Source: Camelus ferus (taxonomy: Eukaryota). Taken from it: 64,000 nt of DNA. The DNA lies in the NCBI RefSeq assembly GCF_009834535.1, contig NC_045696.1, positions 35,404,001 to 35,468,000 on the forward strand, written 5' to 3'. Below are positions 1-64,000 of the stretch, piece after piece. The notes beneath the pieces are model-generated. The model was not told the DNA's origin and did not search any database. It worked only from the letters and a program-made list of their open reading frames with translations. Position numbers and translations under genes: made by a program. The stretch's first letter is position 1; every line of letters starts with the position of its first letter.

Positions 1-859
1 TTAAGTGCTTACTAAGTTCAGTTATGTCTAATCACACAATGGACACTGCAGATATGAAAGTCAAAGTGATAACAACTAGACTTCCACAGGGGATGTTTGA
101 TCAAACAAATACCTTGAATTCTGAATTAGATGTAAAATTATCAGTGGCCTTCAGGAAATTTGGACAGTAGAATTTGACACATATTCCTAGTATATGTGTA
201 CTTGTTTATATTTTATATGTATAGACAGATTATAACAAAGAGGAAATATTGAGAAAAGAAGAAATGAAAAAGGCTAAAAGACATATCAATAGCAGGGGAC
301 AATGTACCTCATTTGAGAGACCTACTAGTGTAGATCGTAGATGGCATTCTTCATTCCATGATCGATGGTCATTTCCAGAATTTGAAAATTACTGTAACTT
401 CTCCAAATGCATGTATACACCTTTGAGAAAGCTTCAAAATACTGATTATAAATAGGTCAATATTCTAGGTCACTGTAGTGTTACCAGGTATCAGTTTGAA
501 TTTAATATGTATTTTTCCCAAGCCATTAATTACTTACCTCATGTAAAACAGAATGACAGACTGATACAGGCAGAATACAGCATCATATGTATCTGTAAGA
601 CTTTTATAAATTTGTCTTTTATAAATTTAGTATAGGATTTGCTTCTTATAAATTTGGACAAGTTCTAACACCTTTTCCTGATTATGCTCAGGACTAAATC
701 TTATGGGCGAAGACATGCTCAATGCTTTAACTTTGGTAATGAGAGAAACATTATGAACACATTAAGTATTATTATAAGGGGAATGAGGCAATTGATGATT
801 CTTAAAAACAGCAGAGAGGTAGATCCAGTTTTCATGGCTGGATTGTGTGCCACTGAAAA

Positions 860-1313
860 TCATTTGTGTCTAATTATCTACTCCAAAATCCATTCAATCC
901 TTTCTCCTAATGAGAAGGATCCTATTTTATTCAGAGGGACATTGTATCCTACTAAAGGAATACATTTCCCAGCTTCTGTTGAATCAGAATGTGTGCATAT
1001 GACAAAGTTTTGATCAATGTGATGTAAGCAGGGGTATGGGATTTCTACGAGGATGCTGTACAGGGGATCTGGCATTTGGGTATTGACTGGCGGTGCAGTA
1101 ATGATCTTGTGATACCAGGATGTGAGCTACCTACTGGGGCGGTGTAGAGAAGAGGTGTGAGAAGCCTGGCCCACTGATGATTTCAGGGAGCTACCATAGC
1201 AGTTACAAACTGCCTACTTCCAAGCTCTTTATGTGAAAAAATTAGACCTTGTATATTAATGATGCTTTTCCCAGTTCTATCACTACTAGTAGAACATAAT
1301 TACTAACTAATAC
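860..1313 (+). mobile_element. Old MaLR (MLT1-type) solo LTR
   Basis: Contains CATTTCCCAGCTTC, TGACAAAGTTTTGATCAATG-type and CTGCCTACTTCC motifs, and ends CTAACTAATACA like an MLT1 3' terminus. The 5' boundary is approximate. Confidence 0.6.
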
Positions 1314-2879
1314 ACCACCCATATATTATTTTAGAAAAACCTAACATAAATCTAGTATGGTATTATGTACGTAAGTACATACATTCTACATTCTGTATAG
1401 AAGCATGATATTATAAGTAATAGAAATTTAAAAATATAGAAATTAAGTATTAACACATGAAATTTGCCAATACATTTCATAGTCTGGTACATCCTGAAGT
1501 TCAAGAAAGAAAACTCTTCTTTCAAATTCTGTTTGCAGTGATCCATCCACCTTTACTCTTAAAAATGAGAGGCATTTACAGGAGGCTGAAAGTGGGATTT
1601 TTGATTTTTTAAATCGTAGACGTCCTATGTGGAGAAAGTATTCAAAAATGTTTGAAAGGAGTTTTTCATTTGATAAAGACTTCTGTCTCACCTTGAGATG
1701 GTGACATGGATTGTTTACCTTATTTCACATACGTTCCTGGGTATTTTAACTCATTTTTCTCTGGATCACAAAAGTTATCATCATCCATATTAATCTGTAT
1801 CTCTGTGTTCTCTGCTTTATCTGATTGCAATTACAAATCCCATCCCAAGTTCAAGGAATGAAATGAGACAACACAACATACCTAAGTCACATACATTAGA
1901 ATTTACAAAATACACTCAGTTGTCTACTTCTGGCCAACATAAAACAACCTCCTTGTGCTGTTTCTTATTATGATTAAAGGCCCTCCGAAACAACACAGAC
2001 CCTCTTTCTCCACCGCCAACCTCCTTTCACATATGGAAGTTTTAACTTAGGGTCAGGACCATTCAAGATGTCTAGGTGATTTTACTCATCTGTTTTTATG
2101 AATAATTCTCAGGACCCAAAATGTTCACACTGTTAAACATTAGGGAGGACTAATGGAATATAAACTATTACATTTGAAAGAAAAAGCCTGGAATTCAAAT
2201 CATTGTTCTTTCATTTATCGTTTCAACCTTCAGAAACTTAACTTATAATTTTCTAAAAGAACATGGTCATATTTTTGCAGAATCAAGACACAGTGTGGTA
2301 CAAAGTAAAGATTACTTTTATGATTATGGGAATGCATTTAATACAAAAGTGAATGTGAAAAATCACAAGGAAATTTATAGCTATGATTCTAGATGAAAGG
2401 GGGAATGTGAGTGTATATATGCTGACAGCAATTTGAAAAGATTCCTTGTGAACTAGGGACTAAATTCCAGCACTGGACACCAGTTTGCTGGGGTACGCTT
2501 AGAAAAGTCTCTCAAGTTTCAGTTTTTAGTAAAAATCTGTAAAATTGCTGAATTATTTTGTTTATTTTTTATAAACATTAGGTGCATATTTATGAGCTAT
2601 AATAGCTGAGTGGAGAAAATAATTTAAATGTAAGTTAGTACAAAAAAGTGTATATAAATAAGCCCCTCACTCTCTGTTAATTACAACTGGTATGGATACA
2701 GTAAAACAGCAGATGTTTAGAAAATGAAGAGACCAACAATGAGCTGGGGTCCTTGGGCAAAGAGACCTTCAAAACCGGAAGTTTAGTTTTGGTTTAGAGG
2801 GTGTGTACAAGTCAGAGAGAAGACAGGAATGTTTCCTACCCCCTCCCTGGGGTTCACAAGATACCTTGCTCTCCTGCTT

Positions 2880-3916
2880 CTTTGTTTCATGCTAGGGACA
2901 CCTTCTTCGTTGACTTGGCTGTTGCCTCTTCATTTCCAGACTTCTCCAAAATGCAGATTCATATATTCAACTTCCTTCTTCACATTTCCATCTGAAATTA
3001 AACTTATGAAAAACCGATTTCCTCTTTCTCGCCCTACGCTACCCCACAAATATACTTCTTGGGGAGTTCTTTGTCATCTCAGTTCATGGCCACCTGCTCA
3101 TTCTAGGTGATCATACCAAAAACTTTGTGGTAACTTATTCTTTTCTTTCTCTTATATTTCACTTGCAATGAGAGTGAATCATGTTGACTCTCCTTTCAAA
3201 ATGTGTTAAGAATTAACTATTTCTTACCATCACCTCTGCTAGCATCCTGGCCAGGACACCACCATCTTTTTGCCTGGATTACTGTAAAACTTGAGCTCCC
3301 TGCTTCTGCATTTGTCCCATTGCAGTTACAGTCCATTTTGAAATTAAAATGGTAAGTCAGCTGTGTCACTGTGCTCACCACCCTCCAGTAGGTTTCCCAT
3401 CTCACTCTGTTAAAGTCTTCAGCATTGCTTAGAAGACCTGAATGATCTCCCTCCAGTGGTACAAGACCTTATCCTGTACTCTTCCTCATGTGGCTCCATC
3501 TTTGCTGGCCTCCATGGTGAGCTTGAACAAGCCAGGTCTGCTTTTATCCCTGATTGTCAGCACTTGCTCCTCCCTCTTTCTGCAAGTGTAGCCATCCCTA
3601 GGGTCTTCCTCTCTTGTCTTTCATTTCTTTTCCCTTCAAATGCCAACCTCTCAGTAAGGCTTGTCTTGATCACTGTTTTAAATTTTATTCCCTCTCTTCC
3701 ATGGCAATCCCTGGGACATGTCTTTCTTTTATTATCTCTGTAACACTTAATCTCACCTCTTAACATTCTCTGTAGTGTATTTAATTTAAAAAAATACACT
3801 CCCTTACTTTTAGAACAGGAAGGCAGATATTTTTGACTCCTTTGTTTTCCAAGTTATCTCTGGAGCCCAGGACAAGACTTGACACAGGGGAGCACTCAAT
3901 AAATATTTGTTGAATG
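2880..3916 (+). mobile_element. LINE-2 3' fragment
   Basis: Pyrimidine-rich L2-type body (TCAAATGCCAACCTCTCAGTAAGGC) ending in the L2 terminus CACTCAATAAATATTTGTTGAATG. Confidence 0.75.
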
Positions 3917-6900
3917 CTTCAATAAGTTAATCAATTGATAAATGTAGAAAAAGAGATCTTCCCCTTATGAATTCTTGAGAAAATGTTATAAGAATCTATG
4001 GACTAGATATCCTTATATAAGTGTGAAATGTGTGCATAAGAGTATAGAAGATCATAGTCCTTTATTAATTCTGAGAATACTAGTTTGAAGTCTAGTTTTT
4101 GAGATTGCTTTGTTTAATGGATGGCTACAATAAAAAATATTTTAAATGTTTTGATCAAACTAGGGTTAATTTTATAAACCATATGAAATACTTCAATCCT
4201 TTGGCAGCTGTTTTGTAAACAACTGTATATAATTGGTAGATTGGTCAAAAGACTGAAAAATGTAATACAAAGTTTTAGGAATCAAAAGGATGATGGTTTA
4301 AAAAGAATGGAGCTTTAAAAAAATCAATATTTTATTTGAGACATAAGGTAGTTATCCTTATAGTTCATCCAAAGTTAAATGACACACTCAGTAGACCAAC
4401 TTCCTTAACCACAGTAAAGTATCTAAGAGCATATATAAATGATTGTAACAGTGGAGCAATGATAATTACAAAGTGTGAAAATTAATATGTCTGCAGTCCT
4501 TTAGCACGTGTTGATATATAAGCTTTAAATCCTATATAAATATGGAATAAATGACTATATATCCAGCTTTTCTTTATTGAACTAAAAAAGACAACCTTTA
4601 TCTTAAAGTCCTTCACAAATAACAGTTTTATCTTCTTTTAATCATTCAATTTATGTAGTTTAGAAAAGGAAATTGATCAATAGAAAAATAATTGTGTTAA
4701 AAGGTTTGGAAGATTTTTGTTGGTTTTTTTAAAGATAAAATTGTATTAAAGCATTCTTGAAGTCTGTTCAAAGTGACATCTATTAAGCACTTACGGTGCA
4801 TGTGTCTGATAGTATGTTCATTAAATGGGAAAAGATGAATATATGACATTATTTCCTGGTTGGAGGAGTTTTGGAGCTAGTAGGCAAAGAAATGTATATA
4901 AAATTGATAGATAATGAGGAGTATTCTAAAATAGAAATAATGATCTTGCATATTCTTCAATAGATTAGAAACTATTTATTAAATTGTAACTATGGTTTCA
5001 CCCAATCTATGCCATTTAAAACAAACTTCTCAAAGTTCTGGAACCATAAAATAGCTTTTTCTAGTTCTATTTTAAGAAGATTATCAAGTTGCATTTAGTG
5101 AGTGCTCACCTACCAGGCACTGACAATATATATTATGTATATTATTTCATTTAATTTTTCCAAGAATATATTAATTTCAGGTATGATATTAACTAGAAAG
5201 ATGCTACTACAGATGAGGGAGTGAACAAAAACTTTAAAAAATATTTCGGATTAAATCACCTATGATAACAATCCGTTTTTATTTTAAAGATGGCTTTTGC
5301 ATTGTCAATGAAAATCTTGAAAAGGAACGGGATCAATACTTTTTTTTTTTACGATGCCAGGCTTCATAGGCATCATTTGTAAAAGAAAAAAAGAGCAAAA
5401 CCAAAGCAAAACACCAAAATAACCACAGTTTGACAATTTGAACGAGCTCAAAAAAAAAAAAAAAATCATATACCTGTTGTTGAGGGTTGAGTTTTCTTGA
5501 TGGTGAAAATAGGACTTTAGTGACTTCCTTTCTGAGATTACCCTTTCTCATCTTTGAAAACATTGAACAGATTCATGGTTTATACAGTGTGTAGTTGAAT
5601 GCTGGGAACCACGTCCTGTTGCAGTGGTAGGAGTAATTACAGCTGTCAGTTCTTTCAACATGAGAAAACAACCTCGTTTCAACTTTACAAGAAACAGATT
5701 GTAAGTATCCAAAGGAAAAGAAATAACAATCTTTATATGATGAACAGTGTGGTGATTGTTAAAACTAGTCAACTTGGGCATTTGAAGGGGTAAGTTTACT
5801 GGGAGGCTGTTGGGAAGAAGATACCTTTTATATGCAAATTGGAGAGATTTTATGAATGAAGGAACAGAAGTTGAGTACTAAGTATCCTATGGGGACAAGA
5901 CTGGTGATTAGACTTTCCAGGATGGAGAAATGGTGTCTAAAGAAACTTGTTTTAACTGCTCTCATGTGAGTTTTGTTGTTTGTGTAAGTGTTTCCTTTGA
6001 ATCTGGGTGTTCCTCACATCTGCTTTATTTGGATGTTAGAAATCCAGGACTTCCTTAAACATATTAAACAAGAAGAAAGTAGGTAAAACTGGAAAAGGTG
6101 AAAATAATGTTATAAAATGAGGAGCAAATGTTCTTATTTTTAACTGATCTCCAGTTTTTAAAAAAAGTTTACTTTTTAATTTTTTTTAAGCATATAATGC
6201 TTCCTTTTGTTTTTTCTTTGCACATGTGGAAGGGTGATTTGGTGTGCTTTTGGCAAAAATTAGGCCAAAGTGCCAGGTTCAGATGTCTGGGAAATTGACA
6301 GAAGAGCTAATGTATTGTTTTTGGTTTTTTATCCCACTGTAAGGTAAGACTTCAAGGTCTGGTTTTCTAGTTTTTGCTCTTCCCTTTCCCCTTTCTCAGT
6401 GAAGAAGTTTGCTTCCTATCCTAGGCAAAAATAAGAATGGAATTAGTTGGCAAATTATCAAAACAAGTTAGCATGCAAAAGCTAAAAGAGAATGTTATAA
6501 TGTGACAGACCAGCAGCATTTTATTAAAAAAAAAAGTAGACTATAAAAGTGCTAGATATATTAAGACTTGAGTTTTTCTGACTACTTTTTATAGAATCAC
6601 TTTCCTTTTTCTCTTTATATTCACTCATGTCCACTACAGATTTTTTTTTTTCCTGAACAAATTATACCTAAGGATAGCCAGATGGCCTGGGACAGAAAAC
6701 AGGACACCTCTTGTTGCCTGGACAGGTTTCAGAATTGACACAGCATCCATGCACAGACGGATCCAGAGAATGTGGCAGAGGCAAGGTGTCTGCCTCTTAA
6801 TGTATAGAGTGCAAAAGCTAAAGGAACGGAATGAACTTCCATGGACAGTTTGGTTTCAGATATATGAGGCTGAAATTATGATGAAGGAAAGGTTTCTGCT

Positions 6901-7779
6901 GGGAGAAAAGCCAGGACACTAAGGTAGTGTGAGGCAGTGTCCTAGCCTTGGCCAACCGAATTCCACCCTTTTCTGACTGAACCACTTATTTGCAAGTTTT
7001 ACTTCAGAAAAATTATGATTAAAGATACTTTCATTAAAATAACAATTGCCAGATTTTCCTTACTACAGCTTTCAAATAATTTTCTAAACTTGTCAAATTA
7101 AAATTCTGTTTGATCGTTATTAACAGACACCTTTTCTCATACTTCAGCTGTTATTCATAACACCTGTAGCAAATATGTATGGTGTTCTTTCACAGAACCA
7201 GATCTTCTGCAAAGTTGATGGAAAAGAAAGAGAAGCAAGATGCATAGCATATCACATTTCTTTTAGGTGTTCTTCCTGATTTGCCTTTGGGTTCTGGAAT
7301 ATGTGCTTAAGTTCATGGTTATCTCAATAATCACGCTGCTCCCAGCAGATGACTGTTGTAAAGGGTAATGCTGGAGGAATAAAGACAGGGCCAGGGGGAC
7401 CAAGAAGCAGAGATGAAACTCTCTGGGGGCTGATGATGTACATTTATTGATTTCACAGTTACGCTACAGGTGACTAATTCCAGGAAGTTCTCTCTGCATG
7501 TCTCTAGAGAGACAATGGTAAGCAGAAAAATTTGTCCTTGGAAGTAGGGGAGGAAGGCAATAAATACCATTAGTAACATATATGCTGTTGATGTGGTAAC
7601 ATATGCAATGGAAACACATTTAAAAATAAAATTAAAGCAGGGGAGAGAGATGGGAAGAGTTCATGGGTAGAGATGAAATTTTAAACAGGATTGACAGAAA
7701 AAAGCCAGAGACGGTGACAAAAATGTCTAACAGTGGTGAAGCCTTTTTTTAACCTAACCCAGGTAGAAGGCTTGGCATT

Positions 7780-8005
7780 TACTTATTTATAATAAACTTA
7801 TGTCGTTTGGTGTACACCAGCGCTTTACAAATATTAACGTTTAATTTACATGGTAAGCCTATGAGACACAGTTTATTATCATTTTATAAATGAGAAAACT
7901 AAAGTACAATGAAAGTAACTAAATTGCTGAAGATCGTACAACCAGTACGTGGTGGAGACAGGATTTAAACCTAAACATTTCGAGTCCAGAGTTCTAAACC
8001 ATTTT
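7780..8005 (-). mobile_element. MIR SINE
   Basis: Core ATTATCATTTTATAAATGAGAAAACTAAAG...AAGATCGTACAACCAGTACGTGGTGGAGACAGGATTTAAACCTA. Confidence 0.75.
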
Positions 8006-9010
8006 TTAAATGCTTCTCCCTAAAGCAGAATTATTACAACAGAGTCTGTGATTCCGCTGAGGATTACCCTTAACACTAATGGTAGAAGATACGTAATTTC
8101 TCGTTGTAAGACCTCCTGTCTCACTTTTCAATTAGAGTATAAGTTGCTGAGGTTTTACTTTTTACTGTTTATCAAAAGAAGCTAAAGAACATACAATTTA
8201 TTGGTTGACTATTTTATTTGGTCAGGAATTCCCCGTCTTTCAGAAGACATTGTATTACTCCAAAAAATGTTAAGATTAAAATTTTAAACAAGTAAAATAA
8301 GTTGATAGGATGCTTCTTATCATATCTCCTTCCAGACTCATAAAAAAACCCAACACATTAATGTTTTAAAGGTTTTGAGAAATTCTGTTTAAAGACACAT
8401 GGTTTGCTTTTTTATAAACCAATTGCTTCCCAAACATATTTTACAATGGGCCTTTCTTCTTAGCAGTAGCATAATAACTGCTGACAATGTAGAGGACTCC
8501 AAGGTCTGAAAGAGACTGTTTAATAAGTAGCATCAAAAGAGGACTAGACCAAGTTGTTTTTCAAATTTGAAATTAGTTCTATCTGAAAGGAATAAAAATT
8601 TGGTAAGCCATTGCATACATAAAATATAAATGTACTTGCCCTTAATTTCCTTAAACAAAGAAAAAACTCTCTTACACATATATTGTGGAAAAGGAAATAT
8701 CTTTTTTTGTTACTTACCTGGATAATACATTATTATATATTCAAATATTTATAATATATTGTCAAAGACAGTATACTATAAATAACTTTACCATATCTTC
8801 AAAGGTGTATATGCATTATTTATTCGATGACTTATATCAGTTTGTTTTATACTAATATGGCTGCCATATTGATCAAATGTTTCTAGTGTTTGATTCATCA
8901 AACATCAATGTGTTTTGATTCACTGAGATTTAATTTTCATGTCGTATCTATAACCCTGATCATTTTATACCAAACTATAATTCTTTTTACCAAATCAGAT
9001 ACTAATTTTA

Positions 9011-9390
9011 TGTATCAGAGTTCTTAGTTGTTAGCATCAGAAACCCACTCAGGCTGATTTAGTCAGAAAAGGAATTTACCTAAAGGAACATCAGCAAGAC
9101 CCGACCACCCAGCCTAGGAGGCAGCAGGGTCCAGCTCGGGAGGGTACCGTGAGGACCAGAGCGAACACCACCACACTCTGTTGGTAAAGTCCCTGCAATC
9201 ACCACTGCGTTCATTTAGTGCTTGACTGTGGCCACTGGCACCACTGACAGGGCTGTCTATGGAACCTGGATGGCATTGCTGAAGCTGATGCCATGAGAAA
9301 AAAATCCTGCATTGACTCTCACTCCTATCTCACAGTTCTGGCCAGGAATAGTCAATAGCCAAGCACTCACTGCTAACTGGAGCCACAGAA
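9011..9390 (-). mobile_element. Old MaLR (MLT1-type) LTR
   Basis: Starts TGTATCAGAGTTCTTAGTTGTTAGCATCAGAAACCCACTCAGGCTGATTTAGTCAGAAAAGGAATTTA, typical of the reverse complement of an MLT1 3' end. Locally higher GC. Confidence 0.6.
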
Positions 9391-9646
9391 AATAAATGGG
9401 GAGCATTTAATGGTTGTGTATTCAAATATAGGAAGGTGGCTCGTTTCCTGGGAATGCAAGGTGGATAAATATCTAATATTATTACTATTAATGTTTTTAT
9501 TTTTATCATTTTAATTATTATGTTGGAATATACCCAAGTACTCCATGTAATAAGGCATTAGCTCTACATGGAGAATTGTGAAATTTGGTGTTGGAGGCTA
9601 AGCATGGTTCATTAAGAAACCAAATACCAACTAGGCTTTATATAGA

Positions 9647-9897
9647 CCTTTCCCCCTCCTCCTCTCCCTCTCCCCATCTTCCTTCTTTCCTTCCTTCTTT
9701 TTTCCTTGCTTTCTTTTTCTTTCTCTTTCTTCCTTCCTTCCTTCTTTCCTTTTGTTTTTTCTTTCTTTCTCTCTCTCTTCCTTTCCTTCTTTCTGTTCCT
9801 TTTCTTCTTTCTGTTCCTTTTCTTCTTTCTGTTCCTTTTCTTCTTCCTTCTTTCCTCTCCTTTTTCCTTTCTTTCCTTCCTTATCTTTTTCTTTTTT
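9647..9897. repeat. ~250-bp polypyrimidine low-complexity tract including 3.3 copies of an 18-bp unit CTTCTTTCTGTTCCTTTT (9786..9845)
   Basis: Read directly from the sequence. Confidence 0.95.
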
Positions 9898-10761
9898 GAT
9901 TTCTCCAAAACTAAAAAGATTGCACTAGATTTGAATATATACAAATTCATGTTGCAGTTACACCAACACCTTAAAACCTTTATCCTAATACCATTACGTT
10001 CTAAGAATTGGAATAAAAAATGTTGGTCATCAGTTTTCTTGCATTCTATCAGAAGAAGCAGTTTGCAAATGCAGCAAATGAGTATAATATGAAATCTATT
10101 AGAAGTTGACAATGTTATAGAGCAATTCAGATGGGTCTTACATTTATCCAGAGGCAGATAGACAACAGATATAATAAATAAGTAAATTGTATGATACATT
10201 AGTGTTTGATATTGAAAACTAGAAAAAAGCAATGTAGAGATCTTGTTGGTATCAGTTTCTTACATAAAGTGATGGTGATATTCAGGTTGTTTTCCTTTAG
10301 ATTGTTAGGAGGATAAAATGAGTCTTCATGGGAGGGCCCTATGAAAAGTTTTTAGTATTATGAAATTATTAATATTTAAAAATAAATAATTATAAATAAA
10401 TGTTCATAAGTAAATATCAGCTTTATATGCCAGCGCTGAGAGAAAATCAACATTGGGATTTGGGTATCTTTATATATTTTTTTCTATACACTCTTGTAAC
10501 ATAGTCAGAATCATGTTGTACAAGCAGACTTGCATCCTGTTTATTCCCGTCTCTAATTAATGTTGTAGCATAAACTTTCTTCATTACTGTTGTAAACTTG
10601 GTATATCGCTTTAGCAAATGTTTTCCAGGCTTTTTATACCAAATCCATCAGTGAAAATGTTTTACTTTTTTGGTCTCCTCAGCTCACTGATTGCTTCCAT
10701 CTCACAACCTCAAACGTCTCTATGTTTGAAATTTTTTTTTCTTTTTTAATTTCTTGTTTTA

Positions 10762-11081
10762 GAGTGGTTCTACTTTTTTGGTCTCAGGACCCCTTTATAA
10801 GACCCTTAAAATTATTGGGATTTTGTTTATGTGAGTTATGTCCATCAATATTTACTCTAATGGGAATTAAACTGGGAAATTTAAAGAAATTATTAATTAA
10901 TATACAAAATAACAGTAACTTCACTAGATGCTAACAAGAGAGATATGATGTCATCACACATCGTAGAGCTTCTGGTAAACTCTATTGAACAACAGTGAGA
11001 TAATTAAAGTGCAAAGGCAAATGCCACCTTGTTACTATGAAAATCATTTTGCCCTTCCTGGACCACACTTTGAGAACCATG
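10762..11081. mobile_element. Non-autonomous hAT-Charlie-type DNA transposon fossil
   Basis: Degenerate terminal inverted repeats AGTGGTTCTAC... and ...GGACCACACTTTGAGAACCATG; internal TTTTTGGTCTCAGGACCCCTTTA. Confidence 0.65.
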
Positions 11082-11189
11082 TTGTGTCAGAAATCTAGAG
11101 TAAAAAGGGACGTTTGAACAGGTAATACATTGATATGGTTCACTCAGGTCTGCCAGTAGGTCATCTTTTCTCCTTTCCAGAGGCCATTC

Positions 11190-11740
11190 CTATTTTTAAT
11201 CATGCATTTATATGTAGATAAGTATCGTGTAATGCTGTATAATTAAAACGAATGGAAGTTTTCAATCTTGTTTTTCTATAGCCTAGACTTTTTTTTGAAA
11301 CCTAACAATATGTTTTTTGAAACCTAACAACCTCTTTATGTGAAAGAGTCTCTTTGTAGCTTTAGTTTCTATATTTGCATGGTACTACATGGTCTGGATG
11401 CACCATAATTTATTTACGTGGTTTCTTACTGACGGGCAGTCACTTCTTCCTCTTTCATTTTTTTTTAATCCCCTAATATAAACATGGCTGTAATGAATAA
11501 CCTGGTATGAATATCATTTCACAGTTTAGTAGCTATATCTTTGTTTAATGCCTAAAATAGGAATTATTGGGTTCAACTTTGTGTGCATATTAAATTTTTA
11601 TAAATATTGTCAAACTGCCCTCAGTAGAGATTCCGCCAGTTTACTCTCTGGCTAGCAGTCCATGGAGGCATTGGTTTCTCCACCCCTTTGCCAATGCAAA
11701 CTGGTATTAAGTTTACTGATCTTTGGTAAATCCTTAATTT
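11190..11740 (-). mobile_element. Ancient L1M fragment (3' ORF2/UTR)
   Basis: GGATGCACCATAATTTATTTA, TAGGAATTATTGGGT, ATTGTCAAACTGCCCTC and GTTTCTCCACCCCTTTGCCAA occur in the same order as the L1 motifs at 55050-55330. Confidence 0.65.
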
Positions 11741-12260
11741 ACCATAATTTTTATTATTTTAAACTTGCTGTGCTTAATGTTAATGACCCTTTTTATCCAA
11801 GTGACACAATTCAGTTAAAATCACAACAAGTAGAAGATATACACAGATTCTGGGAATGAGTTGGTTGAACACGTAATTATCGTCCCTGTAGGGATGCTTG
11901 AGACTTATAATTAAAATGAGACAACAGTTACAAAGTGAGACTGTTCTACACACACTAGCCTGTGTGGTGTCCTAGGAGTCACCTTATGGAAATGGAAAAT
12001 GCAGGAGTAAATAAATGAACGTGCCATATACAGGAGCAGTTAGATCAGAAAGAATAAACCACCAAATTATTAAGGTATACATAATAATATTTTTAACTAC
12101 AAGGAATGGCCATGTTAATTTTATACAGAACCAAACACAGTGAACTGGGAGGCTATTTTTATGATCTGACTCCTGCTCATTGTGTGAAGTGATGTCTTAT
12201 TCAGTGTCGTCCTCCTTACCCAGAAACCACATGCCCAGCCTCTCCCTCTTTCTCCACTAT

Positions 12261-12660
12261 TGTGAGTTGGGTTTCCTTGGAAGCAGACTCTAAGAAGTAG
12301 GTCAGTATGCCAGACCTTTATCAAGAAGCACCTTGGGGTCATCCCTGTGGAAGGAAGAAGAGGAATCAGGAGTGGGGCTGGGATACAGACCCACCCCAGA
12401 GTGCAGAGCCTGTAACGTCTCTTAAAATGATCTGGAAATGGTCCAAGATAGCCAGGCCTTTTCATTCCTGCATTGTCTGTCTTTGGAGGCTCCACCCGGG
12501 AAGGGCATGAGCTCTGGCCTGGCTGCTCTCTACAACAGAGGCCACCTCTGAAGGGGCTGAGAGCTGCCAGCTGCCAGCACTCCCAGCAGCCAGGGCACGG
12601 AGTCCTTCAATGAAGAGGTGCCCCAATGGCAAGCTACAGTGTCAGCCTATGTATCAACAC
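12261..12660 (-). mobile_element. ERVL-type solo LTR (LTR16-like)
   Basis: GTTGGGTTTCCTTGGAAGCAGACTCTAAGA...TTTAT is the reverse complement of the LTR16-type 3' end. The GC-richer body continues across 12527 into the duplicated arm. Confidence 0.6.
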
Positions 12661-13076
12661 AGTCGCTCAACAAAGATCATTTACGCTGTTATAACTAATT
12701 CGATCTTAGGTTTACCAAGGGTATTTAATTTTATCGTGAGAACAATAAATGAGCCACATTTGTGTGCTTGTCTCCTTGGAGTCAGGCAGACTTCAGCTTG
12801 ACTCTTGCCACTTCCTCTTATTCACTGTAAGCTTCATTTTCTTCATCTCTAAGGGGGGAGGTGGAGGGTGACAATGCTTCTTTCATGGGGCTACTGTACA
12901 ACTTAAATGTTACAGTTTATGTGAAGAGTTTACCTCACTACCTGGTGCATAGTGAGCCTTCAACAATGATGACCCATATTTTTAAAGGATAATAAAAAAT
13001 GATAATAATATATAATTATTAATCAAGTTAATATAACGATTAACTTTTAATTTTTCAAGAATAATACTTTGATTTT
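12527..13076 (+). repeat. Arm 1 of a 550-bp inverted duplication (donor copy)
   Basis: Reverse complement of 24975..25522. Differences found by manual alignment: 12544 A/G, 12781 G/A, 12873 A/G, and T5 vs T3 at 13051-13055. Confidence 0.98.
12770..12975 (+). mobile_element. MIR inside duplication arm 1 (mirror copy at ~25074..25279)
   Basis: TGGAGTCAGGCAGAC...CTTCATTTTCTTCATCTCTAA...CCTGGTGCATAGTGAGC. Confidence 0.65.
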
Positions 13077-15384
13077 GGGGAGTTTGGGTCGGGGATGGGG
13101 AAGGGATAGGATGGAAAGCTTTCTCAGACAATCTCATTCATATGGCTGCTGAATCGTTAAGCCATCCCAATTACTGTTATATTGTATTACTGTAATGCCA
13201 GAGATGTTACAGTCTTCTGATAGAAGTTCAATGTAGAAGTTTTGTGAGTTCTTTCACTCTCTAACGTACGCTTCTAGGGAAAGACGGGAATGAAGCACCC
13301 TAAATATCATACATGGATACTAATTGTCGGTATCTGAGCTCCACTCCTGAAAGCTGGGAGACCCCCAGGTTGCTTGGTTTCTGACACAGGCTGTGGGTCT
13401 CTGCTGCAGCCCATGTTAGAAAAAAGCAACCTTTCTGTACAGATCAGAATCAATTGAGAGGATGAAGCCTACAAAGCTTCATCCCAAGATTGATGGACTG
13501 GGGAAGGGAAAAAGCAAAACCCTTTCTAAAATGAAGGATCCCTATTTGAGGTCAACACGAAAAGTCTGGTGGGTGTATCCAGGCGAACTAGGGTCACATT
13601 AAAGAATGGGATCTTTTAGCATCTGATTGTGCCTAGTTCGGAATAGAGAAGTCAGCAGTTAAGAGGACCAAACCAGGATAGAAAATGGTATCAAATGGTA
13701 TTAAGGGAATGGCAAAAATTCAGATTGTTCTGCTAATAAAGTTGGGTTTTTCAGACAGAAGTAAAATGTCAGACAGAAAGGAGCCAAGAGAAGGAATTGA
13801 TCTAGAGATGCACAGACCTGCCAGACAGGCTCAACAAAATCCAGCCGAAAAAAAAAAAAAAAAAAAAAAAAGCCGAGGAACTTTGTGTAGTGGATGTCAT
13901 TGCTTGCATCAACTAGGAAATCTTTGCTGGGGGACGTTTTCCAAAAGTCATTCCACACTTGACATGTCCTAATTCTTGCCATTCACAGCTTCTCCTGCCC
14001 CTTGGGTCTGCTTCCACCCTTGAGGGTGAAACCCGTTAGTTTTTCCTGACTTCCTTTAACCTATCAAATTTTTCAACACAAAATTCTAGATACCTTAATA
14101 ACCCTATGTTCTCATGGAAAAAAAAAAAGTAGGCAAAGGAAGTGATCTCTAGACTGTTCAATGAAAGCATGTGCTTTTCATCCCATTTACTCTTCTTAGA
14201 GCATCAACTTAGTGCTGGGAGACTGTGCTGGCATGCTAATGCCTCAACACCTGGCAGAACAGCCATGAAGTATCTCAGGAACTAGATGAACATACTTAGT
14301 AGAAGGAATAAACTTATGGTAATAATTTAAATGAAGTTTTATTTACACAATTGCACAGAGACCATTGGTAGCACTACTCAAATGAAAAGTTTTTGAGCCC
14401 AACATTTCTGATTTGGGGTTCTCATATACTTATACTTGAGAAGCTTATATTTTAGAAACTTGGCTTTTAAAGGTTGCAGGAGTTCCTTATAGTCTGTCAC
14501 TTCCAGTCAGTGAGGGATTAGGAGCATAAAGCAGATTAATAAAGGGGACATTCTGTAAGTGGTTCTGAGTCAACATTCTGAACAGTCCCACTGGGATCCA
14601 TGGGAAAGGCCAGGCCAGTGTTCTTTCTAGCTGCAAGAAGAAAGTTGGAGGAGAAAACAAAGAACCTTCATTTAAGAATAAGACGGTTTGCCAATGCCTT
14701 AGCTAATCCTCAAAAAACTGATCTTGAAAATTAAAATAAAACATCCTTGCATACAATCCACCCAACATGTATTATCAACATATAAAAACTTCTCCAAGGA
14801 AATAGTGCTTTTTATAGGAATGCTTTTTTTTTTTTTAAAAATAAATGCAGTATAATGCAAACACATTTCAAATTGGTCAAATTCTTTTCATCCCAAATGC
14901 TGCCACCAAGGTGCCGACCACCGTCTCTTAACTGGTCTCGTGCCTGTAATAAAAATGTCACTGCTTTTCCTGCTGCCTTTCCCCTTAAAATCTCCACATT
15001 GCAGTCCAAGTGATCTATTTAAAACACACATATTACTCCTATGCTTAATTTTTAATATTGTTACTTTAGGAAAAAACAAATCGACTTTTTCCTCATGGTC
15101 CCTTTTACCCTTAAGTACACATCTTCTGAGGGAAGAGCAAACATCAGCTTTTGTACAACAAACAAAATCTAGACTTCTTTCCAAGGCTGCTTGGGCTTCA
15201 GATGGTCCGATTCCTGCTGAACTTCTCACAAACGTCATCCTTGCCAGATTATGCTGCAGTCACACTGGCCGATTTTCAGTTTCTCAGAAGCACTCACTGC
15301 TTTCATTAAAGCTCTCTCTCTTGTGTTTTCACTTTCCCAGCACACGTTCCCATCTCTTCAAATGTGGTTCACTCTCTGGTTTTA

Positions 15385-15530
15385 GATGTTATCATCATCT
15401 TTGTTTTACAGATGAGAAAACTGAAACCAAAGGGATTAAGTAACTTGCCCAAACGCTAATTAAAGCCAATCAGTGGCAGAATTAAGACCCCAGTGATCTA
15501 AACTCCAGCTCCTGGGTTCTTCATCGCCTT
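15385..15530 (-). mobile_element. MIR within L2-like sequence (~15150..15750)
   Basis: TTTTACAGATGAGAAAACTGAAACCAAAGGGATTAAGTAACTTGCCCAA core. Confidence 0.8.
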
Positions 15531-18500
15531 AATGCCTCCGTCTTACCACCTTGCTGGTCTAATTCTTAGCTTAAATGTCAGGCATTGCCTGATCCACTGT
15601 CTAAGTAGATCAGATAAGATAATTTATCACAACTTGTAATTATTTATTATAGTAACATGTTCATTTTAATTGTTCACTATATTGTGAGATTTCTGAGAAC
15701 AAGAACAAAATATACCCAGTATATGGACTTTCTTTTTTGACATAAGTGCTCATAACATTTTTGCTTGAAGTAGCTGTGGCCCACTGTGGGGCCAGGCAGG
15801 AGTGGCTACGTCTTGAAATGACACAAAGTCATATAAAGTATAAAAACTGCTGTTTTCTGGTTTTCATTCTGGTACCATCGTAATGGCCATATTACAATAT
15901 TGTGAAAAGGACTGAAAACATCAAACAAAAACAATGAAAACAATGGAATTCTTTGAAATATTGAAGACCAATCAGTTCTCTTCAATCTTTAGCTTTTTTC
16001 CTTTTCTTCCCTAAATTCATCTGCTTCCTCCAGTTGGCTCTCTTTTTGCTTCTGCTTCTTGGCACCATCCAGCTGTAATTCAGTTTCCAAAGCAGTGTTT
16101 GAGCAGAATCTTCAGACTCAAAATATTTTGAAATGAGATGGAGGGAGGACCAGATAGAACTCATACGCTGAGTGCATGCATGGACCAGGTGGTACTGAAA
16201 GTATTCCTTGAGCAGACTGATTCTCTGAGAGCATTAGTTAACAAAAAGCACAAAACATGCCCAGACACCCAGCAAGTATGATGTATTATTAAAAAGGGGT
16301 GGAGTGGAGGCATTTATCTGACAGGTGAGAGCCAGGAAAAACATTTCTGTAAATTGGTCCGTTTCTCCTCAAAATGTGTCTGAGATGAAATGGAGCATCC
16401 TTTGTTTTATGCAAAGAAAATAATTCAGGAGACTGACAGTTTAGTGATGTATGTCTTTGTGGCTAAGACTTAAAGGCCTGAAAAAAGAAGGTTAAAATTT
16501 AAGTAAATTGAAGGACAGATAAATTTAAAATACCACATTTATTTTCTCTTTTGTTAATATTTCCTCTTCTTCAATGAGAAGAAAAAATATAACTACAAGA
16601 TAGAGCATGGGTAGGGCAAAGGAGAGAAATGAAGGGAGATAATAAAAGAAGTTTGTCTATAACATTCCTAAAGGGGAGAAATAACATTATAGGGAATAAA
16701 TAGAAATTAAAGTGCACTGCCTTCAGTTGGGTGTTATACTTTACTGCATATCTGGAAATATTTGTAGTTATCGGGAATCTTGACATCAATGAGAAAAGAC
16801 ATAGTATCTCAGTTTTTGTTCTAAATGAAGGTCAAAGTCAGAGTGTACTGTGGACATTCTAATGAACAGCAGAATGTCAAATGTTTCCTCTTTCTTAAGA
16901 AAGTATAGTGATTGTTTGAGGACTAACTTGACACAAGAGAAATATTTGCACATTGCTAAAGCTCTTCTTTTGCAACAGGATAGAATTCCCAAAGCTAGGT
17001 CATTACTGTATTTTGACTTCCTAAGCCCTCATCTTTATACCATTGGTGAACAGAGTTGAGCAGTGCAAAAGCTGGGAGCAATATTTTCTCCACTAATTTC
17101 CGTCTTTTGTTTAACATATATATTCTTTACAGAATTCTGATGACATTTTATTTGAAGTGTTCAAAGTACCAGAAAGTCACTAGGAAGAAGGTTTGAGGTT
17201 GGCACTGGATAAAAAGACAACCTTGAACTAATTTTAAAGTTTGCAATTAGTAGAGATCACAGTGTGGCAAGTAAAAGTTTTAATGATAGACTGGCCCAGG
17301 CCTTGAGGTAAATTATGCATAATTATTCATAACTGCTATTTTTGGCTTGCCTGATTTGTCCTAGACCTCTGGCTGAGGAAACAATTTGAAATAATTAGAG
17401 TGCTGGTGCATTGACAATGATGAATGGATTGAATACTGCTTGTGCCAAACATGGGTCTTGATAGGAAGCAGATAACTTTGGCAACTGTGGCATTTTGTTA
17501 TTGGATCTCTGAGAGTAGGAAGCTTGTGTTGTTTTTTTTGGTGTGATTTTCATAGGTTGTTTTTAAGTCATTCTCTAAAGACTTCGGTCAGTAAGGAGAC
17601 TACAATTAAAAACAAACGAAAAACAACATTTTAAAAAATTATTGCTATAAACTTTCCACATTTTTTATTTATTTATAACTAAGTTTTGCATGCTTATTGT
17701 TGAGAGTTGGAACTATGGTAAATAAAAACTAAATATAATTTCACATTAAGAAACTTTCCTTAAATTTTAATTTTATGGAAAGATTTTGTATTATTTAGTA
17801 TATTATATCATAGCTGTAATTAATACTGTAGTTAAAAAAAACTGTACTGATAGTGAATTAAATGCAATGCTCTTTAAAATAGAGAAATTTTAAATAATTA
17901 ATACATAAGAATACTATGTATGTTTCTAGAACTTTATTTTAGAAAGTAAGAAAAAAATAGATATTTGCTACATGCTAAATTCCTATTGCTAGATAGAGAA
18001 ACCTCGTCTTTATATATAATGATAAATGATTGTTAATAGATAAATGTGTTGAAATAGAAAATGTTGAGTGGTTCTGGGGCACCATCAGAAGATAAAACTA
18101 GCAAAAAATTTAAAAAAAGGAGGCTTGGAGACCTATCTTTTTAATTCATTGTTCATAAATTGTATAAAGCTCCTTTCTTAATTAAGCAAATAGTCAGAAA
18201 CACAATATATTCACATTTTTCAGTAGAATAAACACCAACAATTGTCTCTGTCTGGAGACAACAATTGCCTCTTGGCTGGAGATTTGGACAAACAGCCAGA
18301 CAATCTTTGTGTTAATGAAAAAGCTTCAGCCTATTTAGGTCACCTGAATGCAAAATTAGATTTCTTTTTTCTAAAACCATAAAGTAATTTAAAAGTATAA
18401 AAAGACTGAATTTCCAGACAACCTTTGAAATCTACGCTAGTTGAATTTTATCACTCTGCTAATTGTGTATGGTATTTTCTCTATTTTAAAATAGTTTCTT

Positions 18501-21500
18501 AAGATACTCAAACTTGGAGTGAAAATAGCATAACTTTTTTCTTAAGGATACCATATATACATTTTCAGGTAGCAAATATGTATCTTTATTTTATACACAT
18601 TACTTGCATCTTTGCTATGCTTCTGAAATGCTAATACAATTGTATTATTCTTTATCACTTTAACCATGATGAATTATTTAAATGATCTTGCCTTTTATAT
18701 ACAGGATAAACTACAATCTTAAATAATCTCCACATAAAATAATCTACTCATTGGCTAATTATTACATATAATAAAACAATTCTTTTATGTAACTCTTAAC
18801 CCCAAGTGAAGAGGGAAAATGCCCCATGTGACCATACAGCTTTTTTCCTGTGTGTTATCAGGTATTATGTATTTCAGAATGCTGTGTCCCTGAACTTGAA
18901 AATACTGTTTTTGCAGGGTCACTCTGCCATAAAAAAGGAGGTTCTCTTCTCAAGTTCGTTCTTTTGTCATTTTATTCTTTGGTTTACAATCCAAATGTAA
19001 CACAGCTTCAGTTTTACTGAGATGTAAATGCCACTTCATAATTTTATCTTTGGTATCTGATTCACATTTTCTGATAGAAATTGTAGCACTGAGTCGGCTT
19101 TTCCTAAAGACTTTATTAGTCAGGGTATACCATAAAGTTACTGGTAGTGATAGAATAAGAGTCAAATGAGTGTTTTTGGATATCAGTAAACTTTAATATT
19201 GAGATTGGCTTCATAAAAGGAAGATTTAATTACAGAAGTAGAAATACTAAAGTTTAAACACAGGGATACTTGACTTGGTCTATTTTCCTCATAAGTAGAT
19301 TACCACATTGGTTTACCAACCTTCAAGGACACCTTCCTGCAACCTGATAAAATGGAGCAGCAGTGCTCTGGCGGTGGAGGTATCCCCTGGTCCTTTGAAT
19401 ACACACACTTTGGGGGTAAAATGTGGCCAAGGAGCCAAGGGCATAAGAACTGCCGTCTTTTAGAGTTTTCTTCTGTGTTCCCCATGACGTCTCTCTCTAC
19501 TAAAGGTAGAGCAACAGTGATAGACCATGTGATCTTGAGCCCAAATAGAAATATTGAATCTTTAATCTGAATTACAATAAAAGACATCTTGCAAAATAAT
19601 GTGTGAATGCTCATTGCTGTTGTTATTTTTGTTAATGTTATCTGGAACGAAGTTCAGCAGTTCACTTGCCTCCTAGGTCATTAAAAATAAAAGATGTTTA
19701 CAGTGTGAAAAGCAAATGTTTACTTTTTATAACCATGTTTTAAGAATTACATTCTGATACTTTTGCTCAGCTGCATAGGGAAGCAAAACCTTTAACAGAT
19801 TTGACCCTACAAAAAGGGGTTCTGCTTAACATCACCACATGGACATGCATTTGCAGACTGGTACAAATTAGCTTCTGCATTACATGTAGATTTTGATGCT
19901 TCAAATTTATGAGTTGTTTGAAAAACTATATAAAGAAGGAAGCATTTTACCCCCTAAACTAAAGTGAAGTGACAGGATTTTAAAAAGCTCATCATATTTA
20001 CCAAATGGCTTTTCCCATTGGAAGCCTGGCAGATTCAATTTCATGGCAACAGCCCAATATTGAAATCTATGAGAACAGTAATTTTTCAAATTGATTGACT
20101 ATCACTAATCAGCACTCAAGAAAGTGTTGCTGTCTTTTTTTAAGGCAGAAGCAATGAATTCTGACACACAGTGTAGCAGGTGGTATATATAAAGGTTCTT
20201 TTCTTATGATAACATAATTTGATATTTAATTTTGAGGCTCAGGTTGAATGAATATGGTGGGGCGTAATAGTACAGATTCCATCTCACATTTGTTTTCTTC
20301 TAAGAAAATGGCAAATGATCAAATAATGGGCAAGAAAATGTCTTTTTAAATTTATTTCATTCACTAATTACTTCATTGCTTTAAGCTACAACCTCAGGCA
20401 GGGCCTGTTTCCACAGTGCCATTTTTTCTTTGATAAGATTTTTCACAGTCCCCGCACTCCCCTACCCCTCCCTGCCCGGCAGATGTCTGTTATTTGGTTA
20501 GATGTTCGAGGCTCTACCTGGAGGACTATGGAAATCCTCCTGAAGAAGGGAGTGAAGGAAGGGTAACACAACCTCAAAACCAAAAGTTCATGGCTGCATT
20601 TAAAATAATTTGAATCAAAAAGAAATAAAATAATAATAGTAATAATAATTTGAAGCAAGAACCACCTTCTGATCACAGTAGTCATGGTTAAATGCAAGGG
20701 TCTTAGCGATGTGCATATCACTGATAACATTTCCCTCGGGGCCCTGTGTGAGCAGTGACTATAGTCTTTGCATAGACAAGAAGCCCTCTGTTTGGGTGGA
20801 AGGCATTTTAAAGTAGTTCTCTGTGAGATAGATTGCAATTCCTCCCATTCTTTTTTTTGTTTTTTTCCTCCTCCCAAACCAACTGCCCCTTCATTTCTCC
20901 TCCCCCACCATCCCCTTTAAGTTTGAAGCCATCAATTCATGTATTTAAATGTCCTTGGAAACTGAAAGTAATCTAGAAGGTTATTAGCATATTGTTATAC
21001 ATGTTAATGGCCTGACACTGAGGATGGGCTTTTTCTTTTATGGGTGTTGTCGTGAACATTACCAGTTTAAATGGGGAAAATCTTCCCCATTCAGAGTGTC
21101 ACCCTGGCCCTTCATTCACTTGTCAGGAGCCCATTGTGTGCCCCAAACCTTGTCGGAGGCTTGTAGATGTTTAGTGGCAGCAGCTCGCCTTTGAGAGCTG
21201 GGAAGAGGGCTGGCTGGGGATGGGGCGAGACTGGTCTAGGCGGCCAGGTGGTGGCCAACTGGCCAGTAACTGACAGACAATTTAACCTAACGAGGCTGTA
21301 CAGTCAGGCCCGCTTTACAAAAGGCCCACATGTGTCCTCAGCAAGCTTCATTAACTCTTTTGGCTCGGGCTGTACTCCTCTGACATATTAATTAGTTGCA
21401 ATGCTTTCTCTTCCTCTAGCTTAACCTTTCCATTGGTCACTCGAGTGCTTCCACTGGAAGCTGTTAGAATAATATGTATGCAAAATTACCAGGAAAATTA

Positions 21501-22456
21501 ACTCTAAGAGGAAGAAAATATTCCCTATCACTGGACTGATTTTATATGAAAAAAAAAGCAAAAGAAAAATGAGTGACCATTAATATTTTACTCAGAAAGG
21601 TGATATATTCTATATTGTTAATAAAAATAGGACATCGATTACTATGCAGTTGTGTGCTGATGGGTATAAAATTGTCTTGGTTTTTTTCTGTCTTTGTGAC
21701 AAAAAACATAAAATAATATTTTGAGGCATTTTAGACTGTATTTGTAACCAGAGTAACATGACCTTGGAATTATAAATTGATTTGAGGGTTTGAGTAATTT
21801 TCACAAGTTAAAAAAGTCTTAATAAAGAAAATCTATTATAAATGTTCTTAAAATTATAAAAAGTACAGAGCATTCAGAATCTGTACAATGTCTCATGTGT
21901 ATATAAACATACATATATGTATATATATTCGCTGACAAAAAAGTGGTGAGTTTTTTTTTGTGCTTAGTCTCGGCTGCTTTATATTATATAAGCAAGTACT
22001 GTATCATGCAAACTATAACTATGTAGATGCATCAAGTATTGAATTTAATGATAGATAAGCCTAATTTGTATTTTTTCTTTGTTTTGCTCATAGAACATTT
22101 CTTGGCAGGGATGGTCTCTAGATATGAATTAATTTAGAAAAGTCCAAAGGCCAAAAATGCATTTTATGTATATGTTCTTGGTAGGCAATAAATCTTCAAT
22201 GATTTAATACTCTTAATGTCTCACAGCATGTTAGTCACTTGTCAAGTCCATTGAGAAAGTAAATTCAGTCTTGTTTCATCATTTTTTATCTTGTGATTTT
22301 TTTCCAACTTCAGCAAATCTTTGTATTGTAATTAGTTCAGTATTCTATGGAAAAAAATAAAACAACAACAACTACTACACAGGAATAAGGACAATGTGTT
22401 ATTTGTGTACTTCTTGTTAAATACGAGTTTTCATTAGCTGTGTAAAATGAGTAATT

Positions 22457-22622
22457 TTTTTTTACTTAGGTTTTTTTTTGCATTTTTTGTTTGTTTTTGT
22501 TTGGGGGAGGTAATTAGGTTTATTTATTTTTTATTTTTTTTTTTAATTGAGAAACTGGGGATTGAACGCAGGACCTTGTGCATGCTAAGCAGGCATTCTA
22601 CTACTGAGCTGTACCGTCCCCC
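22457..22622 (-). mobile_element. tRNA-derived SINE of the camelid Vic-1 type
   Basis: Minus strand reads GGGGGACGGTACAGCTCAGTAGTAGAATGCCTGCTTAGCATGCACAAGGTCCTGCGTTCAATCCCCAGT (A and B boxes, tRNA-Ala-like head), then an A-rich linker, AAATAAACCTAATTACCTCCCCC and an A-rich tail. Confidence 0.85.
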
Positions 22623-24573
22623 ACCAAAGTCTGTAACTTTTGCCATCCTTTTCTTAAGTTGTATTGCTAGAGAGGGAGAGATGCTTGTGTTCAAAACCTG
22701 GTCCTGAGCCCTGCCCCTACTCACTTTTTGGTGGACTGAATTATAATATTCCCAGTGGTAGTTAGTTATTATGACTTTTTTTCAGGCTGACTCTAGAATA
22801 AGCAAAGTCTCAGCAATTCTTGATGTCTAAACCTGGACTGGTTGTTCTAAGCTATAAAAAAAAAATTAAATGTCACAGTTTAAGGGAAAAAAAAATGATA
22901 CCCCTTAAACATCGGCTGATGTTTCCTACACAGTGTTCAATAAAACACAGAGTGACCTCAAAAAGGGGATGGTTAGTTCTGGCAGACGGGTGACATCCTG
23001 CTCCCAGGTGTCTTCACGTGTGTGTTTTGAGGTGTACGTTTTGGAGGAGAAGAGTTGATATTGAAAGTAGAAGCAAGAAAAAAATTCTCCAGCTATTACA
23101 GAGAACAAACTCAAGAAGAGTATTTATAAGAAAAATGAGTAACAGACGAGTTGTTGTAATAATTTTTATTTCAATTTGTGTTTATATTTGATAAATAGTC
23201 AAACATTATGTATAGAATCTGCTTGTGAAAACTGTGAATTCAACATTCAGGAGGCCTAGGGTTTTTGTGGCACTAGTAGTCATCTTCTCCTTGGCTTTAG
23301 GTGTCCTCATAAATTTACATAGCAATCGAATAAAGATGATAATCCCTGTTTTTAGAAGTATGTGCATCTTCTTCATAATCAGGAAGAACTCTGAATAGAA
23401 CTGATCAAGGCAGAGATGTAGGTGTGGCCATTATGAGTACTTCATTATTGTTTTAATAGGGAAATGAGATTATTTGCAGCTACATGCAGTGAACTTATTA
23501 TCTTTGGGTAGATTGGGTCTTGTTTGGGTTTGTTGTTTAATCCATTTATAAACAGTGTGTTCACATATAATATGCATATCACTTGTGAAAGTAAAATGAT
23601 AGAACGATTGATTGGAGAGAGTATATTTGCACTATGTTCTAGCAAGTCCATCATTTCTCTGAGAATCCCTGTTTTGACTGTAAATTAGAATTTGTTATTA
23701 CTCTTATTTTTCAAGTTATAAGCTAAAGCCAAGAGGCTTATAAACACCTATCTTGATGAAAAGTTATTCTTTTTTCTTAAGCATCAGATAAAACTATAAA
23801 ACAAATATCAGAGTAAAATATCTAGAGAGGTGATAATAGTTTATAAAAGCAGAAAATATGGAAAGAACTTACACTAGTCAATTTAATCAAATGCCAATGA
23901 TTATAAGATTTTCTGGTCCTGCATTTTTAAAAAATCAAATCAAGTTTTGTAAATCTGGTAATGCCAGCATTTGCAAAGAAGAAAAAAAAGTGACAGCATT
24001 TTGTGATACTGGTTTTGTTGTCTCAGTTTAATTAGAGGCATTTAATAATAACATTCTCTGGTCCTGCATAATTCTTTTTCGGTTAAACCAAGCTTTGAAA
24101 ATCTGATGACAATAGGTTTTGTAAGGGGAAAAAAAAAGTGATAGTATTTTTAAAATTTGACCCTGAACCTTTCACCTGAAGAAATAAACATGAGTTGGTT
24201 GTATTTGGCAGTAGAATGTTGTCTTTGAAAATATGCCCCTTTTTATTTGATGTGATCCAAAGCAACGCTTAAACAAATTGAGTCACCAGTGCCAGCACTT
24301 GATAATTTAAACTGTTGTAAAAATGATTGGTGTTTACAAGTACAATTTGCTCCAGGAAAAATTTGGCATTCTTTTAAGTTGGAAAAGTGTCAATATTTTA
24401 TGATATATTTTATACCAGCCGTACTCATATTGCAAGATCTGTTCCAAGTACAAGCTCTAGACAACTTTAAACTATTCATTTAAAGTTGTGATTTATAGGA
24501 ACAGTATAGTTACTGGTCATTTATTAAAGCACATCATTTTTAGAAACTAAAACAAAGGAATGGGCATATTATT

Positions 24574-24586
24574 TATATATATATAA

Positions 24587-24652
<66 letters not shown>
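24574..24652. repeat. Compound microsatellite (TA)n(TG)5(TA)28
   Basis: Read directly; pure TA run at 24597..24652. Confidence 0.97.
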
Positions 24653-24656
<4 letters not shown>

Positions 24657-24974
24657 CATATATCTTAGTATGTGGAGGCTTATTTTGAACCATGTTGAAA
24701 TACTAAATTTTTAAGTTCTTTGCCGAAAATAGTAGAGTTGTTGTCTTCTAATGGACTTTAAAAATCACTGTTTCTAAATAGTAGTTTGCAAAATTATTCA
24801 ATTTTAAATACTTTATTCCTCCAATTTGTTAAAATATTTTCCTTAAAGGAAAGTTGCTTTCTAAAAATTTCCTTTTGGTTTCTGAATCAAGCCTATGGTT
24901 TTATTATGGTTCTTTTATATTCTGGCACTTCCAGTGTAAAAAGGAAAAGACAGGAGGAAGAGAAAAAAAAATCA

Positions 24975-25522
24975 AAAATCAAAGTATTATTCTTGAAATT
25001 AAAAGTTAATCGTTATATTAACTTGATTAATAATTATATATTATTATCATTTTTTATTATCCTTTAAAAATATGGGTCATCATTGTTGAAGGCTCACTAT
25101 GCACCAGGTAGTGAGGTAAACTCTTCACATAAACTGTAACATTTAAGTTGTACAGTAGCCCCATGAAAGAAGCATCGTCACCCTCCACCTCCCCCCTTAG
25201 AGATGAAGAAAATGAAGCTTACAGTGAATAAGAGGAAGTGGCAAGAGTCAAGCTGAAGTCTGCCTGATTCCAAGGAGACAAGCACACAAATGTGGCTCAT
25301 TTATTGTTCTCACGATAAAATTAAATACCCTTGGTAAACCTAAGATCGAATTAGTTATAACAGCGTAAATGATCTTTGTTGAGCGACTGTGTTGATACAT
25401 AGGCTGACACTGTAGCTTGCCATTGGGGCACCTCTTCATTGAAGGACTCCGTGCCCTGGCTGCTGGGAGTGCTGGCAGCTGGCAGCTCTCAGCCCCTTCA
25501 GAGGCGGCCTCTGTTGTAGAGA
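24975..25522 (-). repeat. Arm 2 of the inverted duplication (548 bp)
   Basis: Same alignment. ORFs 12610..12801(+) and 25248..25439(-) give the same 63-aa translation except for one V/I difference. Confidence 0.98.
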
Positions 25523-25799
25523 TTATTCTGTTCTCCAGGACTTAATTTCTCCTTTGAATTAGGTTTAATCTATTTTATTTTTTTCAGTTTTTTGTTTGTT
25601 CGTTTGTTTGTTTTGGCCATGATTGACTGCAATTGATGCTAACTTGAGGGCAACTTTCTTCTTATTTTATATGCAAGTTTCATACTAGTTCTGAGAAATA
25701 CTTTCAATTTTCTAATACAGAAATGAGATCTTCTTCTAGCTTATTCCATATCTGGGTTTGTGATGCAAATCTCAATACATTACAATTTGAGGATATCAG

Positions 25800-26010
25800 G
25801 AGAGCAGCACAGTAGAAAGATTATGGGTTTCCAACTTAAAAAATTTGACTTGGAGATGTATTTTTTCCTACTGACTCTTTATTCTTATCCTAGTCATTCA
25901 GTCTTTCTAACTCCCAGTAAATTCACTTGTAGAATGAGAGTAATAACACATCTCACAGAGTTGTATGTGACAAATATGCGTGAAATATGTGAAAAGCACT
26001 TTACACGTAT
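25800..26010 (+). mobile_element. MIR
   Basis: TGTAGAATGAGAGTAATAACACATCTCACAGAGTTGT...TATGTGAAAAGCACTTT. Confidence 0.6.
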
Positions 26011-26405
26011 TAGCTGCCTTAAATATGACTTAGAACAAGGAGTGGTATAAATATACTTAACTATAGGTATATAAATACATGCATAATAAACTATTTTCAC
26101 TGTTGGAATTTGTCTAAGTTACTTGGAATTTATATTGAATGTTACTATAGGAAAATGAATTGAGCGGAATTAAATTCAAAAATAACTTTCAAAATATGTA
26201 ATTTTGGTTTTGTATAATTACAATAAAGACATACAAATTTTGTTTGTTAGTGTTTTAGGCCCCTGTGCAAACAAATACACACAAAACGCAGATACAAGAC
26301 ATGTGTCACACATACACACGTACACACACAAGATTTTTCTAGTTGATGCATAACTAATTTGCAAACCCAAAATCACTTGCCTACCTGTAGCATAGCATAA
26401 AGGGC

Positions 26406-26406
<1 letters not shown>

Positions 26407-26440
<34 letters not shown>
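26407..26440. repeat. (TG)17 microsatellite
   Basis: Read directly. Confidence 0.97.
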
Positions 26441-26441
<1 letters not shown>

Positions 26442-29400
26442 TCTACTTCTTCTCATAATCATTTGGAATTTTCCTAAATACTGTGAGGGTAGTTTTTCTT
26501 CTTATATCTGATTTTGTATCTTATAAGAGACATTTTTACCTTTAAGCATGCCCAGAATACTAGCCAGCTACCTGCCAGCAATTCTCTGCAGCAGGTCTGC
26601 AACAGACACTTGTCTGGCTGTTGTGCATGCCTTGGTGTGCTCTGACAACTGAGTGTTGAAATCTCTGGGGGGCTTCCAGGAGTGACTGCAAGTCTGATGC
26701 CTTGGATTGCCTGTCCACATTTGGAACTCTAACAATAAAAAAAGATTTATCTCTCATGCATCTGCCTTCTCTTTTCTGATTTGATGTTCTCTCTCCCATT
26801 GGTAAGATTTCAGTCAACAACTTCAAAGGCTGAGGCGGGCTGAAAGCACACTGCAGATGGGGAAAGTTACCTTTCTCCCTTTCTTCTTTGGATTTCATTT
26901 TTGTCAACACTTTTTGAAACTGCCGATTAGGTTTAAGACTTTGTTACAAAAGAGTTTTGAAAAGCCACTCAAAGTGGCAGAAAATGTTAAAAAAAAAAAA
27001 AAAGCTAATATTCAAGTGTTAGTTCAAATTAGTGACTGCAAATTAAATGCACTGTTTTATCACAGCACCCTGTACTTCTCCCTCTGGGTAATTTAAACTG
27101 TGGTATTGTTGACAACACTCTATGTGTTTTATGTTTATATTCTCGTTTTCTGCTGCCTAGTTTATTTTGTCTTTTTCCACTTCTCTTTCCCTTATTTTAT
27201 TTCTCTCCCATTTAGATAGTGTGCTGTTCAAGGAAGTGTTACTGATTGATTAATTTACTATATCCAGAATTTTCCAAAGAAACTTGTTATACTTTGCTGT
27301 ACAAAGCAAAAATATAGTGTCTGAAGATAATTAAAACAATGCTCCCTGAAAGGAGCGAAAGTACTGGAGGAAAATACCACAAGGTGGACTATATTGATAT
27401 CTACTTAATCAAGTATATTATATTTCTATTTTGGATTTGACCCAAAATATTGAAACCCATATTTTACCAATATTGAAACTTCATCATATATATGGGGAGT
27501 TTTAAACTATTGAGAACAATCATTTATTAAACCACCTTAAGGTGTAGCTCCTCTAGCATTATGATCCATAAATTACTTTTAATTAGATGTGAACAATATT
27601 TTGAGGGCTTATAATCAAACAGCACATGTAGCCTTTTTAATATGTGAACATTTCAATTTATTTTTAAGTTGTTTATTACAACTCATAAATATGTTTGATT
27701 TTTATCTGGATGTTCCTTTTTCCATATGTAGAAAGATAGGACTAATACATAAAAGAATGCTATTGAATAACTTATAATTTCACATATATTATAGTTGATT
27801 GAGGAATTAGAAATGGAAATCAGTCTGTGGAGTGTTATGTCATTGCAATGATGCACCAACTGTTTTGAAAGATCCTTGTTCTGAACTTTCAGACCTTGGG
27901 GAATAATGGTCCCTATGAATCTGTTATTTATTCCTGTAGATGGTACATTATCTATGAAGTTTGTGGCTTAGAATAATCCTTACTTTAGTTATTTTAGATG
28001 TGTTGAAAAATATATTTAAAGGATTTTTGTGTTGTTGCTATTATTATTTCTGAATAATATAATTTAATATTTAAAACATTAATGATTTCAAGACTGTTAC
28101 TTCTTAAAGGATCTCCAGTTTTAAAAGCATTTAAAATACCTTAACTTCTATTTGCTGAGATTAATAAGAAATGTATATTTTACATTCATGGATACTAAAG
28201 AAAAATAAAAGGTATATTTTATATCAATTGTTGCTTATCAGTAACATCTAAATCTTGAGACTGAAACTTTTTTCTGTATGTTTAAGGTCATAATTTTATA
28301 ACTTTTGACCATGGTATATCAGACCATAATCAGATAATCAATAAATATTTATGATATTAAAAACTATAGGTGTATTATTCACGTGTGATGCCTTTCTAAA
28401 AGCTAGGGGTACAAATTATATCACTTATATTTTATTATGTAATGAATTTGCATTCTCCTTTTTTTAACTTGAAGAAAATAATTTCTTTATCCTCTAATGG
28501 ACCATTTTAGAGATGGTACTTTGGTTTCTTCCAGTGTTAAATTATGTAATGTGCATTTTCATATTTTTCCAAAGATCCAAACAAAAATTGTAAAATGATA
28601 TTGGAAAGGGATGTGATTTGGGCTTCTAAATAATAAGTCTCCAGTGTTTTTCCTAGCATAATACTGATCTCTGACCTCTATTTCTCTGATTCTTCCCTCA
28701 ATTATCACGTTGCAGTGAGGTGTAGACAGAGTTATCAGGGGAGGGGCTTTAAATAGGTCTAATTAAAGAAAAAGGAGGGGACCTTTAAGAATGAGTTACC
28801 GCCTGACTTTATTTCTGAAATAATAGAGCACAGACACCACCACCTAAGAAGGAATTCATATGATCCATACTGAGTCTCTTTGTGATCTTGGGTCCAGGCT
28901 AGTCCAAGGGGAATGTGAAAGTATAAAGTTTGACTCTTCTCTCATCTTTTTTGTTTGGATTGAGGTCACTGATGGGGCAGAGCAGGGAACTGTGTGGTTA
29001 ACTGTAGTGAAGACAGCCTTTGAGCAATGCTAAGTGTTATGTTCAAATGCTTCCAATATTTTTAAACTTGAAGTACAAAAAAAAATACAGATCTTCAAAA
29101 AACATGGACAATGAAATCCTTGTCTAGCTCCTTTTTTCACTTTTTCCTATTAACACATAGAGTCACAAACCCGTGTCACCAAGTCAAACACACTCACACT
29201 TGTAGATACATGTTCCCAGTAGGGGTTCATTTGTGCTTAGTGCTGCGGTTTGGTGAAAAAACCCTCTCATGTGTGTAGTTGTTTTCATTTTGGAGCTTGT
29301 CACAGCATGAAATCAGTGTCTCACTGAGAGCAGTTTTTTTTTTTTTTTTTAAATACCTTGAGACTTAGAGGCTAAGTAATTTGAATGTCTGAATATGCAA

Positions 29401-31117
29401 TAATATAGCTCAAATGTGGTTGGTTTATTCCTATCAATTCCTATTATCAAAGAATAGAAAATTTACAGTAAAACAATGTGATGTGTAGTTGAGGATATTT
29501 GCAAAACCTGTTCCTTTTGTTTCTACGCTTTTGTAGAACAGAGTGAATAATTCTTTCCCTCAAAATCCACAAATCTGCAGTATACCAATTACAAGATAGC
29601 AAAACAGCTATGCATTCAAAAATGTTCTCCATTACAGCCCTCCCTTTCCTTCTGTATTACCTAAAAAGGCTAGACCAGATTGCATGTGAAATATCTAGGC
29701 ATTGTTTATGCAGTTCCAGTCCTGATGTTTCTTTCTTCTCGAAGTTTTCCGCTCTACTAGAAACAGTCAGGAGCTCGTATCTCTTGATTTTCGAAGCTGT
29801 GTGCTCAATTCCCCAAAGAGAAAGATGAGACCATGCCCTGAAATCTATAGTGTGTATTTGCTGCCTGGCCTGCGACAGGAGTGCTGGTTAGAAAGCCACC
29901 ACTCTCGGATGCTTTGGGTCAAATGTTGTTTTGACATTATGCTTACTTTACAGTAAACAGCGTATTAAACTGAGGAGAGTTTGCTCATATATGCAAAATG
30001 CAGAGTATAAAAAGCAGTGGTTTAGTAGTATTATAAGGCCAAGCGAGGTTAAGGTTTGCTTGCCTTGTGGTGCAGCTGATAAAACAATTGGACTGTTTCC
30101 AAGATTCCTTGACTCCAGCTTTGTCATTTATTTTTCTCTGTCATTATTTTTTAAGAGGAAAAAAAAAAAAGACTTATTTTCATGAAACTCTGAGGTGGTA
30201 AACCTGTACTTTACATGAAAGAAAAACATTTTTTTTTATTTTTGCAAGTGAAATCCATAAGGAAATACTCGAGCAAGTTCAGTTGTATAATTTGTTAGGA
30301 CTTACTTATATAGGAGGAGGTAAAATAATTTCCAGAGAATAAAAAAAAGAAAAGAAAAAAAGGGAGATTTTGTCACAGTCTTTAGACCAAGATGTGGACA
30401 AACCAAATGAATGGTTAACCACTTTAAGTAGAACTTTTCCCATACTGTCTGACATATAATAATTAAAATTTGCTTTCTTAGAATTTGTTTTGAAAATGCT
30501 TCTTTGTATTAAACATAAATGCTCCTATATTATAATCAAGCAACTCGTGTTTGACAGACTTAAATAGTCTCCTAGTTTTATTATTTAAACTACTCTCTTA
30601 ATCTACCTGTTTCTCTTTATACTACAGCTCATTCTTTTTAGACTTTCAATAAATTTACATGTATTTATTGGATGTCTACCTTCTCCTCACAATTACAGGA
30701 GATGTTTTGAAGAAGACAGAACAATTCCTGAGTAGTTCACAATCTAGCTGAGTAACTATCACAAAGATACATTAAATAAATGAGTAATGCCATACAGTCT
30801 GGGTCTTCTGATTTCTACTGAAGAACTGTTTTTTTATAACAAAAGGCAGCAATTATAGACTCTGTCATATAGTTCAGTTTTGTACACTGATTGAAATTTT
30901 TGAGGAGACAGACATTCAAATAGATCCATTAGGCAGGTAATCAATAACTATCTCAGAAAAGGATACAGCCAAATAAGCTGGAAAAATAATTAAAAGACAA
31001 TGTGGCGAAGATGATAGTGAAAAGAGATGTTGAAGCGCTTACTACTGTGTGTTGTTTTAAACTTGTCTGAGTTTCTAAATTTTTAGTGCTGCGATCAATA
31101 AGCGTGCTTTAAGGTAT

Positions 31118-31286
31118 CAGTACTGGCTACATCATTTGAGAGGTACGAGGTGTAATGAAAATTCTGTGTTCAAAATTGTGAACAGTTTTAAGATGGTGAC
31201 AGTAAAGCATTGAACCATATGCAGGCCCCGCTAAGCACAGAGATCCATGCAGCTGCACAGATTACATGCCCCCAAAGCCAGCACTG
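31118..31286 (-). mobile_element. MER45A-like hAT MITE
   Basis: Terminal inverted repeats CAGTACTGGCT / AGCCAGCACTG; internal TTTAAGATGGTGACAGTAAAGCATTGAACCA and CAGCTGCACAGATTACATGCCC. Confidence 0.7.
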
Positions 31287-32793
31287 AAAGCATGGTAGTG
31301 TGACAGTCTCCAGAGGAAGCCCCAGTTTCCAGTGCTTCAAATTACTATTCCTTGGCCAAATACTAGTACTTTCTTTAAAGGTTGCTGGGAAGATTAATGA
31401 AATACTGCATATAAACTATTTAAGCAGCCATGGGCACTTAGAGGCCATTTAACAAATGATGTTCCTTATTTCCATTCCTATTTATATGTTAGCTCTATTT
31501 CACTATAATTTTTTTTCTTATTTATTAACCAGATGATCATAAATTTCTCTTCTCTTCTACTCTTTTCCCTCCACTTTTCTTTTCCATGATTTTAATCAGC
31601 TTCCCCCCACCCCCAACCCCTCCTTCCATTGAAAAATAAACTTTGGTCTCGTCCCAGCCTTTATTTCCTACAGCAAGGGCGTACTGTGGTGGCACTTTAC
31701 TGTCCCAGACTTGCCTCCATTCTGAGAACATTCTTTCATCAAATTCTCTTGACATCTGTAAGAGATCAGTCCAGGAATGTGTAATTGCTAGTGGTGTAGT
31801 GTGTGCAGTACAGAAAATATGGCTTTTCATCATGGAGAGTAGCCCAGTCACTGAAGTTTAAATATATCAGGGTGTCCTTTAAAACTAAGAGATAGGAATG
31901 CATTAATAGTTTAGTGTAGGAAATTTTATAGTTTGAATAGATGTCAAATTGACTCCATATAATCTTGATTTTTACTTATATCAGTAGTTTCAAAAGATAC
32001 AGATTACATTATACCAGGAAGAGGAAAATGTTGAAGTCTGTTGAATAGTAAAAGGAAAAGTTACTGTATATACAGTACAAAATTTGAACAGGGAAAGTAT
32101 GGCTTAAAGTTTTTAAAAATTATAGACATGAAATTTGTACGTATGGGAGTGTGTAATTCTTTTGCTTTACTTGGAAATAGTGTATATTGGAAAACTGAGA
32201 TAAAACCAACATAAACCTAGCCTGTCTTTCTACTTCTGTAATTGTGTAAGGAAGGTAAGATGCTCCCTACTCACTTCCTTTGAGGGAACCTTACAAAGAT
32301 CAAAACCACCTCTCTACGTGATGTAAAAATCCCCACATCACTTTGTTTTAAAATGTTTTGAGTGAAATTTATCTATGATAAATAACTTGGTCTTTGGATT
32401 AGTATTTACAAAGCAGGCACTGAAACTTGTTAGAATGTCAGACATTTCCAAGCCTGAGAGGAAAACTGATTACAAATGTGATTTTATTTTTAGGATTCAG
32501 AAAGGTAATTCTTGAAGTCAGATTCTTAATATAATTTAAAACCATCCAAACTCTTTGATGATATACCCTGATAATTAAAATAATTATTGAGCTTCCATGA
32601 TATTTAAGCATATCTATAGATTCAGTTGTTAAATGTGTACATATACCTCTGAATATACTGTACATAAAATTAAAATGAAATATAAATTAAAAATTGTTCC
32701 TCATGAACATAAGTGAAATATCTCATATATTCCCTCTGCCTCCCATGTTTTTCTGAGCCCTGGAGACGTGTTTATCCCATTTTGGGTAGTCCT

Positions 32794-33135
32794 TGCTATG
32801 GGATGAACGTTCATGTCCCCCTGAAGATGTATATATTGAAGCCTAAATCCTCACGGTGATGGGATTTGGAGGTGGACCTCTGGAAAGTGACCAAGTCATG
32901 AGGATGGAGCCTTCTTGAATGGGATTAGTGCCCTTACAGAAAGAAACACAAGAGACATGATCTCTCTCTGCTGTCTGCCATGCAAGGATACAAAACAGAG
33001 GTGGCTATTTGCAAATCAGGAAGTGAACCCTCACTCCACACTGGATCCATAGTTTCTAGAACTATGCGAAATGAATTTTTGTTGTTTAAGCCACCTAATC
33101 TATGGTAATTTCTTAGAATAACTCAAGCCAAGACA
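32794..33135 (+). mobile_element. MaLR solo LTR (MLT1A-like)
   Basis: TGCTATGG... start, GAATGGGATTAGTGCCCTTA, TGTTGTTTAAGCCACCTAATCTATGGTAATTT, and ...AAGACA end. Confidence 0.85.
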
Positions 33136-36100
33136 ACGTTGGGATCATGCTTTGGGTGGGGTCTGCAAGATTTGGTCTTTTTTCAAGGCTGCAATTAGAT
33201 CTTCTCTTGCTGTGCCACTGCACCAAATACCCAAAAACATGATAACATTATCCTGATCACAGCATGTATTGAGCCCACAGGGCCATAATATTTTCATATT
33301 TTCAGTCTTGCACCTTCCTTCTCTATCACTTAAGTCCTTAATCATCGTTTAAATTTCTGAAATATACACATATATACACACATACATTCCACACAAGCAA
33401 TTTTTTTCTGTGGTGATTTAATCTACTTTATTTTAAAAAAGAATTTGTTTAAAGAAAACAGATGCATTCTAGTCCTCTTCTGTTAATATGATTTCTTTTC
33501 AAAGAATTTCTGTTCTTTACACTTTATTAGTAGAAATCTTGAATTTTAAACTCTTTATACCTTTTTTTTTGAGTGACTCAAAAGTAGCTGCCATTTTTTA
33601 GGAATTGGGGAGCAACTACAGATTTTATACTGGCGTCCTAGCTGAAATTCCTTTGGAAAACTCTAGGCTTGTATGTAATTATGACTGTAAAAGTCTATAA
33701 GATTCTGTGTATTAAATAAAATTATTGAAATTTAAATGATCCATTATATATCCCATGAATATAAAAATATTTGGGGCATAATTTTTATGAACATTTTCAA
33801 GTGTCAGCTTTTCTTGCTGTTCTTTAAAAATTTGCTCCTTTTCTTTTAAAATATTCAGTTGATTCAGAGCAACATTTGGAATTTTCAGGATGTTGGTATT
33901 CTTCAAATGTTTCAAGGACCAAGTAGTTATAGAGATCACTGGCAAAAAAAATGATAGTCTTTCTTACTCAACTTAATCTCAGATAGTTGGAAACTGAAAG
34001 AACCAGTTCCCCTAAGGGAAGTGTTATTTTCCTTTGCATTCAGGAAGCAAACATGAGGATAAGCATGTAAAAGTAGCTGAGCGGCTGGTTGATTTGTTTG
34101 AGTGACTTCATTCAAGATGGAGCTCCCTCCACAGCAATGGTATCTTAGTACATTCCAGGCCACAGGGATTTTGTGGCATCAAAACCATCGCACTCAATTT
34201 GTGTTTAAAAGACCTCCATTCTTTGGGTTGGTGGTTTACATTGGCATTAATCTAATTACATTCCGGTTGTTTTGAATTTAGTTTAGATATGCCATAAGTG
34301 ATCCCACTTTCAATAATCATATGCAGAAATTACAAAGTAGCAGTCAGTATAGTAGTCTAAAATAAACAAGCACTGGAACAACCAAACTCTTATGTTTTTC
34401 AGGAGGATAATCCAAAATATAAACACATGCTGAAAGCTCTTTTGAAAAAATCAATGAAAGATTTTCCATGGCATTCAGATTTTTTTCATGCCAGAATTCC
34501 TGGTATCTGTTGTGATTACTATAACAAAAATGAAACAAAACTCTTGAAAATGGAATCGTTTTACCATTTCTCTCCTGCTTTTCTAATAAGGCTGGATGTT
34601 TTGTAGCAAGATGATGAAGAGGGAATCAGATGGGAAGATAGAGGCCTTAGGAAAAGAAGCAGCAGCAGTGATACCAAGAGAGGAACTTCTGTTCCCAGAA
34701 TTAAATCATCCAAGTGCTCCCAAGTTTTGTGTCTATGATGAGCAGAGATTGGTACCTCCAATTTGGAAAGCATGTTCTTGATTCCTATGTGTCTAAACAG
34801 AAGAGCCAACTTTATAATTTGCTCCCCACCCCCGGCATTTCTAGGTTGTTCTTCTGATAAGAGCTCCATCTTTATCTGCATGTATGTGCTGTGAAGACAG
34901 TGTATGACTGTGCATGTGCACCTATGATCAGGGGACGAACCTCAACCCAGACACTATGCTATACTGTGTTACATAATTCAGTCAAAACAGTATCAGTGAT
35001 ACATAAGAAAGGTCAGCAAAGGGCTAACTTTTCTCCTGAAAATAACTTATTTATGTTTTTTTTTTCTTTTGAACATATCAAACATGTTTTTAAATTTTGG
35101 AAATTAAAAAAAAAAGCACTAAACTAGAAGTGTGGTGAACTTGCTGTTCCCTAGGTGCGTGATGAAATGTCAGATGACTGATCCAGCCCTAGCTGTGGAT
35201 GAACTAGGCATTTAACTGGCTGAGTATTCAGAAAGGGGCTTGTGTTTGATGTATATCTAGTAGATGTGCAAAAGGAGACTTCAGGGTCCTCACACTCCCA
35301 CACAGCCTGCCTTCCACCCCTCTGCTACCTACCAGAGCATTCTTGCTTCGGATCCTCACGCTATTAGGCGAATGACAGCTTAAGTTTGATGCACTAGTGC
35401 ACTCAGGGGTGCCGCCACTTGCAGGGACAAGCAGCCTGATTTGGATGAAATAATGACTTAAGAGTGGAATTTCTGTTGTCTTAAAAAGTGATATTTTGAA
35501 AGGAAGATCACCTTGTCAATCAGTCAAAGGTAAAGCATATAAAAACCTGCCTATTCCATTTGCAGGAAAGGCCCTTTTCTTCCTCCCTCCCATTCTGAGG
35601 TGCATGTTTCTAGAAATGAAAATCTAAATCACAATATTATACTTTTTATTATTTTCATTGTTAGTGGCTCCGTTTTACTTTTCATATAAGCCTCTCTTAG
35701 TAAAATCTTAGTGAAAACAGTATTATCATGAGATACTAATCTATCTTGACACTGGATTGTGACTTCCTCAAGGGCTTAATAACCTTTACCTTGTCTGAGA
35801 GGCCCAGGGACCTGCCTAAATACCTCTGTTCATCCGTGTAATGGCGTAAGCTTTACCTATCAATATATGCCCCCAGTTTAATAAAATGTAGACCAGATGG
35901 TAAGCTTACAACTCACCTACAGCTTAGTTTACATTTTTTTCTTAAAAATTTTTTTTTATTGTTTCAAAACAAAAACTGCTTAAACTCATTTTCCACTGTC
36001 ACAAATTCAATTATATGAAATGAGAACAAGTCAAACTTCACATTGAGAAGTATTTTCTGATATTTTGTTAGTTGTGCTTGTGTAGTACTGTCAATTACAT

Positions 36101-36949
36101 TTATTAGCCCTAAATATTAAACAGCTGGCAGAATTCCATTGTATATAAATAAGACATTTGAGACCTGGACAAGTGCCATTTTGAAAACAGCCAGCTGGTG
36201 CTTTTTACAGTTTCATTCAGCCCAGCAGTGCTAGTTCCACAGTACACTCAGTGTTTAGGTGAATGACAATGGGAAAAAAGGTTGTGAATAGCAAACTCTA
36301 TAGGAAATTCCATTGTGTAGAAATATAACATTTCAAAGACTTGTTAAAGCAAGGAAATGATACTTTATGCACCTGTTTGTTGAATTTGTTGCATTTTTTG
36401 TTACCTGAGCTATGTTTTTAGTCTTTTAATTTTCTATGTGCCCATTTTAGAGAGCTCTGAGTAATGGCATGGAAAATGATTGCTGCTTTATTTTTTCCCT
36501 TCCAATAATGTAAATCTTTTCAAATTTATATTAATCATGAAAGTGTATTGAACTTAGCAACAGTGTACAGTTCAGATTCTCACTTCACATGGTGAATTTA
36601 TTCTTTCTGGGAGTACCCCCAACTTTTATCCTTTTTTATTTTCACTAATATTTTCATGTGAATACTTTACTTTTGTTACAGAGTTAACTACATAGAAGCC
36701 TTTTAGCATGTGGTTACATCAAATTAGTGTCTTAAACGTAAATCTATAATATTAGTACCTTCAGTAAGAAGTACAGATAAATGTTGGTAAAGTTACTTGA
36801 ATGGTTATGAACATAGTGAATATAAAGTAAATGTTACTTAAATTAAATAATGAATTTGGATTTATTAGTATAATTCTAAAAATGTTTCCTTCTTTTGATT
36901 ACGTGTATTCTTAGAATTAATTGTTAAATATCATAGAAAGTATGTATTC

Positions 36950-36950
<1 letters not shown>

Positions 36951-36982
<32 letters not shown>

Positions 36983-37000
36983 CACATGTGTATGTGTGTG
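36951..37000. repeat. (TA)5(TG)11 compound microsatellite with degenerate tail
   Basis: Read directly. Confidence 0.92.
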
Positions 37001-37489
37001 TATGGAAAGTCTAAATTAAGCAGCAGCCTTGTCACTGTAGGCACTTATCTGGAGGTCATGACAGCTCTGTGGCATCACAGAAAGGACTGGGTTGAGGAAT
37101 ACAATATAGCAACTATCTTGGCTTGTTGAAAAGTAAATCTATTACATATTAGCAGAAAAATTCTCTTAGCACCTAAATCTGTTTTCTTTGTCAAATTTGA
37201 ATATATTTTAAATTATATAGGGAGTATATCCTAAAGAAAAACAAGAAATCTGAAGAAATATAAAATTTTAGGTAATATAAAACAACTTACTTTATTCTGA
37301 TAATAAAAAAGGAAACTATCTCATATGTGGCATTTTGTTTTCATTTGCTTTGTGATTTAATGATTTGATTTATGAAAAGAAATGGGTTCTTTTTTTTTCA
37401 TAGTTACCTGTTTAATGCTCACACATAATAAAATGTTGTTGAATAAACAACTAGATAAAGCACATCCAGATTTGAATAAGCCACCTAAA

Positions 37490-38220
37490 GTCTTGTTCTG
37501 TAATGGGCTCCCAATGACATCCATGTTACTAGACTCAGTGGCTCAGTCCTCAACCTAACTTTCTCATCCAGGCAGGAGCATTTGACAAAGCTTATTATTA
37601 ATTATCTTCTTCTTATAGAAACTTTTTATTTATTTGGTGTTGGAGCATAGTTTTTGCTTTACTGGTCACTTCTCTTCTGACTCTTTTGCTAGATTCTCCC
37701 AATATTCTTGATTTCTAATAACGAACAACTCTAGAACTCACTCTTCAAGTCTCTCCTCTACACAGCTATTTCCTAGCCACTCTCACCATCTGTGGATTGA
37801 CGGATCCTACAGTGTATCTCTGTCTTCATTGTGTGTCTAAATTCCAGACTCACAAGGACATGTTGCCATCTTTGTTTGGATGTCTAATAGGTATCCATAA
37901 TCCATATATCCAAAAATACCTTCATTTTCCTCCCCAGACCTGCTCCTCTGCAGTTAGTCTTCTCGTCTTAATAAATAGTGTCCTTCCTCACATGCCTCAG
38001 AACTCTGCCCATAACAGTTGATCAGCATGGTGGTTCTTGACCACTGTATCCTTTACATGCTTTGATTTTTCATTAACTGATTTCTTTCTTCCCCTAGAAA
38101 ATAAGTTCCATGGAACATGGGGCTTTGCTGCTTGTTTTTTCACCCCACTGGCTGTAGACCCAGTCTTGAATATTGTCTGGCTCACAATAGGCCCTCAATA
38201 AATACTTTTGAATGGATTGA
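37490..38220 (+). mobile_element. LINE-2 fragments
   Basis: CTCCCAATGACATCCATGTTACTAGA, TTGGATGTCTAATAGGTATC, and the terminus CCCTCAATAAATACTTTTGAATGGATTGAAT. Confidence 0.7.
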
Positions 38221-39349
38221 ATATAAGATTGTAATAAGAGCTTCTTTCATTTTCTACCTAAATGAGACACTTGTGCCTGGAGTGTAGTAGTAAAATGGAT
38301 TCCTGTTTGCTTAGAAAACATTTATAAAATGTTTTGAAGAGAATAAATTTGAGTTTAGAAGAGGACTAAACAAAAAAGATTGATCCTGCATTATGAAATG
38401 AGAACCCTATCATAGAATATAATGAATATAATGTGGGATTGCCATTAATGTCTAAACTTCTATTGCATTAGTATTAATATCTGATCCTTCATTCCAAGTA
38501 CAGTATTGAAAACTGCTAAGAAACCTAGCTCTATTCTGAATCACGTATCTCTTCTGGAAAAGCCCTGATTTGCAGAAGATATTTCTTTGAGTTATTCATT
38601 GTCTCATATCAACTTTCCCCAGATAAACTTGCCCTGCCCACGGTTGCTTTTATTCCAAAAAAGAACTCTTGCTTTAGTTTGGAATATTTTTTTCCACATC
38701 AGCTGCTGTTTTGAAGACATCACTGTAATTACTCTATTTTTAACAATGGAATTAGAAAGGAGACATTAATTTTGTTCAATATGTTCTGCAATTTATTATT
38801 AATATATGTCTTCCTTTGTGCAATAGCCCTGTTATTTTCTACCCAGATATAATAACGGAAAACAAATTTTAAACTCAACTACTTTTATTTGGAAGCATAA
38901 TTTCAATGTTAGGTCTAAGCTGAAAACAGGTCTCTCATTGTGCAAAAACTTGGACTCTAAGATGCTTCCTGTGTAACACCATTAAACATCCTCCATCTGT
39001 AGCAGTTCAAGGCTTGACTGCTTAACTGTTTCATGACTACTTCACCTAAAGGCTAGATATCCTTCTTTGATACATTCTATATGTCTTATTGAAATCAGGT
39101 CACACATTCCTTTACTTATCTTTTTAAGCCTTGCTAGAAAAAGCTGATAAAATACTTAATTTTTCTAGTCTGGTTTGATTATAATAAAAGGTCTTAAATT
39201 CTTTTTCTAATTCTCTCCAAAATTCTGTTTGCCAAGCACATCTATGAAAACCTATGAACCACAAATTTTAAAGAACAATATATAAATCAACCAATTAACT
39301 AAGCATCAAAAACATAACCTTTATTGGAATATTAAACTTTAAAATTTTG

Positions 39350-39587
39350 GTTATCTCTAACTTGGAGTTCGAGATTTGCAGATAACTAGCTACTATATAT
39401 AAAATAGAGAAACAATGTTTATACTGTTTAGCACAGGGAGCAATATTCAGTATCTTGTAGTAATGTGTGATGAAAAAGAATATGAAAATGAATATATGTA
39501 TGTATATGTATGACTGAAACATTATGCTATATACCAGAAATTGACACAACATTGTAAATTGACTATACTTGAATGAAAAAAAGAAAG
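39350..39587 (+). mobile_element. 5'-truncated L1 (3' UTR only), sense orientation
   Basis: Matches the reverse complement of the 3' UTR at 54505-54720. A-rich tail. 9-bp TSD AAAATTTTG at 39341-39349 and 39588-39596, with a canonical TT/AAAA endonuclease site. Confidence 0.88.
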
Positions 39588-39615
39588 AAAATTTTGCATA
39601 AATGTTATTACATGA

Positions 39616-40007
39616 TGTATTCCTTTCTAGGGCTGCCACAACAAGTATCACAGACTGGGTGGCTTAAACAACAAAAATTTATTTTTTTGCAAGCTAGGAG
39701 TCCAAGATCAAGGTGTCATCAGTGTTGGTTCCTTCCAGGGCCATGATGCAAAGCCTCTCTCTAGATTATACATGGCTCTCTTCTTCCTGTGTCTTCACAT
39801 AGTTTTTCTCTGTACCTGTCTGTGCCCAAATAATCCTTTTCTTAAAAGGCCCCCAGTCATGTTGCATTAGGGTTCACCCTAACAACCTTGTTTTAATTTA
39901 ATTGTCTCTTTAAAGACTTTATCTCCAAATACGGTTACATCCTGAGGTACTGGGGGTTAGAACGTCAACTTACAAATTTAGGAAGAGACCCAGTTCAATC
40001 CATAACA
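39616..40007 (-). mobile_element. MaLR solo LTR (MLT1A-C-like)
   Basis: TGTATT...AGGGCTGCCACAACAAGTATCACAGACTGGGTGGCTTAAACAAC...TCTCCAAATACGGTTACATCCTGAGGTACTGGGGGTTAG...CCATAACA. Confidence 0.88.
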
Positions 40008-40689
40008 CATAGTTAAATGCCTATGGTGTTTATTTTGGGCTTTTTAATGGGAAAAATTAGAATATAATGTTTCTCCTTCCTTAGTTGAGCAAATAGTTAC
40101 TGTATGACCCCCATTAGATATTGTGTCAGATGAGACAACAGCGTTTACAAAAAATTAAAATGGAATTTCTTCAGACCATTAACATACTGTCTAGCTTGCC
40201 ACAGTTTCCTTGAGACCCCATTGTGCCAAACCAGCTCTGCACTTTTATCTGATCTTCCCCTGCAAGTATATAAATTTTCAAGCACTCTGCTGGATTCTGC
40301 AGCTTCACAAAGAATGTGTACTCTTAAAGATCACATAAATTTACCTTCAGGGAAAATGTAACCTCTTTGGAGAAAAATGTTTAAGGAATCAGTGCAGGAG
40401 GAGGTAATATATACAATAATAGAATTATTTAGAAAGTGATGCAAAATGTACAGCTGAGGAGTACGGCACTCCGGCTTAGCAAGGAGGGAAAAAAATCTTG
40501 ACAGACATGGCGCCATATGAATTGGGACTTAAAGATCCAAGAGTAGCTCACTGTGTAGGCACTGGGAAGAGCAGAGCAGGGAAAAGAAGAATTTTGAATT
40601 GTATGTAAATGAAAGAGTGACAAGCTTCCCCCTTAAGATAATAATAAAAACCAGAAAAAAATTAAAATAAACAAAACTAAGTCAACAGA

Positions 40690-40900
40690 GAAGTGTGATT
40701 AAGAGTACTGTCTGTGAGCTACAGTGCCTAGATTCAAGTCTTCTCTCTGTTACTTCCTAGAGGGTGTCAACCTAATAATTCGGTAGCTTAGTGTCCTTAT
40801 CTATTGGAGGAGGCTATTAATAATTTTTACCCTATGGGTTAGTTATGGGGATTATATTAGATTATACATATCAAAACTTTGATAATTGTCTACTCAGTAG
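40690..40900 (+). mobile_element. Degenerate MIR
   Basis: GTGATTAAGAGT...TGCCTAGATTCAAGTC...GCTTAGTGTCCTTATCTAT. Confidence 0.5.
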
Positions 40901-43299
40901 AAAACAGTGCATGACTGTTGGGGACCAGGCAAGCCTGGTGAAGGAACACCAAATCCAAGAGGAGAATCCTAGGCATTTGGTTTTAGAAATCACATTTCAC
41001 TATACAGCATTCATTAACTTACATTTAATATCTACAGGACTACTGGATGATTGTTAATATTGAAAATGATGTACTACCCCTGACCCTCTTGGATCCAGTT
41101 TTATTGGAATGAAAGGTTAATTGTCTTCAAAACAATAAGGCTAAGATTTTAAAGTACTAAACAATGATAATTAATACAAATAAGGGTAAAATACACCCTT
41201 AAAATCACCACTATATATATCTCTCTCTATAAAACATGCATAAAGTGGTATGTGTTACATATATATTACATGTTTTATATATTTTATATGTAATATATAT
41301 GTAAAATAAAGTAGAAATAAATGCTAAATGGTATATATAGCAATCTAAATGGTTGTGAGATTTAGGAATTACTTCTCCATTAACTAGGGTATAAAATTAA
41401 CTAGGGCATCGCACCAGAATATTTTCTTTCCAGTGTACTGTTTCAGTGTAGTATTATGAGTCTCCTTAATTCACCAGAATGGATTCAGGCCTCGTATTTA
41501 GAGGAAGGTCACAGTACAGAAAGCAAACTGGGACACATTACCATTTTAGGTGTCATGTAGCTCTAGACGCTGAAGGATTCTGGAGCCGTGTAATAATAGA
41601 AAAATGCTGCTAGGAGCCATCCTGCTGCTAACCTAGTGCAAACAACTGCTTTAAAATATGCCAGCATTAGTCACATTTGGTCATGAAAGCAGAAACTGGT
41701 CATCAGGTGTAAAATTAGAAGCAGAATTTAGAGAAGTATTTTCTACGAAACGTATGTTGGCACATCTATTATTTACACATGAACTTTGGGTTTATCTGTG
41801 AATATTCTCTGAAATATCTTGTAGACAGTTGAACTAAAATTTATTTGGATAGTAAATAGAGATAACAAAGTTATGATTTGTATTACGATAATGTTTGAAA
41901 CCACAAAATAATATATTCTGTTGAATACGTTCTCTGTATGTGGACCATTTACAAGCTATTGGAACATTTGAGGTACCATAAATAAAGAAATGGTCAAACT
42001 TTGAACAAAAAAAACAAGAGAACCCTGTAACTTATGTAGTTGGCTGTTATTTTTGGATTTAAAAAAATTTTTAAGTTCAAAATCGCTTTCATGATCATTA
42101 ATAACTGTTTTCCCATTTAATAATGGCCTTGGCATTACTGTGGGAACAATTGTTACAATACTGATAAACCTGTTTTGCACAGTTTAATTTGTCATTAGAA
42201 AAAATTTCTCAATCATTGTATATTGGGTCAATTTTCTTTGTAAAATTTAGTTACACAAAATAATGTTCTTAATACACACCAGTTAGCTTTATAAGCTTAT
42301 TCCAGTATGATTACTTGTTATCTAAATATTAGATAAATAATATTAAACCATTATTTCATGCTCAAAATGTTTAAATTTTTATTCATTTATAAAGTTTCAT
42401 GTGATTCTATGAAATTATTTCTAATCCTGAACATGTGATTATTTAAGATCCCAGTTTATTTCATTGTTTTTGTTTACAGTCACATTCACTTTGAGCTGTG
42501 AAACTGAATACACTGCGTGTTGTAGAAAATTTACAGTCATATGATAATTTTAATAGTGGAATGTTTACCACTTTTGATTTGTTTACAATTATCTTTGTCA
42601 GGATTGAAATACAGTCAAGTCCATTCTCAAATATTCTCCCGGAAATGTAGCTTTTCTTTTAAAAATGCTATTTCAGAATATGTTAAAACATACTATGAAA
42701 GACATAAATTAATGTGTTTATAAAATGAAATTTCAATAAGGCAGCAGGTTTTATCTAAAAATATAGCGATGTGAAATATAGCAAGGCAGATTCTTGCATT
42801 TGTTTAAAACCCATTCATCTTTGCTCATAACTGAGGGGAATTTCCAGTTAAAATTTCATACAGATAACTAGTGGATCACAGTTCTACCAACACTGACATT
42901 AAAACTAGCCCTTTCTGTCTTGCAGAGACAGGGTGGTACATTGGTACTAATGCAGGGCTGAGAAGAGACCCGGATTTTTGTTAGTCTAGGTTTGGACCCT
43001 TATTAGCATTGTGATATTGGACACTTTCTCTCTCTCCAAACGTTAATTTCTTCATCTTTAACGAAAGTCTCTGGGTCCCTGTGTGTGATAAAATGCATTA
43101 TGCCAGACTCTTTTCTCTGTAGATTCCACTGAATCTTTTCTGTTCGATAATAAAACTGTATTTTTTTTAAACTACAATTACTGCCTTAACTTATTCTCTG
43201 CCCTACCCTCCTTTGGTCCATAAAGTTTTGGGAAAACCTCTGCTACCTTAAAAAAAAAAAAACAAAAAAACTTTGTAAGTCACTTGTATCTCTTTGCTA

Positions 43300-46200
43300 G
43301 CCACCACATTCTTTTCAGATTAAATGCTGTTCAGTCTAAAGTAGTCTTTATGTTAAATACAAAGTTCTTCCAATTCTCCCCCGTCTGGTCTCTCTGACTT
43401 TTTTCTTCTTGCTCTACTCGTACCTCTGTAAATGCTCTTTTTCTAGCAGTATTTACTCTACTTAACTTGTAGAAGTTTTTTTGATCTGGGGAACATTTCA
43501 GTATGAATGCTTTGAAAGCAATTTTTATATTAACACTTCTTTCATCAGCTCATCCTAATCCAGATTCTCTTCCTAATCTCTACACAGAAGCATTTCAAAA
43601 TACAGTTTCTAAAATTCCTTTTTGTCATATATATATTTAAATCACCCTAATCATTTCCAAAGCTTTAATTATGCAACTCCAAAACCTGAATTTCTAATCT
43701 TAGACCCCTTTTTCCCCCTGACTTCTGGGTGACCTTTCAAACTTTTGAAAACATCTCCATGTTTTTCGTTGACTCATTAGACTAGGTTTACATTAAATGA
43801 AACTGCTCCTCTTCCTCACATAACTTTTCCCACCTGCATTGCTGTCTCTCTCTGCTAATGACATTCATTTCCAAGTCACCAAGAGAGATTAGTGGAAAAT
43901 AGAATAGGCTTTGCAATGGAAGAGTTCTGGATTTGAGTTGAGGCTCTACCATTTACACCTATGTGATTTGGGGTAAGGGCTGAATCTCTTACTAAGCTTC
44001 GTTTGTCTCCTTTGTAGAATTAATTGATAACAGCACCTGCCACACAGGGTTTTTACAAGGATAAAATGATGCATTGCTGGGAAAGCCCATTACTATCATG
44101 TCCTCATAAAACGGTCAATATGATTACCAGATGTTAACTGAAAACCTCAGAGCCATTATCAAGTTTTCATTTTTTTTAAACAAATAGCCATCAATTGCCG
44201 AGTCTGAGTTTTACCCCTGAAATACTACTCGCATTCGAATATTAACCCATTCATTTATTCATTCAATAAATGGATTCTGTGGAAATGTGTTGGGTACTGG
44301 AAATCAATAATGAGCAAAATGGACAAGCTGCCTTCAGCCCTCCCTTGGCTAAGCACAGTATCTCTTAATTCATCTCCCTCCGTGCCTCCTCCAGCCTTCT
44401 GAATACTCTTGTAAGAGTAATGTGCCTAAATCAGATCTTTGACTCTCTTGAGTGATGAGAAAAGTATTCTACTCCAAACTGTTCACGTGGTCATCTTTCA
44501 CTCCTCTGACTGTCTGTTGTTCTCTTCAGAGCAACCAGAATGACCCTATGAAAAACTGAGGCTTCTCAGTCCTCCACTCAGATCTCAGGATTGGACCTCA
44601 TCTCCTCCAGCTCTGCCCCTCCCTCCCTTTCCCTGGCATTTCTTCCCTCTTCCCAGGACATTCCAGATACAGTCCCTTCCTTGTGGCTTTTTTCTCCAGA
44701 CACACTCCTCGGGGCTTTTTACTTCTGTTTCCTTTGCCTTGAATGCTCTTTCCGGAAATATCTGTTCTCCTCTAGTCAAATATCACCTGCCCAGTGAAGC
44801 CTTTCTCTGCTGTGAGCTATCCTTTCAGGCCTTTATTTAAACAACACTTTTCCGATGAGGTCTTCCTGGGTCATTCTTTTGGAAAATCTCCTCTCCTTCC
44901 AACACACACAACCATCCCCTCTCCTTGCCTCCTTTACTATTTCTCCCTAAAACATTCCACTATATCAGAAGACACACATTTTACTTCTCTAGATGTTTTT
45001 AGTCTGTCCCTCCCACTAGAGTAAGCTTCCTGAGGAGAGAGATTTCAGACCATTTTGTTACTGCTATAATTACAGCACCTAATAGTGCATAACGGGTGTT
45101 TGATAAATACGTAACACATTAATCAAGGAAACACTAGTGTCCTCTTACACTTTAGCAGCTTTGTGATATCCAAGCTCAGATGGCATCTTTGTGTTTCTAT
45201 GTGTTTTTCCATATTGTTGCCTCTGCCTGGAATATGTTATTTTTCCTCTTTCTCCATCATCACGCATTCTCACTAGTCAGAAGTCTACTTGTGTTTACGT
45301 TTCTTGCCTAAATGCCACCTTCTGGCTACTGTTCTCTTCCTCTGGTCTCCCATTAGCTGCTGCCATTCTTTGATGGTGTATGTCACAGTCTCCACCCTTC
45401 TCTAATGTCCTTCACCCAATCTGTCATCGTCTTTTGGGTCTACTACCAAGATAGTTCCAGAATTTGATCTGCTCTCCCCACTTTTACCAATAATTTCCTA
45501 TCCTCGGTCACTTGAACCAATAGAATAACCTCCTAATGATCTCACTTCTTAAGATCTTTGTTCTTTACAGTTTATTTTTCACACAGCAGTCCTTAACATT
45601 TTTAATACATGAATTAGACTCATGTGTCACTCCTCTGGCCAGAGCCTTTACTGAATTCCCATTTGTCTGAGCATAAAATCCAGACTCCTTCCCGAGGCCA
45701 ACAAGGACCTAAATGCTCTTATACTCAACTTCCCCTCTGATCTGAGGTTTCACCTCTTCACTCCTGGATCACTCCGTTTCAGCCACAGTGGCCTCCTTGG
45801 TATGCCCTGATTACAAACCACCCTCGATCTCCCTGCCCGTGGGCTTTCTGGACTCTTAATCTGGGATATTATATCCACAGATAGTCTTTAGGCCTGGTTC
45901 CTCACTTCATTCAAGTGGCTGCAAAAATGAGAACTTATTCCTGGTTCCTCCATGTAAAACATCATTTCATCGCCCAACTGTGGTCTTATATCCCCTTACC
46001 CTGTCTTTGCATTTGTTTTTCTTCATAATGATTTTCACCATCTCACTTGTCATGTGTGTTTGTTTGCTTACTCTTTGTTTTCTTTCAAGGGGAACATAAA
46101 CTCCAGGAAAACATTGGTGGCTTTATTGCTGAAGGAGGTCCCCAGGGCATAGCAGAGTGCCTGGCCCACAGTGGATTTCCACTGACTGTATGAATGACTG

Positions 46201-46340
46201 TCCAACATTACACTTGCCCTAGTATATTTCCATTCTTATAATGAAGATTTTCAAGGGCAGGAAACCATGACTTCTGCAGCTTTATCATGATAGTACCAGA
46301 AACAATGTTGTAACATGTAAGTCCTGAATAAATATTTGTT
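43300..46340. mobile_element. Cluster of nested LINE-2 fragments with a MIR at ~43890..44100
   Basis: Several L2 body motifs (ATAAAATCCAGACTCCTT, CTCTGCCTGGAATA, CAGCCACAGTGGCCTCCTTG) and L2 termini near 44250 (minus), 45110, 46195 and 46335. MIR: TTCTGGATTTGAG...CTCTACCATTTAC...TGTGATTTGGGGTAAG. Confidence 0.65.
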
Positions 46341-49300
46341 TTATTTAGTTAGCAGGTCACAACTATGTAAGCACTTATTAACTATCAACATAATCTGTTA
46401 AGCAACTGAGCAATACTGTCAGAAAGGTACTATTATCATCTCCATTTAGACATGACATAACTGAAACTTAACACACTGACCAGTATGAAGTAAACGCATC
46501 ATCATAATAATGCATTTTAATCTTATTAAGACATATAATATCTATTAATATGTTACACAGATATATACTTTTTATTTAAAAAATAATAGTGAAAGAGACT
46601 GAAATCACATGTCTGATAAAGTTACAGAACTATAATACCTAGTGAAGTGTGGAATAATATTGGCAAAATTTTACTCCACATAGAATAGCAAATATATCAT
46701 AGATAAGAGACAGCAGGCTCATTTGTAATACAGATATGAAGCAGTCCAATATTCTGTTAACTTCTGTCATTAATTATATTTATTGAATTTTAAAACAGTA
46801 AAACAAACTATGCTTGTGAGAAATTGTGGAGACCTTAAATAAATTTGAAGAATCTCTAGATTAGTAAAATAAGCATAGGAACTAGGGAAAGCTTGAATTA
46901 AAATTACATTCCCATTATTTTATAAGGAAAACAAATCCACATATTCCAATGACATTTTTTGTTAACTTAGCTTTAGCAGAATGATAATAACGTTATTTAC
47001 TTGTTGTTTCCTGCCTCCCAGGTGCCGCACGCTGTTACAACTATTTTAAATGGATAATCTACTTTTGTTCACAACAGCTCTAGAAAGAATTCACTATGAT
47101 TTTTCCCATTTAGAGTTGTGTAAATTAAATCATAATCTATTAAACCTCCTATTAAGTAGCAGGGCTAGATTTCAAGCCGAGGGTCTGTCTGCCTCTAGAG
47201 CTGAGGCCCTGGGCTCCCTCAGATACTCAATGGATAAAGGGTTAAAAATGTTCCTGTGAGACAGGGTTGCCACCACTGAGGGAACAACAGCAGAAGATGT
47301 CTCCGCAGCTTGAAAATTGTTGCTATAAAGCAGCTTACACTTCAGAAAAATGCTTTCAAGCATTGCACTTATTGTGTTAAAAAATAAACTGAGTTATCTG
47401 AAGATCTGTACAGCTTAGCATCTGCTCCACAGTGACATGAGTTAATTTCATTTCCGTCACCATGAGGGCTCCGCAGGTATACCGTAAATTGCTATGAATT
47501 ACTGTGGCTGTGACCCATTATCATAGCAGGAAATTACATGAGTCTCACAACTCGTATGAAATGTACTGCTGTCACTGCTATGCATTAATTTCTAAGTAGC
47601 TGGCCATTTGTAATAATTCTGTAAATGTCCATTTTAGCACAGTTTTCAGTCTAGACAAGTTAAGCCAATGTGCTTGGAATTTTCCCCCATTATTTTCAAG
47701 CAGTTATACTGAATTCTAAAATTACCTTTTTATTGGGCAATTTTGTATGAATATTTTTCCAAGAATTGGAAACATGTTAGTCTCATTGTCTTACTCCCTG
47801 ATATTTAAGGGAAGTTTCTATGAACAGTTAAGTTATTTGGCTATATATGAACAGAAAGAGTGAAGAAAGTTCAGATAAATATAAACAGTTTTTCCCAACT
47901 TCTGTGGAATAGATAAATATTTTATTTATGATTTTTCAACTATTTTGGCTCCTCTTTATGGAGGTAATTTTCAGATAATGGTATACTTCATGATCATAGT
48001 TCTAAAAGTAACATTTTTGCAAATATGTTTCCTTTACATTATGAATAGAATATTTCACCATCAAAATCAAACCTCAATAATGCAAACTATACTTTTCCTA
48101 TCTTTCCTTTACAATGACGTTTTTTCCCTTCACAGGAAAATTAAATTCAAATATTAGGTTTAATTGAAAACTTTTGACAATGGTGAATTTAGATATGGTG
48201 TCCCCATAGTATATTTTGCTTTAGTGTATCATATTTCTTACAAGTTAATTCCTCTGGCCAGAAAGTCACTTTTTGGTAGATCTTGAAACATTTTTGCATC
48301 ATTTTGGAAAGTGTTTTCATTGCCACCCCACCATTTCCCAAACTGTAAGATTCATTTTCTTCATCTTTCAAAAAATCTTCACCATCTATTCTAAAAATCT
48401 ATGTCATAAATTTATTAACCTATATTTTCTAGAAATTTACTGCCTTCTTCTTTTTTTAAATTTTTACAAAATGTTTATTAATTTGATGTATGTCTTACAT
48501 TTACACTGTTAAGGCCACTCTGACACATAACTATCCAGAGTGTTGATTTTTAAAACTCAGTGCCTTCTGTACCCAAAAGCGTAATTCTGTGCTTTGCTAG
48601 TTATGTAAGTGTAACATCTGGCACATCACATGATGTATAATTTTAGAAAATTTCTATAAAGTGTTTGGTTTTAGGCACAGGGCTAGATGTTTGGGAGGGA
48701 AAGATAAGCCAAACCAGAGACCATACCAGCGAGAAAGAATAATGAAAAAGAAATAAGTGAATATGTCTTTATAAAATAAAAATGGATATAACAATTGATG
48801 AGGACAGTGTGTTCTTTAAGAACAGAGATATTTCCTGTCTCCTTTTTTTACTGCATTATCAATATAGATCTTGGCACATAGTAGTTATTCAATAAACGTT
48901 CATTAAATGTTCTTGAAAGAACCACATATAGGGTCTACGAGAACACTATTTCATAAGAGAAAAATGAAAGAAATGCATTTATTGATGTACATGGACCTTG
49001 AATTTTTTTTTCTGATAATGCTTGCAATCATTCAGTACAAACAGGAATCTTTCTGAAATATGTTTTAGCAGTCAAAAATTATAATATAATGAGCTGTGTT
49101 ACTCTGCACATGTAGCTGGATCCTATATACATTCATAAGAAACGAGTATGTCCCTTTGTAATCCTCTGGGAACTATTCAGTGTTCATTCATTCACCAGAG
49201 GTCATCATCTTCAGGCCTCTCTCCTGGATCTTTGTGGTGGGCTTTCTGAAGCGCCCTCCTTCCCTCTCTTGGCGGAACCAGCTCCCCATCCAGAGCTCAC

Positions 49301-50220
49301 ATTGGGTCCCTTTCAGTAGTTTCTCGCTGCAGCAAGTGAAGTGGATACACGTCAGTGGATATTTCCAAATTGGCCCGGATCTTTCTTTTCTAAGTAACTG
49401 CCAGCATGCCCACTGCTCAGTGCCCTATGTTCCCGCCCTGCTGGAAGCCAGTTCCTTAAACAGAGTCTGTCCTCACACGTCTTCCCGCTTTCTCACAGTT
49501 TTCCTTCCAGTGTGCCCCCGTATTTCTGCCTGCAGATGTTCTAGTCATCCTCCGTTTCCATTTCTTCTTCTGTAATACTTTTCCAGGACCGTCCTTCTGG
49601 TGGTAATCCTTCCCTTCTCCAAGCTCCTTGCCGTACCCTGAAGAGAGAGCGTATCATCGTCTGCCCTGTGTGGTACCTGTGCATCTCCCTCCAGCACCAA
49701 CTTCTGGATAGCGATAGTCTCATTTTCCCTATCTGTTTACTATCCTGGGCTTTGCATATAGGAATATTTAATAAATGCACATGGAATCAAATGAAACTGC
49801 TCTTATAGAGACATCTTAAAAAATTGCAGATCACTACAGAAATCACAGTAGGATACCCTCAAACTATAGAAAATGCTAAAAACTGGAGCATGTCTAAAAT
49901 CAGTTGTCTTGCATTAATACTGGGAGAAATATGTGATTGAAGGAAACCCTCCCCCCTACACTATTTACGTCTATTCGTAATGCACAAGTTTTGCATTTAC
50001 CACCAGATGTGAAATAGAGCATTATGATTCAATTTATGTTGTTTATTATAATAAAATCTTACAAATCTCTGTAGGAGGTAGAAGATGAGGATATGCAGGT
50101 GAGCTTCTATGTAAGACACATCTGGGCCTTGGCAAATTGGAATCAAAAAACAGAGGGGATGGATGAGGGCTGAGCAAAAGGTCCTTCTGCAGAGACAGAG
50201 GCAGGGCTATCTAGAAACTT

Positions 50221-50288
50221 TATTTTTTTTTTTTTAATTTATTTTTTAAACATTTTTTATTGATTTATAATCATTTTACAATGTTGTG
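50221..50288 (-). mobile_element. 68-bp, extremely 5'-truncated young L1 tail
   Basis: T-rich tail plus TTTATTGATTTATAATCATTTTACAATGTTGTG (L1 3' terminus, similar to 54505-54540), flanked by a perfect 11-bp TSD TCTAGAAACTT (50210-50220 and 50289-50299). Confidence 0.85.
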
Positions 50289-51436
50289 TCTAGAAACTTC
50301 AGACGTAGTTTCTGAGGAGATTCAGAAGTCTTAGATACTGGTATTGGAGTGTGCTGTCAGAACTGAATGATCCACTTGGCCAAGGGACATCGATCATTGG
50401 CTCCCAACCTTAGAGGAATCACGCAAGCACATTCGATTCACCCAGGCTGTATAAAAAGAAAGAATTAGTTTGGATTGGCACCTATGAAGCAGTATTTTTA
50501 AAAAGCTCCCTGGTTAATGCTTAGCCAAAAAGAAAAACCTGTGATGTAAGGAAGTTAGACAGGCTGTGGTCTGAAGTGTGGGACATACGTCCACAGGTGC
50601 ATAGATGTGGCAACAGCCCTGAGATCTCAGTACAGTACCACTGAATCCCAGCTGGGAGGAAGAGAACTAAAATGAAGCCCTAGAGAGGTGAAGGCTGCCC
50701 TCCTTCTGGTTTCAGTCTAGGGAGTTTAGGAACTGAGCCGTCCTGAGACGCATTTGTGAGTGTGGGGTGCTGGGTAACATACAGACAGAGAATCCAAGGT
50801 AGGGGCTGGTGACAGCCCCAGGACCCCCACACGCTCAGGCTTTCTGAAGACACCACCTGTGTCTTGTAGTAACTGCAGAATGTACCAGGGTCTCCTTAAT
50901 ACTCCTGAGATTTCTGAACAGGGATCATATGTTATCCTGGTCCTCACTTGGTCTCGTACTCTCTGAAATCCTTTGCTGGCTTTCCTCAATAATAATCTCT
51001 GGTCTTTTCACTCCTTTCCTGGTTTTCCAGCACTTTTCAGTTTATTTTACTGAAACTGGGACATTGTCCTCCCTGTTTTCCAGTAAGACACTTCAAATAC
51101 CAATATCAAACTTCTGCTAAATACTTAGGAGTTAAAGGTGGGTAGGAGAATGGATGCTAGTCATTGTTGTGAAGACTACTGGACAGACCGTCTCAGGCAC
51201 GCTCCTTCTGGCATTTTTATCCTTGGACTCTGGCCCGCATCTTGTTACTGATGCTGGCTTCTCAGTATCAAATCTCCATATTCCCTCTCTTCAATCCTCT
51301 GGTTACAAATGTGTTGCTCTGACTTGACCCCAGATCATCATCAACAACAGCAAAACCCCAGGAGCCCAATTATTCTCTTTCTCATTTGTCTCAACTGTTT
51401 TATTTAACTCTGTCTTTTTATGTAGTACTATTACAA

Positions 51437-51437
<1 letters not shown>

Positions 51438-51477
<40 letters not shown>
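51438..51477. repeat. (TG)20 microsatellite
   Basis: Read directly. Confidence 0.97.
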
Positions 51478-51481
<4 letters not shown>

Positions 51482-51880
51482 CTTTTGAGACCTATGGGCT
51501 AAGAAAAACTATTTATGAATAAATGGAAATAACACTTTATGTGGATATGTCTGTGCCTGACACTTGACCGTGACATCCTTACTGTAAGTGATTATGCATC
51601 TCCACATTTAAAAATTCTGATACATGGTAAATCTTCAAGTATTTCTAGGATGAACACTGAATCTTGCAATGGCTGTAGTGTGTACAAAGGGAAAGAAACA
51701 TGGGAGTAAGGGACATAAGTGGTGAAAGAATAACATGAACCAACTTATATCACATACAATTATTGAGTGCAAGATTAGCCATCATGAGCATTTTATAAAG
51801 TGCAGAACTATATGCTTCTTATTAACCATTGAAATGCAAATGTAGTATTGTAAACATAAGAACATTGGTTATCATTTTCT

Positions 51881-52145
51881 TTTTTTATTGAAGAATAGTC
51901 ACAGTGTGTCAGTTTCTGATGTACAGCATATGTTTCAATCATACATATACATACATATATTCATTTTCATATTCTTTTCCATTATAAGTTACTACAAGAT
52001 ATTGAATATAGTTCTCTGTGCCATGTAGTAGAAACTTCTTTATCTATTTTATGTGTAATAGTATCTGCAAATCTTGAACTCCCAATTTATCCCTTTCCAC
52101 TTCCTTTCCCAGCTGGTAACCATAAGTTTGTTTTCTGTGTCTGTG
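51881..52145 (-). mobile_element. 5'-truncated L1 (3' UTR only)
   Basis: Homologous to 54505-54770. TSD ATTG(G/A)TTATCATTTTCT at 51864-51880 and 52146-52162. Confidence 0.9.
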
Positions 52146-54804
52146 ATTGATTATCATTTTCTTTTTATTATCACTGCAAAATTGAAATCGTATAAGGTAA
52201 ATCATAAAGTTACTTTTCCTCACTTTAATATTTCTTTAATTGAGTTAGCCTATGCACTAAATGTAATGCAAGTTCTCTCTCTCAAAGAAAATATAAACAT
52301 TTTTCTCCTTACTCCTTATTAACAAGTATCTAAAAATGTATCCAAGAGAGTATAAATGAGTATAAATCCATAATTACTATAACCGAGGTTTATCAAAATG
52401 AGAGTTATTAGGTTAAATGCTAATTAATTGTTAAAAAAAATGTTTTCCCTCAAAATACATCTTTGACTCAGTGTCAAGGAGCTGTGCTATCTAGAAAAGA
52501 TAAATCAAGAGTCTCCTTCACATCGTGCTCTGTGCTTTGTTGAAGGAGGGGCTCACTGTGCTTATGCTCCAGGGAGTAGATTTCAGAATGACCCTTCTCG
52601 GGAAAGGAAGTCTGGTTAGGTGGTTTTCTTATGGTTGTAATAATCTGGAAAAAGAGAAAAACAAGAAACTCAGTTCTGGCCTCTGTGGTCGAATAATAAA
52701 AGCTCCTAGTAAGAATCTGGGAACCAAGCTAAACATCAGAATTACTGATTTTGGAGAATTTGAGCTTTAGAAAGAATTCCAGTTCTTACTAGTTCTGGGT
52801 CCCCTTCTACTGAAGACAATGTTACTACTAGACAACTCCTGCAGAGTATTATTTTTTTTAAGAATTAGAAAAATGAAGAGATAGATGCTTTACACTCCCC
52901 AATTCTATTTGTCACCCATTCTATGTCACCCATTTTCTTTTTCCATGTTGGCCTTGGGACAATTACTATGACAATATATTATCTCTAATAATTTATGAAC
53001 ATGCAGTTTAGTTCTTGGAGTAGGAAGATAGGATAAACATGAGCATTCTTTAAATTTATAAAGTATAAACATTATAGCAGCAGTTTTAATTAATGATTTC
53101 TGTTGCTGTTGTTGCAAAAACACTCATTTGGGGATTTTATTTCCACTGTCCAGTCCTCAGCAAATGCTGGAGTTTGAGACTTGTTTTTTGTAAGTGGCCT
53201 GAGATGGCAAGCCACATCACTTACAGGCAATTTGGTCTTCATTACAAATTAATGAAGTGATAATTGCTCTCTGCAACCTTTTACGCACAAAGCATGCTGG
53301 TGCTGTTTGCATCATCTTCCTGCAATTTGTACCTCTGCATCCGAGACTTGTGTTAGCTTGCCAAATTAGCACTGAGAGGGAAAATGTTAAACTACAGTGA
53401 GATCTCCGTAATTAAAATCCTATTTTTACATCAAATTATGAAAATCTTTACCTAGTCTTATTTCTGTTTGATGTCTAGTAAAATGCTGTCCAAGGCAGGG
53501 GAACTTTGCAACTGATTCATTAGTCCAACCAAGTACAAACTCTTATCTATTGTGAAAGGAAATCTTGACCTAAAATTTTTTAAGTCAAATGGTTAATTTT
53601 TAAATTAATTTTCCTCGTTAGCTCTGTACTTTATAATGCTGTTGTAGAACCAATATTATGATAATAGAGAAGATTCCACGTAATATTGACTTTTTAACAT
53701 CACAATTTTTGAGCTCTCGGTTTACTCTTTTTAATTCTTCTGATATTAATGTTATACATTAGTTTTGCTTTGAATGTGACTTCATTGTTTATAGGCACCT
53801 TAGTGTAAAATCCTCAGAAATAAGACTCATATATACTTTTCTTTTTTTAAAGCTCTCTGTATAATACACTCATAGAGTGGATGTTTGAAAACAGTATATT
53901 GGTGATTATTAAAAGTACAGTGTGAATACTGTCTTTTCTTATATTAATGTATAGATATATTTTGTGTATTAGGTCTACAGTTTTCTAAAATAACCCAGAT
54001 TTGATCCTTTGTTGGACCTTGGATATGACGATGAGGTCAAGAGAATTTTGCCTCGAGAAAATGAGAATTTCTCATATATTCTAGACCCTGAATGATCATA
54101 GTTATTAAAATAAGTAGTGCTTTTTACTTGTTTATTTTTGTTTTGCTTTCAGGCTGGTAGGAAAACTAAGAATAAAAAGTTTTAGAACTGTATTTCTCAC
54201 ACTGGTGGGGGTCCATAAATTGGTTTTGATAATTCAAACACCCTGATATAAATAATTATTTTTTTCTTTAATGAGGTTCAAAGGCCAAATAAAACACTAT
54301 ATTTCTTTACTTTTGGTTACTATCAATTAAATAAAGTGGCACATCTCATTTTGTGGCCAGAAGTTGTGGATTGGAATTCTTACATGTTGCTAATGAATAC
54401 AAATAGAAAAAAGTGTGAATACACTTTAAATGCTAATGCTTTAGTTAGAAAGTATTTAAAACTTGTCTATCCTTCTGAAAATAAGTAACTTTTTTTGTAT
54501 TCTTTATTTATTGAAGTATAGTCAGTTTACAATGTTGTGCCAATTTCCAGTGTACAGCATAATGTTTTAGTCATACATATATATACATATATTCATTTTC
54601 TTATTCTTTTTCATTATAGGTTACTACAAGAAATCGAACATACTTCCCTGTGCTATACATTGTAAACTTGTTGTTTATCTATTTTATGTATAGTAGTTAG
54701 TATCTGCAAATTTCGAACTCATGATTTATCCCTTCCCACCCCCTTTGTTTGTTCTCTATTTCTGTTTCTGTTTTGTAAATCAGTTCATTTGTGTCTTTTT
54801 TTTT

Positions 54805-54950
54805 TAGATTCCACATATAAGCAATATTATGTTGTATATTTCTTTCTCTTTCTAGCTTACTTCACTTAGTATGACAATCTTCAGTTCCATCCATGATGCT
54901 GCAAATGGCATTATTTCATTCTTTTTTTATGACTGAGTAATATTCCATTT

Positions 54951-54999
<49 letters not shown>

Positions 55000-57900
55000 A
55001 TCTATATCTATATCTATATCTATCTATCTATCTATCTATATATATATATCACAACTTCTTTATCCAGTCATCTTGATGGACATTTCTGTTATTTCCCTGG
55101 CTTGGCTGTTGTAAATAGTGCTGCTGTGAACATTGGGGTGCACGTATCTTTTTGAATTAAGATTCCCTCTGGATGTATGCCCAGGAGTGGGATTGCTGGA
55201 TCATATGGTAAATTTATTTTTAGTTTTTTAAGGAACCTCCTACTGTCCTCCATAGTGGCTGCACCAATTTACCTTTCCACAACAGTGTAGGAGGGTTCCT
55301 TTTTCTCCACACCCTCTCCAGCATTTATTATTTGTAGACTTCTTAATAATGGCCATTCTGACTGGTGTGAGGTGATACCTCATTATAGTTTTGATTTGCA
55401 TTTCTCTAACAATTAGCAATGTTGAGCATCTTTTCATGTGCCTGTTGGTTATCTGGATGTCTTCTTTGGAGAGATGTCTGTTTAGATCTTCTGTCCATTT
55501 TTTGATTGGGTTGCTTGTGAGATATATATATATATCTAGCCATATGAGCTGTTTGTATATTTTAGAAATTAGTCCCTTGTTGGTCACATCATTTACAAAT
55601 ATTTTCTCTCATTCTGTAGGTTGTCTTTGTTTGTTGATGGTATCCTTAGCTGTGCAAAACTTTTAAGTTTAATTGAGTCCCATTTGTTTATTTTTGCTTT
55701 TATTTCCATTACTCTAGGAGCTGGTTTGAAAGCAATATTGCTTTTATTTATGTCAAAGAGTGTTCTGCCTGTGTTTTCCTCTAGGAGTTTTATAGTTTCC
55801 AGTCTTAAATTTAGGTCTTTACACATTTTGAGTTTATTTTTGTACATGGTGTTAGAGAATATTCTAATTTCAGTCTTTTTCAGGTAGCTGTCCAGTTTTC
55901 CCAGCACCACTTATTGAAGAGACTGTCTTTTCTCCATTGTATATTCTTGCCTCCTTTGTCATAGATTAATTGGCCATAAGTGTGTGGGCTTATTTCTGGA
56001 CTTTTTGTCCTGTTCCCTTGATCTATGTGTCTGTTTTTGTGCCAGTACCACACTGTTTTGATTACTGTAATTTTGTAGTATAGTCTGAGGTCAGGGAGTG
56101 TAATTCCCCCAGTTCTGTTCTTCTTTCCCAAGATTGTTTTGGCTATTCAGGTCCTTTTGTGTTTCATCAGTTCAACAAATTTAAATTTTTTTTGTTCCAG
56201 TTCTGTGAAAAATGTTGGTAATTTGATAGGGATTACATTAAATCTGTATATTGTCTTGGGTAGGATGGCCATTTTAACAATATCGATTCTCCTATTCCAA
56301 GAACACTGTATATCTTTACATCTGTGTCATCTTCAGTTTCTTTCATCAGTGTCTTATAGTTTTCAGAATATAGATCCTTTGCCTCATTAGGTAGGTTTAT
56401 TTCTAGGTATTTTATTCTTTAATGCCATGGTAAATGGGATTGTTTCCTTAATTTATTTTTCTGCTATTTCGTTATCAGTGTATAGAAATGCAGCTGATTT
56501 CTGTATATTAATTTTGTATCTTGCAACTTTACCTAATTCATTGATGAGCTCTAGTAGTTTTCTGGTAGCCTGTTTAAGATTTTCTACATATAATATTATG
56601 TCATTTGCAAATAGTGACAGTTTTACTTCTTCCTTTCCAATTTGAATTCCTTTTATTTATTTTTCTTTCCTGACTGCTGTGGCTAGGACTTCCAAAACTA
56701 TGTTGAATAAAAGTGGTGAGAGTGACATCCTTGTCTTGTTTCTGATCTTAGAGGAAATGCTTTCAGATTTTCAGCATTGAGAATAATGTTGTTTGTGCTT
56801 TGTGACATATGGCCTTTAATATGTTGAGGTATGTTCCCTCTATGCCCACTTTCTGGAGAGTTTTTATCATAAATGGATGTTGAACTTTATCAAAAGCTTT
56901 TTCTGCGTCTGTTGAGATGATCATATGGTTTTTATTTTTCAATTTGTTAATGTGGTGTAGCACATTGATTGATTTGTGGATATTGAAAAATCCTTGCATC
57001 CCTGGGCTAAATCCCCCTTGATCATAGCGTATGATCTTATCACTGTATTGTTGGCATCAATTTGCTAGTATTTTGTTGAGAACTTTTGCATCTATGTTTA
57101 TAAGTGATATTGGCCTGTAATTTTCTTTTTTTGGTAATATCTTTGGTTTTGGTATGGTGAGGTGATGGTGGCCTCATAGAATGAACTCAGAAGTGCTCCT
57201 TTCTCTGCAGTATTTTGGAATAACTTCAGAATGATAGGCATTAACTCATCTCTAAATGTTTGGTAGAATTCCCTTGTGAAGCCATCTGGTCCTGGACTTT
57301 TGTTTGTTGGGAGTTTTTAAATTACTGATTCAGTTTCAGTGCTGGTAATTGGTCTGTTCATATTTTCTATTTCTTACTGAATCAGTCTTGGGAGATTGTA
57401 CCTTTTTAAGAAGTTGTTCATTTCTTCTAGGTTGTCCATTTTGTTGAGATATAGTTGCTTATAGCAGCCTCTTATGGTCCTTTGTATTTCTGTGGTGTTG
57501 GCTATAACTTCTCCTGTATCATTTCTGATTTTATTAATTTGGGTCTTCTCCCTTTTTTCTTAATGAGTCTCGCTAAAGGTTTATCAATTTTGTTTATCTT
57601 TTCAAAGATCCAGCTTTTAGCTTCACTGGTCCTTTCTATTTTTTTTTTAGTCTCTATTTCATTTATTTCTGCTCTAATCTTTATGATTTCTTTACTTCTA
57701 CTAACTTTTTAGGTTTTGTTTGTTCTTCTTTTCTAGTTGCTATAAATGTAATTAAGTTATTTATTTGAGTTTTTTTTTTTGTTTTGTTTCCTGAGGTAAG
57801 ATTGTATCGCTACAAACTTCCTTCTGAGAACTGCTTTTGCTGTGTCCCAGAGATTTTGGATAGTTGTGTTTTTGTTTTCATTTGTCTCTAAGTACTTTTG

Positions 57901-58705
57901 TTTCCTCTTTGATTTCTTCAGTGATCTGTTGGTTGTTTAGTAGCATATTGTTTAGCCTCCATGTGCTTGCAGGTTTTGCAATTTTTTTCTTGTAGTTGAT
58001 TTCTAAACTGATGGTGTTGTGGTTGGAAAAGATGCTTGATATGATTTCAGTTTTCTTAAATTTACTGAAGCTTGCTTTGTGGGCCAGCATGTGATTGATT
58101 CTGGAGAATGTTCCATGTGCAGTTGAGAAGAATGTGTATTCTGCTGTTTTCAGATGGAATGCTCTATAAGTATCAATTAAGTCCATCTGGTCCAATGTGT
58201 CATTTAATGCCTGTATTTATTGATTGATTCTCTGTTTGGATGATCTGTCCATTGCTGTAAGTGTGGTGTTAAGATTGCTTACTATTATTGTGGTATTGTC
58301 AATTTCTCCTTTTATGTCTGTTACCAGTTGCTTTGTATATTGAGGTGCTTCTATGTTGAGTGTATGTATATCTACAATTGTAATATCTTTTTCTTGGATT
58401 GATCCCTTGAGCATTATGTAGTGTCCTTCTTAGTCTCTTGTAGCAGTCTTTATTTTAAAATTGATTTTTGTCTATTATAAATATTGCTACTTCAGCTTTC
58501 TTTTGGTTTCCACTTGGATGGAATATCTTTCCCCATCCCTTCACTTTCAGCATGTGTGTGTCTCTAGCTCTGAAATGGATCTCTTGTAGACAGCAAATAT
58601 ATGGGTCTTGTTTTCATATCCATTCAGCCAGTCTGTGTCTTTGGTTGGAACATTTAATCCATTTACATTTAAGGTAATTATCTATGTGTGTGTTCTTACT
58701 GCCAT
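54805..58705 (-). pseudogene. L1 ORF2 (endonuclease / reverse transcriptase / C-terminal Cys-rich domain), broken by stops and frameshifts
   Basis: Collinear minus-strand fragments at 58217..58414, 57878..58195, 56763..56999, 55880..56131, 55593..55910 and 55240..55587 carry L1 ORF2 motifs. Probable start ATGGCAGTAAGAAC near 58705. The 3' end is approximate. Confidence 0.88.
54951..55050. repeat. Compound microsatellite (TA)11(TG)13(TATCTA)n(TCTA)n(TA)n inside L1 ORF2
   Basis: Read directly; L1 sequence continues on both sides. Confidence 0.95.
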
Positions 58706-59014
58706 TTTGTTAATTGTTTTGGATTTATTTTTGTAGGTCTTTTTTCTTTCTTCTTTTTGTTCTCTTATGGTTTGATGACTATAGAGTTACATTTGGATTC
58801 CACTTTCTTTTTTATGTATGTATGTGTTATAGATTTTTAGTTTGCAGTTACCATGAGGTTTTGGTATAGAAGTGTGTATGTGTATATATATACACACATG
58901 ATTGTTTTAAATTGCTGATCTCTTAATTTCAAATTCATTTTAGATACCCTGCATTTGTACCCTCCTCCCCTCATGATTACTTTTGTTGTTTCCAGTTGTA
59001 GCCTTTTCTTTTTT

Positions 59015-59895
59015 ACCTAGAGAAGTTCCTTTAACATTTGTGGTAAAGTTGGTTTGTTGGTGCTGAATTCTTTAGCTTTTGCTTATCTGTAAAGCTTTTG
59101 ATTTCTCCATCAAATCTGAGTGATTCTTGATTGGGTAGATTATTCTTGGTTGTAGGTTTTTGCCTTTCATCACTTAAAATATATGGTGCCACTCCCTTCT
59201 GCCCTGTAGAGTTTCTGCTGGAAAAATCAGCTGATGACCGTATGGGAGTTCCCTTGTATGTTATTTGTTGCTTTCCTCTTGTTTGTTTTAATATTTTCTC
59301 CTTATCTTTAATTTTTATCAGTTTGATTACTATGTGCCTTGGTGTGTTCCTCTTTGGGTTAATCCTGTGTAGGACTCTCTGTGCTTCCAGGACTTGGGTG
59401 ACTGTTTCCTTTCCATGTTAGGGAAGTTTTAAGCTATTATCTTTTCAAATATTTTCTCAGGTCTTTTCTTGCTCTCTTCTCTTTCTGGGACCCCTATAAT
59501 GCTAATGTTAGTGTGCTTTATGTTGTTTCAAAATTCTCTTAAACTATCCTCATTTCTTTTCATTCTTTTTTCTGTTTTGTGGTAGTGATTTCTACTAATC
59601 TGTCCTCAAGCTCATTGATCCACTCTTCTGCCTCCTTCAGTCTATTCTTTGTTCCTTCTAGTGTGTTATTCGTTTCAGTAATTGTATTCTTCGACTCTGG
59701 ACATTCTTTATATTTTCTAACTCTTCACTGAAAGCTTCACTCAATTTGTTTATTGTCCTCTCTAGTTCTCTGGTCATCTTCACAGTCATTACTCTAAACC
59801 CTTCTTGGATAGATTCCCTATCTCCTCATCACTCATTTCTTCTTCTGGGATTTATCTTGTGCCTTTGCCTGGAACATACTCCTCTACCACTTCAT
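59015..59895 (-). pseudogene. L1 ORF1 remnant
   Basis: Minus strand begins ATGAAGTGGTAGAGGAGTATGTTCCAG at 59895 (degenerate MK..R.MFQ-type N-terminus), contains an ENFP-like segment near 59420 and ends QMLKELL* near 59015. Confidence 0.7.
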
Positions 59896-62672
59896 TTTGC
59901 CTAAATTTCAACTTGTATTTTTAGGTAGGTTAGTTACATTTATTGACCTTGGAGTAGTGGAAACCTCCTATGCATCCCAGCAGTGCCCCCTCCTCCTGTC
60001 ACCCAAGGGCCAGGGTCCAGCTAGTCCCATGGTAGACTCTGTCCTGCATTTGAGGACTCCTTCCACAGGCTATGGGATTGTTGTTTTCTTACTTCTGTTA
60101 TCTGTCCACTGGTGGGTGAGGCTGGACCAGAGGGTTGTGCAGATCTCCTGCCAGGAGGAGTTAATGCCTGCCCACTTCTAGGTGGAGGTTGGTCCTGGCC
60201 CTCTGGTGGGCAGAGCCATGTCTAGGGGCGTTTCTAGAGGTGGCTGTGGGCTCATGAAGTCTGCTGATGGGTGGGGCTGTTCTCACCTAGTATGTTGTTC
60301 TGCCTGAGGCTTCCCAGCACTTAAGCCTACAGGCTGTTGGGTGGGGCTAGGTCTTGGTGCTGATGACCCAAGCAAGATGTCAGCCTCCAGGAAAGCTCAT
60401 GTAGATGAATACTCCATGAATGTCCAAATGTCCGCCACCAGCTTTTATGTCTCCAGGGTGAGCCACAGCTGACTCTAACTCCCCAGGAGACCTTGCAAAA
60501 CCAGCAGGCAGATATGACCCATGTTCCTATGAAATTATTGCCTCTGCCCTTGGTCCCAGAGTATGTGGGATTCTGTGTGTGCTTCCCAAGAGAGTAATTT
60601 CTCTGCTTCCCCCGGTCCCTTGGGGCTCCTGCAGTTAAGCCCCACTGGCTTTCAAAACCAGATATTCTGGGGTCTCCTCCTCTCAATGCTGGAACCCCAG
60701 GCTGGGAAGCCTGATGTGGGGCTCAGAACTCTCACTCCTGTTGGGAGGGCCTCTGCAATGTAATTATTCTCCAGTTTGTGAGTTGCCCACCCAGAGGATA
60801 TGGGGCCTGATTATATCATGAGCATACTCCTCGTACCATCTCCCACTGTGGCTCCTTCTTTATGTTTCCAGTTGAAGATCTTTTTTCTGCTAGGTTTCAG
60901 TCTTTTTTTCTCAATGGTTGTTTGGCAGTCAGTTGTGGTTTTGTTGCAATCGTGAGAGGGGGCGAGCTTGTGGTCCTATGACTGTGCCATCTGACTGGAA
61001 ATCCCTGAAAATAAGTAACTCTTGATGGAGAAAAATTTAGGAACCCATTTATAATGGGCTTCAAGAGGGTTTCATTTATTTATTTATTTAAAAAATTAAA
61101 ATATGTTCTCTCATAGGAACTTTAAATTTGTTATTTTCTTGAATTATTCCCATATATATTATGAGAAAAAAATAGTTTTTATGCACCTCCCAAAAGGTGA
61201 AGTGATGTGCTGCATATTATGGAGGATATAAACAGTTCTAAAATCTAACAAATGCATATGGAACAAAATTAAACTAGTCTTAGCATTTATCATGAATTAA
61301 ATTTATAAATGAAAAAGGCATTTAATAAGGGTTATATAAAACATAAGAATGGCAAGGTCATGGGAGACATCGAGGAGAGAAGAGCACAGAGCAATGAGGT
61401 TATACTATTAAAAAAGAAGACCCAGCATTTCTTTTGAAAGCAGTAAGAGTTCACATTAACAAGAACATAGCATGTGCATAAGTGAAACACATAATTCACT
61501 AAACTCAATTCAAACTTTTAGAAAAAACTAAATGTAGGTTGAGACCAATTTTTGGAAAAAACACAAATTTCAAACTAAAGAGTTTGATGTCATTGCATAG
61601 GTAACAGGGAGCCATAGAAGACTTGAACTATAATATGACATGGAAAAAGATATATTTTCCTGGCAGCAAAAGGCTACACTTGGCATGATAAAAAGAAAGT
61701 GTAGACACAAGGGTAATAGAAATAGATGATACAATAGTTGTAGAATGGTAAGTAATACAAACAATTTGATGCTAATTTAAATGCTTCTCAAAATCTAAGG
61801 ATCACAGAAAGCAGTACTTCACTGCTTTAAAGTCTTGAAACTTTTTTTCTGTCTTTACAGTGAAAAAGTTCTATTACCTAACTGCTAGAACAACATCAAC
61901 TCAAATAACCATTTATTTCTCGCTTGTGTAAAATTCAGTGTGGGAAAAGATATTAGGAATTGAAACATTCACTATATTTATCTCTTCTGTTCTCCATGGA
62001 TAGCTATTAGCTGGGTTTGTTGGGGGAGGAGGGGGGAAGTAGGCATGTATATATTTTTTACTTCAGATTTTCAGAGTTCCCCATCGTGTGTTTCTTGAGA
62101 TGGCCAATTATGTAAAAAAAATATCATGCATGAAGATACATGAAAATAGAATCATTTAGATTCACTTTGCTTTGTAATATATTGATTTTACCAAAATCTG
62201 GCCCACATTGGGAAAAGTTTAATAAAAAGAAATTTCAGGCAGTGGTATTTTTCATTCTCTTTTTTAATAACAAACCAAAAACAATTCAAAAAATGTACAA
62301 AACAATTTTGCAGTGTTATTGGTGACGATTGATTTAAGGTTTTGATCCTAGAATATTTGACTAATTCCAATCAATTGCAGGAATTGCTCCTTCCTGTATA
62401 TCCCACAAACTGCAGTGCCATTCAGATGCTTTAATCAAAATTATAAATTATTTTGTGTCAATCAACTGAGAGACTCTTGTAAATAATAAAAACTACAAAC
62501 AAGAATGTTACAGAGACGCTTCACATCATGATCTTCAATAAGTAGCGAAGTTTCTGCTTATTTATTTTGTATTTCTTGTGATGCCACTGACACCCTCATC
62601 TCATATTCACTATTATTCATTATTCTCAGCTTATTAATTCTGCCTCTTTTTTTTTTCCTTTGATTCTTCAAG

Positions 62673-63333
62673 TGGGAAGAGATCAGCGGTGTTGATGAAC
62701 ATTACACACCCATCAGGACTTACCAGGTGTGCAATGTCATGGATCATAGTCAAAACAATTGGCTGAGGACAAACTGGGTGCCCAGGAACTCAGCTCAGAA
62801 GATCTACGTGGAGCTCAAGTTCACTCTCCGGGACTGCAATAGCATTCCGTTGGTTTTGGGAACTTGCAAGGAGACTTTCAACCTGTACTACATGGAGTCT
62901 GACGATGATCACGGGGTCAAATTCCGAGAACATCAGTTTACAAAGATTGACACCATTGCAGCTGATGAAAGTTTCACGCAAATGGATCTCGGGGACCGTA
63001 TTCTTAAACTCAACACTGAGGTTAGAGAAGTAGGCCCTGTCAACAAAAAGGGATTTTATTTGGCTTTTCAAGATGTTGGTGCTTGTGTTGCCTTGGTGTC
63101 TGTAAGAGTGTACTTCAAAAAGTGCCCGTTTACAGTGAAGAATCTGGCTATGTTTCCAGACACAGTACCCATGGATTCCCAGTCTCTGGTGGAGGTTAGA
63201 GGATCGTGTGTTAACAATTCTAAGGAGGAAGATCCTCCCAGGATGTACTGCAGTACAGAAGGCGAATGGCTCGTTCCCATTGGCAAGTGCTCCTGCAATG
63301 CTGGCTATGAGGAGAGAGGTTTCATGTGCCAAG
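62673..63333 (+). CDS. EPHA3: Internal coding exon (exon 3) of ephrin type-A receptor 3: ligand-binding domain and start of the Cys-rich region
   Basis: Translates [73 protein letters not shown]...[54 protein letters not shown], recognised as EphA3. Preceded by a polypyrimidine tract and AG (62671-62672); followed by the donor AAG|GTAAGA (GT at 63334). Length 661 bp, phase 0 in and phase 1 out, as expected for the large EphA exon 3. Confidence 0.97.
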
Positions 63334-64000
63334 GTAAGAGTCTTCTCTATTTTCCCTGTGGTGTATTTCTCACCTGTGAGTTTATCAGAGAGTAATTGAG
63401 AGAAATGAACCCTGCAGCAAAACATGCTTCAAACTGAACAGTTTATTTCTAGACTAAATTTATCCCACCTGATGTTTTTAAAAAAGAGAGTCACATTAAG
63501 TTGTATTAAGAAAAGTTCACAATAGATTCAGAATTGCTTCTATTTTTAAACCTCATTTTAATTTATTTAACTGCTTCTTTAAAGTAACTATTATGCTGTT
63601 CAATGGTGCCCCATGTCAAGATTATTCCTGGAGACAACATTTATGTCAAAATTTTACATCCTTGAAACTTGAAGTTTCTTAGAGTAATAGCAAATTATCC
63701 TAAGGAAAATATATTGGAGAGAAATCAATAAAAAATAATTATGGTAGAGTTAGAGATGGCACATAAAATGGAATATGTTTGGAATTTAAAATATGGATGA
63801 CTCTTTAGTGGTATAACTTTAAGTTGGAACACGTTCTTGTGATTTTTTCTTGACATTTGCTGATGTTGCTGGGTGAATTTTGGCTTCCCCTCTTTTTGTA
63901 GTTAAAAAAAATCTTTGTGTATTCAGGTTATTAGACAGTGTGTCAAGGTATTTTACTTTGTACTGATTTTCATGTAGTATTGAGTCTCAATCAACTTTAT
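63334..64000 (+). other. EPHA3: 5' part of EPHA3 intron 3
   Basis: Starts with the GTAAGA donor; Eph similarity is lost immediately after it. Confidence 0.9.

Follow-up and report, generated by a model that had tools for sequence, protein, structure and literature searches.

An inverted duplication of about 550 bp in intron 2 of Camelus ferus EPHA3, probably a young, locally templated copy

We have found a pair of near-identical inverted arms in intron 2 of EPHA3 of Camelus ferus. The downstream arm is probably (we put the probability at roughly 0.7) a real, young and locally templated inverted copy of the upstream arm, inserted 11.9 kb downstream with the intervening spacer unturned. The structure most likely belongs to the already known inverted-duplication class of structural variant, and would then be an ordinary small change. 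The window analyzed is a stretch of 64,000 nt (assembly GCF_009834535.1, contig NC_045696.1, positions 35,404,001 to 35,468,000 of the forward strand), to which all coordinates refer. It contains no N and no gap. The features of the structure are listed below.

12266..12643, strand not assigned: old interspersed repeat, continuous over the left end of arm 1 (12526/12527); from genome matches and pairwise blastn.
12527..13076, + strand: arm 1, 550 bp, the source copy in its ancestral position, with 12% G+C in its final 100 bp; from repeat search, alignment, genome search and pairwise blastn.
13077..24974, + strand: spacer, 11,898 bp of unique non-coding intron DNA, most likely in native orientation by strand asymmetry.
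22450-22641: SINE-like repeat in the spacer.
24584-24667: (TG)n(TA)n microsatellite in the spacer.
24968..24981, + strand: junction of spacer and arm 2 (24974/24975), with the 7-mer AAAATCA twice in tandem, one on each side of the junction.
24975..25522, - strand: arm 2, 548 bp, inverted copy, its old-repeat part limited to 12527-12643 and truncated at the outer end; from repeat search, alignment, genome search and blastn.
25517..25528, + strand: outer junction of arm 2 (25522/25523), new, inside the old repeat, blunt, with microhomology of at most 1 base.

The repeat search returned 12527-13053 and 24996-25522 as a single inverted pair of 527 nt, ungapped and 99% complementary. Gapped alignment lengthened this pair to 550 nt in arm 1 (12527-13076) and 548 nt in arm 2 (24975-25522), reverse complements whose similarity stops sharply at either end. 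Over 548 bp the arms are 99.4% identical; they are separated by three transitions (arm 1 versus reverse-complemented arm 2: A versus G at 12544, G versus A at 12781, A versus G at 12873) and by a 2-bp deletion within a T-run at 13051-13052, and there are six CpG dinucleotides in arm 1 and eight in arm 2. The original prediction had described reverse-complementary arms of ~99% identity with just these differences, and had placed them in an EPHA3 intron; both descriptions proved accurate, the intron being intron 2, on the + strand, with the structure 29 kb past exon 2 and 37 kb ahead of exon 3. A search of the whole genome (2.09 Gb) gave five matches, comprising the two full-length arms and three fragments of 40-69 bp (80-90% identity) that all fall inside the old-repeat portion of the unit. 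Because only two full-length copies and three short old-repeat pieces were returned, the 550-bp unit is not a dispersed family; the many dispersed copies that had been named as one finding that would refute the prediction did not appear, the genome holding two full copies only. Within 264 kb of contiguous sequence, no other repeat pair reaches both 150 bp and 90% identity.

Between the arms there was no match to EPHA3 exons 1-2 and no Pfam-matching ORF, and none of the 16 ORFs of at least 82 aa in 12121-26047 matched Pfam. A 101-aa open frame that spans 24974/24975, searched at full length, had no match in the protein database (26 candidates, none scored). Twenty public sequencing runs, from seven studies and under three organism labels (A, 14 runs; B, 4; C, 2), contain a 0.86-0.90 share of the words sampled from 17000-26999, while three further rows contain none; these words do not probe the junctions, and the share attests no more than the presence of the region in those runs. 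Metagenome contigs were scanned with two probes, a 28-mer to the left of 24974 and a 24-mer to the right of 25523, and neither gave a match.

Arm 1 lies in the ancestral place, because four other copies of the old repeat extend over its left junction. This repeat is 64-74% identical to copies elsewhere over the longer matches, with two 47-bp pieces at 85-87%. Among nine repeat loci compared by pairwise blastn, four (L011, L015, L013 and L004) span 12526/12527, two match only to the left of it, two match only within the arm and one has no match. At arm 2, six of those loci end at 25493-25533, and 25522/25523 is a new junction that cuts the old repeat. The prediction that arm 1 is ancestral and 25522/25523 new was thus upheld. 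Three of the four other copies carry G at the position matching 12544, which indicates, at that single site, which of the arms has changed.

For the inner junctions, we infer their status as ancestral or new. Genome searches with 12877-13676 and 24375-25174 returned the arms only, plus, with the second query, a palindromic microsatellite at 24595-24658; a sensitive blastn against ~250 kb of the region and the nine repeat loci gave no match spanning 13076/13077 or 24974/24975. The junction at 24974/24975 falls exactly between the tandem copies of AAAATCA. Tandem 7-mers occur at 154 of 263,986 background positions, a chance of 3.6-5.8e-4 per position. Such a precise coincidence with the inner junction would seldom arise by chance, and it suits a repair-made junction better than old sequence that was randomly cut.

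No target-site duplication was found, in that no direct repeat adjoins the arms and the longest words common to the 30-bp flanks (4, 5 and 8 bp) do not touch a junction; a poly(A) tail is absent from the ends of both arms. The 8-bp word GGGAAGGG occurs on both sides of arm 1, 21 bp beyond its ends, and is taken as chance because it is away from the junctions and the old repeat continues through the left one. A DNA transposon with long terminal inverted repeats, Polinton-like or other, was considered and rejected, there being no target-site duplication, no extra copies and no genes (Pfam, 0/16 ORFs), and arm 1 belonging to an older repeat that extends beyond it. An L1-mediated retrocopy was likewise rejected, as both the 3' poly(A) and the flanking target-site duplication are absent. 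These results agree with the earlier claim that the unit is not a transposon.

The orientation of the spacer was judged from strand asymmetry; T and G excess on the coding strand has been reported for mammalian introns (PMC2927911). Plain TA and GC skews in 1-kb bins, computed within the window alone, were too noisy to decide the matter, and 21 non-overlapping segments of the gene, each of 11,898 bp and drawn from 264 kb, were used as controls. On the + strand, the measure (G+T-A-C)/N was positive in all 21 (0.001-0.145, mean 0.028) and stood at +0.027 in the spacer, with no control at or below the mirror value of -0.027. A leave-one-out Markov strand classifier assigned 20, 21, 21 and 20 of the 21 controls correctly at orders 0-3, respectively; across these orders the spacer scored +14.2 to +16.8, the control medians were 12.0-15.1, and none of the controls reached the mirror value. 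When control blocks were resampled (n = 126, 1,983 bp each), P was 2e-4 for a native segment scoring -16.9 or lower, and the minimum among 116 contiguous six-block sums was -0.7. With the classifier trained on the distal 200 kb only, and without homopolymers, dinucleotide repeats, the SINE and the microsatellite, the spacer still scored +13.9 and +11.9. Order 5 was weak (16/21 controls correct, spacer +6.0, 3/21 controls at or below -6.0). The signal is also patchy, with a score of -2.6 for the left third of the spacer, +0.7 and +15.3 for its two halves, and a negative value in one of its six 2-kb blocks. On composition alone, that is, on strand asymmetry, 13077-24974 is most likely native and not inverted. 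G+C content leans the other way: it is 12% at the end of arm 1, 33% and 28% at the AT-rich end of the spacer and 49% at its G-rich start, so the AT-rich end of arm 1 makes a smoother transition to the AT-rich end of the spacer than to its start, as an inversion would predict.

The original prediction had left two origins open, a staggered-break inversion and a templated insertion. Since the asymmetry of the spacer is native and not mirrored, the insertion is favored and the "inversion scar" becomes the less likely of the two. Arm 1, the 550-bp piece of EPHA3 intron 2 that remains where it was, would have been copied, and the copy, probably synthesized as DNA off the nearby template, would have been set in reverse orientation between 24974 and 25523, 11.9 kb downstream. 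This could have happened through a replication template switch of the fork-stalling or microhomology-mediated break-induced kind, or through a double-strand break at 24974/25523, the broken end copying arm 1 before end-joining. The tandem AAAATCA at the inner junction would fit an abortive first priming on an A-run followed by re-priming. From three differences in 548, the event would date to roughly 1 million years ago (about 0.3-8 My); this age uses mammalian rates and is a lower bound if the arms undergo gene conversion. Against a templated copy, the clean microhomology of a simple template switch is absent from both new junctions, the distance of 11.9 kb exceeds the 5 kb within which nearly all human examples fall (PMC4617611), and an identical structure would result from an inversion that recombination between the arms had later undone.

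Other explanations were weighed against this one. An assembly artefact, in which one copy is real, arm 2 stems from a chimeric read, gap-filling or a misjoined haplotype, and the differences are alleles or consensus errors, is unlikely, although it is the most credible of the alternatives. A homopolymer indel and CpG transitions are kinds of change that errors and alleles also make, and short-read polishing is unable to distinguish the arms. The original prediction had argued against an artefact from two of the three substitutions, at which arm 2 reads CpG and arm 1 reads CpA. That pattern stands, but the argument is weaker than stated, because alleles, too, differ most often by CpG transitions, and these are a common long-read error. 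The layout itself is harder to explain as an artefact: the window is free of gaps, the sequence at each junction of arm 2 is unique, no alternative layout occurs among 2043 contigs, and a misplaced contig giving such a layout predicts a reversed spacer, of which strand asymmetry gives no sign. The word share in public runs also counts for a real sequence, though the junctions are outside that test. A staggered-break inversion would have flipped the unit and spacer between a staggered break round the 550-bp unit and a break at the far end, with the filled overhang duplicating the unit and 13077-24974 left reversed. We consider this quite improbable, even though unit, spacer and inverted unit are the layout of that model, inverted duplications were reported at 17 of 29 inversions in Drosophila (PMC1885836), the junctions are blunt as in end joining, and G+C runs smoothly from the end of arm 1 into a reversed spacer end. 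Against it stands the native asymmetry, with no control in 21 at the mirror value and a resampling P of about 2e-4. Moreover, 24974/24975 would be old sequence nicked exactly between tandem 7-mers (3.6-5.8e-4 per position), and of the 229 human "inversions" that Sudmant et al. 2015 characterised for their map, 54% are inverted duplications and only 20% are simple inversions (PMC4617611).

An inversion that was subsequently flipped back, or that continues to flip, would have had its native orientation restored by recombination between the arms, and orientation may then differ among animals. Inverted arms of 548 bp at 99.4% identity suffice for non-allelic homologous recombination, so by length and identity the arms qualify as a candidate substrate, and the end state would be the same as the structure seen. 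Such a history is slightly more improbable still than a single inversion: it requires two events where one suffices, intermediate forms were not found at such human sites in the account of Sudmant et al. (PMC4617611), and there is no sign here of a second orientation. The least probable course is an RNA-templated patch, for which intron RNA of EPHA3 would have undergone reverse transcription and been taken up in a break 11.9 kb downstream. The source does lie within a transcribed intron, and RNA-templated insertions at breaks have been described. On the other side, there is no poly(A), target-site duplication or suitably placed T-rich nick site, the proximity of source and target in cis suggests a DNA template, and Sudmant et al. 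state that such duplications are not typically tied to retrotransposition (PMC4617611).

The templated inverted duplication that we favor closely resembles those of the 1000 Genomes map. As there, a stretch of less than 1 kb is duplicated, reversed and near its source on the same chromosome, the intervening sequence is unflipped (here by strand asymmetry, an indirect test) and marks of retrotransposition are lacking (PMC4617611); one copy is ancestral and the other bounded by new junctions, the old repeat running across 12526/12527 and being cut at 25522/25523. The human examples, for which possible replication errors were proposed, are nearly all under 1 kb and within 5 kbp of the other copy (PMC4617611), a tendency and not part of the definition, which the 548-550 bp of the arms fits and the 11,898 bp of spacing does not. 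The present example is also known from one reference assembly of another mammal. The staggered-break inversions of Ranz et al. 2007 share with it non-repetitive sequence in opposite orientation at both segment ends, as well as blunt junctions, but their segments are inverted relative to an outgroup, which the spacer here is not by strand asymmetry, and are large, chromosome-scale inversions compared with 12 kb (PMC1885836). The inverted extra copy, the new junctions and the short stutter seen here also recall another mechanism. In FoSTeS / MMBIR, the strand being synthesized copies a neighboring segment in reverse and then returns, which yields an inverted copy, new junctions and short stutters. 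Unlike in that mechanism, clean junction microhomology was not found here, and the copy is small, neutral and intronic and not a large disease-associated gain.

The arms are predicted to form an RNA duplex of 546 pairs (-1045 kcal/mol), flawed by two A-C mismatches, one G-U pair and one 2-nt bulge. They are about twice the length of an Alu. Inverted Alu pairs in transcripts are described as giving rise to long double-stranded RNA that ADAR1 edits, and share with the arms two inverted copies in one transcript that are able to pair (PMC12695637); the arms differ in not being transposon copies, in being far more alike (99.4%) and in lying 11.9 kb apart. Since both arms are in one intron, with no exon 1-2 match or Pfam ORF between them, every EPHA3 pre-mRNA would carry the duplex. 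It is a tentative suggestion, and on balance a doubtful one, that this near-perfect intramolecular duplex of 546 bp is heavily A-to-I edited or diced where the gene is expressed, and that the arms could flip the spacer. If true, the duplex would be both longer and more cleanly paired than the known inverted Alu substrates of ADAR and MDA5, and an 11.9-kb spacer flipping back and forth would make a small inversion polymorphism in this lineage.

As a neutral-looking copy in a long intron, belonging to the most common "inversion-like" class of human variant, the structure would have little significance alone. It would nevertheless provide a dated (about 1 My) non-primate example with both junctions readable and a 7-base stutter at one of them, and short-read callers would tend to call it an inversion. 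It also places a long, near-perfect inverted repeat in the primary transcript of a neural receptor gene.

The best explanation of the paired arms is a young inverted duplication of an ordinary kind, not an inversion scar. A repeat search of 11000-27000 identified a single long inverted pair, 12527-13053 with 24996-25522 (527 nt ungapped, 99% complementary, 11,942 nt apart), and the same search of the whole window found no second long, high-identity pair. When 12427-13176 was aligned with the reverse complement of 24875-25622, 12527-13076 was near-identical to arm 2 and similarity was absent beyond it. The lengths are 550 bp for arm 1 and 548 bp for arm 2, and the original prediction had both the arm coordinates and the difference counts right, as three substitutions and one 2-bp indel in a T-run were recovered. 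The junctions are named from left to right.

Arms, junctions and differences between the arms (global alignment)
12527-13076, arm 1, bounded by J1 (12526/12527) and J2 (13076/13077)
13077-24974, spacer
24975-25522, arm 2 (inverted), bounded by J3 (24974/24975) and J4 (25522/25523)
12544, A in arm 1, G in arm 2
12781, G in arm 1, A in arm 2
12873, A in arm 1, G in arm 2
13051-13052, T-run, 2-bp deletion in arm 2

Both 12544 and 12873 are CpG in arm 2 and CpA in arm 1, as had been noticed from the sequence, and CpG counts are six in arm 1 and eight in arm 2. The 550-bp unit is not a repeat family: a search for dispersed copies with arm 1 against the whole genome (a 2.09-Gb assembly of 2043 contigs) returned five matches, of which the full copies were the two arms alone and the other three were short fragments (40-69 bp, 80-90% identity). 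Across 264 kb of contiguous sequence, the arms are the sole repeat pair to reach both 150 bp and 90% identity. The 600 bp on each side of both inner junctions and the 600 bp to the right of arm 2 had no other genomic copy, apart from a 33-bp low-complexity match and a palindromic microsatellite. Metagenome contig scans with sequence flanking arm 2 gave zero matches, and an open frame across J3 was absent from the protein collection searched. Sampled words of 17000-26999 were present at 0.86-0.90 in 20 of the 23 listed sequencing runs (seven studies; three organism labels, A with 14 runs, B with 4 and C with 2), a measure that does not cover the junctions.

The predicted location within an intron of EPHA3 was borne out by the positions of the exons, which were placed by Pfam and by matches to a full-length relative, P0016.

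Exons of EPHA3 on the contig of the window (C1)
C1:35369532-35369618, + strand, exon 1 (P0016 residues 1-29, 90%), 34.4 kb left of the window start
C1:35387216-35387281, + strand, exon 2 (P0016 residues 30-51, 100%), 16.7 kb left of the window start
Window 62673-63335, + strand, exon 3, ligand-binding domain (Pfam Ephrin_lbd at 62670-63125), right end of the window
C1:35641094, transmembrane exon

Of 150 residues of the exon 3 translation aligned to PDB chain 4l0p_A ('Ephrin type-A receptor 3'), 149 are identical; other Eph receptors score about 80 bits below that match, and the translation is 100% identical to EPHA3 entries from several mammals. P0016 residues 1-51 were unmatched in the window (best E-value 0.99). 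Because exons 1 and 2 lie to the left of the window and exon 3 at its right end, the structure sits in intron 2, 29.2 kb past exon 2 and 37.1 kb ahead of exon 3; this intron of ~79 kb takes up almost all of the window. None of the 16 open reading frames of at least 82 aa in 12121-26047 had a Pfam match. On the same strand, 2.87 Mb further downstream, there is a second Eph ligand-binding exon (C1:38334928-38335383, +), accompanied by a transmembrane exon at C1:38705450; together they mark a neighboring Eph receptor gene.

An old interspersed repeat at 12266-12643, delimited by whole-genome matches and nine related loci, spans J1. Four of the nine loci (L011, L015, L013 and L004) cross J1 at 65-71% identity; of the remaining five, two match left of J1 alone, two inside arm 1 alone and one has no match. 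At arm 2, six of these loci (L003, L004, L005, L011, L013 and L015) match within 25406-25533 and end at or near J4: L015 and L013 at 25522, L004 at 25519, L011 after overrunning J4 by 11 poorly matched bases, and L003 and L005 within arm 2. Continuity over J1 and truncation at J4 show that arm 1 is ancestral in position and that J4 is a new junction, in agreement with the original prediction. Genome searches, and blastn against the region and the nine repeat loci, found no repeat crossing J2 or J3, and repeat continuity is therefore silent on which of these is old. The entire contrast between the two readings rests here, since an inversion makes J3 old and an insertion makes J2 old.

Strand skews need far longer to shift than the time in which two copies stay 99.4% alike; a segment flipped that recently would therefore mirror its surroundings. 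In mammalian introns, T+G are reported to exceed A+C on the coding strand, and TA skew along genes to be positive (PMC2927911). Leaving out the structure, the 264 kb made up of the window and the 200 kb of gene that follow it were cut into 21 non-overlapping control segments of spacer length. All 21 had (G+T-A-C)/N above zero (0.001-0.145, mean 0.028); the spacer value was +0.027, and no control was at or below -0.027. A Markov strand classifier, trained on the + strand with leave-one-out and scoring a segment relative to its reverse complement, was correct for 20, 21, 21 and 20 of the 21 controls at orders 0-3 (medians 12.0-15.1), where the spacer scored +14.2 to +16.8 and no control reached the mirror value. 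At order 4, 18 of 21 controls were correct (spacer +18.6), and at order 5 only 16 (spacer +6.0; three controls at or below -6.0). The signal is uneven, with spacer thirds of -2.6, +5.9 and +14.0 and halves of +0.7 and +15.3; five of six 1,983-bp spacer blocks were positive, versus 74% of 126 control blocks. Resampling six control blocks gave P = 2e-4 for a native segment scoring -16.9 or less, and the lowest of 116 contiguous six-block control sums was -0.7. With training on the distal 200 kb alone and with homopolymers and dinucleotide repeats removed, the spacer scored +13.9 (+11.9 once a SINE and a microsatellite were also removed), and five flank segments scored +7.1 to +59.1. On composition against 21 controls, rather than an outgroup, we put the odds that 13077-24974 is in its native orientation at 20 to 1 at least. 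Of the two origins left open by the original prediction, this native asymmetry favors templated insertion and disfavors an inversion scar. On the + strand, T strongly exceeds A at 54000-61000 (TA skew 0.19-0.43 per kb), which raises the skew of one control segment. This probably marks a long A-rich element antisense to EPHA3; that it is L1-like is a guess.

Arm 2 is a copy, and for the route we infer that one event would fit either a replication template switch or break-repair copying with end joining. Most probably, copying began at 24974/25523 from a DNA end or a nascent strand, which used a same-chromosome template 11.9 kb away, ran from 13076 back to 12527 and rejoined where it had left. 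The result would be one additional copy in inverted orientation, with the spacer not turned. The structure fits what Sudmant et al. 2015 (PMC4617611) call 'Inverted Dup'. Of 229 inversion calls that they characterised, 54% belonged to this class and only 20% were simple inversions; in their account the class is not typically linked to retrotransposition, and replication errors are named as a possible cause. Nearly all of their cases are shorter than 1 kb and have at most 5 kb between the copies, so the 11.9-kb spacing here is wider.

J4 (...GTTGTAGAGA|TTATTCTG...) is a blunt join that shares no more than one base. J3 (...GAGAAAAAAAAATCA|AAAATCAAAG...) has the 7-mer AAAATCA on each side. Tandem 7-mers of this kind stand at 154 of the 263,986 positions examined (96 without microsatellite-like units). 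A staggered-break inversion of the type described by Ranz et al. 2007 needs J3 to be old sequence; the break at which arm 1 ended must then have hit the precise point where one unit meets the other. That inversion is improbable given this coincidence and the native strand asymmetry of the spacer, although the layout agrees with it (PMC1885836) and G+C runs more smoothly across the junction in its arrangement (12% in the last 100 bp of arm 1; 33% at the spacer end, or 28% over 300 bp; 49% at the spacer start), which counts weakly against insertion. Under insertion, J3 could be a stutter, in which an A-run would prime, a few bases be copied and released, and priming recur, with no coincidence needed; we give this post hoc reading little weight. 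If recombination between the arms had since turned an inversion back, the structure would be the same as after an insertion; this route requires two events and is slightly less probable still. Least probable is an RNA-templated patch, as arm 2 lacks a poly(A) or target-site duplication and its source lies nearby in cis. The word GGGAAGGG at 12498-12505 and 13098-13105, exactly 21 bp beyond each end of arm 1, is taken as chance because the old repeat is unbroken through the left word. A (TG)n(TA)n microsatellite at 24584-24667, which lies 300 bp to the left of arm 2, matches its own reverse complement (42-nt arms, 86%); since AT-rich palindromic tracts are fragile, it may be relevant to a nearby break.

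The strongest of the alternatives, though unlikely, is that arm 2 is absent from the animal and was created in assembly. The original prediction held that the CpG pattern favors real divergence. The decay pattern stands: 12544 is G in three of four other copies of the old repeat, which places the change in arm 1, not arm 2, consistent with CpG decay. The exclusion of an artefact does not, because alleles and consensus errors yield differences of the same types. Against an artefact, the window is gapless (zero N bases) and both arm 2 junctions lie within unique DNA; a backward-placed contig with a kept overlap is the only simple artefact that matches the layout, yet it predicts a reversed spacer.

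Mammalian neutral rates are 1-2.2e-9 per site per year. For the duplication, three differences in 548 aligned bases (0.55%) then give an age of 1.2-2.7 My, the single non-CpG change 0.4-0.9 My, and the Poisson range for three events roughly 0.3-8 My; these would be lower bounds if the arms underwent gene conversion.

Other repeats in the window include a SINE-like high-copy element in the spacer (22450-22641; 3289 first-look genome candidates, with the 39 scored mostly 78-89% identical), and a long CT-rich low-complexity tract at 9662-9905, polypyrimidine on the + strand. Older copies at 80-86% identity, in inverted and direct orientation (39394-39591 with 54493-54690; 51930-52040 with 54562-54672), are presumably one interspersed family.

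In the EPHA3 pre-mRNA, the arms are predicted to form a duplex of 546 paired bp with two A-C mismatches, one G-U pair and one 2-nt bulge (-1045 kcal/mol, versus about -142 for each arm folded alone). Long endogenous dsRNAs are described as substrates of ADAR1 and as possible ligands of MDA5 (PMC12695637). In the genome itself, the arms appear long and similar enough for recombination, which would flip the spacer.
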